A stretch of 64,000 nucleotides of DNA from Squalus acanthias (Eukaryota), in NCBI GenBank assembly GCA_030390025.1, contig JASTWF010000171.1, positions 310,001-374,000 of the forward strand. Reading direction: 5' to 3'. The translations under genes and the position numbers were made by a program. Under the pieces are notes generated by a model that saw only the letters and a list, made by a program, of their open reading frames with translations, was not told the origin of the DNA and did not search any database. This document shows, in pieces, positions 1 through 64,000 of this stretch. Each line of letters opens with the position of its first letter. Positions within the stretch are counted from its first letter, which is position 1.

Positions 1-1036
1 CAGTCTAAAATTTAACCTTGGAGTCGTGGTTGCTATGGTGAAATCTTCCAAAGCAGTTTGATTTGATTTGTTTAAATGTGAAAAACTAATTTTTCTCCTG
101 TTATATTCAATGTTTTTACAGGATTTTGGAAAGGCATCTGAAGAAAGGACAATAAGAAATATGACGTAATTTAATGTTTTCTGCAGACATGTACTAGTTT
201 GTTTTGTTTTATCTGTTCTGTTCGTGTTTAGTTAAAGTGTGAAAACACAACTGTCTTTCGATCAGGAAAGTTTTTTTTAAATTTACGTGAAGTGACGCAA
301 TTGCGTGCGCCTGACAATGTTTCGCTCCACCTTCTTAAAAACCTGCAAAGGAGTTAACCCTTTCCACTGACAGCTGTTTAAGTTCATCAAGCAATAACTT
401 TAGAATTGCTGAATGAAATTTAAAGATATTGGACATTATTAAATTTAAGTTTCTTAATTCTAATTTAACATTTCCCAGAAGGAAAATTATGATTTGATAG
501 ATTAACCCCTTGGGCTTTAAGCAGAGTCACAATGGATTCTCTTCTTTCTTTTGTTATATGGAAGTTACCTTGTAAACTATTTGCAGCACTTCTGTCTCTA
601 ATGTTAAAACACTGTGTAAGCCACCTAGCCTGGAAATCACTTGTTTCTGAAATTGGAATTGATAAGATAAATTGATAGAAATGAAATTGAACATTGACTA
701 AACCTGTCAGTTCAACAGTACTGCTGTTTGGATTTCGGGATAATTTTGAAATGACAAAATGGACTCAGGCACTATATATTGGGTTACTTTTGAAAAAATA
801 AAAGATCCTCTAAAATAATGATAAATAAAAAAACGTCAATAACTTGGACCAAGTGAGAACGTTTGATCTATGTTTTCAATCTTAAAATACATATATCAAT
901 GATAGGGCTGTGTGTGATGTTAACCTTATACGTTGTGATTTGCATCTTCAAGTATGTCTGGAGACAGAGCCACAGACCAAGAAATGAACCAGATGTACAG
1001 CATTTTGAACTGATAGAACCGATAAGAGTGGAATAA

Positions 1037-1080
1037 TTCTAACTGGCTGGTGACGACCAGCCCCCTTTTTGTAATTACAG
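1037..1080 (+). promoter_or_regulatory. Candidate env splice acceptor
   Basis: Branch-point-like TTCTAAC near 1037, then CCCCCTTTTTGTAATTACAG ending at 1080, 18 nt upstream of the signal-peptide ATG. Confidence 0.55.
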
Positions 1081-1098
1081 GAACATTGGACGTCCAGA

Positions 1099-2977
1099 AT
1101 GAGGTGGAACGTTCTCGCCATGATCCTAGGGATGAACATAAGTATTGCCGTTGTCAAGGGGGTAGTGGTTAAGATGACCGCCAGGAAATCGGCACTAATC
1201 GCCAGAAGGGCGAATACTGGGCTATATCATAAAAGCTTGACGGACGTGGGCTGCGATCGAGAGCGCGGAGCGCTGACGGTCACTGTGGGGAAAACCATAT
1301 ATCTCAAATGTGGCGTGGGGGTACTAGAAGGGAGCACGAGGGGGATTAGTAATAAGGAAAACACAGGATGAGGTGTATTTTAAAGCAGCACATAGAATTA
1401 TTAAACTTGCTATCAATATGAGTACTTTTACTATGCCCGCGATGTGTAAGGATTATACCAAACGATTATGGGACTCCCTGTGGATGAAACAATTAGAGGG
1501 TCCACAAGGGAAATCTATCTTACAGAGACGTAAGAAATGGAGAGCATTGGAAATGGCCGGAGCAGGGTATGCGGCCGGGTTAGCAACAGTTAATAGTTTT
1601 GACATAGAAGGAGTAAGTGAAGGAGTAGAAGAACTACAAGCAAAAATAAAGAAGTTACTAAAACAAGCCACTGAAAATAGCCCACAAATGGCACTGGCAG
1701 TAGGACAAACGGCAAAACAATTGTTGGGGGTGGAAGAGATAGTAGCTCCCCATGCAAAAACAATTAAATATGATCAGATCAGCAATGCATCACACCAAAC
1801 CCATAAGGAATTGGCATGTGCCATGTATGGCTCATGGCTATTGTCGAATGCTCAGCATAACATGAAGCAAATAAATAATGGACAGATCCCTGATTGGATT
1901 ACTAATGAGGATCTGGAACCTTGGATTGACACAAATAAAAGCCTATGCAAAGGGCGTAAAATGGGACAAGTACACAGGGCAGGCAATTGTCTGACCCCAT
2001 GGACTAAGGTGATTGGCTTTGTACTGGCCATCCCACAACTCCCTGAAGGAGGACAGGCCCTATATGATGTGGGTAATATAGGAGAGGTACAAAGGGAGAG
2101 TTGGGTTAAATATCATGATGTCCCTACCAAGGCAATTTGGGAAAGGGATGAAGATAATCAGAAGAATGGAACCTTAAGGGGGGTGGTAATGGACGGGTGC
2201 CACCACAAGGGAAGGACATGGGTGTGCACACCCCCCCCCCCCCCCACCGAGGGAGACACAGCCGAGTGCGGATTTACGAAAACCACCAATTGCACCCTTG
2301 AGGTACACCCAAGGGGGATACGCCGAACAAGGGTAGCACCAGAGAACAACGGGACATTGTGTGTCACCACAGCTGAACAGAAATATGAATACCAAGACCT
2401 GACTTGTCCCATTCCCCAGCCAAACTTTTGTTTTTACCCAAAGATGCCTACACAGATAGGACACGAGTATATACACCCACCAAGACCACACGAAGAGAAA
2501 ACCTGGTCACTTAATAATACGGGACTTAATAGAATGATTAAAACATATGTCATACCGGAGCCCAAGGCAATTCCTAAGTTAAAGGAACAAGAAGCTTGGA
2601 AGAAATTACAGCGGGAAACGAAAGAAATTTTAAAGCATTATAATAGAATAGAAAAAGACTTAAAGCAACAAAGTAAAGACATTAGTAAAACCTTATCGGA
2701 AACCCCTTGGTGCAATAAGGTCTGGGACTGGGGACTCAATGTGAATGTACATCCATGGATCAGGATCATGTCACACGTGCTAGTGGTAGTTCAATTATCA
2801 CTATCAGTTTACCTTCTGATAGATTGTTGTAGCAAGTGTCGCGGACGAAAAATGAAAACCTTAGCGAAGAAAATAGCCAGAGGAGTAAGAAAGGAGGAAG
2901 AGAAAGAAAAACTGTTGCTAACCATCAATGAACTTGGGGGAGAACGTAAGGGGACTGTCTATGCAGCCTGTGTTTAG
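1099..2977 (+). CDS. env: Envelope/class I fusion glycoprotein, F-like (lokiretrovirus-type); about 625 aa once one frameshift in the G run at 1340-1344 is corrected
   Basis: ORF 1099-1371 starts with a signal peptide (MRWNVLAMILGMNISIAVVKG). Removing one G joins it to the 1373-2977 frame (..STRGLVIRKTQDEVYFK..). Then basic cleavage site RRKKWR, fusion peptide ALEMAGAGYAAGLATVNSFDIEGV, heptad repeat, Cys-rich region, second helix, TM segment (IMSHVLVVVQLSLSVYLLI) and a basic tail. Confidence 0.8.
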
Positions 2978-3110
2978 GATTGTCAGATTATGAGTACCAG
3001 ACACCCTGGGTTGGTACCACCAGGGCGACGGGAGCTTATATGAAACAATCTTAAGCTATAGAATACTGGCCTTATTGGGTCAATATGACCAATGGGCCAT
3101 AAAGGGGGAC

Positions 3111-3549
3111 TGAAGTAATTAAAATTTATAATTAATATCATTAAGTGTTAGACGTGAGCTTGTTAAGGAAAAAATTGTGAGCTTGTTAAGGAAAAATGTG
3201 CATTCAAAGTAACTTGAGCTCGTTACGAGAACAGGAACTGTTACCTTAAGAAAACATGTTACTAAACAAACCATCTGGTCCCAGAACCAACTGATAAAAG
3301 AAATGTGATTAATCGGGACGTTGATAGCTTCTCACCCGCCCCTAGGGCAAGGTATGATTTTTGTGTATAAGTATGAATGTCGCTAGGGTCTCAGGGAGTC
3401 GAATCTGAGAAGGGTCTCAGAAGGTTCTCCCCAAGCCCTCCCCGGGCCTGTGAAAATTAAATGATCGTTTTGAACCATCACTCGAAGTCTGTCATCTGTA
3501 CCCAACGAAGCATCGACCCTGTATATCACAGGGCCCGCTCCCACTTACA
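3111..3549 (+). repeat. 3' LTR (about 439 bp)
   Basis: Starts TG just after the PPT. Internal direct repeat GTGAGCTTGTTAAGGAAAAA x2 (~3153-3197), TATA-like GTATAAG (~3365), ATTAAA (~3456). Ends CTTACA where CR1 sequence begins. Confidence 0.7.
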
Positions 3550-4247
3550 TCAAATCACAAAAAGTTACCATGCAGGTACAGCAAGTAATTAGGAAGGCAA
3601 ATGGAGTGTTGGCATTTATTGCAAAGGGAATTGAGTATACAAGTAGGGAAGTCCTGTTACAACTGTACAGGGCATTGGTGAGATCACACCTGGAGTACTG
3701 CATACAGTTTTGGTCTCCTTATTTAAGGAAGGATATTACTTGCATTGGAGGCAGTTCAGAGAAGGTTCACGAGGTTGATTCCGGAGATGAAAGGGTTGTC
3801 TTATGAAGAAAGGTTGAACAGGTTATACAGGGCCTATACTCATTGGAGTTTAGAAGAATGAGAGGGGATCTTATTGAAACTTATAAGATACTGAAGAGGC
3901 TTGACAGGGTAGATGCAGAGAGAATGTTTCCCCTCGTGGGGGAATCTAGAATTAGGGGGCATAATTTCAGAATAAGTGGGCACCCATTTAAATCGGAAAT
4001 GAGGAGGAATTTCTTCTCTGAGGGTCGTGAATCTTTGGAATTCTCTTCCCCAGAGAGCTGTGGAGGCTGGGTCATTGAATATATTTAAGGTGGATAGACA
4101 GATTTTTGAATGGTAAGGGAGTCAAGGGTTATGGGGAGCGGGCAGGGAAGTGGAGTTGAGGCCAAGATCAGCCATGATCTTATTGAATGGCGGAGCAGGC
4201 TCGAGGGGCCAAATGACCTACTCCTGCTCCTACGTCTTATGTTCTTA
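3550..4247 (+). mobile_element. CR1 LINE 3' fragment (target of the LTR element)
   Basis: RT C-terminus (LYRALVRSHLEYCIQFWSPY, RRMRGDLIETYKI) and typical CR1 3' end ...CTCCTACGTCTTATGTTCTTA. Confidence 0.9.
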
Positions 4248-4470
4248 TCTAAAACCATGTTGACTCTGTCTAATCATATTATGAGTTTCTAAGTGCCCTG
4301 TTACCACTTCCTTAATAATGGATTCCAGCATTTTCCCGATGACTGATGTCAGGCTAACTGGCCTGCAGTTCCCTGTTTCCTCTCTCCCTTCTTTCTTGAA
4401 TAGCGGGGTTACATTTGCTACCTTCCAATCCGCCGAGACTGATGTAGAATATAGGGAATTTTGAAAGATA
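4248..4470 (-). mobile_element. CR1 LINE internal fragment
   Basis: Reverse complement encodes the NxRPVSLTSVIGKMLESII region of CR1 RT. Confidence 0.75.
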
Positions 4471-4499
4471 ATTTATTTGGAGGATGTGAGTGGAATTTT

Positions 4500-5480
4500 G
4501 AAAGATCTTTTATTTGGAGGGAGTGAGTGTAGTCAAAGGAGAAGCTGTTCAATGTTAGAACAAGTTCAGCCAGGTGGAGGAGGATGCTGTTGGATGTGGA
4601 CTGATTCGGCCACCGTTCAAGGAATAAGCGGAGGACCCTCAAACCGTCCTGGTGGGGGATGAAGGTGTAGAGGGACTGGACATCCATGGTGAAAAGAAGA
4701 GAGTTAGGGCCAGGAAACTGGAAACTGTTAAAGTGGTGGAGGGTGTCAGAAGAGTCGCGGATGTAGGTGGGAAGAAAGTGGACAAGGGGAGAAGAAATAG
4801 AGTCCTGATAGGAAGAAATCTGTTCCGTGGGGCAAGAACAGGCTGAAACGATGGGTCTACCAGGGCAGTCCTGTTTGTGGATCTTGGGAAGGAGGTAGAA
4901 GCAAGCTGTGCGGGGTTGGGGACTGTGAGGTTGGAGGCCATGGAGGGAAGATTTCCAGAGGAGATGAGGTTAGTGACAGACTGGGAAACAATGACGCTCA
5001 GCCTCCACAAGGTAGAGGCCAGTTCGTCAAACAACATCAGCGCCACCCTTGTCAGCAGGTTTAATGACTGTAAGGGTTGGACCTGAGGGAACGGAGTGTT
5101 GCAAGTTCAGAGGGAGGTAGGTTCGAGTAGATTTGTGAGTAGTGTATTAAAATTGAGACAGCCGATGTCACGCCGGCAGTTCCCAGTGAAAGATCTAGAG
5201 AGGGTAAGAGGGCAGAGGGAGGGGTCCAGGTGGAACGAAAATTCTGAAGCTGAGAGATAGTTTCTGCTGTGTGGAGGAAGTCTCCTGGCCAAAGAAGTAG
5301 GGGCGAAGGCGATGGAAAAAGAGCTCAGCATCGTGCTGAGCTCGAAATTCATTGAGGTGGGAGCATAAGGGGAGGAAGCTGAGGCCTTTGCTGTGAACTG
5401 ATTGTTCGGGATCAGAAAAGTGAATGTCAGAGGTGACATAGTGTTGGACATCCTGGAGAGATGTATGTTGGACACCTTGG
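4500..5480 (-). mobile_element. Degenerate Penelope-like element (RT region)
   Basis: MDVQSLYTFIPHQDGL and LAELVLTLNSFSF motifs of PLE RT; frameshifted. Confidence 0.8.
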
Positions 5481-6240
5481 GGAGTTATGGGTTAACAGTC
5501 AATCTTCTTTGTATCTTGGATTAACAGGCTTCCAGACTTTCCAAGATATAAGCAGGATGACTGTGAAGTCAAAGAATGCATTGCTTGTTTTTTGAGATGT
5601 AAAGTGCTTGTGTAAGGGTATAAGTGCAGGTTATAAAATGTAAACTTTAGTTTTAGGGTAATAAAACAGGGGTAGCAATCCATTAGATACAGAGAGCAGT
5701 TGGTACAGCTTTTACTTCAAAGATGCGAACAGATGTTAAGTCAGGAAGTCTCGTGTCGGGGAAGTGGTTCTGAGGTTGACAATTGCAAACTGTTAATATA
5801 GGTAGTCTGATTTCAAAGTATTTGGGAAATAGATAAATCATACAGCCTTATCCACGGCATTATCCTTTAATGTCAAAATATGGGCACGTAATTTCCGATA
5901 GGAGGCTTCCTGCGTGCGGATGCCTACTATCGGAAAAAAATCTACGCCCTTACCTGAGGGCTCCCGAGATCCGGACACTTCCGATGCTGGGCCTCTCCAC
6001 AGTTGAAATGCACAGGGCCCACGTATCCCAGGGGCGCAGGCAGTTCACAAGCGTCCCTGGGATCACGTGGGACAGGCCAGCCAATAGGAGAAGAGAATCT
6101 CCCTTCATACTTTTGACAGATAGACCCGGCAAAAGTATGAATGGCTATCACCCCAAAAAGACACGAAAACATTAAATACATTTTTAAAAACCCATCACGT
6201 TTTTAAAATGAGTTAAAATTACATTAAATTAAATATTAAA

Positions 6241-9200
6241 GAGTAAAAGAACTAGGAAGGTAGTGCAGGAGTCCCCTGGGTCCATCTCCCTCTCCAACAG
6301 ATTTTCCGTTTTGGATACTGCTGGGGGAGATGGTTTCTCAGGGGAATGCAGCAAGAGCCAAGTCCTTGGCACTATCAGTGGCTCAGCTGCAGAGGAGGGG
6401 AGGAAAAAGAGTGAGAGAGCAATAGTGATGCGGATTCTATCGTAAGCGGAACAGATAGACGTTTCTGTGGCCGCAGACGTGACTCCAGGATGGTATGTTG
6501 CCTCCCTGGTGCCAGGGTCAAGGATGTCACTGAGCAGCTGCAGGACATTCTGAAGGGGGAGGGTGAACAGCCAGAGGTCGTGGTCCATATCGGTACCAAC
6601 GACATAGGTAGAAAGAGGGATGAGGTCCTGCAAGCAGAATATAGGGAGCTAGGAAATAAATTAAAAAGCAGGACCTCAAAGGTAGTAATCTCAGGATTAC
6701 TCCCAGTGCCACGTGCTAGCGAGAGCAGAAATAGGAGAATAGACCAGATGAATGTGTGGCTAGAGAGATGGTGTAGGAGGGAGGGATTTAAATTCCTGAG
6801 GCATTGGGATCGATTCTGGGGAAGGTGGGACCTGTACATGCTGGACGGGTAACACCTCGGCAGAACCGGGACCAATATCCTCGCAGGGGTGGGAAGGATT
6901 TAAACTAGTTTGTCAGGGGGCTGGGAACCTAAGTGTGGGCCCAGAACAGAGAGAAACAAAGCTGGAAGAGCAAGTTAGAAAAGTAGTCAGCAAAACTAGT
7001 AGGGAGCAGAAACAAAGGCCAACAGTAAAGAGGGTCAAAGTGCAGAAAAATATTAAACTGGCAAAGTTGAAGGCACTTTATCTAAATGCACGTAGCATTC
7101 ACAACAAGGTGGATGAATTAATGGCACGAATAGAAGTAAATGGATATGATGTAATTGCCATTACAGAGACATGGTTGCAGGGTAACCAAAGCTGGGAACG
7201 GAATATTCCAGGGTACTCAACATTTAGGAAGGACAGACAAAAAGGAAAAGGTGGCGTAGTGCTGTTAATAAGGGATGAGATCGGTACGGTAGAGATAAAA
7301 GCTCTTGGCTTGGCAGATCGTGATGTAGAACTGGAATCAGTTTGGGTGGAGCTAAGAAACAGCAAAGGGCAGAAAACATTGGTGGGAGTTGTGTATAGGC
7401 CACCAAACAGTAATGGTAATGTAGGGCACAGTATCAATCAAGAGATTAGAAGTGCATGTAACAAGGGCAATATGGTAATCATGGGGGACTTTAATCTACA
7501 TATTGACTGGGCAAATCAAATTACCACTAATGGTGTGGAGGACGAATTCTTGGAATGCATGCGAGATGGTTTCCTGGATCAGTATGTGGAGGAACCAACC
7601 AGGGAACAGGCTATTCTGGATCTGGTACTGTGTAATGAGAAAGGGCTAATCAATAATCTTGTGGTAAAGGGGCCTTTAGGGACAAGTGACCATAATATGA
7701 TTGAATTTTATATTAAGTTTGAGAGTGATGTAGTCCAGTCTGAAACTAAGGTCTTCAATCTAAACAGAGGAAACTACAAGAGTATGAGGGACAAGTTGGC
7801 CATGGTAGATTGGGAGATTACACTAAAAGGTATGAAGGTGGACATACAATGGCTAACATTCAAGGAAATAATGCATAATTTGCAACAAACATATATTCCT
7901 CTAGGGCATAAAAACCCAAAAGGAAAAGTGATCCAACCCTGGCTAACAAAAGAAATTAAAGCTAGTATTAAGTCAAAGGAGGAAGCTTATAAAGTTGCCA
8001 GAAAAAACGGTCAGCCTGAGGATTGGGATCGTTTTAGAAATCAGCAAAGGGGGACCAAGAAATTGATAAAGAAAGGGAAAATGGAATATGAGCACAAACT
8101 AGCAAAAAATATAAAAACGGATTGTAAAAACTTCTATAGGTATGTGAAAAGGAAAAGACTGGCGAAGGTAAATGTAGATCCTTTACAGTCAGAGGCGGGA
8201 TAATTTATAATGGGGAATGAGGAAATGGCAGAGAAATTAAATAAGTACTTTGTTTCTGTCTTCACGGAGGAAGACACAAAAAACCTCCCAGAAATACGAG
8301 AAAACCAAGGGTGTGGCGAGAATGGGGAACTTAAAGAAATTATTATTAGTAAAAAAACAGTACTAGCAAAATTAATGGGACTAAAAGTCGATAAATCTCA
8401 AGGACCGGATGACCTACATCCTAGGGTTTTGAATGAGGTGGCCATTGGGATAGTGGACACATTGATTGTCAGCTTCCAAAATTCTCTAGATTCTGGAACG
8501 GTTCCTGCAGATTGGAGGATAGCAAATGTAACCCCGCTGTTTAAGAAAGGAGGGAGAGAGAAAATGGGGAACTACAGACCTGTTAGCCTGACATCAATAG
8601 TTGGGAAAATGCTGGAATCTATTATAAAGGATGCAATAACTGGGCACTTAGAAACTAATAGTAAGATTGGGCAGAGTCAACATGGATTTATGAAAGGGAA
8701 GTCCTGTTTGACAAATCTATTGGAGTTCTTTGAGGATGTAACTAGTGGAGTAGACAAAGGGGAACCGGTAGATGTGGTGTATTTGGATTTTCAGAAGGCC
8801 TTCGATAAGATCCCACACAAGAGGTTGGTGAACAAAATTAGGGCACATGGAAGTGGGGGTAATATACTAGCATGGATTGAGAATTGGTTAACAGACAGAA
8901 AACAAAGAGTAGGGATAAACGGGTCTTTTTCAGGATGGCAGGCTGTGACTAGTGGGGTACCGCAAGGATCGGTGCTTGGGCCCCACCTATTCACAATCTA
9001 TATCAATGATTTGGATGAGGGGACTAAATGTAACATTTCCAAATTTGCTGATGACACAAAACTAGGTGGCAGTGTCAGTTGCGAAGAGGATGTGAAGAGG
9101 CTTCAAGGGGATCTCGATAGGCTCAGTGAGTGGGCGAGAACATGGCAGATGGATTATAATGTGGATAAATGTGAAGTTATCCACTTTGGTAGAAAAAACA

Positions 9201-9971
9201 GAAAGGCAGAGTATTTCCTAAATGGTGAAAGATTGGGGAATGCAGATGCTCAAAGGGTCCTGGGTGTCCTTGTACATGAGTCACTGAAAGTGAATGTGCA
9301 GGTGCAGCAAGCCATTAGGAAGGCAAATGGTATGCTGGCCTTCATTACAAGAGGATTTGAGTACAGGAGTAAAGAAGTCTTACTCCAATTATATAGGGCC
9401 TTGGTGAGACCACGCCTGGAGTACTGTGTACAATTTTGGTCTCCTTACCTAAGGAACGTTATACTTGTCATAGAGGGAGTGCAACAAAGGTTCACGAGAT
9501 TGATTCCTGGGATGGCAGGACTGTCGTATGAGAAGAGATTGAGTAAACTAGGCCTGTATTCTCTTGAATTCAGAAGAATGAGAGGGGATCTCATTGAAGC
9601 ATACAACATTATTACAGGGCTTGATAGGGTGGATGCTGGGAGAATGTTTCCCTTGGCTGGGGAGTCTAGAACCAGGGGCCACAACCTCAGGATAAAGGGT
9701 AGGCCATTCAGGACTGAGATGAGAAGAAATTTCTTCACACAGAGGGTGGTGAATCTTTGGAATTCTCTACCCCAGAGGGATATGGAGGCTCAGTCATTGG
9801 GTATATTCAAAACAGAAGTCGATAGATTTCTGAATAGTAAGGGCATCAAGGGATATGGTGATATGCCGGTGAATGGAGTTGAGGCAGAAGATCAGCCATG
9901 ATCTCATTGAATGGCGGAGCAGGCTCGAAGGGCCGAATGGCCTACTGCTGCTCCTATTTCTTATGTTCTTA
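6241..9971 (+). mobile_element. CR1 LINE, 5'-truncated, with ORF1 esterase and near-intact ORF2
   Basis: ORF1 SGNH esterase (VVVHIGTNDIG). ORF2 APE endonuclease (YLNARSI, TETWL, GDFN, SDH) and RT (PQGSVLGP, FADD). CR1 tail ends at 9971. Confidence 0.95.
6935..9901 (+). pseudogene. CR1 ORF2 (endonuclease plus reverse transcriptase) with one in-frame stop at 8201-8203
   Basis: ORFs 6935-8203 and 8210-9901 are in the same frame, separated by a single TAA. Confidence 0.9.
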
Positions 9972-10304
9972 TTTTACGGGGCTAAAAATAAAGTTACCTT
10001 TTTTAAAAGTATTTTTAAATTATAAAGGAGTGAAAACATTTTAACTTTTTTCACTCTTATGCTGGTAAAAGCTTTTACCAGGTGTAAGATTTCTAAGGGT
10101 TTTCAGCGGGCGGAGGTTCTGCAGAAAGCAGAACTCTCCCCCCACAGAGGCCCTTCTCCAGATCATTCTTGACAGATTGGAAATGCCGGTTTTCAGCGCA
10201 TGTGCTGTGCATGCCTGAAACCGGCATTTCCGATGTCTCTACGGGTGAGTACACAGCGCGTACACACCCGTAGGCGTCGGAAAATACGGGCCATTATGTA
10301 TAAA

Positions 10305-11248
10305 GGAGCATGGGGAAAACTCTCCACTGGCTGGAATCATACCTAGCACAAAGGAAGATGGTTGTGGTGGATGGAGGTCAATCATCACAGCCCCAGGACA
10401 TCGCTGTAGGTGTTCCTCAGGGCAATGTCCTCAGCCCAACCATCTTCAGCTGCTTCATCAAAGACCTTCCCTCCATCATAAGGCAGAAGTCGGAATGTTC
10501 GCTGATGACTGCAGAGTGTTCAGTGCCATTCGCAACTCCTCAGATAATGAAGCAGTCCATGCCCGCATGCAGCAAGACCTGGACGCCATTCAGGCTTGGG
10601 CTGATAAGTGGCAGGTAACATTCGCGCCAAACAGGTGCCAGGCAATGACTATCTCCAACAAGCGAGTGCCTAACCACTGCCCCTTGACATTCACCGGTAT
10701 TACCATCCCCCACCATAAATATCCTGGGGGTCACCATTGACCAGAAACTTAACTGGACCAGCCACATAAATACTGTGGCAACAAAAGCAGGTCAGAGGCT
10801 GGGCATTCTGCGGCGAGTGTCTCACCTCCTGACTCCCCAAAGCCTTTCCACCATCTACAAGGCACAAGTAAGGAGTGTGATGGAATACTCTCCACTTGCC
10901 TGGAGGAGTGCAACTCCAACAACACTCAAGAAGGTCGACACCATCCAAGACAAAGCAGCCCACTGGATTGGCACCCCATCCACCACCTTAAACATTCACT
11001 CCCTCCACCACCGGCACACCATGGCTGCAGTGTGTACCATCTACAAGATGCACTGCAGCAACTCGCCAAGGCTTCTTCGGCAGCACCTCCCAAACCTGCG
11101 ACCTCTTCCACCTAGAAGGACAAGGACAGCAGGCGAATGGGAACACCACCACCTCCAAGTTCCCAGCCAAGTCACACACCATCCTGACTCGGAAACATAT
11201 CGCCGATCCTTCATCATTGCTGGGTCAAAATCCTGGAACTCCCTCCAG
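10305..11248 (+). mobile_element. CR1/L2-group LINE RT fragment (second family)
   Basis: GVPQGNVLSP, FADD, IYKAQVRSVMEY motifs with frameshifts; same family as 36930-37390. Confidence 0.85.
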
Positions 11249-11700
11249 GAGGCAGGTTGGTCATTTCAATATTTTAACCTGCTTTATAGGTTTAACAACG
11301 GCCGCCCATGTTTCCCAGGCCTGGGGAAACCCGGCAGTTGAAGGGGGGCGAGGTCAGCTTCGGGGAGGAGGTAAGTGCCTTTCCAGCGCTGCTTGTGGGC
11401 CTGAAGGAGCAGGAGTGTTTCCCCCCCGGCCCCCCCAGGCTTACCCTCTTGCTTTGGTTCGCACCCTCCCCACATCAGACCCCGCCCGATACAAAGACCC
11501 CCGGGATCGACCCCCCCCGGGGTCGGGGACTGGATCTACCTACTCCTGCTGCCTGCTCCGAAGTGCTCCCACTCGCGGGGACACTGGCAAAGAAAAGAGT
11601 CGCACGGTATGAAGTCAAAACTGCACAGCATGAAGTTCCGGGTTTCCCGACCGAAACTCCGCTCCCACCTACGCAACCCGCCCTGTCAAGATCGGGGCCA
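11249..11700. mobile_element. Probable partial MITE ending in a GGGCC-type terminus
   Basis: GC-rich arm ending AAGATCGGGGCC|ATTATA, similar to the right end of the 5882-10293 element; no left TIR found. Confidence 0.4.
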
Positions 11701-11704
11701 TTAT

Positions 11705-12620
11705 ATCGATATTAGGTTCGAGCGGGAGAAGGGTGAGTCACAAACCAAGGTTTTAAATTGAGGTAAGGCCGACTTTGGAGGGATGAGTCAAGAATTGACC
11801 ACAATAGACTGGGCAGAACTGTTAACGGGTAAACCTACAGATGAACAGTGGGCGGTGTTCAAAACAGCACTTGGTCGATTACAGGACCTGTCGGGAGCCC
11901 TAAAGGACAAGAGCTCCATGTGTGTAATTAAACAACCTTGGTCAACAAGGGAAGTGAGAGATAGTATAAAATGAAAAGACTGGGCTTATACAAAAGCACA
12001 GAACAGTAGAGATCCCGTGGACTGGGGGAGAGATAAAGAACAGCAAAGGGATGCACAGAAAGTAGTAAGAGCCGCAATAAAGGAATATGAGAAAAAGCTT
12101 GTGAGGAACATCAAGGATAACACTAAAGGTTTTTACAAGGATATTACGAGAAAGAGGGTGGGTAAGAGTAATGTGGGTCCCTTAAAGAGAGATACCGGTG
12201 ATATTGTCATTGGAAATAAGTGACTGGCAGACTTACTAGCTGGCTACTTTGTATTGGTCTTCACAGTAGAGAATGAAGATAACGTGCCAGAGATACAAGG
12301 ACAACTAAAAATAAATCAAGGATAGGAACTAACTAGAACTCGCTCGATTCAGGAATTATTCCCTTGGATTGGGAAATTGCCAATATCACTCCATTATTTC
12401 AGAACAGTGGGAGAGAGAAACCAGGAAATGATGGGCCTGTTAGTTTAACGTCAGTTGTGGGGAAGTTACTAGAATCGATTATTAGGGACAGAGTGATGGA
12501 GCATTTGGGCTAATATGAGCTGATCAGAGAGAGCCAGCTTTGATTTGTAAAGGTTAAGTCATGTCTAACGAAACTAGTTAAATGTATTGAGGAGGTAACT
12601 AACGTGGTCGATGAGGGAGT
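11705..12620 (+). mobile_element. Old degenerate CR1 ORF2 fragment
   Basis: PW..EV..SIK, NIKDNTKGFY and PVSLTSVVGKLLESII remnants with stops. Confidence 0.8.
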
Positions 12621-12744
12621 GTCCTTCATGTTCCTCATATTACTTTTTTGCAGCTCTTACTACTTTCTGTGCATCCCTTTGCTGTTCTTTATATCTCACT
12701 CAGTCCACGGGATCTCTACTGTTCTTTGCTTTTGTAAAAGCCCT

Positions 12745-14625
12745 GTTTATTACTGGGTGTATGGTATATTACTGGGTGTACGGTATATTACTGGGTGTAC
12801 GGTATATTACTGGATGTACGGTATATTACTGGGTGTACGGTATATTACTGGATGTACGGTATATTTCTGGGTGTACGGTATATTACTGGGTGTACGGTAT
12901 AATACTGGGTGTACGGTATGTTACTGGATGTACGGTATATTACTGGGTGTACGGTATATTCCTGCGTGTACGGTTTATTACTGGGTGTACGGTTTATTTC
13001 TGGGTGTACGGTTTATTTCTGGGTGTACGGTTTATTACTGGGTGTATGGTTTATTTCTGGGGGTACGGTTTATTACTGGGTGTGCGGTATATTTCTGGGT
13101 GTACGGTTTATTACTGGGTGTACGGTTTATTACTGGGTGTACGGTTTATTTCTGGGTGTACGGTTTATTACTGGGTGTATGGTTTATTTCTGGGTGTACA
13201 GTTTATTACTGGGTGTACGGTATATAACGGGGGTACGGTATATAACTGGGGGTACGGTATATTCCTGGGTGTACGGTATATTATTGGGTGTACGGTATAT
13301 TACTGGGTGTACGGTATATTACTGAGTGTATGGTTTATTTCTGTGTGTACGGTTTATTACTGGGTGTACGGTTTATTACTAGGTGTACGGTTTATTTCTG
13401 GGTGTAGGGTATATTACTGGGTGTGCGGTTTATTTCTGGGTGTGCGGTTTATTTCTGGGTGTGCGGTTTATTACTGGTGTACGGTTTATTTCTGGGTGTA
13501 CGGTTTATTTCTGGGTGTGCGGTTTATTACTTGATGTATTGTTTGTTACTGGGTGTACGGTTTATTACTGGTGTACGGTTTATTTCTGGATGTACGGTTT
13601 ATTACTGGGTGTACGGTTTATTACTGGGTGTACGGTATATTTCTGGGTGTACGGTATATTTCTGGTGTACAGTTTATTTCTGGGTGTACGGTTTATTTCT
13701 GGGTGTACGGTATATTACTGGGTGCACGGTATATTACTGGGTGCACGGTACATTACTGGGTGTACGGTATATTACTGGGTGTACGGTATATTACTGGGTG
13801 TACGGTATATTTCTGAGTGTACGGTTTATTACTGGGTGTACGGTTTATTACTGGGTGTACGGTATATTACTGGGTGTACGGTTTATTTCTGGGTGTACGG
13901 TATATTACTGGGTGTACGGTATATTACTGGGTGTACGGTATATTTCTGGTGTACGGTTTATTACTGGGTGTACGGTATATTTCTGGTGTACGGTTTATTA
14001 CTGGGTGTACGGTTTGTTACTGGGTGTACGGTTTATTTCTGGGTGTACGGTTTATTACTGGGTGTACGGTATATTACTGGGTGTACGTTTTATTTCTGGG
14101 TGTACGGTTTATTACTGGGTGTACGGTATATTTCTGGGTGTACGGTATTCTGGGTGTACGGTATATTTCTGGTGTACGGTTTATTTCTGGTGTACGGTAT
14201 ATTGCTGGGTGTACGGTATATTACTGGGTGTACGGTACATTACTGGGTGTACGGTATATTACTGGGTGTACGGTACATTACTGGGTGTACGGTACATTAC
14301 TGGGTGTACGGTATATTACTGGGTGTACGATATATTACTGGGTGTACGGTACATTACTGGGTGTACGGTATATTACTGGGTGTACGGTATATTACTGGGT
14401 GTACGGTTTATTTCTGGGTGTACGGTATATTACTTGGTGTACGGTATATTACTGGGTGTACGGTATATTTCTGGTGTACGGTTTACTTCTGGGTGTACGG
14501 TTTATTACTGGGTGTACGGTTTATTACTGGGTGTACGGTATATTACTGGGTGTACGGTATATTACTGGGTGTACGGTATATTTCTGGTGTACGGTTTATT
14601 ACTGGGTCTACGGTTTATTACTGGG
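12745..14625. repeat. 19-bp minisatellite (CTGGGTGTACGGT[A/T]TATT[A/T]), about 100 units
   Basis: Direct reading; 19-aa periodicity in the ORF track equals 3 x 19 nt. Confidence 0.95.
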
Positions 14626-15285
14626 GGGGGGGTGGGCACAGTGTGATGGGTGAATGGGGGAAGGGCTGGGAATGGGACTGAGCAGAGAGCTGTTTCAGAG
14701 GTTTGATTGCCTGCAGTCTACATGTTCTAACCCTCCTCCATTTCACTATGACCCTGCACACACTCTCCTCACTCTCCTTGGTTGCTATGTCTAGTTGTGT
14801 CTGGTCCCACCCACGTCCTTGTCTGCTCGCTGCCCCTCCCTTGTGTTTATCTCTGTTGGAAAGTCACTGAAGTAAGTTTTATAAAGTTGTTGATCAAATC
14901 CACGTCTATACAGCACGGTTCATGTCCCCAGGACACCTCACACCCTGTGAATAATTTGAAACTGTTGTTCTAACATGTAGCCGAGTATCAGGGCTTGAAT
15001 CCTGCCCGCTGAGGTCAACACAATACTGTTACACAACCCTGGCAATCCCCTGTCACAGTCCACAGTCTCTGCACTGGCTGCAGTCCAGCTTCTTCTGAGA
15101 AGCTAATGTTTACTCATTCTGTAACCCTTGCATCGAGCACGGGACTCCCACTCACAGTGTGCGAGTCACAACTGCACCAGACTTGGCCCAGAATCATCTC
15201 CCGATCCCAGCTTCTGTGTTGAGCCTCAGAATGTCACTCAAGGTATCAAACCACAGAAAGTAACTCCTCAGAGTGTCACACCTCA

Positions 15286-15700
15286 GAGATGTGGGCGTCG
15301 CTGGCGAGGACAGCATTTATTGCCCATCTCTGATTGCCCTTGAGAAGGTGGTGGTGAGACACTTCTTGAATACAACTGAGTGACTTGCTCGGCCATTTCA
15401 GAGGGCAGTTAAGAGTCAAACACATTGCTGTGGGTCTGGAGTCACATATAGGCCAGACCGGGTAAGGACGGCAGATTTCCTTCCCTAAAGGACATTCGTG
15501 GACCAGATGGGTTTTTAATGACAATCCAGTAGTTTCATGTTTACTATTACTGAAACTAGCTTTTTCTTAAAAGTCCAGATTTATTTAAAAAAGTTCAATT
15601 TGAAATTTCCCAGCTGCCATGGTGGGATTTGAACTCACATCATTAGTTCCAGTTTACTGGATTACTAGTCCAGTGACCTAACCACTATGCTACCGGACCC
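15286..15700 (-). mobile_element. tRNA-derived SINE with LINE-derived tail
   Basis: Reverse strand has a tRNA-like head (TAGCATAGTGGTTAGG...GTTCAAATCCC) and a 3' tail shared with the LINE end at ~36930-37020. Confidence 0.75.
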
Positions 15701-15949
15701 ACTGCTAATCAAATATCTGACTGACTAAATGTGAAGAATCGAGCATAAAGTACAATGAGAAATCATTGGCCAATTAAATCTGTCACTCAATTTCAAAGTC
15801 AATCAAGTTGCTCAAAATTTCCCTCCCACTGGTGGTGGGACCTTGCTGGTTCAGTCAGGGCAGTGCACAACTCAAAATAACATTAAATAAATCTCACACG
15901 TCTGAAAAAAGCACCCACAAAACTTGGTCACTGAATAATCTCTTCACGT

Positions 15950-16925
15950 AACTGAAGTCCCTCATCCCTGGTACCATTCGAGTAAATCTCCTCTGCACCC
16001 TCTCCAAGGCCTTGACATCCTTCCTAAAGTGTGGCCCCGAATTGGACACAATACTCCAGCTGGGGCCTAATCAGTGATTTATAAACGTTTAGCATAACTT
16101 CCTTGCTTCTGTCTCTATTTATAAAGACAAGGATCCCAAATGGCTTTTTTAACAGCCTTATCAACTTGTCCTGCCACCTTCAATGATCGGTGTACGTTCA
16201 CTCCCAGGTGTCTCTGTTCCTGCTCCACCTTTACAATTGTACCATTTAGTTTATATTGCCTCTCCTCATTATTCCTTCCAGGATGCAGCACTTAAACACT
16301 TCTCTGCATTGCATTTCATCTGCCATGTGTCCGCCCATTTCACCAGTCTGTCCAATGGGATGTTGGCCTTTATCTCGAGGGGGCTGGAATACAAAGTGGA
16401 GGAAGTGATGCTTCAGGTGTCCAGAGCCTTGGTCAGACCCCATCTGGAGTAACTGTGTTCAGTTCTGGGCACCACACCTCAGGAAGGATAGATTGACCTT
16501 GGAGGGGGAGCAGCTCAGATTGACCGGAATTATACCAGGGCTTAAAGGGAGGTTGTGTAAACTTGTCTTGTATTCCCTTGAGTATCGAAGGTTGAGGGGT
16601 GATCTAATCTATTTCCTGTGGTGGGGGAATCAAGAACAAGGGGACTTAATCTTAAAATTAGAGCTGGGCTGTTTCAGAGGGAAATCAGGAAGCAGATTTT
16701 CACAAAGGGTAGTAAACATTTGGAACTCTCTCCCCCAAAGGCTGTGGGTGTTGGTCCCACTGGACAGTTTAAGACTAAGATTGATCGATTTTTTTGGGTA
16801 ACGGTATCAAGGGAGATGGAAAAAGCCGTGAAAATGGAGTAAAGATACAGATCAGCCAGTGATCTAATTGAATGGCGGAGCAGACCAGAGGGGCTGAATG
16901 GCCTCCTCCTGTTCCTCATGTTCTT
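15950..16925. mobile_element. Two CR1 fragments (minus ~15950-16350, plus ~16353-16925)
   Basis: RT C-terminal motifs. The plus copy ends in a CR1 tail directly upstream of the MHC promoter. Confidence 0.8.
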
Positions 16926-16973
16926 CCCTCTGTCACTTTCTGCATCAAACTTATTTCAGTTCAGCTCATCCTG

Positions 16974-17015
16974 CCTGGCAACTGATGACGTGCCTAGCAG
17001 TATTTCTCTGATTGG
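16974..17015 (+). promoter_or_regulatory. MHC X1-X2-Y module (part of the SXY enhanceosome site)
   Basis: CCTGGCAACTGATG (X1, 16974-16987), TGACGT (X2/CRE), CTGATTGG (Y box, 17008-17015) with 20-bp X1-Y spacing. ISRE-like TCACTTTC at 16933-16940. Confidence 0.8.
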
Positions 17016-17337
17016 ACAGTTCACGATGTTTGGAAAGTTTATTTCTGACTCTATAACTCGTGCTCTCTGGGACTCTCCTACCCGGAGCCTGCCGACTCCC
17101 AGCCTGGTTTTATTCTGGTTGGACACAAACATACGTCGAACCAATCAGTACGGAGGTGTCTGAGCGCCCAGGAACATCTGCTGGTTTAATATAGTCAGTC
17201 CAGGGCGCTGCTCAGACTCAGAGCGCAGGGCTCAGGAATCACACGGTCCGCACTGGGCACAGATGACGGTCTGAGCTGCTCGCTTGGAAAAGGATTGTCC
17301 GTAAACTGCTCCTCCCAGCCTGTCGAGGGAAGCAACA

Positions 17338-17386
17338 ATGATTGGACTGATAGTGCTGGCCCTTCTGTGTGGAGGGGTCTCTGCAG
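17338..17386 (+). CDS. MHC class I exon 1 (leader)
   Basis: MIGLIVLALLCGGVSA then CAG|GTGAGT. Confidence 0.9.
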
Positions 17387-20300
17387 GTGAGTAATGGGGT
17401 GTGAGAGGGGCAGTGCCAGGCTGGGTACTGGGCATTAACCCTCGGTCAGTGAGTAATGGGGTGTGAGAGGGGCAGTGCCAGGCTGGGTACTGGGCATTAA
17501 CCCTCGGTCAGTGAGTAATGGGGTGTGAGAGGGGCAGTGCCAGGCTGGGTACTGGGCATTAACCCTCGGTCAGTGAGTAATGGGGTGTGAGAGGGGCAGC
17601 GCCAGGCTGGGTACTGGGCATTAACCCTCGGTCAGTGGGTAATGGGGTGTGAGAGTGGCAGCGCCAGGCTGGGTACTGGGCATTAACCCTCGGTCAGTGG
17701 GTAATGGGGTGTGAGAGGGTCTCAATGCCAGGCTGGGTACTGGGCATTAACCCTCAGTCAGTGGGTAATGGGGTGTGAATGGGTCTCAGTGCCAGGCTGG
17801 GTACTGGGGCTGGAGAAAGAGAGAGACCATGGCGGGGAGTGAGGGACAGGGGCAGTGGGCTGGAGAGTGGAGAGAGAGGTCCACAGGAACAGGAGTAGAG
17901 CATTCAGCCCCTCGAGGCTGTTCCTCCATTCAATTCGATCTTGGTTGATTTGTATCTTAACTCCATTTCCCTGCCTTTGCTCCATATTCCTGATATCCTT
18001 ACCTAACATAAATCCATCGACCTTAGGTCTGAAAGCTCCAGTTGAGCCCCAGCATCCACACCTTTTGGGGCAGACAGTTCCAGATTTCCACTACCCTTTG
18101 TGTGTAAAAGTGCTTCCTGATTCCGCTCCTGAGCGGTCTGGCTCTAATTTTAAGATTCTGTCCCCTCGTTCTCGATTCACCCACCAGAGGCACTAGTTTC
18201 CCCAGATTGATTCTATCAAATCCTTGTAACATTTTAAACACCTCAATTAGATTCCCCCTCAATCTTCTATACTCAAGGGAATACAAGTCTATGCAACCTG
18301 TCCTCATAATTTAACCCTCTAAGCCCCGGTATCACTCTGGATAATCTGCGCTGGATTCCCTCCAAGGCCAGTTTCTCCTGCCTGAGATGCGATGCCCAGA
18401 ACTGAACACAGTTACTCCAGATGGGGTCTAACCACTCGGTCCAGCTGTAACAGAACTTCCAGCCCTTGTATTCCAGCCCTCGAGATAAAGGCCAACATTC
18501 CATGAGCTTTTCCCAATCCTTATTGTACCTGTCCACTGGCTTTTAATGATTTCTCCATGTGCTCCTCCACAGGTCAGAGTTTCCCACCATGTAGAATATA
18601 TTCAGATTGATCTTTCTTAGCTCCAAAGTGGATGAGCTCTCACTTGCCCACATTGAGGTCCATCTGCCACAGTTTTTCCCGCTCACTTACTCTCTCAATG
18701 ACCCTTTGCAACTTGCTGCCCCAATCTACACAATTTACTGGGTCACCTGACTTAGTGTCGTCAGCAAACTGAGATATACAAGTGTCTGGGGGTTAACTTC
18801 GGGAGCCCCCCGCCCCCAACACTGTGTTAACAACCCGCGCTCAAACACTGAGGTCTGAGAAGCCCGCGGATTCTTGGCCTCGGACCCCAGTGCACTGGAG
18901 ATGGCACCTCAGGAGGAGGCCGCGCAGGTCAGTGCTCCAGGTTACAGTAAGGGATGGGCCTGGGTCGCGGGGGTCTGGAGGAGGAACGGGTGGGCCTCGG
19001 AGTCCCTGATCAGGGATCGGGGAGGGAGATTGCAGGACACGGGACTCATCAGGACTACCATCGGGGGGTTGGGATTACTGTCGGGGTTTGGGAAGGAAGA
19101 TTGGTGGCCCCGGATGTCTCTCTCTCTCTGTCTGTTGGATTGGGGGTGTGGGGTTGGTGTTTTGGGGTTCATGCCCTGATGTCTGTGTGTGTGTGGGGTT
19201 GGTGTTTTGGGGTTCACGCCCTGATGTCTGTGTGTGTGTGGGGTTGGTGTTTTGGGGTTCACGCCCTGATGTCTGTGTGTGTGGGTGGTTGGTGTTTTGG
19301 GGTTCATGCCCTGATGTCTGTGTGTGTGTGGGGTTGGTGTTTTGGGGTTCATGTCCTGATGTCTGTCTGTGTGTGTGTGTGGGGTTGGTGTTTTGGGGTT
19401 CATGCCCTGATGTCTGTGTGTGTGTGGGGTTGGTGTTTTGGGGTTCACGCCCTGATGTCTGTGTGTGTGTGGGGTTGGTGTTTTGGGGTTCATGTCCTGA
19501 TGTCTGTGTGGGGGGGTTGGTGTTTTGGGGTTCATGCCCTGATGTCTGTGTGTGTGTGGGGGTTGGTGTTTTGGGGTTCATGCCCTGATGTCTGTGTGTG
19601 TGGGGGTTGGTGTTTTGGGGTTCATGCCCTGATGTCTGTGTGTGTGTGGGGGGGTTGGTGTTTTGGGGTTCATGCCCTGATGTCTGTGTGTGGGGGGTTG
19701 GTGTTTTGGGGTTCATGTCCTGATGTCTGTGTGTGTGTGGGGGGTTGGTGTTTTGGGGTTCATGCCCTGATGTCTGTGTGTGGGGGGTTGGTGTTTTGGG
19801 GTTCATGTCCTGATGTCTGTGTGTGTGGGGGTTGGTGTTTTGGGGTTCATGTCCTGATGTCTGTGTGTGTGTGGGGGGTTGGTGTTTTGGGGTTCATGTC
19901 CTGATGTCTGTGTGTGTGGGGGTTGGTGTTTTGGGGTTCATGTCCTGATGTCTCTGTGTGTGTGGGGGTTGGTGTTTTGGGGTTCATGCCCTGATGTCTG
20001 TGTGTGTGGGGGTTGGTGTTTTGGGGTTCATGTCCTGATGTCTGTGTGTGGGGGGGTTGGTGTTTTGGGGTTCATGCCCTGATGTCTGTGTGTGTGTGGG
20101 GGTTGGTGTTTTGGGGTTCATGCCCTGATGTCTGTGTGTGTGGGGGTTGGTGTTTTGGGGTTCATGCCCTGATGTCTGTGTGTGTGGGGGGTTGGTGTTT
20201 TGGGGTTCATGCCCTGATGTCTGTGTGTGTGGGGGTTGGTGTTTTGGGGTTCATGCCCTGATGTCTCTGTGTGTGGGGGGTTGGTGTTTTGGGGTTCATG

Positions 20301-23300
20301 CCCTGATGTCTGTGTGTGTGGGGGGTTGGTGTTTTGGGGTTCATGCCCTGATGTCTGTGTGTGTGGGGGTTGGTGTTTTGGGGTTCATGCCCTGATGTCT
20401 GTGTGTGTGTGGGGTTGGTGTTTTGGGGTTCATGCCCTGATGTCTGTGTGTGTGTGGGGTTGGTGTTTTGGGGTTCATGCCCTGATGTCTGTGTGTGGGG
20501 GGTTGGTGTTTTGGGGTTCATGCCCTGATGTCTGTGTGTGTGTGGGGGTTGGTGTTTTGGGGTTCATGCCCTGATGTCTGTGTGTGTGTGGGGTTGGTGT
20601 TTTGGGGTTCATGTCCTGATGTCTGTGTGTGTGTGGGGGTTGGTGTTTTGGGGTTCATGCCCTGATGTCTGTGTGTGTGGGGGGTTGGTGTTTTGGGGTT
20701 CATGCCCTGATGTCTGTGTGTGTGTGGGGTTGGTGTTTTGGGGTTCATGCCCTGATGTCTGTGTGTGGGGGGTTGGTGTTTTGGGGTTCATGCCCTGATG
20801 TCTCTGTGTGTGGGGGGTTGGTGTTTTGGGGTTCATGCCCTGATGTCTGTGTGTGTGGGGTTGGTGTTTTGGGGTTCATGCCCTGATGTCTGTGTGTGGG
20901 GGGTTGGTGTTTTGGGGTTCATGTCCTGATGTCTGTGTGTGTGTGTGGGGGTTGGTGTTTTGGGGTTCATGCCCTGATGTCTGTGTGTGTGGGGGGTTGG
21001 TGTTTTGGGGTTCATGCCCTGATGTCTGTGTGTGTGTGGGGTTGGTGTTTTGGGGTTCATGCCCTGATGTCTGTGTGTGGGGGGTTGGTGTTTTGGGGTT
21101 CATGTCCTGATGTCTGTGTGTGTGGGGGTTGGTGTTTTGGGGTTCATGCCCTGATGTCTGTGTGTGTGGGGGGTTGGTGTTTTGGGGTTCATGCCCTGAT
21201 GTCTGTGTGTGGGGGGTTGGTGTTTTGGGGTTCATGCCCTGATGTCTGTGTGTGTGGGGGTTGGTGTTTTGGGGTTCATGCCCTGATGTCTGTGTGTGTG
21301 GGGGGTTGGTGTTTTGGGGTTCATGCCCTGATGTCTGTGTGTGGGGGGTTGGTGTTTTGGGGTTCATGTCCTGATGTCTGTGTGTGTGGGGGTTGGTGTT
21401 TTGGGGTTCATGTCCTGATGTCTGTGTGTGTGTGGGGTTGGTGTTTTGGGGTTCATGTCCTGATGTCTGTGTGTGTGGGGGTTGGTGTTTTGGGGTTCAT
21501 GTCCTGATGTCTGTGTGTGTGTGGGGTTGGTGTTTTGGGGTTCATGTCCTGATGTCTGTGTGTGTGTGGGGTTGGTGTTTTGGGGTTCATGTCCTGATGT
21601 CTGTGTGTGTGGGGGTTGGTGTTTTGGGGTTCATGCCCTGATGTCTGTGTGTGTGGGGGGTTGGTGTTTTGGGGTTCATGTCCTGATGTCTGTGTGTGTG
21701 TGGGGTTGGTGTTTTGGGGTTCATGCCCTGATGTCTGTGTGTGTGGGGGTTGGTGTTTTGGGGTTCATGCCCTGATGTCTGTGTGTGTGGGGGTTGGTGT
21801 TTTGGGGTCATGCCCTGATGTCTGTGTGTGTGTGGGGTTGGTGTTTTGGGGTTCATGCCCTGATGTCTGTGTGTGTGGGGTTGGTGTTTTGGGGTTCATG
21901 TCCTGATGTCTGTGTGTGTGTGGGGTTGGTGTTTTGGGGTTCATGTCCTGATGTCTGTGTGTGTGGGGGTTGGTGTTTTGGGGTTCATGTCCTGATGTCT
22001 GTGTGTGGGGGGTTGGTGTTTTGGGGTTCATGTCCTGATGTCTGTGTGTGTGTGTGGGGTTGGTGTTTTGGGGTCCATGCCCTGATGTCTGTGTGTGGGG
22101 GGTTGGTGTTTTGGGGTTCATGCCCTGATGTCTGTGTGTGTGGGGTTGGTGTTTTGGGGTTCATGCCCTGATGTCTGTGTGTGGGGGGTTGGTGTTTTGG
22201 GGTTCATGCCCTGATGTCTGTGTCTGTGTGTGTGGGGTTGGTGTTTTGGGGTTCATGTCCTGATGTCTGTGTGTGTGTGGGGGGTTGGTGTTTTGGGGTT
22301 CATGCCCTGATGTCTGTGTGTGTGTGGGGGGTTGGTGTTTTGGGGTTCATGTCCTGATGTCTGTGTGTGTGGGGGGTTGGTGTTTTGGGGTTCATGCCCT
22401 GATGTCTGTGTGTGGGGGGGGGGTTGGTGTTTTGGGGTTCATGCCCTGATGTCTGTGTGTGTGGGGGGTTGGTGTTCATGTCCTGATGTCTGTGTGTGTG
22501 GGTTTGGTGTTTTGGGGTTCATGCCCTGATGTCTGTGTGTGTGGGGTTGGTGTTTTGGGGTTCACGCCCTGATGTCTGTGTGTGTGGGGTTGGTGTTTTG
22601 GGGTCCATGCCCTGATGTCTGTGTGTGTGTGTGGTTGGTGTTTTGGGGTTCATGCCCTGATGTCTGTGTGTGTGTGGGGGGTTGGTGTTCATGTCCTGAT
22701 GTCTGTGTGTGTGGGGGGGTTGGTGTTTTGGGGTTCATGCTCTGATGTCTGTGTGTGTGTGGGGGGTTGGTGTTTTGGGGTTCATGTCCTGATGTCTCTG
22801 TGTGTGGGGTTGGTGTTTTGGGGTTCATGTCCTGATGTCTGTGTGTGGGGGGTTGGTGTTTTGGGGTTCATGCCCTGATGTCTGTGTGTGTGTGGGGGTT
22901 GGTGTTTTGGGGTTCATGTCCTGATGTCTCTGTGTGTGTGTGGGGTTGGTGTTTTGGGGTTCATGTCCTGATGTCTGTGTGTGTGGGGTTGGTGTTTTGG
23001 GGTTCATGCCCTGATGTCTGTGTGTGGGGGGTTGGTGTTTTGGGGTTCATGCCCTGATGTCTGTGTCTGTGTGTGTGGGGTTGGTGTTTTGGGGTTCATG
23101 TCCTGATGTCTGTGTGTGTGTGGGGGGTTGGTGTTTTGGGGTTCATGTCCTGATGTCTGTGTGTGTGGGGGGTTGGTGTTTTGGGGTTCATGCCCTGATG
23201 TCTGTGTGTGGGGGGGTTGGTGTTTTGGGGTTCATGCCCTGATGTCTGTGTGTGGGGGGTTGGTGTTTTGGGGTCCATGTCCTGATGTCTGTGTGTGTGT

Positions 23301-26300
23301 GTGGGGTTGGTGTTTTGGGGTTCATGCCCTGATGTCTGTGTGGGGGGGTTGGTGTTTTGGGGTCATGTCCTGATGTCTGTGTGTGTGTGTGTGTGGGGTT
23401 GGTGTTTTGGGGTTCATGTCCTGATGTCTGTCTGTGTGTGTGTGTGGGGTTGGTGTTTTGGGGTTCATGCCCTGATGTCTGTGTGGGGGGGTTGGTGTTT
23501 TGGGGTTCATGCCCTGATGTCTGTGTGTGTGTGGGGTTGGTGTTTTGGGGTTCATGCCCTGATGTCTGTGTGTGGGGGGTTGGTGTTTTGGGGTTCATGC
23601 CCTGATGTCTGTGTGTGGGGGGTTGGTGTTTTGGGGTTCATGCCCTGATGTCTGTGTGTGTGGGGGGTTGGTGTTTTGGGGTCATGTCCTGATGTCTGTG
23701 TGTGTGTGGGGGGTTGGTGTTTTGGGGTTCATGCCCTGATGTCTGTGTGTGGGGGTTGGTGTTTTGGGGTTCATGTCCTGATGTCTGTGTGTGTGGGGGT
23801 TGGTGTTTTGGGGTCATGTCCTGATGTCTGTGTGTGTGTGGGGTTGGTGTTTTGGGGTCATGTCCTGATGTCTGTGTGTGTGTGGGGTTGGTGTTTTGGG
23901 GTCCATGTCCTGATGTCTGTGTGTGTGGGGTTGGTGTTTTGGGGTTCATGTCCTGATGTCTCTGTGTGTGGGGGGTTGGTGTTTTGGGGTTCATGCCCTG
24001 ATGTCTGTGTGTGTGGGGGGTTGGTGTTTTGGGGTTCATGCCCTGATGTCTGTGTGTGTGGGGGGTTGGTGTTTTGGGGTCCATGCCCTGATGTCTGTGT
24101 GTGTGTGGGGTTGGTGTTTTGGGGTTCATGCCCTGATGTCTGTGTGTGGGGGTTTGGTGTTTTGGGGTTCATGCCCTGATGTCTCTGTCTGTGGGGGGTT
24201 GGTGTTTTGGGGTTCATGCCCTGATGTCTGTGTGTGTGGGGTTGGTGTTTTGGGGTTCATGCCCTGATGTCTGTGTGTGGGGGGTTGGTGTTTTGGGGTT
24301 CATGCCCTGATGTCTCTGTGTGTGGGGTTGGTGTTTTGGGGTTCATGCCCTGATGTCTGTGTGTGGGGGGTTGGTGTTTTGGGGTCCATGCCCTGATGTC
24401 TGTGTGTGTGTGGTTGGTGTTTTGGGGTTCATGCCCTGATGTCTGTGTGTGGGGGGTTGGTGTTTTGGGGTTCATGCCCTGATGTCTGTGTGTGTGTGGG
24501 GGGTTGGTGTTTTGGGGTTCATGCCCTGATGTCTGTGTGTGGGGGGTTGGTGTTTTGGGGTTCATGCCCTGATGTCTGTGTCTGTGTGTGTGGGGTTGGT
24601 GTTTTGGGGTTCATGTCCTGATGTCTCTGTGTGTGTGTGGGGTTGGTGTTTTGGGGTTCATGTCCTGATGTCTGTGTGTGGGGGGTTGGTGTTTTGGGGT
24701 TCATGCCCTGATGTCTGTGTGTGTGGGGGTTGGTGTTTTGGGGTTCATGCCCTGATGTCTGTGTGTGGGGGGTTGGTGTTTTGGGGTTCATGCCCTGATG
24801 TCTGTGTCTGTGTGTGGGGGTTGGTGTTTTGGGGTTCATGTCCTGATGTCTGTGTGTGTGTGGGGGTTGGTGTTTTGGGGTTCATGCCCTGATGTCTGTG
24901 TGTGTGTGGGGGGTTGGTGTTTTGGGGTTCATGTCCTGATGTCTGTGTGTGTGGGGGGTTGGTGTTTTGGGGTTCATGCCCTGATGTCTGTGTGTGGGGG
25001 GGGGTTGGTGTTTTGGGGTTCATGCCCTGATGTCTGTGTGTGTGGGGGGTTGGTGTTCATGTCCTGATGTCTGTGTGTGGGGGTTTGGTGTTTTGGGGTT
25101 CATGCTCTGATGTCTGTGTGTGTGTGGGCTTGGTGTTTTGGGGTTCACAGAATCACAGAATCCCCACAGTGCAGATAGAGGCCATTTCGGCCCATCGAGC
25201 CTGCACCAACACATATCCCATCCTATCCCCGTAACCCCACGTATTTAATCCCCCCCTCACACTGAGGGTCAATTTATCGTAGCCAAATCAACCTAACCCG
25301 CACATCTTTGGACTGTGGGAGGAAACCGGAGCACCCGGAGGAAACCCACGCAGACACGGGGAGAATGTGCAAACTCCACACAGACAGTCACCCGTGGCCG
25401 GATTCGTACCGGGTCCCTGGCGCTGTGAGGCAACAGGGCTAACCACTATGCCATCGTGTTGCCCTGATGTTTCTGTGTGTGTGTTGGGTTGGTGTTTTGG
25501 GGTTCATGCCCTGAAGCGTATGTGTGTGTGTGTGGGGTTGGTATATTGGGGTTCATGCCCTGATGTTCCTGTGTGGTGGGGGTTGGTGTTTTGGGGTTCA
25601 TGCCCTGATGTTCCTGTGTGGTGGGGGTTGGTGTTTTGGGGTTCATGTCCTGATGTCTGTGTGTGTGTGTGTGTGTGTGGTTGGTGTTTTGGGGTTCATG
25701 TCCTGATGTCTGTGTGTGGGTGGTTGGTGTTTTGGGGTTCATGTCCTGATGTCTGTGTGTGTGGGGTTGGTGTTTTGGGGTTCATGTCCTGATGTCTGTG
25801 TGTGTGGGGGTTGGTGTTTTGGGGTTCATGTCCTGATGTCTGTGTGTGTGGGGGTTGGTGTTTTGGGGTTCATGTCCTGATGTCTGTGTGTGTGGGGTTG
25901 GTGTTTTGGGGTTCACGCCCTGATGTCTGTGTGTGTGGGGTTGGTGTTTTGGGGTTCACGCCCTGATGTCTGTGTGTGTGGGGTTGGTGTTTTGGGGTTC
26001 ATGCCCTGATGTCTCTGTGTGTGTGGTTGGTGTTTTGGGGTTCATGCCCTGATGTCTGTGTGTGTGGGGGGTTGGTGTTTTGGGGTTCATGTCCTGATGT
26101 CTGTGTGTGTGTGGGGTTGGTGTTTTGGGGTTCATGCCCTGATGTCTGTGTGTGTGGGGGGTTGGTGTTTTGGGGTTCATGCCCTGATGTCTGTGTGTGT
26201 GGGGGGTTGGTGTTTTGGGGTTCATGTCCTGATGTCTGTGTGTGTGTGGGGTTGGTGTTTTGGGGTTCATGCCCTGATGTCTCTGTGTGTGTGGGTTTGG

Positions 26301-29300
26301 TGTTTTGTGGTTCATGCCCTGATGTCTGTGTGTGTGTGAGGTTGGTGTTTTGGGGTTCATGTCCTGATGTCTGTGTGTGTGTGGGGTTGGTGTTTTGGGG
26401 TTCATGCCCTGATGTCTGTGTGTGTGGGTTTGGTGTTTTGTGGTTCATGCCCTGATGTCTGTGTGTGTGTGAGGTTGGTGTTTTGGGGTTCATGTCCTGA
26501 TGTCTGTGTGTGTGTGGGGTTGGTGTTTTGGGGTTCATGCCCTGATGTCTGTGTGTGTGGGGTTGGTGTTTTGGGGTTCATGCCCTGATGTCTGTGTGTG
26601 GGGGGGTTGGTGTTTTGGGGTTCATGCCCTGATATCTGTGTGTGTGTGGGGGTTGGTGTTTTGGGGTTCATGCCCTGATGTCTGTGTGTGTGGGGGGTTG
26701 GTGTTTTGGGGTTCATGTCCTGATGTGTGTGTGTGTGTGGGGTTGGTGTTTTGGGGTTCATGCCCTGATGTCTGTGTGTGTGGGTTTGGTGTTTTGGGGT
26801 TCATGCCCTGATGTCTGTGTGTGTGGGGGGTTGGTGTTTTGGGGTCCATGTCCTGATGTCTGTGTGTGGGGGGTTGGTGTTTTGGGGTTCATGCCCTGAT
26901 GTCTGTGTGTGTGGGGGGTTGGTGTTTTGGGGTTCATGTCCTGATGTGTGTGTGTGTGTGTGTGTGGGGTTGGTGTTTTGGGGTTCATGCCCTGATGTCT
27001 GTGTGTGGGGGGTTGGTGTTTTGGGGTCCATGTCCTGATGTCTGTGTGTGGGGGGTTGGTGTTTTGGGGTTCATGCCCTGATGTCTGTGTGTGTGTGGGG
27101 AGTTGGTGTTTTGGGGTTCATGTCCTGATGTCTGTGTGTGGGTGGTTGGTGTTTTGGGGTCCATGTCCTGATGTCTGTGTGTGGGGGGTTGGTGTTTTGG
27201 GGTTCATGCCCTGATGTCTGTGTGTGGGTGGTTGGTGTTTTGGGGTTCATGCCCTGATGTCTGTGTGTGTGGGGAGTTGGTGTTTTGGGGTTCATGTCCT
27301 GATGTCTGTGTGTGTGGGGTTGGTGTTTTGGGGTTCATGTCCTGATATCTGTGTGTGTGTGGGGGTTGGTGTTTTGGGGTTCATGCCCTGATGTCTGTGT
27401 GTGTGGGGGGTTGGTGTTTTGGGGTTCATGCCCTGATGTCTGTGTGTGTGGGGGGTTGGTGTTTTGGGGTTCATGCCCTGATGTCTGTGTGTGTGGGTTG
27501 GTGTTTTGGGGTTCATGCCCTGATGTCTGTGTGTGTGGGGGGTTGGTGTTTTGGGGTTCATGCCCTGATGTCTGTGTGTGGGGGGTTGGTGTTTTGGGGT
27601 TCATGCCCTGATGTCTGTGTGTGTGGTTGGTGTTTTGGGGTTCATGCCCTGATGTCTGTGTGTGTGGGGGGTTGGTGTTTTGGGGTTCATGCCCTGATGT
27701 CTGTGTGTGTGGGGGGTTGGTGTTTTGGGGTTCATGCCCTGATGTCTGTGTGTGGGGGGTTGGTGTTTTGGGGTTCATGTCCTGATGTCTGTGTGTGTGG
27801 GGGGTTGGTGTTTTGAGGTTCATGTCCTGATGTCTGTGTGTGTGGGTTTGGTGTTTTGGGGTTCATGCTCTGATGTCTGTGTGTGTGTGGGCTTGGTGTT
27901 TTGGGGTTCATGCCCTGATGTCTGTGTGTGGGGGGTTGGTGTTTTGGGGTTCATGCCCTGATGTCTGTGTGTGTGGTTGGTGTTTTGGGGTTCATGCCCT
28001 GATGTCTGTGTGTGTGGGGGGTTGGTGTTTTGGGGTTCATGCCCTGATGTCTGTGTGTGTGGGGGGTTGGTGTTTTGGGGTTCATGCCCTGATGTCTGTG
28101 TGTGGGGGGTTGGTGTTTTGGGGTTCATGTCCTGATGTCTGTGTGTGTGGGGGGTTGGTGTTTTGAGGTTCATGTCCTGATGTCTGTGTGTGTGGGTTTG
28201 GTGTTTTGGGGTTCATGCTCTGATGTCTGTGTGTGTGTGGGCTTGGTGTTTTGGGGTTCACAGAATCACAGAATCCCCACAGTGCAGATAGAGGCCATTT
28301 CGGCCCATCGAGCCTGCACCAACACATATCCCATCCTATCCCCGTAACCCCACGTATTTAATCCCCCCCTCACACTGAGGGTCAATTTATCGTAGCCAAA
28401 TTAACCTAACCCGCACATCTTTGGACTGTGGGAGGAAACCGGAGCACCCGGAGGAAACCCACGCAGACACGGGGAGAATGTGCAAACTCCACACAGACAG
28501 TCACCCGTGGCCGGATTCGTACCGGGTCCCTGGCGCTGTGAGGCAACAGGGCTAACCACTATGCCATCGTGTTGCCCTGATGTTTCTGTGTGTGTGTTGG
28601 GTTGGTGTTTTGGGGTTCATGCCCTGAAGCGTATGTGTGTGTGTGTGGGGTTGGTATATTGGGGTTCATGTCCTGATGTCTCTGTGTGGGGGGTTGGTGT
28701 TTTGGGGTTCATGCCCTGATGTCTCTGTGTGTGTGTGGGGTTGGTGTTTTGGGGTTCATGTCCTGATGTCTGTATGTGTGGGGGGTTGGTGTTTTGGGGT
28801 TCATGCCCTAATGTCTGTATGTGTGGGGGGTTGGTGTTCTGGGGTTCTTGCCCTGATGTCTCTCTCTCTCTCTGTGTTTCAGGTTCTCACTCTCTCCGGT
28901 ATTTCCTTACCACCATAACTCCAATTCCCGGTCTGCCGCAGTTTGTGGGTGTCGGGTATGTGGACGAGGTCCAGTTTGTTATGTACGACAGTGATCGGAA
29001 GGAGTTGATCCCGAGGGAGCAGTGGATGGTGGAGAGTGAGGGGCCCGAGTCCTGGCAGCGGAAATTTCAGCTCGCTCAGGAACGGGAGGTGTATCACAAG
29101 GCACAGATTCAGATGCTCATGACCCGGACCAACCAGTCGGGAGGTGAGTCCTCGCCCTCCCGCCGCGATCGGGCTCTTTCTCTGGGTTGAGGGTGGCCGG
29201 GTGGGAATGGGGAGCGAGCTGTGGAGTGGAGCGAGCTCAGGGAGCCAGGGTCCCCGGGAAAAGAGGCACTCCATCTCCCAGACCAGGGGCAGCGACCAAT

Positions 29301-32300
29301 GGGGAGCGGCCTCACATCAGTCCTTTAATTACACAGATCAGGAACCGAGGGGTGGGGGTGGAAACATAGAAACATAGAATCTAGGAGCAGGAGTAGGCCA
29401 CTCGGCCCTTCGAGCCTGCTCCGCCATTCAATACGATCATGGCTGATCATCCAAATCCAGTACCCTGTCCCTGCTTTAATCCCCACAGTACACATATCCC
29501 ACCCTACCCCCGTAACCCCACGTATTTAATTCCCCCTAACATATCCCATCCTATCCCCATAACCCCACATATTTAATCCCCCCCTAACACTAAGGGTCAA
29601 TTTATCATAGCCAAATCAACCTAACCCACACATTTTTGGACTGTGGGAGGAAACCGGAGCACCCGGAGGAAACCCACGCAGACACGGGGAGAATGTGCAA
29701 ACTCCACACAGACAGTCACCCGAGGTCAGATTCGAACCCGGGTCTCTGGCGCTGTGAGGCACCAGTGCTAACCACTATGCCACCGTGTTGCCTTTAAATA
29801 TTTAGATCAGGAATTGGGGGGTCCTTCAAATTTATATCCCATGTTCTTTGGTTCCTTTTATTAGAAATCAATGTCTTTAGTCTTTTAAAATGCAGATTGG
29901 TTTTCGGTGTTTTTAGTTCATAGCTCGGGTTCCGGGGGTTCTTTAAATGCACAGATCTGGAAACAGGCGGGGGGGATCCTTTAAATACCGCCTGCTTCCC
30001 AGGTGTGTCTGACCAGCTGAGGGACAGTGGGGCGGGTCTCCCGGTGGGACTGAGTCTGATTGGCTGTGTGTGTGTTTGATCGACAGGGATCCACACGTAC
30101 CAGGTGATGATTGGCTGTGACCTGAGGGACGATGGGACCACGAGCGGGTTTGTCCAGTTCGGCTGGGACGGGCGAGACCTCATCAGCTTCGACAAGGATC
30201 ACCTGGTGTGGGTCACTCCGGTCCTATGGGGAGAGAGCATCAAGAACAGGAAGGACCAGGACACAGTCGGCAACCTGGGGTGGAAGAATTACCTGGAGGT
30301 GGAGTGTATCGAGTGGCTGAGGAAATACCTGCAGTACGGACAGCGGGGACTGAGAGTGGGTGAGTGAGGGGGGACTGAGAGTGGGCGAGTGAGGGGGGAC
30401 TGAGAGTGGGCGAGTGAGGTGCAGTGACTCTCGATATCGCGGTTCCTTTACTAAATCCTCTTTCTTTCTCTCTCAGTCCCACCCATCGTGTCCTTTATCC
30501 GTCCGGGGGAAGCTAACCGCCTCTTCTGTGTCGTCACCGGGTTTTACCCGCAAGCCATCGAGGTGACTCTGTGGAGAGATGGAATGTTGGTCGATGAGAC
30601 TCAGTCCAGTGGGATCCTGCCCAATCACGACAGCACCTACCAGATCCAGAAATGGGTGGAGTTTGACCCCAAGGACCAGGCTGAGTATTCCTGTCAGGTG
30701 GAGCACAGTGGGCTGGAGGAGATGGTGATGGTGATTTATGGTAAGACTCTCTCTCACTGTTAGAGGGGACCCAGCCTGGGACAGACCCACAAGGGGGAGG
30801 GTCAGTGCTGAGCTCCCAGCCCAGGACAGGCCCACAGGAGGGAGGGTCAGTGCTGAGCTCCCAGCCTGGGACAGACCCACAGGAGGGAGGGTCAGTGCTG
30901 AGCTCCCAGCCCGGGACAGGCCCACAGGAGGGAGGGTCAGTGCTGAGCTCCCAGCCCGGGACAGACCCACAGGAGGGAGGGTCAGTGCTGAGCTCCCAGC
31001 CCGGGACAGACCCACAGGAGGGAGGGTCAGTGCTGAGCTCCCAGCCTCGGGACAGACCCACAGGAGGGAGGGTCAGTGCTGAGCTCCCAGCCCGGGACAG
31101 GCCCACAGGAGGGAGGGTCAGTGCTGAGCTCCCAGCCTGGGACAGACCCACAGGAGGGAGGGTCAGTGCTGAGCTCCCAGCCTGGGACAGACCCACAGGA
31201 GGGAGGGTCAGTGCTGAGCTCCCAGCCTGGGACAGGCCCACAGGAGGGAGGGTCAGTGCTGAGCTCCCAGCCCGGGACAGACCCACAGGAGGGAGGGTCA
31301 GTGCTGAGCTCCCAGCCCGGGACAGGTTGGAGTCAGGCTACAGAGAGAGCGGAAGAATTATTAACTTTCAACATGTTCATGTCATCACAGCATTTATCGA
31401 GCCGCTGTATCCTGGGATATTACGGTCCACGGTGGATCCTGGGATATTACGGTCCACGGTGGATCCTGGGATATTACGGTCCACGGTGGATCCTGGGATA
31501 TTACGGTCCACGGTGGATCCTGGGATATTACGGTCCACGGTGGATCCTGGGATATTACGGTCCACGGTGGATCCTGGGATATTACGGTCCACGGTGGATC
31601 CTGGGATATTACGGTCCACGGTGGATCCTGGGATATTACGGTCCACGGTGGATCCTGGGATATTACGGTCCACGGTGGATCCTGGGATATTACGGTCCAC
31701 GGTGGATCCTGGGATATTACGGTCCACGGTGGATCCTGGGATATTACGGTCCACGGTGGATCCTGGGATATTACGGTCCACGGTGGATCCTGGGATATTA
31801 CGGTCCACGGTGGATCCTGGGATATTACGGTCCACGGTGGATCCTGGGATATTACGGTCCACGGTGGATCCTGGGATATTACGGTCCACGGTGGATCCTG
31901 GGATATTACGGTCCACGGTGGATCCTGGGATATTACGGTCCACGGTGGATCCTGGGATATTACGGTCCACGGTGGATCCTGGGATATTACGGTCCACGGT
32001 GGATCCTGGGATATTACGGTCCACGGTGGATCCTGGGATATTACGGTCCACGGTGGATCCTGGGATATTACGGTCCACGGTGGATCCTGGGATATTACGG
32101 TCCACGGTGGATCCTGGGATATTACGGTCCACGGTGGATCCTGGGATATTACGGTCCACGGTGGATCCTGGGATATTACGGTCCACGGTGGATCCTGGGA
32201 TATTACGGTCCACGGTGGATCCTGGGATATTACGGTCCACGGTGGATCCTGGGATATTACGGTCCACGGTGGATCCTGGGATATTACGGTCCACGGTGGA

Positions 32301-35300
32301 TCCTGGGATATTACGGTCCACGGTGGATCCTGGGATATTACGGTCCACGGTGGATCCTGGGATATTACGGTCCACGGTGGATCCTGGGATATTACGGTCC
32401 ACGGTGGATCCTGGGATATTACGGTCCACGGTGGATCCTGGGATATTACGGTCCACGGTGGATCCTGGGATATTACGGTCCACGGTGGATCCTGGGATAT
32501 TACGGTCCACGGTGGATCCTGGGATATTACGGTCCACGGTGGATCCTGGGATATTACGGTCCACGGTGGATCCTGGGATATTACGGTCCACGGTGGATCC
32601 TGGGATATTACGGTCCACGGTGGATCCTGGGATATTACGGTCCACGGTGGATCCTGGGATATTACGGTCCACGGTGGATCCTGGGATATTACGGTCCACG
32701 GTGGATCCTGGGATATTACGGTCCACGGTGGATCCTGGGATATTACGGTCCACGGTGGATCCTGGGATATTACGGTCCACGGTGGATCCTGGGATATTAC
32801 GGTCCACGGTGGATCCTGGGATATTACGGTCCACGGTGGATCCTGGGATATTACGGTCCACGGTGGATCCTGGGATATTACGGTCCACGGTGGATCCTGG
32901 GATATTACGGTCCACGGTGGATCCTGGGATATTACGGTCCACGGTGGATCCTGGGATATTACGGTCCACGGTGGATCCTGGGATATTACGGTCCACGGTG
33001 GATCCTGGGATATTACAGTCCACGGTGGATCCTGGGATATTACAGTCCACGGTGTATCCTGGGATATGACAGTCCACGGTGCATCCTGGGATATGACAGT
33101 CCACGGTGCATCCTGGGATATGACAGTCCACGGTGTATCCTGGGATATTACAGTCCACGGTGGATCCTGGGATATTACAGTCCACGGTGGATCCTGGGAT
33201 ATTACAGTCCACGGTGGATCCTGGGATATTACAGTCCACGGTGGATCCTGGGATATGACAGTCCACGGTGTATCCTGGGATATGACAGTCCACGGTGCAT
33301 CCTGGGATATGACAGTCCACGGTGCATCCTGGGATATGACAGTCCACGGTGGATCCTGGGATATTACGTCCACGGTGGATCCTGGGATATTACAGTCCAC
33401 GGTGGATCCTGGGATATGACAGTCCACGGTGCATCCTGGGATATGACAGTCCACGGTGGATCCTGGGATATTACAGGTCCACGGTGGATCCTGGGATATT
33501 ACAGTCCACGGTGGATCCTGGGATATTACAGTCCACGGTGGATCCTGGGATATTACGGTCCACGGTGGATCCTGGGATATTACGGTCCACGGTGGATCCT
33601 GGGATATTACGGTCCACGGTGGATCCTGGGATATTACGGTCCACGGTGGATCCTGGGATATTACGGTCCACGGTGGATCCTGGGATATTACGGTCCACGG
33701 TGGATCCTGGGATATTACGGTCCACGGTGGATCCTGGGATATTACGGTCCACGGTGGATCCTGGGATATTACGGTCCACGGTGGATCCTGGGATATTACG
33801 GTCCACGGTGGATCCTGGGATATTACGGTCCACGGTGGATCCTGGGATATTACGGTCCACGGTGGATCCTGGGATATTACGGTCCACGGTGGGTCCTGGG
33901 ATATTACGGTCCACGGTGGGTCCTGGGATATTACGGTCCACGGTGGGTCCTGGGATATTACGGTCCACGGTGGGTCCTGGGATATTACGGTCCACGGTGG
34001 GTCCTGGGATATTACGGTCCACGGTGGGTCCTGGGATATTACGGTCCACGGTGGGTCCTGGGATATTACGGTCCACGGTGGGTCCTGGGATATTACGGTC
34101 CACGGTGGGTCCTGGGATATTACGGTCCACGGTGGGTCCTGGGATATTACGGTCCACGGTGGGTCCTGGGATATTACGGTCCACGGTGGGTCCTGGGATA
34201 TTACGGTCCACGGTGGGTCCTGGGATATTACGGTCCACGGTGGGTCCTGGGATATTACGGTCCACGGTGGGTCCTGGGATATTACGGTCCACGGTGGGTC
34301 CTGGGATATTACGGTCCACGGTGGGTCCTGGGATATTACGGTCCACGGTGGGTCCTGGGATATTACGGTCCACGGTGGGTCCTGGGATATTACGGTCCAC
34401 GGTGGGTCCTGGGATATTACGGTCCACGGTGGGTCCTGGGATATTACGGTCCACGGTGGATCCTGGGATATTACGGTCCACGGTGGATCCTGGGATATTA
34501 CGGTCCACGGTGGATCCTGGGATATTACGGTCCACGGTGGATCCTGGGATATTACGGTCCACGGTGGATCCTGGGATATTACGGTCCACGGTGGATCCTG
34601 GGATATTACGGTCCACGGTGGATCCTGGGATATTACTGTCCACGGTGGATTTTGGGATATTACTGTCCACGGTGTATTTTGGGATATTACAGTATGAGGA
34701 CACGGTGTATCCCTGTCTGTCTCTGATTCTCTCACTCTCTCTCTCTCTCTCAGTACCGAAGTCTGAGTCCATGGTCCCTGCTATTGTTGGTGTGATTGGG
34801 GTCCTCGGGCTGCTCATCGCTCTCTCCATTGTAGCTGTCGTCATCTACAGAAAGAAAGGTAGGAAATGGAGACAAAATGGTCGCGTCCCCACTGGGGGAG
34901 GGAGGGAGGGGCCTGGATTGGGAGGAGGGGCCAGGTTGGAGGTGGCGGGGTCCTTTAAGGGGGGGGCAGGGGCCCAGTGTCAGGGGGATGGCCCGGTGGT
35001 GGGTGGAAGTGTACTGGGCTGGAGGGTGAAGGGCCCAGGTGTAGGGGCTCTGAGCGTGGGGGAGGGGCTCTGGGTGAGGCGGCGGGGCTCTGGGTGAGGG
35101 CGAGAGGATCTGGGTGAGGGGGCGGGTCTCTGGGTGAGGTGGCGGGGCTCTGGGTGAGGGGAAGGGGCCCAGGGTGAGGGGCTGGGGCTCTGGGTTAGGG
35201 GGGAGGGGCTCTGGGTGAGGGCGAGAGGATCTGGGGGAGGGGGCGGGGCTGGGGCTCTGGGTGGGCAGAGCCACGTTGGGGGGTGATCCTCTCTCTTCTC

Positions 35301-35968
35301 TGACTGTCGGTGTCTCGTCACTCACTGAGCGTTCCTTGTTTTACAGTGGGAGGGAAGAGCGGCTACAATCCTACAACCAGTAAGCTGATCATCAAACATC
35401 CTCTGCATCTCTGGAACACTGAATCGTTGCTCATTCTGTGTCTGATACACTGAACAGTTTATTACTCTGTGTCTCCCTCTGTCTGTCTGGCTCTCTGTCT
35501 CTGTCTCTCTCTCTCTCTCTCTGTGACTGTCTNNNNNNNNNNNNNNNNNNNNNNNNNNNNNNNNNNNNNNNNNNNNNNNNNNNNNNNNNNNNNNNNNNNN
35601 NNNNNNNNNNNNNNNNNNNNNNNNNNNNNNNNNNNNNNNNNNNNNNNNNNNNNNNNNNNNNNNNNNNNNNNNNNNNNNNNNNNNNNNNNNNNNNNNNNNN
35701 NNNNNNNNNNNNNNNNNNNNNNNNNNNNNNNNNNNNNNNNNNNNNNNNNNNNNNNNNNNNNNNNNTCTCTGTTTCTGGCTCTGTCTCTCACTCTGTGACT
35801 GGCTCTGTCTCTCTTTTTCTGGCTCTGTCTCCCTCCTTCTGTCTCTCTATTTCTCTCTGTCTCGCTCTCTCTCTCTCTATGACAATGAACAGTTTATTAA
35901 TGCCTGTCCTTCCATTAACAGCTTCTAATCAAGGGGAATCCTCCTGCAGCTCCTCCGCCAATGCCTGA
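17338..35968 (+). CDS. MHC class I heavy chain gene, shark UAA-related with non-classical features; join(17338-17386,28883-29143,30087-30359,30477-30740,34754-34858,35347-35379,35922-35968), 343 aa
   Basis: All introns GT-AG and phase 1; 1032-nt open frame with leader, alpha1, alpha2, alpha3 (C1-set Ig), TM and two cytoplasmic exons. Confidence 0.93.
17387..17808. repeat. 62-bp minisatellite whose unit begins at the exon 1 donor, about 6.5 units
   Basis: GTGAGTAATGGGGTGTGAGAGG... recurs at 17387, 17449, 17511 and onward. Confidence 0.95.
17882..18785 (-). mobile_element. CR1 LINE 3' fragment in MHC intron 1
   Basis: LYSLEYRRLRGNLIEVFK, FYTQRVVEIWN and CR1 tail on the reverse strand. Confidence 0.85.
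25146..25463 (-). mobile_element. HE1-type V-SINE inside the array
   Basis: Reverse strand tRNA head TGGCATAGTGGTTAGC, V-domain TGTGTGGAGTTTGCACATTCTCCCCGTGTCTGCGTGGGTTTCCTCCGG, ATTCTGTG tail. Confidence 0.85.
28259..28576 (-). mobile_element. HE1-type V-SINE, duplicate of 25146-25463
   Basis: Near-identical sequence and flanks, 3113 bp downstream. Confidence 0.85.
28883..29143 (+). CDS. MHC class I exon 2 (alpha1)
   Basis: GSHSLRYF...VGYVDEVQFVMYDSD...PREQWM..EGPESW...RTNQSG; AG/GT borders. Confidence 0.96.
29364..29792 (-). mobile_element. CR1 3' tail plus HE1-type SINE in MHC intron 2
   Basis: (CATAGAAA)n CR1 tail at 29364 and a V-SINE at ~29490-29792. Confidence 0.8.
30087..30359 (+). 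CDS. MHC class I exon 3 (alpha2)
   Basis: IHTYQVMIGCDL...QFGWDGRDLISFD...YLEVECIEWLRKYL; conserved Cys pair. Confidence 0.96.
30477..30740 (+). CDS. MHC class I exon 4 (alpha3, C1-set Ig)
   Basis: LFCVVTGFYP.IEVTLW...LPNHDSTYQ...YSCQVEHSGL. Confidence 0.96.
30769..31326. repeat. 45-bp minisatellite, about 12 units
   Basis: GGGACAGACCCACAGGAGGGAGGGTCAGTGCTGAGCTCCCAGCCC repeated. Confidence 0.95.
31408..34712. repeat. 27-bp minisatellite CCTGGGATATTACGGTCCACGGTGGAT, about 122 units, very homogeneous
   Basis: Direct reading; variants occur in blocks. Confidence 0.97.
34754..34858 (+). CDS. MHC class I exon 5 (connecting peptide and TM)
   Basis: VPKSESMVPAIVGVIGVLGLLIALSIVAVVIYRKK after (CT)nCAG; ends AAG|GTAGGA. 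Confidence 0.92.
35040..35265. repeat. G-rich short-period repeat (GGGGCTCTGGGTGAGG-like)
   Basis: Direct reading. Confidence 0.8.
35347..35379 (+). CDS. MHC class I exon 6 (cytoplasmic, Tyr motif)
   Basis: 33-bp exon VGGKSGYNPTT between TTACAG and GTAAGC. Confidence 0.85.
35922..35968 (+). CDS. MHC class I exon 7 (Ser-rich tail and stop)
   Basis: TSNQGESSCSSSANA* followed by G|GTATGA donor. Confidence 0.8.
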
Positions 35969-36314
35969 GGTATGAAAAGTGTTGATCAATAGTGTGAGCA
36001 GATCCTTCCCTGGCCTTCTAACTGGGCTATTACAGCAGGTGTTTACTGTACAATCTCAAGGGTGGAATCTGAGCACAGTGCCTGCCTCTCCCTGTCTTGT
36101 CCCTAAAGACCGGGCCGTAAATTCAGCACTGAGACGGGCCTTCTGGAGATGGCTGGTCCTGTACGGTCTGAGGCTGGAGATATCTTGTGGGGGAGGGGAG
36201 TGGGGTAAAGGTGTCCAGAAACCTCTCACCCTGGATGTGGCCTCCTGTCAGATAATCGATTTCCTCAGGGGAGTCGAATTTCCCAGTGTTGTTGCTCCCC
36301 CAGGATTCAATATT

Positions 36315-36915
36315 ACTGGTGTTTGTGCGTTGGGTCTGATGGATTTTGCTGGTGTTTGTGGTGTGGGTCTGATGGGTTTTGCTGGTGTTTGGGTGTGGGT
36401 CTGATGGGTTTTGCTGGTGTTTGTGGGGTGGGTCTGATGGGTTTTGATGGTGTTTGGGTGTGGGTTTGATGGTGTTTGGGTGTGGGTCTGATGGGTTTTG
36501 CTGGTGTTTCGGGGTGGGTCTGATGGATTTTGCTGGTGTTTGGGTGTGGGTCTGATGGGTTTTGATGGTGTTTGGGTGTGGGTCTGATGGGTTTTGCTGG
36601 TGTTTGTGGGGTGGGTCTGATGGATTTTGCTGGTGTTTGGGGTGGGGTCTGATGGGTTTTGCTGGTGTTTGTGGGTGGTCTGATGGGTTTTGCTGGTGTT
36701 TGTGGGGTGGGTCTGATGGGTTTTGCTGGTGTTTGGGTGTGGGTCTGATGGGTTTTGCTGGTGTTTGGGGGTGGGTCTGATGGGTTTTGCTGGTGTGTGG
36801 GTCTGATGGTTTTTTTTGGTGTTTGGGTGTGAGTCTGATGGTTTTTTTCTGGTGTTTGTTGGGTGGTCTGATGGGTTTTGATGGTGTTTGTTGGAGTGAG
36901 GCGTCTGCTGGTTTT
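36315..36915. repeat. ~31-33-bp GT-rich minisatellite (GGGTCTGATGGGTTTTGCTGGTGTTTGGGTGT); degenerate units resume at 37390-37500
   Basis: Direct reading. Confidence 0.9.
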
Positions 36916-36929
36916 TAAAATTATTTTTT

Positions 36930-37390
36930 ATGGGATGTGTGCGTCGCTCTCAAGGCCAGCATTTATTGCCCATCCCTAATTGCCCTTGAGAAGGTGGTGG
37001 TGAGCCTCCTACTTGAACCGCTGCAGTCCGCGTGGTGAAGGTACTCCCACAGTGCTGTTAGGTAGGGAGTTCCAGGATTTTGACCCAGCGACGATGAATG
37101 ACTGGCGTGTGACGTGGAGGGGAACTTGGAGGTGGTGGTGTTCCCATGCACCTGCTGCCCTTGTCCTTCTAGGTGGAAGAGGTCGCGGGTTTGGGTGGTG
37201 CTGCCGAAGAAGCCTTGGTGAGTTGCTGCAGTGCATCTTGTAGATGGTACACACTGCAGCCACGGTACGCCGGTGGTGGAGGGAGTGAATGTTTAAGGTG
37301 GTGGATGGGGTGCCAATCAAGCGGGCTGCTTTGTCCTGGATGGTGTCGAGCTTCTTGAGTGTTGTTGGAGCTGCACTCATCCAGGCAAGT
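36930..37390 (-). mobile_element. CR1/L2-group LINE 3' fragment
   Basis: APTTLKKLDTIQDKAARLI, same family as 10305-11248. Confidence 0.85.
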
Positions 37391-37533
37391 GCTGCTGGTG
37401 TTTGTGGGGTGGAGGGGTCTGCTGGGTTTTGCTGCTGGAGTTTGTCTGAACAGTTTTGCTGCTGGTGTTTGCGGGGGTTTACTGGGTCTGATGGGTTTTC
37501 CTTTCTCTGTAACAATCTAATTCTCTTCCCCAG

Positions 37534-37975
37534 TGGCCTCCGTGTCCCGGCTCAGCAGCAGGAGTTGATGAGAGGTCGGGAAGGTTGTGATTTCATCGAG
37601 GTGACGGCGAGTGACTGAAGGCGGCTCCACATCTGTGACTCTGTAATTTAAATTGTGGCAATTGCAGATTATTAAATGTCTGGGATTTCTCTCTTTGAGC
37701 CGGATGATTTGAGCTTTGCTCTGCTCTGTTTACTCTGCACATACTCCAGGATTCTGATTTACTCAGTGCCGATTCATTCACTGCGAGGGGAGTGTGTAGA
37801 GCGGGGGTCTGCTCCCTCAGAGTCTCCGGGTGGGGGTATTGGGGGGGTTATCGTCGGGGGGAGGTCAGGGAACCTGTGCATGAGGTTTTTTTTGGGTGGG
37901 GACGGGGGGCTTGTGCTTTGCAAACGGGAATCTGTTCCTGCTGATGGTCTTTCCTGTAATGTCTTCAATAAAGGA
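37534..37975 (+). other. Probable non-coding last exon (3' UTR) of the MHC class I gene
   Basis: Acceptor CTAATTCTCTTCCCCAG at 37533; ATTAAA ~37671 and AATAAA ~37967. Confidence 0.45.
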
Positions 37976-39030
37976 GGTCCATACTCCACTTACTGTCTCT
38001 GTCTGCACACTCCTCAGTTCAAAACTAATGAACCTGTATTGGGGAAAATTGAGTGTTTTAAGGATGAAATTACCAGGTATCCAGGGGAAGAGGAAATAAT
38101 AACAGTAAATAAGTTGCAAGCACAGATTTCAAAAGGGAAGATCGTGCTTGCCAAAGCTCACAGCATTCTTTGGGGAGGTGACAGACATGGTGATGGGGAA
38201 ATGCAGTGAATGTGGGGCACATGGACTTTAGGAAAGCCTTTGACAAGGTGCCACACGGGGGGTTATTGGAGAAGATTAAATGAGTACTTTGCATCTGTCT
38301 TCACAAAAGAAGGCTTTAGCCGGACCGCAATGTCCTTGTACCATGCCAGCCCGGCATTTCAGATTAGGACCTAGAATGCAGGAAGCTGACCACAATTAAC
38401 CTTCAAGACCCTGTCCAGCTCCACCTCCCCAAGCAGTGGTTCCTGCCTTTGATGGCCCACCACAGATCTGGGTGGGTGTGTCATTTCCAGTACTTCCATG
38501 TGGAAGTGAATCAGTCTGGGTACTTGGTTGAGGGGAGGCACATATAAACTAAATGGGACCATTTTAAAGGAGGCGCAGGAACAGAGAGACCTGGGGGTGT
38601 ATCTGCACAAATCGCTGAAGGTGGCAGGACAATTTGAGAAGGCTGCTTAAAAAAGCCTAAGGGCTCCTGGGTTTTACAGAGTCAGCCACAGCTCAGTGGG
38701 CACCCTTGCCCCTCAGTCAGAAGGCAGTGGGTTCAAGTCCCACTCTAGCACTAAAATCTAGGCTGACACTCCAGTGAGAAGGTGAGCCAGTGTTCAAAGA
38801 GTGTTCCAGCTTGTATTTAATAACTGAGATGTGAGAAAACTGATTGTGTAATTCTATACAGATTTCACAGTGGGAACAGAGTCTGGATCACAGGAACAGG
38901 CCTTTCAGCCCAACTGGTCTATGTCGGCATTTGTACTCCACACGAGCCTCCTCCCACCACTCTTCATCTAACCCTATCAGCATATCCTTCTATTCCTTTC
39001 TCCCTCGTGCTCATCGAGCCAGCCCTTAAC

Positions 39031-40312
39031 TGTCAGCTGTGGCTCAGTTGGTAGCACCCTCGCCGCTGAGTCAGAAGGTTGTGGGTTTAAGTCCCGCTCC
39101 AGGGACTTGAGCACAAAAATCGAGACTGACACTCCAGTGCAGTGCTGAGGGAGTGCTGCACTGTCGGAGGTGCCGTCCTTCGGATGAGACGTTAAACTGA
39201 GTCTACTCTCTCAGGTGGACGTAAAAGATCCCATGGCACTATGTCGAAGAAGAGCAGGGGAGTTATCCCCGGTGTCCTGGCCAATATTTATCCCTCAATC
39301 AACATCACTAAAAAACACAAATGATCTGGCCATTATCACATTGCTGTTTGTGGGAGCTTGCTGTGCATATATTGGCTGCCACGTTTCCTCACATTATAAC
39401 AGCAACCACACTTCAAAAGTACTTAAATAACAACAGAAAATGCTGGAAGCACTCAGCAGGCCAGGCAGCATCCGTGGAGACAGAAACAGAGTTAACGTTT
39501 CAGGTCTGGGATCCTTCATCAGAACTGGAAAAGGCTGGAGATGTAACCGGTTTTAAGCAGGGGCAGAGGCAGGGAAAGGGGGAGGGGTGGGGAGGAAGGA
39601 ACATTCTGTGCGAGGGTAGGAGGCAGGAGAGATTCAATGTTGCAAATAGGGATGGCAGAATTATACAGCCTGAAAAATGGGGGCAGGGGTTATAGTCTGA
39701 AATTGTTAAACTCAATGTTGAGTCCAGAAGGCTGTAAAGTGCCGAATCGAAAGATGAGATCCTGTTCCTCGAGCTTACGTTGAGCTTCATTGGAACAGTG
39801 TAAGAGGCTGAGGACAGAGAGATCAGAGTGGGAGTGAAGCGGAGAATTAAAGTGACAGGCGACCGGAAGCTCGGGGTCACCCTTACAGACTGAACGGAGG
39901 TGTTCCGCAAAGCGGTCACCCAATCTGCGTTTGGTCTCCACAGTGTAGAGGAGATGGCATCGTGAGCAGCGAACACAGTATACTAAATTGCAAGAAGTAC
40001 AAGTAAATCGCTGTTTCACCTGGAAGGAGTGTTTGGGGCCCTGGACAGTGGGAAGGGAGGAGGTAAAAGGGCAGGTGTTGCATCTCCTGCGCTTGCACGG
40101 GAAGGTGCCGGGAGAAGGGGAAGGGCTGTTGGGAGTGATTGAGGAGTGAACCAGAGTGTCGCGGAGGGAGCGATCCCTTCGGAATGCTGATTGCGGAGGT
40201 GAGGGGAAGATGCGTTTGGTGGGGGGGATCATGTTGGAGGAGTACTTATTTGGCTGTAAAGCGCTTTGGGATGTCCTGCGGTCGTGAAAGGCGCAGTATT
40301 GCAAGTCTTTTT
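39031..40312 (+). mobile_element. DeuSINE (SacSINE1-like), interrupted by a Penelope fragment
   Basis: tRNA-like head and Deu-domain-like GGAGGTGCCGTCCTTCGGATGAGACG...AAAGATCCCATGGCACT; tail resumes at 40249. Confidence 0.75.
39426..40240 (-). mobile_element. Penelope-like element 3' fragment with GIY-YIG endonuclease
   Basis: FTCTSCNLVYCVRCSRC.LLY.VETKRRLGDRFAEH...GLN; flanked by duplicated AGTACTTA (39418-39425, 40241-40248). Confidence 0.9.
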
Positions 40313-40742
40313 TTAATAAATAGAGGCAAGGACGTTATGCTAAACGTTTATAAAACACTGGTTAGGACACAGCTGGAGTATATTGTCTAATTCTGGGCAC
40401 CACACTCGTGGAAGGATGTCAAGGCCTTGGAGAGGGTGCAGAGGAGATTTACTGGAATAGTACCAGGGATGAGGGACTTCAGTAACGTGGAGAGATCGGA
40501 GAAGATGAATCACCTGCAATGGCTTCTCTTCCTGCTCCCGCACCATTACCTCTGGAGTGCCCTAAGCATCTATCCTTCGCCCCCTCCTATTTCTCACCTA
40601 CCTCTTTGATAAAGCTTTTGGTTATCTTTCCTAATATCTCCTTATGTAGCTCGCTGTCAAATTTTGTTTGATAACGCTCCTGTGAAGCACCTTCCCATCT
40701 CCACCCCAATTACTTTCTCCACCGAGATCAACACTGTTTATA

Positions 40743-41337
40743 GTCAGTCCGTAAGGGTGACCCCGAGCTTCTGGTCGCCTATCAGTTTAATTCTCCGCTC
40801 CACTCCCACTCAGACCTCACCCTCTTACACTGTTCCAAGGAAGCTCAACGTAAGCTCGAGGAACAGCATCTCATCTTTCGATTAGGCACTTTACAGCCAT
40901 CTGGACTCAACATAAAGTTCAACAATTTCAGACCATAACCTCGGCCCATATTCCTTTTTTTTCTCCATTCATTTCATTTATTATATATATTTTTTTCTCT
41001 CTCCCACATGGCAGCTGTCTTTCATTCTGTGCCAATAACCCTTCATCTAGAGCCATCTTTTGTTTCTTAACTTGTCCCATTACCATCTCCCATTGCCTTG
41101 AATATCTCTTGATGTCTCTTAATCTCTCCTGCCTTCCACCCTATCACAGACCTTCCTTTTTGTCCTTTCCTCCCCTCCCCCCTCTCCCTGCCCCGACACC
41201 TGCTTAAAAACCTGTTCCATCTCCAGCTTTTTCCAGTTCTGACGAAGGGTCATCGACCTGAAACGTTAACTCTGTTTCTCTCTCTCCACAGATGCTGCCT
41301 GACCTGCTGAGTATTTCCAGCATTTTCTGTTTTTATT
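40743..41337 (+). mobile_element. Penelope-like element 3' fragment
   Basis: Homologous to 39426-39900 in the opposite orientation. Confidence 0.8.
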
Positions 41338-41344
41338 TACTGTT

Positions 41345-43483
41345 TATAGTCTGTTGTTCAAGGTGTGGCTGGTGGAGGAATCCTCTGAATTGAAAATCCC
41401 AATAGTGGAAGCTCTCGGCTCCTGCTCCTTGCCCATCTCCTGTTGCCCAAGGACACTCTGGAGGAAGAGCTGCCCAGGTTAGTGTCAGGCATCCTGTCAC
41501 TACAAGAAATAACCAGGGCATGTTTCCATCAGAGTGTCTGTGCTGGGTACTGGATGTTGCCACAGAGATGAGGTATCTAGGACTAAAAACACAGATGGAC
41601 AATCTGCTTAAAAGTCTCCACTAGTAGATTAGTGTTTTGGTGGGGTCGAACATGCTGTGGAGAAACGCAATAAGATCCTTTGCTGTTTCAGAGTTCTGGT
41701 CCCAGTTTACGCAGACTCATTAGTTGAATTTCTCCGAGCCCAGTTAGAGAACGCTGACCAGTAAATGAGAGTACGAACACTCAGTCTACTGAGGCACCTC
41801 ATCATATCGGTCTCCTCACACTGAGAGGAAGGCGGCTCAGATTGTGGCCACCATAAAACCAGTGCTCCTGGACAAGAGCAGCAATCAGGAGAAGAAGCTA
41901 ATTGCCTGTGTAATATATGCCATTGCCCAGCAAGTTTACCTTGAGCCAGAGGGAGGAAAGGCAATGGTGGAATTCATCATCCAACAGGGTGCTGCATCTG
42001 TTGATTCAGCGACCCTGGTACCACCCAATCATCAGCCAGACCGGGTAATAGATGGAGAATTAATTACAGTATGAAACGGGGATGTGCGCGTGCAACGGGA
42101 TGTGTGTGATCACAACTGCAGTGAAGCTGGAGGATGTCCTTTACCATTCTTATTGGAGTTTGTCACTATGACCCTGTACACCAAGGCTTTAACAGCAATC
42201 TGTAATTGCTCAGCACATCTTGGGAAAAAGAAACTGCCAGCCGGCAGTGAAAGGTTTTCCCTTGCTCACAATGAAGATGCCAATCTCCCTAAAGGCCAGG
42301 CACTGCTGACCCGGCTCCTCATCGTCTCTCGTTGCCCAGATCAGGGAGGAAGCCGAGGAGCTGCGGCACTGAGACTGATGCAAGTCCGAAGTCTCACTCT
42401 CCACCCAGCAACAGTGAGGGGGGTGGGAAGAGGAGCTCCCATTATTGGTTGACCAATTACTGGAGAATTCAGGGGAGTCTCTGGCCCAATGGGAACGGGA
42501 GGAGAAATTATTGCTGGTCTTGTCCGGAACTCTGGATACCATTGATGACGAGCAATGGACATGCCAGCTCGCTGATGAAATATGGAAACAGATCGACACC
42601 AACCATCTTTCCCCACAGGAGAAGGGCTTTCTCTATAAATCTCTTAGTGCGGGTCTGACTGTACCAAGAACTTAAAGGAGGAGCTTCACCAAATAGTACT
42701 GAGCGTGCAGCAGTGAGTGCAGAGAGAGGGAGCAGCCCTCGCCATTGGTTTCTGTGCCATGACACACGTTGATGATACCCTTGGTAGCCTGGAGGAGTCC
42801 GTTAACTCCAATAGATTTAAGAAAACTAAAAGTTTCTTCAATATTTTTAGGGTCAGAAACGGGGAGCTGCGGACATACATGCAGGACTTTATTGAAGCCA
42901 AGCCACCAGAGCTGCTGCAGAGCCCTGTTCGACAGTTAGCCATGGACGCCTGCACGCATCTCGTACAACTACACACTGAATCAAACCAAGCTGATACCTG
43001 CCAATTGATCCAAACCTGCCTAACCAGTACTTTCAGCCTTGGTACCTTCAGAACTGGTCAATGACAAAGACACAAATGGTAACACAAAAGAGACGGCAAC
43101 ACTTTACAACCAAACCATGAGTTCCCTGCAAAAACTTCTGAAGGAAATATTATTTCAGGATCTGTCGCCTCAAGGATTTGAGGCCATTTTCAATCAGTTA
43201 TAAGAGTGGATCATTTCAACAAAAGCTCATGGAAGAGAGCGAGCCATGGGCATGACCTTTGAGCTTCTCCAAGTAAAGTTTCAGAAGCTCGATGTTAGCA
43301 ATGTAGTGCCTGGAAATAATACGGGGACACTGACTGGATGACTGACTCCGATCTGTGCAGACCCATCGCTTCCTGTTCGACAGATGGCCCTCGACACTTT
43401 GTACATCATCCTGTCCATTCAGTTATCGTATGAAGGCAGCAGTCTGGATCAACAAAAGGAGCAGTTCATAGGGGGGAGAGAGG
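41345..43483 (+). pseudogene. MROH1: Intronless, disrupted maestro HEAT-like repeat (MROH1-like) pseudogene
   Basis: Collinear motifs recognised from MROH1: NKILCCFRVL..LVEFL, RVRTLSLLRHLI, YLEPEGGKAMVEFIIQQ, PFLLEFVT, RGAAALRL, EKGFLYK, REGAALAIGFCA. Multiple stops and frameshifts; runs into the N gap. Confidence 0.8.
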
Positions 43484-44367
43484 NNNNNNNNNNNNNNNNN
43501 NNNNNNNNNNNNNNNNNNNNNNNNNNNNNNNNNNNNNNNNNNNNNNNNNNNNNNNNNNNNNNNNNNNNNNNNNNNNNNNNNNNNNNNNNNNNNNNNNNNN
43601 NNNNNNNNNNNNNNNNNNNNNNNNNNNNNNNNNNNNNNNNNNNNNNNNNNNNNNNNNNNNNNNNNNNNNNNNNNNNNNNNNNNNNNNNNNNNNNNNNNNN
43701 NNNNNNNNNNNNNNNNNNNNNNNNNNNNNNNNNNNNNNNNNNNNNNNNNNNNNNNNNNNNNNNNNNNNNNNNNNNNNNNNNNNNNNNNNNNNNNNNNNNN
43801 NNNNNNNNNNNNNNNNNNNNNNNNNNNNNNNNNNNNNNNNNNNNNNNNNNNNNNNNNNNNNNNNNNNNNNNNNNNNNNNNNNNNNNNNNNNNNNNNNNNN
43901 NNNNNNNNNNNNNNNNNNNNNNNNNNNNNNNNNNNNNNNNNNNNNNNNNNNNNNNNNNNNNNNNNNNNNNNNNNNNNNNNNNNCCGAGCAGGTAACTCCC
44001 CTCACCCGAGCAGGTAACTCCTCTCACCCGAGCAGGTAACTCCACTCACCCGAGCGGGTAACTCCTCTCACCCGAGCAGGTAACTCCTCTCACCCGAGTG
44101 GGTAACTCTACTCACCCAAGCAGGTAACTCCACTCACCCGAGCAGGTAACTCCACTCACCCGAGCAAGTAACTCCTCTCACCCGAGCAGGTAACTCCTCT
44201 CACACAAGCAGGTAACTCCTCTCACCCGAGCAGGTAACGCCTCTCACCTGAGCGGGTAACTCCTCTCACCCGAGCAGGTAACTCCACTCACCCGAAACTC
44301 CACTCACCCGAAACTCCACTCACCCGAGCGGGTAACTCCAATCACCTGAGCAGGTAACTCCACTAAC

Positions 44368-44682
44368 CTGAGCAGGTAACTCCAGCGTCCTTGCTGTGTG
44401 TGCAGTTATTGACACCCGATGGGTTGGCAGTGCACTGATCGAGGGCAGGTTCTGTCCCAAGACACCTCACATCATCCAACCAGATGTTCCCAGTCCCCTC
44501 TCCATAGTAGGCGCCTCTTGTTTCTGACAGGGCCGTCCCACAGTTCAACAGTCTGCAGACCACACTCGCTGCATTTAAGTCCCAGCCATCGTCACAGATG
44601 GTCCCCCAGATGGATGATCGAAAGACCTCAACTCTCCCGGTGCACATGTTGGTCCCGTTCACCAGCCGTACGGGCACTGGAC
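44368..44682 (-). CDS. SRCR exon A
   Basis: 315 bp, 8 Cys, TATTCCAG acceptor, GTTAGT donor. Confidence 0.9.
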
Positions 44683-47600
44683 CTGGAATAGAGACGTGAA
44701 CACGGTTAATCTGGTCTGGGATTACCTGGACTTTCACTGGAGTCATCGCTGGACATTTAAGCACAGGTGCAAGGATCCTCCCAATATGTAGTCTGATCCC
44801 ACCTGCACGAAATCTCCCGTAACACCAGCTTTGGGAATGTCCTGCAACCCCCATCCAGGACTAAGGCTGCCGCCACCTGGTACTGAGGCACAAGTCCCTC
44901 GTCCAGCCAGTCTCCCTCGCATAAGAACATAAGAAATAGGAGCAGGAGTCGGCCATTTGGCCCTTCGAGCCTGCTCCGCCATTCAATAAGATCATGGCTG
45001 ATCTTCCACCTCATCTCCACTTTCCTGAACTATCCCCATATCCCTAGATTTCCTTAATATCCAAAAATCTATCGATCTCTGTCTTGAATATACTCAACTA
45101 CTGAGCCTCCACAGCCCTCTGGGGTAGAGAATTCCAAAGATTCACCACCCTAAGTAGTTCATAGCCTATCTAATAGAGGGAGGTTCTGATTGGTGGGTAG
45201 CTGTTGAGTGTTTCTTGTTAAGTTTATTTCTGCTAAATTACCTCCAAAGTCTGGTAAATAGAGGCATGGCAGGGCAGCTCAGTCCCGTGATTTGCACATC
45301 CTGTGGCATGTGGGAAATCCTGGATGCTTCTTGCGACCTGAACGACCACGTGTGCAGGAAGTGTCACCAACTGCAGCAACTCGAGCTCTGGGTTTCAGAG
45401 CTTGAGCGGCAGCTGGAGTCACTTCAGTGCATCCGCGAGGCTGAGAAATACTAGGAAAGCACGTTTTTAGAAGTGGTCACCCCACAGCCTCAGAATGTGC
45501 AGGCAGAGAGGGAATGGGTGACCACCAAACAGAGAAGGAGGACCAGGCAGGTAGGGCAGGAATCCCCGGAGTGCATCTCGCTCGCTAACCGGTTCACAGA
45601 TCTGGAAACTGGTGGGGGTGATGGCTCCTCTGGGGAGAGCAGCCAGAGCCAAGGCCACGGCACCACGGAGCTGCACAGGGGGGGAGGAAGAAGAGTGGAA
45701 GAGCAATAATGATAGGGGATTCGTTGGTTAGGGGAACAGATGGGCGTTTCTGTGGACGCAGACGTGACTCCAGGATGGTATGTTGCCTCCCTGGTGCCAG
45801 GGTCAAGGATGTCACTGAGCGACTGCAGGAAACTCTGAGGGGGGAGGGTGAACAGCCAGAGGTCGTTGTCCATATTGGTACCAATGACATAGACAGAAAG
45901 AGGGATGAGGTCCTGCAGGCAGACAAGAGGGAGTTAGGAAAGTGATTAAAAAGCAGGACCTCAAAGGTAGTAATCTCCAGATTACTCCCGGTGCCACATG
46001 CTAGTGAGTACAGGAGTAGAAGGATAGACAGATAAATACGTGACTGGAGAGATGATGCAGGAGGGAGGGCTTTAGATTCCTGAGGCATTGGGACCATTTC
46101 TGGGGAAGGTGGGACCTGTACAAGCCGGACGGGTTACACCTCAACAGAGCCGGGACCAATATTCTAACGGGGAAGTTTGCTAGTGCTGTTGGGGAGGGTT
46201 TAAACTAGCTTGGCAGGGGGTTGGGCACCAGCATATAGGAGTAGAAAAGAGGAATAAGGTGCATAAAAGAGTGAGTGTGTTGGATAGTACTAGAGAGGTA
46301 GTATTAGAGGCGGTAGGTGTACCATATTAGATAGGAGCAGACTAAGAAAGACTACAAAAACTTCAAAAATGGGTTTAGAATGCATGTACGTAAACGCACA
46401 AAGTGTGGTGAATAAGCTTGGTGAGCTACAAGCACAATTAGCCGTGTGGCAATATGATGTCGTGGCAATAACAGAAACGTGGCTTAAAAACGATGAGGAC
46501 TGGGCACTTAATATTCCAGGGTACAAGGTGTTCAGAAAAAATAGGGAAGGAAAAAAGGGAGGTGGGGTGGCAATGCTGATTAAGGAAGACATTGTAGTGT
46601 TGGAAAGGGAGGATGTTCTTGAGGGGACAAGGACAGAATCCATTTGGTCAGAGTTGAGGAGCAAAAAGGGTATGATCACGCTATTGGGGGTATTCTACAG
46701 GCCTCCAAATAGTGAGAGGGAGGTTGATGAGCAAATCTGCAGGGAAATTGCAGAGATATGCAAGAGCTATAGGGCCAGAAATTCGGCTCCCTGGCTTCCC
46801 GCGGGTGCAAGGATCGCGCGCGCACCTACCTACCGCGCCTGCCGTTGACCTCTGGGCCCACGGGGACTTCGGCTCCTGGGCCTCCTCCAACTGCCGGCGC
46901 GCAGTGCTTGTGTATCCCAGGGGCGTCGTTAGTGCGATGCGTCCCCTGGGATCACGTGGGCCATGGAGAGCCAATGGCAGCAGACCATCTTTCATTCATA
47001 GATTTGAGAGGAAGACCTGTCAAATCTATGAATACAGATTGGCCCCAAAACATCCTTAAAACTACAAATAAATTTAAAAAAAACATCACATTTTTAAAAT
47101 AACTATAAATTACATTAATTAACTATTTTAAACAAAAATTTTAATTTTTGAAAAAATTAATTACATTTTTTAACGGGACTAAAACTAAACTTACCTTTCT
47201 TTAAAGTAATTAAAAAAGATAAATCTGTGAAAAAAATGTTTACATTTTAATAAAATCAACACTTACCTTGTTAAAAGAAGGCCTTGCGCATCCTTTTCTA
47301 AAGTGTATCTTCTCCGTGCTTACCTTCACGGAGGAACCTGTAAAAAAAACCCGAAGCGCGAGGCGAACGCGCTGGTCCTCTAGCGTGCGCGTTCGACCTC
47401 TGAACCCCTTTCCTCAGGGGAACGGAAGTGCTGGTTTCCCGCGCATGCACAGTGCATGCAAGAAACCGGCACTTTCGTTCCATCCACGGGTGAGTACACA
47501 GTGCATACTCACCCGACAACAGCCGAATTTCTGCCCCATAGAGTGGTGATATTGGGGGACTTTAATTACCCAAATATCGATTCGGATAATGCTAGGGTAA

Positions 47601-50600
47601 AGGGAAAGGAGGGGGAGGAATTTCTGAATTGTGTTCAGGAGAATTTCCTTGAACAATATGTTCTTGGCCCAACTAGGAAGGAGGCATTGCTGGATCTGGT
47701 GCTGGGGAATGAGGTGGGCCAGGTCGACCAAGTGTCTGTGGGAGAACACTTGGGTACGAGTGATTATCGTATCATAAGATTTAGATTAGCAATGGAGAGG
47801 AGCAAGGAACAATCTAGACTGGAACTTCTAAACTGGAAAAGGGCTAACTTCAATGGGATGCGAAAGGATCTAGCCAGAGTAAAATGGAACCAAAGACTGA
47901 CAGGAAAAACTGTAACGGAACAATGGGAGATCTTTAAGGAGGAGATGTTCCAAGTACAGGCTAGGTACATTCCAACAAGATGGAAGGGTGAGGGAACCAA
48001 AACAAGGGCTCCTTGGATGATGAGGGGAGATAGAGAAGATGATGAAACAAAAAAAGAGGGTGTATGATGAATATCTGCCAAAGAAGAGAAGAAGATAAAA
48101 GGGAACCCAAAAATCTTCTTCCGGCATGTAAACAGTAAGCGGGTAGTAAGAGGTGGGGTGGGCTCTATTAGGGACAAAGAAGGTGATATATGCTTAGAGG
48201 CGCAGGGCAAGGCTAGAATACTCAATGAGTACTTTCTATTACTAAGGAGGTGGATGCTGACAAAATATCAGTAGAAGTGGAAAAGGTAGAAGCAATGGAA
48301 GGGGTGAAAATTGATAGACAGGATGTACTAGAAAGGCTGGGTATGCTTAGAGTGGATAAGTCGCCTGGTCCAGATGGCTTGCATCCCAGGTTGCTAAGGG
48401 AATTGCGGGAGGAGATAGCGGATTGGAAAGTGGCAAGTGTGACACCATTGTTCAAGAAAGGGTGTAAGGACAATCCTAGTAACTACAGTTTAACATCAGT
48501 GGTGGGTAAAGTTTTAGAATCAATAATCAAGGAAAAAATTAACGGGCACTTGAAGAGGTTTAAGCTAATTAAGGAGAGCCAACACGGATTTGTAAAAAGC
48601 ATATCGTGTTTGACTAATCTAATTGAATTTTTTGATGAAGTAACAGGGAGGATTGATTAAGGGAATGCAATGGATGTTGTCTACATGGATTTTCAGAAGG
48701 CGTTTGACAAAGTACCACATAGAAGGCTGGTTAACAAAATTGAGACTCATGGAATAGGTGGGTTAGTGGCAGCTTGGATAAGGAATTGGCTTAAGGACAG
48801 AAAACAGCGAGTTGTGGTAAATGGCTGTTTTTCAGACTGGAGGATGGTAGACAGTGGCGTTCCCCAAGGGTCAGTGCTGGGGCCACTGCTTTTTTGATCT
48901 ATACATAAATGACCTGGATATTGGAATACAGAGTAGAATTTCTAAATTTGCTGATGTCACCAAACTTGGGGGTGTGGCAAACAGTGATGATGATACCAAT
49001 CGACTGCAACAGGACATAGAAAGGCTAGCAGAATGGGCAGACAAGTGGCAGATGGAATTTAATACAGAGAAGTGTGAGATGATGCATTTTGGCAGAAGGA
49101 ACAGGGAGAGGCAATATACACTTAATGGCACAGTTTTAAAGGGTGTGCAGGGACAGAGAGACCTGGGAATTAATGTGCAGAGGTCCCTGAAAGTGGCGGG
49201 ACGTATTGAGAGAGTGGTTAGCAAAGCATATGGGATCTTGGGCTTCATAAATAGAGGTATTGAGTACAAAAGTAGAGAAGTTATGCTGAACCTTTATAAC
49301 ATGTTGGTTAGGCCACAACTGGGGTATTGCGTCCAGTTCTGGTCACCACACTTTAGGAAGGATGTGAAGGCACTTGAGAGGGTGCAGAGGAGATTTACCA
49401 GAATGGTTCCGGGGATGGGGGATCTTAGCTACAAGGACAGGTTGGAGAAGCTGGATTTGTTTTCATTAGAGCAAAGGAGATTGCGGGGTGATTTGATAGA
49501 GGTGTACAAGATTATGACGGGTTTGGATAGGCTAGACGGGAAAGGCTGTTCCCACTAGTTGATGGTAAAAGGACTAGGGGACACAGATTTAAGGTTTAGG
49601 GCAAGAGATACAGGGGGGATGTGAGGAAAAAAAATTTTACGCAGCGAGTGGTGAGGACCTGGAACTCGCTGCTGACGGAAGTGGTGGAAGCAGAGACACT
49701 CAATGTTTTCAAGGGGAGACTGGATAGGCACTTGAGGAAAATAAACTTGCAGGGCTACGGGGATAGAGCAGGGGAAATGGGACTGACTCGATTGCTCTAC
49801 AGAGAGACGGCGTGGACTCGATGGGCCGAGTGGCCTCCTTCTGTGCCGTTATGACTCTATGACTCTGAATGAAGACATTTCTCCTCAACTCAGTTCTAAA
49901 TGGCCATCCCCTTATTCTGAGACTGTGACCCCTGGTTTTAGACTCCCCAGCCAGGGGAAACATCCTCCCTGCATCTACCCTGTCAAGCCCTGTAAGAATT
50001 TTGTATGTTTCAATGAGATCACCTCTCATTCTTCTAAACTCCAGAGAATATAGGCCTAGTCTACTCAATCTCTCCTCATAGGACAATCCCCCCATCCCAG
50101 GAACCAGTCTGCTGAGTCTTCGTTGCACTCCCTCTATGGCAAGTATATCCTTCCTTAGGTAAGGAGACCAAAACTGTGTACAATGCTCCAGGTGTGGTCT
50201 CACCAGGGCCCGATATAATTGCAGTAAGACCTCTTTACTCTTATACTCAAATCCTCTTGTAATAAAGGCCAACATACCATTTGCTTTCCTAATTGCTTGC
50301 TGTACCTGCATATTAACTTTCAGTGATTCATGTACAAGGACAACCAGGTCTCTCTGAACACCAACATTTCCCAATCTCTCACATTTAAAAAATACACTGA
50401 TTTTTTGTTTTTCCTACCAAAGTGGATAACTTCACACTTCTCCACGTTATATTCCATTTGCCGTGTTCTTGCCCACTCACTTAGCCTGTCTATATCCCCT
50501 TGAAGCCTCCTTGCATCCTCCCAGGAGACTCACTCCTCCACATGGACCAGGTGAGAATAGCTCAAACAGCACAGGCCTGGGATGGAGCCCGGGTCTTTCC

Positions 50601-53600
50601 TGCTCTGTGTAAGGGGCTCAGTATAACACCTGGTGCGACATTTATCCACAGAATAATTGGAAATCCTCCCTAAACCTTCACACTAATACCTCTCACTCAC
50701 TATCTCCGATCATAGAAGCAGGGCGGCAGTAAGTTAGCTGCCAAGACTGCCGCGCGCTCCTGAGCAGGCAACTCACCCGAGCGGCTAACACCTCTCGCCC
50801 GAGCGGGTAACTCCTCTCACCCGAGCGGGTAACTCCTCTCACCCGAGCGGGTAACTCCTCTCACCCGAGCGGGTAACTCCGCTCACCCGAGCGGGTAACT
50901 CCGCTCACCCGAGCGGGTAACTCCGCTCACCCGAGCGGGTAACTCCGCTCACCCGAGCGGGTAACTCCGCTCACCCGAGCGGGTAACTCCTCTCACCGGA
51001 GCGGATAACTCCACTCACCCGAGCGGGTAACTCCTCTCACCCGAGCGGGTAACTCCACTCACCCGAGCGGGTGACTCCTCTCACCCGAGCGGATAACTCC
51101 ACTCACCCGAGCGGGTAACTCCTCTCACCCGAGCGGGTAACTCCTCTCACCCGAGCGGGTAACTCCGCTCACCCGAGCAGGTAACTCCTCTCACCCGAGC
51201 AGGTAACTCCTCTCACCCGAGCGGGTAACTCCACTCACCCGAGCGGGTAACTCCACTCACCCGAGCGAGTAACTCCTCTCACCCGAGCAGGTAACTCCAC
51301 TCACCCGAGCGGGTAACTCCTCTCACCCGAGCGGGTAAATCCGCTCACCCGAGCGGGTAACTCCACTCACCCGAGCGGGTAACTCCGCTCACCCGAGCGG
51401 GTAACTCCTCTCACCCGAGCGGGTAACTCCACTCACCCGAGCAGGTAACTCCAGCGTCCTTTCTGTGTGAGCAGTTATTGACACCTGATGGGTTGGCAGT
51501 GCACTGATCGAGGGCAGGCTCTGTCCCAAGACACTTCACATCATCCAACCAGATGTCCGCAGTCCCCTCTCCATAGTAGGCGGGTCTTGTTGCTGACAGG
51601 GCCGTCCCACAGTTCAACAGTCTGCAGACCACACTCGCTGCGTTTAGATTCCAGCCATCGTCACAGACGGTCCCCCAGATGGATTTACGAAAGACCTCAA
51701 CTCTCCCGGAGCACATGTTGGTCCCGTTCACCAGCCGTACAGGCACCGGACCTGGAATAGAGACGGGAACACGGTTAATCTGGACTGGGATTACCTGGAC
51801 TTTCACTGGAGTCATCGCTGGACATTTGGGCCGAGGATGTTAGGCTCCTCCCAACAGTAGTCAGCACAGTTTGAGTTTATGAACACAGGAACAGTAGGAG
51901 GCCATTCAGCCCCTCGAGCCTGATCCGCCATTCAATTAGATTATGGCTGATCTGCATCTTAACTCCTTTTACCAGTCTTGGTTCCATAATCCTTAATACC
52001 CTTGCCTAAGAAAAATCTATCAATCTCAGTTTTCAAATTTCCAATTGACCCCCAGCCTTTTCGGGAGCAAGTTCCAGATTTCCACTACCCTTTGTGTGAA
52101 AAAGTGCTTCTTCACATCACCCTTGAACGGCCTCGCTCTAATTGTTAGGTTATGGCCCCCCTGTTCTGGACTCTCCCATTGAGGAACTAGTTTCTCTCTA
52201 TTTATCCTATCAAATCCTTTAATCATCTCAAACACTTCGATTAGATCACCCCTTAATCTTCTGTGTTCAACGAAATACAGGCCTTGGATATACAATCTGT
52301 CTCCATAATTTAACCCTTTTAGACCCGGCATCATCTGGTGAATCTGCACTGCACTCCCTCCAAATCCAATTTATGTTACTGGACAAGTAATCCAGTAGCC
52401 CGAACTAGTAATCTAGATGCCTGGGCTCGTCACTCAGAGGCCTGGGCTAGTCATCCAGAGACCTGGGCTGGTCACTCAGTGGCCTCAGATAACACGAGGT
52501 AACTCCACTCATCCGAGCAGGGAACTCCTCTCACCCGAGCGGGTAACTCCTCTCACCCGAACGGGTAACTCCGCTCACCCGAGCAGGTAACTCCGCTCAC
52601 CCGAGCGGGTAACTCCTCTCACCCGAGCAGGTAACTCCTCTAACCCGAGCGGGTATCTCCGCTCACCCGAGCGGGTAACTCCTCTCACCCGAGCGGGTAA
52701 CTCCACTCACCCGAGCGGGTAACTCCACTCACCCGAGCGGGTAACTCCGCTCACCCGAGCAGGTAACTCCACTCACCCGAGCGGGTAACTCCGCTCACCC
52801 TAGCAGGGAACTGCACTCACCCGAGCGGGTAACTCCGCTCACCCTAGCAGGGAACTCCACTCACCTGAGCAGGTAACTCCGGCGTCCTTGCTGTGTGTAC
52901 AGGTATTGACACCCGATGGGTTTGCAGAGCACTGATCGAGGGCAGGCTCTGTCCCGTTACACCTCACATCATCCAACCAGATGTCCCCAGTCCCCTTTCC
53001 ATAGTAGGCGCCTCCTGTAGCTGACAGGGCCGTCCCACAGTTCAACAGTCTGCAGACCACACTCGCTGCGTTTAGATCCCAACCATTGTCACAGACGGTC
53101 CCCCAGACGGATTTACGAAAGACCTCAACTCTCCCGGAGCACATGTTGGTCCCGTTCACCAGCTGTACGGGCACCGGACCTGGAATAGAGACGGGAACAC
53201 GGTTAATCTGGTCTGGGATTACCTGGACTTTCACTGGAGTCATCGCTGGACATTTGGTGCTATCTGTCAGGCTCCTCCCAATATCCGGACTGATCCCACC
53301 TGCACTAACTCTCCCGTAACACCAATTTTGGGAATGTCCTGCAGCCCCCATCCGGGACTAACTGAGGCACGAACAACTCATTGAGTCAGACTCCCTCCCA
53401 GGAGACCCACTCCTCCAACAGACCCACGTGAGAAAAGCTCACACAGCACAGGCCGGAGAAGGAGCCTAGGCCTTTCATCAACAACAACTTGTATTTATAT
53501 AGTGCCTTTAACGTAGTAAAACGTCTCAAGGTGCTGCAGCACAGGAGTATTTTAAGACAAAAAATTTGACACTGAGCCACATAAGGAGAAATTAGGGCAG

Positions 53601-56600
53601 GTGACCAAAAGCTTGGTCAAAGAGGTAGGTTTTAAGGAGCATCTTAAAGGAGGAGAGAGAGGCGGAGAGGTTTAGGCAGAGAATTCCAGAGCTTAGGGCC
53701 GAGGCAACAGAAGGCACGGCCACCAAAGGTTGAGCGATTATAATCAGCGATGCTCAAGAGAGCATAATTACAGGAGTACAGATATCTCGGTGGGTTGTGG
53801 GGCTGAAGGAGATTACAGAGATAGGGAGGGGCGAGGTCATGGAGGGATTTGAAAACAAGGACGAGAATTTTGAAATCGAATCGTTGCTTAACCGGAAGCC
53901 AATGTAGGTCAGCGAGCACAGGGGAGATGGGCGAATGGGACTTGGTGCGAGTTAGGACATGGGCAGCCGATTTTTGGATGACTTCAAGTTTACATAGGGT
54001 AGAATGTGGGAAGCCAGCCAGGAGTGCATTGGAATAGTCAAGTCTAGAGGTAACAAAGGTATGGATGAGGAAGTCCTGCTCTGTGTATGGGGCTCAGTAT
54101 CACACACTGGGTGAGAACAGCTCACACAGCACGGGCTGGGGATGGAACCATGGCCTTTCCTGCTGCGTGTGTCACGGGCTCCGCACCACACCAGCTGGGA
54201 CATTTCCCCACAGAACAATTGGAGATTCTCCCTTAACCTTCACACTAATACACCTCACTCTCCCTCTCTGAACATAGCAGCAAGGCGGCAGGAAAGAAGC
54301 TGCCAATACTGCCGCGTTCACCCGAGCGGGTAACTCCTCTCACCCGAACAGGTAACTCCGCTCACCGGAACAGGTAACTCCCCTCACCCGAGCAGGTAAC
54401 TCCGCTCACCGGAACAGGTAACTCCCCTCACCCGAGCAGGTAACTCCGCTCACCCGAGCAGGTAACTCCTCTAACCCGAGCAGGTAACTCCTCTCACCCG
54501 AGCAGGTAACTCCTCTCACCCGAGCAGGTAACTCCGCTCACCCGAGCAGGTAACTCCTCTCACCCGAGCAGGTAACTCCCCTCGCCCGAGCAGGTAACTC
54601 CACTCACCCGAGCAGGTAACTCCCCTCGCCCGAGCAGGTAACTCCACTCACCCGAGCAGGTAACTCCTCTCACCGGAGCGGGTAACTCCACTCACCCGAG
54701 CAGGTAACTCCTCTCACCCGAGCGGGTAACTCCACTCACCCGAGCAGGTAACTCCTCTCACCCGAGCGGGTAACTCCACTCACCCGAGCGGGTAACTCCT
54801 CTGACCCGAGCGGGTAACTCCTCTCACCCGAGCGGGTAACTCCACTCACCCGAGCGGGTAACTCCACTCACCCGAGCAGGTAACTCCGCTCACCCGAGCG
54901 AGTAACTCCACTCACCCGAGCAGGTAACTCCCCTCACCCGAGCGGGTAACTCCACTCACCTGAGCAGGTAACTCCCCTCACCCGAGCAGGTAACTCCGCT
55001 CACCCGAGCAGGTAACTCCGCTCACCCGAGCAGGTAACTCCGCTCACCCGAGCAGGTAACTCCCCTCACCCGAGCAGGTGACTCCTCTCACCCGAGCAGG
55101 TAACTCCTCTAACCCGAGCAGGTAACTCCTCTCACCCGAGCTGGTAACTCCACTCACCCGAGCTGGTAACTACGCTCACCCAAGCGGGTAACTCCACTCA
55201 CCCGAGCAGGTAACTCCACTCACCCAAGCGGGTAACTCCACTCACCCGAGCGGGTGACTCCGCTCACCCGAGCAGGTAACTCCGCCCACCCGAGCAGGTG
55301 ACTCCACTCACCCGAGCAGGTAACTCCACTCACCCAAGCGGGTAACTCCACTCACTCGAGCGGGTGACTCCGCTCACCCGAGCAGGTAACTCCGCCCACC
55401 CGAGCAGGTGACTCCACTCACCCGAGCAGGTAACTCCACTCACCCAAGCGGGTAACTCCACTCACTCGAGCGGGTGACTCCGCTCACCCGAGCAGGTAAC
55501 TCCGCCCACCCGAGCAGGTGACTCCACTCACCCGAGCAGGTAACTCCAGCGTCCTTGCTGTGTGTGCAGTTATTGACACCTGTTGAGTTGGCAGAGCACT
55601 GATCGAGGGCAGGCTCTGTCCCAAGACACCTCACATCATCCAACCAGATGTCCCCAGTCCCCTCTCCATAGTAGGCGCCTCCTGTTGTTGACAGGACCGT
55701 CCCACAGTTCAACAGTCTGCAGACCACACTCGCTGCGTTTACATCCCAGCCATCGTCGCAGACGGTCCCCCAGATGGATGATCGATAGACCTCAACTCTC
55801 CCGGAGCACATGTTGGTCCCGTTCACCAGCCGTACGGGCACTGGACCTGGAATAGAGATGGGAACACAGTTAATCTGGTCGGGGAATACCTGGACTTTCA
55901 CTGGAGTCATCGGCTGGACATTTGGGCCGAGGATGTCAAGCTCCTCCCAATCGTGGTCAGCACAGATTGGGTTTAAGAACATAGGAACAGGAGGAGGCCA
56001 TTCAGTCACTCGAGCCTGATCTGCCATTCAATTAGATTATGGCTGATAAACTGAGTCAACCCTCCTTGGTTCTGTAATGCTTAATACTCCTGCCTAACAA
56101 AAATCTATCAATTTAAGTTTTCAAATTTCCAATTGACCCCCAGCTTTTTGGGGGAGCGAGATCCAGATTTCCACAACTCTTTGTGTGAAAAAGTGCTTCC
56201 TGACATCACCCTTGAACGGCCTCGCTAGGTTATGCCCCCCTGTTCTGGACTCTCCCATTGAGGAACTAGTTTCTCTCTATCTATCCTATCAAATCCTTTA
56301 ATCATCTCAAACACTTCGATTAGATCATCGCTTAATCTCCTGTGTTCAACAATATACAAGCCTTGGATATACAATCTGTCTCCATAATTTAACCCTTTTC
56401 GACCCGGTATCATCTGGTGAATCTGCGCTGCACTCCCTCCAAATCCAATAAATGTAACTGGACAAGTAATCCAATAGGCAGAACTAGTAATCTAGAGACC
56501 TGGGCTCGTCACCCAGAGACCTGGACTAATCACCCAGAGACCTGGGCTAGTCACCCAGAGACCTGGGCTAGTCACCCAGAGACATGGGCTAGTCACCCAG

Positions 56601-59600
56601 AGACCTGGGCTAGTCACTCAGAGACCTGGGCTAATCACCCAGAGACCTGGGCTAGTCACCCAGAGACCTGGGCTAGTCACCCAGAGACCTGGACTAGTCA
56701 CCCAGAGACCTGGGCTAGTCACCCAGAGACCTGGACTAGTCACCCAGAGACCTGGACTAGTCACCCAGAGACCTGGACTAGTCACCCAGAGACCTGGACT
56801 AGTCACCCAGAGACCTGGGCTAGTCACCCAGAGACATGGACTAGTCACCCAGAGACCTGGACTAGTCACCCAGAGACCTGGACTAGTCACCCAGAGACCT
56901 GGGCTAGTCACCCAGAGACCTGGACTAGTCACCCAGAGACCTGGGCTAATCACCCAGAGACCTGGACGAGTCACCCAGAGACCTGGACTAGTCACCCAGA
57001 GACCTGGACTAGTCACCCAGAGACCTGGGCTAGTCACCCAGAGACGTGGGCTAGTCACCCAGAGACCTGGACTAGTCACCCAGAGACCTGGGCTAATCAC
57101 CCAGAGACCTGGACTAGTCACCCAGAGACCTGGGCTAATCACCCAGAGACCTGGGCTAGTCACCCAGAGACCTGGGCTAGTCACTCAGAGACCTGGACTA
57201 GTCACCCAGAGACCTGGACTAGTCACCCAGAGACCTGGACTAGTCACCCAGAGACCTGGGCTAGTCACCCAGAGACGTGGGCTCATCACCCAGAGGCCTG
57301 GGCCACTCACCCGAGCGGGTAACTCCAATCACCCGAGCGGGTAACTCCACTCACCCGAGCGGGTAAATCCACTCACCCGAGCGGGTAACTCCTCTCACCC
57401 GAGCAGGTAACTCCACTCACCCGAGCGGGTAATTCCTCTCACCCGAGCGGGTAACTCCTCTCACCCGAGCAGGTAACTCCCCTCGCCCGAGCAGGTAACT
57501 CCACTCACCCGAGCAGGTAACTCCCCTCGCCCGAGCAGGTAACTCCACTCACCCGAGCAGGTAACTCCTCTCACCGGAGCGGGTAACTCCACTCACCCGA
57601 GCAGGTAACTCCTCTCACCCGAGCGGGTAACTCCACTCACCCGAGCAGGTAACTCCTCTCACCCGAGCGGGTAACTCCACTCACCCGAGCGGGTAACTCC
57701 TCTGACCCGAGCGGGTAACTCCTCTCACCCGAGCGGGTAACTCCACTCACCCGAGCGGGTAACTCCACTCACCCGAGCGGGTAACTCCTCTCACCCGAGC
57801 GGGTAACTCCACTCACCCGAGCGGGTAACTCCACTCACCCGAGCGGGTGACTCCACTCACCCGAGCGGGTAACTCCACTCACCCGAGCAGGTAACTCCAC
57901 TCACCCGAGCGGGTAACTCCACTCACCCGAGCGGGTAACTCCACTCACCCGTGCGGGTAACTCCTCTCACCCGAGCGGGTAACTCCGCTCACCCGAGCAG
58001 GTAACTCCTCTCACCTGAGCAGGTAACTCCAGCGTCCTTGCTGTGTGAGCAGTTATTGACCCCCAATGGGTTGGCAGTGCACTGATCGAGGGCAGGCTCT
58101 GTCCCAAGACACTTCACATCATCCAACCAGATGTTCCCAGTCCCCTGTCCATAGTAGTCGCCTCCTGTTGCTGACAGGGCCGTCCCACAGTTCAACAGTC
58201 TGCAGACCACACTCGCTCCATTTAGATTCCAGCCATTGTCGCTGACGGTCCCCCAGACGGATTTACGTTTAACCTCAACTCTCCCGGAGCACATGTTGGT
58301 GCCGTTCACCAGCCGTACGGGCACCGGACCTGGAATAGAGACGTGAACACGGTTAATCTGGTCTGGGATTACCTGGACAATCACTGGAGTCATCGCTAGA
58401 CATTTGGGCCTAGGTGTGAGGCTGCTCCCAATATCCAGACTTATCCCACCTGCACTAATTCTCCCGTAACACCAGCTTTGGGAATGTCCTGCAGCCCCAT
58501 CCGGGACTAACTCTGCCACAACCTGGTATTGAGGCACGAACACCTCATTGAGCCAGAATCCCTCCCAGGAGACACCCTCCTCCAAGAGACCCAGGTGAGA
58601 ATAGCTCACATAGCACAGGCCGGGGAATGAGCCTGGGCCTTTCCTGCTCTGTGTATGGGGCTCAGTATCCCACACTGGGTGAGAACAGCTCACACAGCCC
58701 GAGCTGGGGATGGAACCATGGCCTTGTACAGGGCCTTGGTGAGCCCACACCTGGAGTACTGTGTGCAGTTTTGGTCTCCTTACCTCGGAAAGGATATACT
58801 TGCCATAGAGGGAGTGCAGCAAAGGTTCACCAGACTGATTCCTGGGATGGCAGGACTGTCGTATGAGGAGAGACTGGGTCGACTCGGCCTGTATTCACTA
58901 GAGTTTAGAAGAATGAGGGGATCTAATTGAAATGTATAAAATTCTGACAGGGCTAGACAGACTGGATGCAGGGAGGATGTTTCCCCTGGCTGGGAGGTCT
59001 AGAACGAGGGGTCACAGTCTCAGAATACGGGGTAGGACATTTAGGACTGAGATGAGGAGAAATTTCTTCACTCAGAGGGTGGTGAACCTGTGGAATTCTC
59101 TACCACAGAAGGCTGTGGAGGCCAAGTCACTGAATATATTTAAGAAGGAGATAGATAGATTTCTAGACACAAAAGGCATCAAAGGGTATGGGGAGAGAGC
59201 AGGAATATGGTATTGAGATAGAGGATCAGCCATGATCATATTGAATGGAGGAGCAGGTTCGAAGGGCCGAATGGCCGACTCCTGCTCCTATTTTTCTATG
59301 TTTCTATGTTATCTGCTGCGTGTGTGACGGGCTCTGTACCACACCAGCTGGGACATTTCCCCACAGAACAATTGGAGATCCTCCCTTTACCTTCACACTA
59401 ACACACCTCACTCTCACTCTCTGAACATAGCAACAAGGCAGCAGTAAAGAAGCTGCCAACACTGCCGCGTTTCTCCGAGCAGGTAACTCCACTCACCCGA
59501 GCGGGTAACTCCTCTCACCCGAGCGGGTAACTGCACTCACCCGAGCGGGTAACTCCACTCACCCGAGCGGGTAACTCCATTCACCGGAGCAGGTAACACC

Positions 59601-62600
59601 TCTCACCCGAGCGGGTAACACCTCTCACCCGAGCGGGTAACACCTCTCACCCGAGCAGGTAACTCCAGCGTCCTTGCTGTGTGTGCAGTTATTGACACCC
59701 GATGGGTTGGCAGTGCACTGATCGAGGGCAGGTTCTGTCCCGTCACACCTGACATCATCCAACCAGATGGCCCCAGTCCCCTCTCCATAGTAGGCGCCTC
59801 CTGTTGCTGACAGGGCCGTCCCACAGTTCAACAGTCTGCAGACCACGCTCGCTGCATTTAGATTCCAGTCATTGTTGCAGATGGTCCCCCAGACAGATTT
59901 ACGATAGACCTCAACTCTCCCGGAGCACATGTTGGTCCCGTTCACCAGCCGTACGGGCACCGGACCTGGAATAGAGACATGAACATGGTTAATCTGGTCT
60001 GGGATTACCTGGACTTTCACTGGAGACATCGCTGGACATTTGAGCATAGGTGCCAGGATCCTCCCAATATGTAATCTGATCCCACCTGCACTAAAGCTCC
60101 AGTAACACCAGCTTTGGGAATGTCCTGCAACCCCCATCGGGGCTAATGCTGCCACCACCTGGTACTGAGGCACAAGCCCCTCGTCCAGCCAGACTCCCTC
60201 CCAGGAGACTCACTGCTCAAAGAGACCCAGGTGACAATAGCGCACACAGCACAGGCCAGGGATGGAGTCTGGGCCTTTCCTGCTCTGTGTGAGGGGCTCA
60301 GTGCCACACCAGATGAGACACTAATCCACAGAACAAATGGAACCCCTCCCTTTACCTTCACACTACTACCCCTCACTCACTATCACCGATCATAGTAGCA
60401 GGGTGGCAGTAAGGTAGCTGCCAAGACTGCTGCACTCTTCTGAGCAGGTAACACACCCGAACAGGGAACTCCACTCACCCGAGCGGGCAACTCCTCTCAC
60501 CCGAGCAGGTAACTCCTCTCACCCGAACAGGTAACTCCTCTCACCCGAACAGGTAACTCCACTCACCTGAGCAGGTAACTCCGGCGTCCTTGCTGTGTGT
60601 GCAGTTATTGACAACCAATGGGTTTGCAGAGCACTGATCGAGGGCAGGCTCTGTCCCAAGACACCTCACATCATCCAACCAGATGGCCCCAGTCCCCTGT
60701 CCATAATAGGCGCCTCCTGTTGCTGACAGGGCCTCCCCACAGTTCAACAGTCTGCAGACCACGCTCGCTGCATTTAGATCCCAACCATTGTCGCAGATGG
60801 TCCCCCAGATGGATTTACGTTTGACCTCAACTCTCCCGGAGCACATGTTGGTCCCGTTCACCAGCCGTACGGGCACCGGACCTGGAATAGAGACGGGAAC
60901 GCGGTTAATCTGGTCTGGGATTACCTGGACTTTCAATGGAGTCAACGCTGGATATTTGGGCCGAGGTGTGAGGCTGCTCCCAATATCCAGACTTATACCA
61001 CCTGCACTAATTCTCCCGTAACACCAATTTTGGGAATGCCCTGCAGCCCCATCCGGGACTAACGCTGCCACAACCTGGTATTGAGGCTCAAACACCTCAT
61101 CGAGCCTGAATCCCTCCCAGGAGACACCCTCCTCCAAGAGACCCAGGTGAGAATAGCTCACATAGCACAGGCCGGGGAATGAGCCTGGGCGTTTCCTGCT
61201 CTGTGTATGGGGCTCAGTATCACACACTGGGTGAGAACAGCTCACACAGCCCGAGCTGGGGATGGAACCATGGCCTTTCCTGCTGCGTGTGTCACGGGCT
61301 CTGTACCACACCAGCTGGGACATTTCCCCACAGAACAATTGGAGATCCTCCCTTAACCTTCACACTAATACACCTCACTCTCCCTCTCTGAACATAGCAG
61401 CAAGGCGGCAGGAAAGAAGCTGCCAACACTGCCGCGTTCACCCGAGCGGGTAACTCCTCTCACCCGAGCAGGTAACTCCGCTCACCCGAGCAGGTAACTC
61501 CGCTCACCTGAACAGGTAACTCCTCTCACCCGAGCGGGTAACTCCACTCACCCGAGCGGGTAACTCCGCTCACCCGAGCAGGTAACTCCGCTCACCCGAA
61601 CAGGTAACTCCTCTCACCCGAGCAGGTAACTCCACTCACCCGAGCGGGTAACTCCACTCACCCGAGCAGGTAACTCCACTCACCCGAGCTGGTAACTCCA
61701 CTCACCCGAGCGGGTAACTCCTCTCACCCGAGCGGGTAACTCCGCTCACTCGAGCGGGTAACTCCGCTCACCCGAGCGGGTAACTCCCCTCACCCGAGCG
61801 GGTAACTCCCCTCACTCGAGCGGGTAACTCCTCTCACACGAGCGGGTAACTCCACTCACCCGAACGGGTAACTCCTCTCACCCGAACGGGTAACTCCTCT
61901 CACCCGAGCGGGTAACTCCTCTCACCCGAGCGGGTAACTCCACTCACCCGAGCGGGTAACTCCACTCACCCGAGCGGGTAACTCCTCTCACCCGAGCGGG
62001 TAACTCCGCTCACCCGAGCGGGTAACTCCGCTCACCCGAGCGGGTAACTCCTCTCACCCGAGCGGGTAACTCCGCTCACCCGAGCGGGTAACTCCGCTCA
62101 CCCGAGCGGGTAACTCCGCTCACCCGAGCGGGTAACTCCGCTCACCCGAGCGGGTAACTCCTCTCACCCGAGCGGGTAACTCCTCTCACCCGAGCGGATA
62201 ACTCCACTCACCCGTGCGGGTAACTCCTCTCACCCGAGCGGGTAACTCCTCTCACCTGAGCAGGTAACTCCAGCGTCCTTGCTGTGTGTGCAGTTATTGA
62301 CACCCGATGGGTTGGCAGTGCACTGATCGAGGGCAGGCTCTGTCCCAAGACACCTCACATCATCCAACCAGATGTCCCCAGTCCCCTCTCCATAGTAGGC
62401 GCCTCCTGTTGCTGACAGGGCCGTCCCACAGTTCAACAGTCTGCAGACCACACTCGCTGCGTTTACATCCCAGCCATCATCGCAGACGGTCCCCCAGACA
62501 GATTTACGATAGACCTCAACTCTCCCGGAGCACATGTTGGTCCCGTTCACCAGCCGTACGGGCACTGGACCTGGAATAGAGACGGGAACACGGTTAATCT

Positions 62601-64000
62601 GGTCTGGGATTACCTGGATTTTCACTGGAGACATCGCTGGACATTTGAGCACAGGTGCCAGGATCCTCCCAATATGTAATCTGATCCCACCTGCACTAAA
62701 GCTCCAGTAACACCAGCTTTGGGAATGTCCTGCAACCCCCATCGGGGACTAACGCTGCCACCACCTGGTACTGAGGCACAAGCCCCTCGTCCAGCCAGAA
62801 TCCCTCCCAGGAGACTCACTCCTCCAAGAGACCCAGGTGACAATAGCGCACAAAGCACAGGCCACGGATGGAGCCTGGGCCTTTCCTGCTCTGTGTGAGG
62901 GGCTCAGTGCCACACCAGATGAGACACTAATCCACAGAACAATTGGAACCCCTCCCTTTACCTTCACACAAACACCCCTCACTCACTATCTCCGATCATA
63001 GTAGCAGGGTGGCAGTAAGGTAGCTGCCAAGACTGCCGTGCACTCCTGAGCAGGTTACTCACCCGAGCAGGTAACTCCGCTCACCCGAGCAGGTAACTCC
63101 ACTCACCCGAGCGGGTAACTCTGCTCACCCGATCGGGTAACTCCTCTCACCCGAGCAGGTAACTCCTCTCACCCGAGCAGGTAACTCTGCTCACCCGAGC
63201 AGGTAACCCCTCTCACCCGAGCAGGTAACTCCGCTAACCCGAGCAGGTAACCCCTCTCACCCGAGCAGGTAACTCCGCTCACCCGAGCAGGTACTCCCTC
63301 TCACCCGAGCAGGTAACTCCTCTCACCCGAGCAGGTAACTCCTCTCACCCGAGCAGGTAACTCCTCTCACCCGAGCGGGTAACTCCTCTCACCCGAGCAG
63401 GTAACTCCTCTCACCCGAGCAGGTAACTCCTCTCACCCGAGCTGTTAACTCCTCTCACCTGAGCTGGTAACTCCACTCACCCGAGCAGGTAACTCCACTC
63501 ACCCGAGCGGGTAACTCCACTCACCCGAGCGGGTAACTCCTCTCACCCGAGCGGGTAACTCCTCTCACCCGAGCGGGTAACTCCACTCACCCGAGCGGGT
63601 AACTCCTCTCACCCGAGCGGGTAACTCCACTCACCCGAGCGGGTAACTCCACTCACCCGAGCGGGTAACTCCGCTCACCCGAGCAGGTAACTCCACTCAC
63701 CCGAGCGGGTAACTCCGCTCACCCTAGCAGGGAACTGCACTCACCCGAGCGGGTAACTCCGCTCACCCTAGCAGGGAACTCCACTCACCTGAGCAGGTAA
63801 CTCCGGCGTCCTTGCTGTGTGTACAGGTATTGACACCCGATGGGTTTGCAGAGCACTGATCGAGGGCAGGCTCTGTCCCGTTACACCTCACATCATCCAA
63901 CCAGATGTCCCCAGTCCCCTTTCCATAGTAGGCGCCTCCTGTAGCTGACAGGGCCGTCCCACAGTTCAACAGTCTGCAGACCACACTCGCTGCGTTTAGA
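44368..64000 (-). CDS. Multi-domain group-B SRCR gene (DMBT1/CD163/WC1-like); at least 9 single-domain exons, both gene ends not visible
   Basis: Eight complete 315-bp phase-1 exons plus one partial, each VRLVNG..C.GRVEV....WGT.CD..W....A.VVCR.L.CG...IWLDDV.C.G.E..L.QC......NC.H..DAGVTCS. Confidence 0.92.
45151..49866 (+). mobile_element. Near full-length decayed CR1 LINE
   Basis: ORF1 zinc finger (CTSCGMW..HVCRKC) and esterase; ORF2 APE and RT with stops and frameshifts; (ATGACTCT)n tail. Confidence 0.92.
46772..47537. mobile_element. PIF/Harbinger-like MITE, 766 bp
   Basis: 17-bp TIRs (16/17 match) GGGCCAGAAATTCGGCT / AGCCGAATTTCTGCCCC and 3-bp TSD ATA. Removal restores CR1 CKSY|RVVILGDFN. 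Confidence 0.9.
50760..51436 (-). repeat. 22-bp exon-end/splice-donor array; same family at 43984-44367, 52495-52864, 54318-55531, 57305-58014, 59474-59650, 60440-60566, 61438-62255, 63047-63788
   Basis: Minus-strand unit GTGAG[T/A/C]GGAGTTACC[C/T]GCTCGG equals the donor plus the last 16 nt of the SRCR exon. Confidence 0.97.
51437..51751 (-). CDS. SRCR exon B
   Basis: 315 bp, 8 Cys, AG/GT borders. Confidence 0.92.
51880..52368 (-). mobile_element. CR1 3' fragment (duplicated at ~55975-56448)
   Basis: HRRLRGDLIEVFEMIKGFDR in both copies at the same intron position. Confidence 0.85.
52865..53179 (-). CDS. SRCR exon C
   Basis: 315 bp, 8 Cys. Confidence 0.92.
53477..54073 (-). mobile_element. 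L2 LINE 3' fragment
   Basis: LADLHWLPVKQRFDFKILVLVFKSLHDLAPPYL and a (TTG)n tail. Confidence 0.88.
55532..55846 (-). CDS. SRCR exon D
   Basis: 315 bp, 8 Cys. Confidence 0.92.
56490..57305. repeat. 21-bp minisatellite AGAGACCTGG[G/A]CTAGTCACCC, about 38 units
   Basis: Direct reading; only a few diverged units at the paralogous site ~52400-52490. Confidence 0.95.
58015..58329 (-). CDS. SRCR exon E (second Cys replaced by Ser)
   Basis: 315 bp; WGTVSDNGW. Confidence 0.9.
58726..59310 (+). mobile_element. CR1 3' fragment
   Basis: LYRALVSPHLEYCVQFWSPY through (TTTCTATG)n tail; absent from the paralogous intron at ~61275. Confidence 0.92.
59651..59965 (-). CDS. SRCR exon F
   Basis: 315 bp, 8 Cys. 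Confidence 0.92.
60567..60881 (-). CDS. SRCR exon G
   Basis: 315 bp, 8 Cys. Confidence 0.92.
62256..62570 (-). CDS. SRCR exon H
   Basis: 315 bp, 8 Cys. Confidence 0.92.
63789..64000 (-). CDS. SRCR exon I (partial, cut by window end)
   Basis: Visible 212 bp read identical to exon C. Confidence 0.9.

Follow-up and report, generated by a model that had tools for sequence, protein, structure and literature searches.

A dead endogenous retrovirus of the shark Squalus acanthias with an envelope protein predicted to be of the F type

Which retroviral lineage left an envelope gene near the start of this 64,000-nucleotide stretch of Squalus acanthias DNA (hereafter the window), and can an envelope that resembles paramyxovirus F identify that lineage? 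An earlier note, made from the letters alone, had proposed a lokiretrovirus or a related element in a cartilaginous fish. We arrive at a different placement. The stretch very probably holds the rear part, from env through the polypurine tract to the 3' LTR, of one dead, internally deleted copy of a multi-copy endogenous retrovirus (ERV), whose reverse transcriptase (RT) lies near SnRV and the epsilon- and gammaretroviruses and whose Env is predicted to be of the F type. A cartilaginous-fish host is probable, the closest named Env homologues being those of sharks. SnRV-like shark ERVs are not new, this lineage having been known in outline since 2015 (PMC4422223, in its available portion), and the locus itself is a fossil. 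The main value lies at the level of the family: its many shark copies yield a profile deep enough to connect paramyxovirus F with the Envs, so far unclassified, of SnRV and WDSV/WEHV.

The window copy and its duplicates

The gene lies in two overlapping plus-strand frames of different register (1075-1371 and 1328-2977 in the list of open reading frames), and the single protein of about 625 residues that had been described is thus an env-like gene in two pieces. The N-terminal piece (1099..1327, + strand) begins with the ATG of env at 1099, followed by a hydrophobic, signal-peptide-like leader and the start of a head domain; it is out of register with the core. The core is a 549-residue open frame (1328..2977, + strand) with F2-like strands and helix, a basic cluster (1526-1543) and, directly behind it, the small-residue, fusion-peptide-like segment AGAGYAAGLATVNSFDIEGV (about 1544-1606). 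These are followed by HRA, Cys-rich beta domains, HRB, a transmembrane segment (about 2765-2821, near residues 480-498) and a tail. Sixteen cysteines, seven N-glycosylation sequons and a heptad region were counted in this frame, which has no CX6CC motif. The earlier note had thus correctly picked out the leader, the fusion-peptide-like segment, the heptad region, the Cys-rich segment, the transmembrane segment, the lack of CX6CC and the purine tract followed by an LTR.

Its early basic cleavage site stands only in part: the basic cluster is there, but in the window copy it is missing the canonical R-x-K/R-R furin motif, which 29 of 37 loci examined do carry (two places are counted twice, and many loci are segmental duplicates). 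A cleavage position some 150 residues into about 625 is correct as arithmetic but reflects a lost head and stalk, since in long-frame relatives the position is residue 276 of 729 and residue 327 of 784. DNA homology of the window copy to sister families begins exactly at 1326-1328, and this copy lacks the rest of the head as well as the Cys-Pro motif and the Thr/Pro stalk found ahead of the core in the sisters; the short N-terminal part is therefore best read as a deletion. The small size of the N-terminal subunit, relative to a large C-terminal one, is accordingly in part an effect of this deletion, although an F2/F1-type core is indeed predicted. A poly-C run at about 2230-2246 differs in length among copies and breaks the frame in many of them, through slippage or long-read error.

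Upstream of env lies a pre-env segment (887..1080, + strand), 82% identical to the full-length sister L199, which ends in a polypyrimidine tract and a TACAG splice acceptor (1061-1080). It is preceded by an AT-rich internal segment of the deleted provirus (1..886, + strand) that extends upstream past the start of the window by about 1,450 nt and contains, in its upstream part, a degraded RT remnant. Homology to sister copies reaches equally far, and the element does not start at 1037 as had been thought. The AT-rich segment (window 1-886; L231-L236) recurs in LTR elements that have unrelated LTRs and are without this env, and the internal region is hence probably a recombinant mosaic. Downstream of env, the polypurine tract (3101..3109, + strand) is followed by a C and then by the LTR, as in the sister copies. 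The 3' LTR had been recognised, with an end at 3549; it measures 442 bp and ends at 3552 (3111..3552, + strand; TGAAGTAA...TTACATCA), with TG...CA termini and a 7/8 terminal inverted repeat. The host flank behind it is a LINE fragment (3553..4250, + strand), presumably of CR1 type, common to three segmental duplicates of the window insertion. Neither a second, 5' LTR nor a gag-pol frame was found in the 20 kb upstream of the window copy, where LINE pieces and 22-bp arrays lie, and an LTR search of this contig gave three LTRs, all of them 3', among the best 40 of 193 candidates scored. The matching 5' LTR that the note had hoped to find upstream is present only in sister copies, as part of LTR pairs. 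The rest of the window (12748-64000) consists of long tandem arrays (19, 22, 27, 45 and 62 bp) and LINE fragments, with N runs at 35533-35765 and 43484-43983.

Is the feature a chance assembly of motifs? All 40 candidates scored (the best 40 of 226) match the window element at 86-100% DNA identity and two-LTR copies exist, which argues against chance. Among the 20 best loci only 6 distinct 3' flanks occur, the window's own flank in four and another in twelve, so that most are segmental duplicates. The window insertion was multiplied four times by segmental duplication together with 22-bp arrays; another insertion was multiplied at least twelve times with 36-bp arrays (C26 8.2-11.9 Mb; C812; C3328). 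The two-LTR sister elements have LTR pairs that are 97.3-99.3% identical, and five separate insertions among them are flanked by target duplications of 5 bp. In three more distant elements of which both ends were read, the target duplication is 5 bp in one and 4 bp in two. Together with gag-pol in sister copies, the paired LTRs and target duplications bear out the identification as an LTR retroelement. The divergence of the sister LTR pairs corresponds to roughly 15-50 million years at the rate in the accessible part of PMC4422223, a rate which is its author's guess. Judged by their 3' flanks, L005 and L020 are separate insertions that struck a LINE RT sequence (TATATTAATGA) at almost the same place, possibly by target preference or by chance.

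The window copy is dead: its 5' LTR is lost, its head truncated, its frame broken and its furin motif absent. No Env with both a signal peptide and a membrane anchor can be made from it. The state of its subfamily is similar, with the frame broken between head and core in 17 of 19 loci and further down in the other two, and with most of gag-pol replaced by about 2.8 kb common to LTR elements that have unrelated LTRs. We propose that the env head and most of gag-pol were lost from the subfamily, that it was likely copied in trans by an intact helper, and that its inserted copies were multiplied later by segmental duplication. No RNA record of the stretch is listed; contigs of four runs span it and are uninformative on expression. 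Long open env frames persist in two distant members beside degraded or deleted pol (L093:1189-3540, 784 codons; L073:632-2818, 729 codons). Three database proteins (P0175, P0184 and P0170) join a piece of env to host domains (F-box, cadherin), probably by gene-model read-through and possibly by exonisation.

Placement of the polymerase

Pol was read not from the window copy but from sister copies with an Env core 83-89% identical to it, in a group of elements that recombine. These sisters encode gag with zf-CCHC, protease, RT, tether, RNase H and integrase, the tether and RNase H in the order PF17919/PF17917, then PF00075. A dual RNase H of this kind is, to our knowledge, common to all retroviruses. 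The RT motifs of the family are WTRxPQGFHNSP and LQYVDD, as in the SnRV RT printed in the supplement of PMC7947760, which is available to us in part; the Loki-Str motif given there is RCPFGYANSP. The Loki-type motif is absent from the family, and the exact Loki pattern has 0 matches in the Squalus acanthias genome, a search that worn copies could escape.

The RNase H region of the family matches MLV/XMRV structures at about 110 bits, and the best foamy stretches stop near residue 486. For the RT core alone, foamy scores 144, MLV 129 and Ty3 80 bits. Viral contigs scanned with a single Pol gave no match; scanned with the family RT alignment they gave one locus, L135, which carries the SnRV motifs and is read as SnRV on that ground, as L193 is read as WDSV by the same comparison. 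RT-region identity is 42.8% to L135, 40.1% to a gamma row, 36.5% to L193, 34-36% to foamy viruses and 27-38% to gypsy-type elements.

Does a tree settle the position? Our RT tree has 44 rows and 410 columns, the rows hand-chosen from 99 proteins and about 30 loci, without lokiretrovirus, ERV-L/ERV-S or class II rows; the foamy rows are tentatively labelled as such from a motif and from the size of Env. Together with sequences from sharks and minnow, the family makes up a clade of 7 rows (96/94); this clade belongs to a larger retroviral one (99/96) that also contains the foamy, SnRV and class I rows. The class I clades of 13 and 16 rows (100/99 each) do not include the family, which is at most their sister, as it is in the best tree (90/97, a branch that is not starred), with SnRV just outside. 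A grouping of the family with SnRV is not rejected (AU p 0.29). The family RT also lies outside the foamy clade, and the shark Gag has a zinc knuckle, unlike the Gag of spumaretroviruses, which is without one. The primer site is identical to that of the elephant-shark CmiERV on scaffold 2, a lineage I element that clusters with SnRV (Han 2015, PMC4422223); lineage I thus resembles the family as a chondrichthyan ERV with the same tRNA-Ser primer site, and its Env is not characterised in the portion of that paper available. The SnRV-related clade has been named Huo, with class III ERVs included (PMC6001957, likewise a partial source).

Two other placements have to be weighed against a position near SnRV and the epsilon- and gammaretroviruses. 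A lokiretrovirus of cartilaginous fish, the identity first proposed, is extremely improbable. As described in the accessible text of PMC7947760, lokiretroviruses do resemble the family in an F-like Env, a tether plus RNase H and a gag-pol-env order between LTRs, yet an F-like Env is not diagnostic of them. The sister-copy RT is nested inside ordinary retroviruses and is without the Loki motif, the RNase H aligns with MLV and not with foamy viruses, and the Loki Envs in that supplement have their core about 30 residues after the start, whereas the shark Env has a large variable head. At least five chondrichthyan assemblies were screened in the same study and, in the part at hand, lokiretroviruses are reported from none, although two of these assemblies hold homologues of our Env; the shark element leaves that record unchanged. 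More credible, though still the less favoured view, is a basal class I, epsilon-related retrovirus that inherited its F-type Env along with WDSV/WEHV and does not belong to the SnRV clade. The best tree speaks for it, as do an Env profile nearer WDSV than SnRV and the rank of WEHV-1 and WDSV Env as best retroviral structural matches. Against it, pairwise RT identity is nearer SnRV, the primer site is common to the SnRV-clustering CmiERV-I, and the sister branch is the unstarred one with the AU result given above. Should this placement be correct, the mechanism would be unchanged and only the label would differ.

The predicted Env fold and its relatives

A full HMMER scan with Env yielded 38 homologues, whereas word-index searches with Env and with its alignment yielded none. 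Ten homologues were looked up: seven come from sharks (five species), two from frogs, and one is unnamed. Further, more distant env families are also present in the Squalus acanthias genome. The window frame alone has no Pfam or PDB sequence match, PF00523 is touched by only 6 of 84 family members and below its cut-off, and the ESM Atlas offered, as a lead only, Fusion_gly and Baculo_F clusters at 0.94 with low recognition. Designed coiled coils, the top PDB profile matches of Env, were discounted.

AlphaFold2 on the 84-row alignment gave a model with a mean pLDDT of 71.8 and a pTM of 0.50, in which residues 70-151 fall below pLDDT 50; from the single sequence, pLDDT was only 37.7. Among the matches listed by Foldseek against the PDB there are only paramyxo/pneumovirus F or foamy Env (best E 4.9e-9), with low TM-scores to solved F of 0.25-0.37. 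An independent aligner (VIA) placed the same families in its top 14 rows, with a best Z of 10.9 at an rmsd of 12.4 over 309 aligned residues, and unrelated helices at Z 6.3 and below. Among predicted viral structures, lispi/arlivirus glycoproteins came out on top, baculovirus F was also matched, and the best retroviral matches were the Envs of WEHV-1 (E 1e-11) and WDSV (E 5.7e-9). The prediction for Env is thus a fusion protein of the F type (class Ib), with an F2/F1 core and beta-rich domains between HRA and HRB, in agreement with the F-type envelope first suggested. As judged from sequence features and the model, it would form a trimer that is primed by proteolysis and fuses membranes. The predicted fold and the order of elements are those of paramyxo/pneumovirus F; the shark Env differs in identity (8-14%), in its extra N-terminal head and in having no separate attachment gene.

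Is this envelope peculiar to sharks? The family Env profile aligns with L193 (WDSV) Env over 447 columns, reaching the transmembrane segment (HHalign 97%, E 2.4e-11), and with L135 (SnRV) Env over 284 columns (94%, E 1.3e-7). These alignments take in the Cys-Pro junction, the furin site, the Cys that precedes the inner helix and the Cys-rich strands late in the protein. Shuffle controls (60 and 40) reached maximum scores of 27.6 and 21.5, against real scores of 57 and 90; in HHalign, reversed-sequence controls gave 0.2-0.3%, six CX6CC gamma Envs at most 2.5%, and six foamy Envs 1-41%. SnRV has the nearest named RT and a colinear Env core from the head-core Cys-Pro junction through the Cys-rich region, but it has an unrelated head of about 520 residues and accessory frames of its own, and it is not the sister in the best tree. 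WDSV/WEHV-1 resemble the family in the Env core alignment, the structural matches and the RNase H type, and differ in the more distant RT, in a larger head and tail of their own, and in cyclin accessory genes, none of which was seen in the shark copies read. In the Squalus acanthias genome, another env family with this fold (L115-L131; P0157, P0020, P0064) goes with a different and deeper Pol clade, which includes frog and coelacanth proteins and lies outside the foamy, SnRV and class I group; the fold is thus not confined to one branch. The alignment with two known fish retroviruses suggests that among aquatic retroviruses this entry machine is both old and common. A link between F and the Envs of fish retroviruses may already be present in Calcraft 2024 (Cell).

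The premise that lokiretroviruses are the vertebrate lineage with an F-like Env is outdated. Such an Env has been published for lokiretroviruses (PMC7947760), but an F-related Env has also been published for foamy viruses (PMC11468914), and the SnRV and WDSV Envs align with the family. Epsilonretroviral Env has been described as neither gamma- nor beta-type, or as not modellable (10.1101/2021.11.23.469661, 10.1101/2021.11.05.467493). In the available portions of the literature covered, which includes PMC12583693, PMC13709493, PMC11521997, PMC12193657 and PMC5512871 and excludes Calcraft 2024/PMC9972966, SnRV-type or epsilon Env is nowhere called F-type; the foamy and lokiretroviral papers, too, are partial sources.

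How, then, did the shark element come by this gene? That a single lineage of shark ERVs recently took up an F gene from a negative-strand RNA virus would agree with the lispivirus/arlivirus glycoproteins at the top of the predicted-structure matches. We regard such a capture as unlikely: identity to these glycoproteins is only 11-14%, and homologous Envs occur on at least two deep Pol clades in the same genome, in several sharks, in frogs, and on SnRV and WDSV. The suggestion that the 549-residue frame is a co-opted host gene draws on its remaining open for 549 codons and is highly improbable, as the frame has no in-frame signal peptide and no furin motif and is broken in each of three near-identical duplicates. 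A further reading, which we hold to be slightly less likely than not, is that the F-type (class Ib) Env is the ancestral retroviral fusogen and that the gamma/beta-type Env of familiar retroviruses is a later replacement. On this reading the F-type Env occurs in foamy viruses and lokiretroviruses, in epsilon and SnRV-related retroviruses, and in a wide radiation of shark and amphibian ERVs, in which exchangeable N-terminal heads (Cys-rich, Ig-like or other) would be swapped on a conserved core. Should four deep branches of retroviruses indeed share F-type Env, a single structure-guided phylogeny could test where retroviral env came from, and an F-like Env would no longer be a lokiretrovirus marker.

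Heads and provirus layout in sister copies

Between the window head and those of two sisters, whose cores are 83% and 89% identical to the window core, no similarity is detectable, but over 42 residues the window head is 60% identical to the head of a family with a core only 34% identical. The heads of the two sisters have only the 14-residue end of the stalk in common. Unrelated heads on a core of 83-89% identity suggest that heads were probably swapped, most simply by exchange at the stalk. An Ig-like head is indicated in some homologues, either by the annotation of the source or by a weak V-set match; Pfam gave no family for six heads and V-set (E 0.045) for one homologue only, and the ESM Atlas gave no match for the one head submitted. 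F has been viewed as a minimal scaffold that takes receptor modules (PMC11468914, in its available part), and by analogy the shark head may bind a receptor. Foamy Env as described there likewise combines a class Ib core with an added receptor module and matches the shark Env weakly in profile and structure; its RBD, however, is inserted between the subunits, whereas the shark head is N-terminal. Head swaps would offer a natural series for the addition of receptor modules to a minimal fusogen.

Over 20 nt, the primer site of the best sister copies corresponds exactly to the 3' end of a tRNA-Ser(AGA) gene of the host with CCA added, and 5 of 5 sister copies checked have a splice donor, GGGTGAGT, 58 nt behind that site. 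Env is thus likely to be made from a spliced RNA, the donor being joined, as these signals suggest, to the acceptor at 1061-1080. In an intact element, tRNA-Ser would prime reverse transcription, env would be expressed from the spliced RNA, and furin would cut Env into an N-terminal subunit (variable head, Thr/Pro stalk and F2-like part) and a C-terminal, F1-like subunit. The head would likely bind the receptor and the core refold to a six-helix bundle, so that attachment and fusion would be carried out by one protein, as in foamy Env and coronavirus spike. At L214 (C889), tRNA Ser-Leu-Asp gene triplets form a tandem array with a 1.7-kb period.

Follow-up and report, generated by a model that had tools for sequence, protein, structure and literature searches.

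Minisatellites spanning the splice donor behind nine SRCR exons of a tandem gene in Squalus acanthias

The window analysed here (the whole stretch of 64,000 nucleotides from Squalus acanthias) carries nine SRCR exons on the minus strand of positions 43984-64000 (Table 1). The exons were labelled A to I in transcript order, with exon A at the right end of the window, by which it is truncated. The eight full exons are each 315 nt long, in phase 1-1 and free of stops, and they have the features of group-B SRCR domains, with one exon per domain and eight cysteines in seven of the eight (exon E has seven). Both exons that were scanned, B and I, matched Pfam PF00530, and the pN/pS of the exons was 0.53 over 28 non-independent exon pairs. 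The best homologues were shark 'DMBT1-like' models from Pristiophorus (93%), Heptranchias (87%) and Heterodontus (87%), in which the domains are linked via one glycine, without SIDs. SIDs between the SRCR domains are likewise absent here, since the exons join directly in contigs and in models. DMBT1 is similar to this family in its tandem single-exon group-B SRCR domains and their copy-number turnover, and it has SIDs between the domains as well as CUB and ZP domains, as far as the available text of the two sources goes (PMC3100851, PMC4851238), whereas the domains of the shark family are joined directly by one glycine and the last part of its closest models is a short basic tail. No CUB or ZP Pfam domain is annotated in the closest shark models, the end of the gene lies outside the window or past the gap, and the C-terminal tail exon of the family had no match inside the window (best E 0.64). 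Because of the single-glycine joins and the absence of the defining SIDs, the gene is, judged by its sequence, a shark SRCR tandem gene and not DMBT1 proper.

Table 1. Positions of the features within the window. Exons and arrays with the same letter belong together; a slash marks the exon-intron boundary.
Feature	Position	Strand	Remarks
Signal-peptide exon, MHC class I-like gene	~17338-17386	+	
Alpha-2 exon, MHC class I-like gene	~30087-30360	+	Pfam MHC_I E=2e-20
C1-set exon, MHC class I-like gene	30477-30741	+	E=2.6e-17
TM-like exon, MHC class I-like gene	~34753-34860	+	
N gap	43484-43983		500 N; interrupts array I
Array I	43984..44383	-	16 full units, two 16-nt deleted units; runs into N gap
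SRCR exon I	44368..44682	-	donor CAG/GTTAGT; Pfam SRCR E=2.3e-32
Broken LINE-type insertions, H-I intron	44920..50520		endonuclease-like frame 46294-46845; RT-like frame 48851-49555 (match below Pfam cutoff)
Array H	50760..51452	-	31 units + terminal partial copy
SRCR exon H	51437..51751	-	donor CGG/GTGAGT
Array G	52507..52880	-	17 units
SRCR exon G	52865..53179	-	last 212 nt + first 9 array units identical to A
Array F	54316..55547	-	56 units; internal 5-unit higher-order repeat
SRCR exon F	55532..55846	-	donor CGG/GTGAGT
Array E	57305..58030	-	33 units; 14-unit run 57459-57766 identical to 54558-54865 in F
SRCR exon E	58015..58329	-	7 Cys, second Cys replaced by Ser; donor CAG/GTGAGA
Array D	59469..59666	-	9 units
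SRCR exon D	59651..59965	-	donor CGG/GTGAGA; spliced to next exon in one X3 contig
Array C	60440..60582	-	6 units + terminal partial copy
SRCR exon C	60567..60881	-	donor CAG/GTGAGT; spliced to next exon in X1 and X3 contigs
Array B	61436..62271	-	38 units
SRCR exon B	62256..62570	-	315 nt, phase 1-1, 8 Cys; donor CAG/GTGAGA; Pfam SRCR E=1.6e-32
Array A	63046..63804	-	34 units, first starting in exon; terminal partial copy ends CAG without GT
SRCR exon A	63789..64000	-	donor CAG/GTGAGT; 5' part beyond window

The SRCR gene is neighboured by an MHC class I-like gene (window 17338-34860, plus strand), the alpha-1 exon of which was not located within the window. A second, independent donor-spanning repeat is found in this gene (30345-30419, plus strand), where a 25-mer composed of the alpha-2 exon end and GTGAGT is present in three copies; copies 2 and 3 have GC for GT, and read-through stops at once. 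A 62-mer repeated 6.7 times (17387-17808, plus strand) begins exactly at the first-intron donor of the same gene, its units starting with GTGAGT or GTGGGT and containing no exon bases. Very large minisatellites lie at 19146-28260, 12748-14625 and 31409-34690; TRF reported a 45-mer repeated 205 times (9.1 kb) and a 27-mer repeated 122 times (99% matches) in the introns of the MHC class I-like gene, and a 19-mer repeated 100 times upstream of it. The region is repeat-prone, as TRF repeats occupy 36% of the window and a donor repeat is found in the MHC class I-like gene too. An MROH2B-like HEAT-repeat coding stretch with frame breaks (42717-43480, plus strand, Pfam E=4.1e-20) is located to the left of the N gap.

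It had originally been predicted that the end of every SRCR exon is reiterated behind it, together with its splice donor, as a 22-mer. The results of TRF confirmed this for each of the nine exons, with arrays of 6 to 56 copies at the predicted places. All 240 matches to the 22-mer motif in the window are on the minus strand, inside 43984-63804, and the 240 full units of the nine arrays include 231 downstream of the first copies. The unit is made of 16 exon nt and 6 intron nt, and the first copy spans the exon-intron boundary in 9/9 arrays. There are 70 distinct unit sequences, in patterns specific to each array, and the start of array F (55440-55547, minus strand) is a 5-unit higher-order repeat of about three rounds which includes a stop-free GTGGGC donor. 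Among the downstream units, 224 keep GT, five have GC and two have neither, in agreement with the claim of more than 200 GT donors in total, nearly all intact. The observation that the true donor is GTGAGA in three exons while GTGAGT copies lie downstream also holds, for exons B, D and E (the E, F and H of the original prediction, apparently labelled from left to right, correspond to E, D and B here). Exons B and E have CAG at positions -3 to -1, and a G is present at position -2 in 220 of the 231 downstream copies. The unit is a quasi-palindrome with a 6-bp stem over donor positions -2 to +4, and the array is predicted to fold strongly (z=-5.0). An unrelated 21-bp intronic minisatellite of 39 copies (56494..57312) abuts array E, and 3.4 copies of it are present behind array G (52415-52485).

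Reading on from the exon into the array gave GE(W/R)xxxxG followed by a stop in seven of the nine exons. The predicted read-through to a TGA at the second donor thus stands for these seven and fails for exon F, where the second donor is GTGGGC and brings no stop, and for exon I, where the first donor is GTTAGT and a glycine is followed immediately by a stop. The further claim was that a stop is included in every later donor. Among the 209 GT donors that lie downstream in arrays A to H (array I has no next exon within the window and was left out of this count), 198 lead to a stop in the retained array and 10 to a stop in the next exon, so that 208 lead to a premature stop, and the sole donor which keeps the frame open is that at +66 of array F (CGA/GTGAGT). 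The stops at the later donors arise because TGA is part of GTGAG and because 22 is not divisible by 3. More generally, a repeated GTRA donor comes to a TGA or TAA in frame within three units unless the length of the unit is divisible by 3, and an in-frame stop arises in 70 of 90 combinations of unit length and phase, including all three phases for a unit of 22 bp. The stop is a matter of arithmetic and needs no selection, contrary to the idea of a built-in feature. Premature stops with later exon junctions downstream should trigger NMD rather than give short proteins, and since further junctions lie downstream of these stops, use of a later donor would be expected to end in NMD rather than in a truncated protein.

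The conservation of GT in the 231 downstream units was compared with that of the 18 other non-polymorphic positions of the unit. The two GT positions showed 2 and 6 deviations, respectively (8/462), versus a mean of 5.8 per other position (Fisher p=0.42), and the outcome was similar when deviations were counted as array-by-allele events (p=0.40). Positions +1 to +5 held 19 of 73 events, versus an expected share of 0.25 (p=0.64), and 5 of 18 adjacent position pairs were as conserved as GT or more. None of these four tests of unit positions showed an excess of GT conservation, an outcome that the original prediction had named as one sign of a neutral by-product. Conservation of the alternative splice signal beyond its surroundings, by which an AS-NMD switch is recognised, was likewise not seen either for GT (p=0.42) or for +1 to +5 (p=0.64). 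The uniform intactness of the donors is what homogenisation gives.

There was no sign that the decoy donors are under selection, and it is the first unit that is constrained. The variable base of the Cys codon is a T in 9/9 first units versus 97/231 downstream units, and an A is located at -2 in 6/9 first donors versus 5/231 downstream donors, as well as in three terminal partial copies. A(-2) marks both the first donors and the terminal partial copies, which fits an ancestral state of the edges and suggests that both edges of the array keep the old A(-2) and that CGG spread inside. Alternatively, the enrichment of A(-2) in first donors could be due to selection for donor choice.

The predicted pairing of the donors with a consensus probe was best, or equal to the best, at the first donor in arrays A, C, G and H. 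In the other five arrays, 44 downstream donors are predicted to pair better than the first (9 in B, 3 in D, 18 in E, 1 in F and 13 in I); the strength of the sequence alone is therefore insufficient for choosing the first donor, and position is needed, as in F7 (see below). In the predicted structures, the second donor was less accessible than the first in 9/9 arrays, while the accessibility of the first donor was not significantly different from that of all downstream donors (p=0.12). Masking of the decoys by structure would thus be a minor factor only.

The use of the donors was studied on contigs of four runs (X1, X2, X3 and X9) aligned on positions 59313-61437, which cover exons C and D with the two shortest arrays. 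Eight of nine runs were presumed, by guess, to be RNA, and alignment was made at 85% likeness, so paralogues can enter. Exon-exon joins were found in five loose-end rows comprising 11 contigs, five from X1 and six from X3 (two organisms, two studies); these are loose ends of unitigs, not reads, and contigs cannot be counted as molecules. All 11 junction ends, among the 24 of 257 loose ends listed, use the first donor, with the exon end CAG or CGG running straight into GTCCGGTG. No later-donor junction was present among these 24 of 257, where NMD would deplete such products; no splice joint was found among the 15 of 32 joints listed, and no exon-exon join was found in X2 or X9 among the six loose ends listed for each. 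In 16 cartilaginous-fish gene models, which are not transcripts, 84 of 88 matched domain junctions have the single-G link. These data support predominant use of the first donor and are compatible with a small leak. The original prediction had offered tolerance of massed decoy donors as one of its two readings, and this is supported by the spliced contigs, in which, as far as this small and truncated data set goes, the first donor is used to the exclusion of others. Sequencing depth in the array bins was far below that of the exon bins in X1 to X3 and far above it in X9; this fits spliced RNA and was set aside as evidence, depth being no measure of expression. The 43-nt 'intron' before each acceptor (CAG/GTAATC) was considered as a linker exon and rejected, as contigs and models join the exon end directly to the acceptor.

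Over two stretches of intron, of 166 and 113 nt, run X1 shows no difference from the window, and its organism is therefore the same or a very close species. Run X9 lacks the letter of the window at many intron sites and is for this reason probably from another species; its contigs cross from the intron tail into arrays C and D. The arrays are thus present in a genome about 88-90% alike in the introns, which means that they are not a recent accident and that absence from relatives, which the original prediction had named as another sign of a neutral by-product, does not hold, even if the model from the sevengill shark Heptranchias suggests only a seed.

This Heptranchias model (P0244) ends with GVTCSGEWGYLLRSRR, which matches the first-donor read-through (GEWSYLL) followed by LLRSAR, the reading that the terminal partial copy gives in tails A and H. 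We infer from this one protein model a two-copy seed behind that Heptranchias exon. P0244 was the single protein that matched this signature among those compared, and a homologue search with a single domain gave no further read-through gene model. Three other models from Heptranchias and Mustelus (P0052, P0063 and P0243) have GEWS or GEWG inserts, suggesting introns that start with GTGAGTGG, and Heptranchias models also translate MTPVKVPVIPDQSNRVPVSIPG, an intron end that is conserved and homologous to what precedes the acceptors here.

The flanking introns are 78-97% alike between cassettes, and homology blocks of 420-970 nt (86-95% identity) run from array through intron and exon to the next array, with three types of tail. 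Exon, array and intron are thereby shown to form one cassette that was copied in tandem, and since the arrays were copied with the cassette, the nine have one origin and are not independent. Array lengths vary from 6 to 56 units among the exons of this one assembly. Cassettes A and G share 212 exon bases and nine units without a difference (410 nt, 100%) and then have different units and tails. Arrays E and F have 14 identical units in common, including four rare ones, with exons that differ at 29/315 positions; the longest shared run of units in shuffles was seven (300 shuffles under each of two nulls). These tracts support exchanges inside the arrays, if the assembly is right. Such exchanges fit a turnover in domain number, misassembly being a possible alternative. 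The proposal that the arrays provide a recombination substrate is thus upheld as regards the place of the exchanges, and as a consequence of the arrays, with the same reservation about misassembly. Target size may suffice for it, because array sequence amounts to 5280 bp versus 2835 bp of exon.

The arrays had been thought to have no described equivalent, which is not the case: donor-spanning minisatellites are known in five human genes, F7, 6-16, CBS, LAMIN B2 and PDGF (PMC1557585). The closest likeness is to the 37-bp VNTR of F7 intron 7, the first unit of which lies over the exon-intron boundary with the donor repeated downstream. According to the available text of that report, only the most upstream F7 donor is used, 1 to 12 copies in minigenes are without effect, and downstream sites that had been raised to a consensus value of 91 stayed unused, only perfect sites being able to compete (PMC1557585). 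In the shark, the first donor is used at 11/11 of the junction ends listed (24 of 257 rows). In F7, a single intron holds 5-9 copies, with 4 exon bases in the unit (PMC1557585), whereas in the shark gene all nine introns have arrays, of 6-56 copies each, with 16 exon bases in the unit and near-consensus donors spaced 22 bp apart. In 6-16, CBS intron 13, LAMIN B2 and PDGF, 10-25 reiterated donors lie behind the authentic one, and the next two donors are used as well in 6-16 and CBS; unlike in the shark, multiplication by tandem exon duplication is not described in the available part of that source (PMC1557585). Repeats at exon-intron boundaries of human segmental duplications (PMC2812944) likewise vary among recent duplicates; as far as the text available goes, those occur between paralogous genes and alter gene structure, whereas the shark repeats occur among exons of one gene with no alteration seen. 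The best matches in the literature on shark minisatellites and splicing, and on SRCR and DMBT1 of cartilaginous fish, contained no description of the shark arrays, and our search found no literature on a UPF3A VNTR case. The shark arrays are a large case of a known oddity, multiplied by tandem exon duplication and, as far as seen, with splicing at the first donor.

We consider that the arrays are probably an intronic minisatellite that happens to span the donor and is tolerated since the first donor wins. A two-copy seed would have been created in an ancestral shark intron by a short duplication that placed a copy of the exon end behind GTGAGT, and the quasi-palindromic unit would have been expanded by slippage and unequal exchange, the palindrome being a plausible aid to slippage. 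Tandem copying of the exon-array-intron cassette then accounts for the nine arrays. Within the reach of the data, splicing takes the first donor and gives the conserved GVTCS-G-PVPVRL junction, and the choice of this donor may depend on its upstream position as in F7, on a U1 match that is usually equal or better and on the lower accessibility of the second donor. A leak to a later donor would result in an early stop and NMD, a sink that would exist without selection. The arrays, as the longest near-identical stretch common to all cassettes, would take part in the exchanges which reshuffle the SRCR domains as a side effect.

Selection might instead have kept the arrays as recombination substrates which speed up variation in SRCR domain number in an innate immune protein. 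The switch of flanks inside the array between A and G, the 14-unit tract of E and F, the tendency of homology blocks to run from array to array, the presence of arrays in a diverged genome and the high SRCR copy-number turnover reported for human DMBT1 (PMC4851238) all agree with such a role. We find it unlikely, however, since 5280 of the 8115 bp of exon plus array belong to the arrays, so that breakpoints would fall there by target size alone, since Callorhinchus and skates also have long SRCR runs in their gene models, and since one haplotype was analysed. A selected contingency device, in which array exchange drives SRCR gain and loss while a small leak, hidden by NMD and compounded over nine exons or more, ties protein dose to the length of the arrays and the number of domains, seems about as unlikely.

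Still less probable is the length-tunable splicing switch of the original prediction, in which array length sets the share of later donors and thereby gives NMD or proteins ending after any domain. Premature stops behind 208 of 209 downstream donors, donors predicted to pair better than the first in 5/9 arrays and the finding that later donors are partly used in human 6-16 and CBS (PMC1557585) would suit such a switch, and NMD could hide later-donor products in contigs. This has to be set against the lack of excess GT conservation, the stops expected from arithmetic, the NMD (rather than truncated proteins) expected from stops followed by later junctions, the absence of later-donor junctions among the 24 of 257 rows listed, and a donor choice in F7 minigenes that remained flat over 1-12 copies (PMC1557585). 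Assembly artefacts, which would concern the copy numbers and the A/G and E/F tracts, are most improbable as a source of the arrays or shared tracts, since, although A and G show 100% identity along 410 nt and array I ends in a scaffold gap, there are 70 distinct units in array-specific patterns and the unit is present in independent runs, with X9 contigs running from the intron tail into arrays C and D.

With the tolerated minisatellite as the preferred reading, the locus offers a natural panel for testing upstream-first donor choice outside mammals: nine near-identical exons, each followed by 5 to 55 decoys spaced 22 bp apart, some of them predicted to pair better with U1 than the first donor. 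Past exchange among the domain cassettes can also be read from the arrays. If the leak scaled with array length, repeat instability would be tied to how much of a pathogen-binding protein is made and to its size; nothing found points there.

The cassettes carry a short intron segment (60236-60306 and 61159-61229) that is at very high copy number in other runs and has many loose ends. Its summed depth was about 250,000 in X9 and in the thousands in X1 and X2, and it is probably the core of a SINE or another dispersed repeat.
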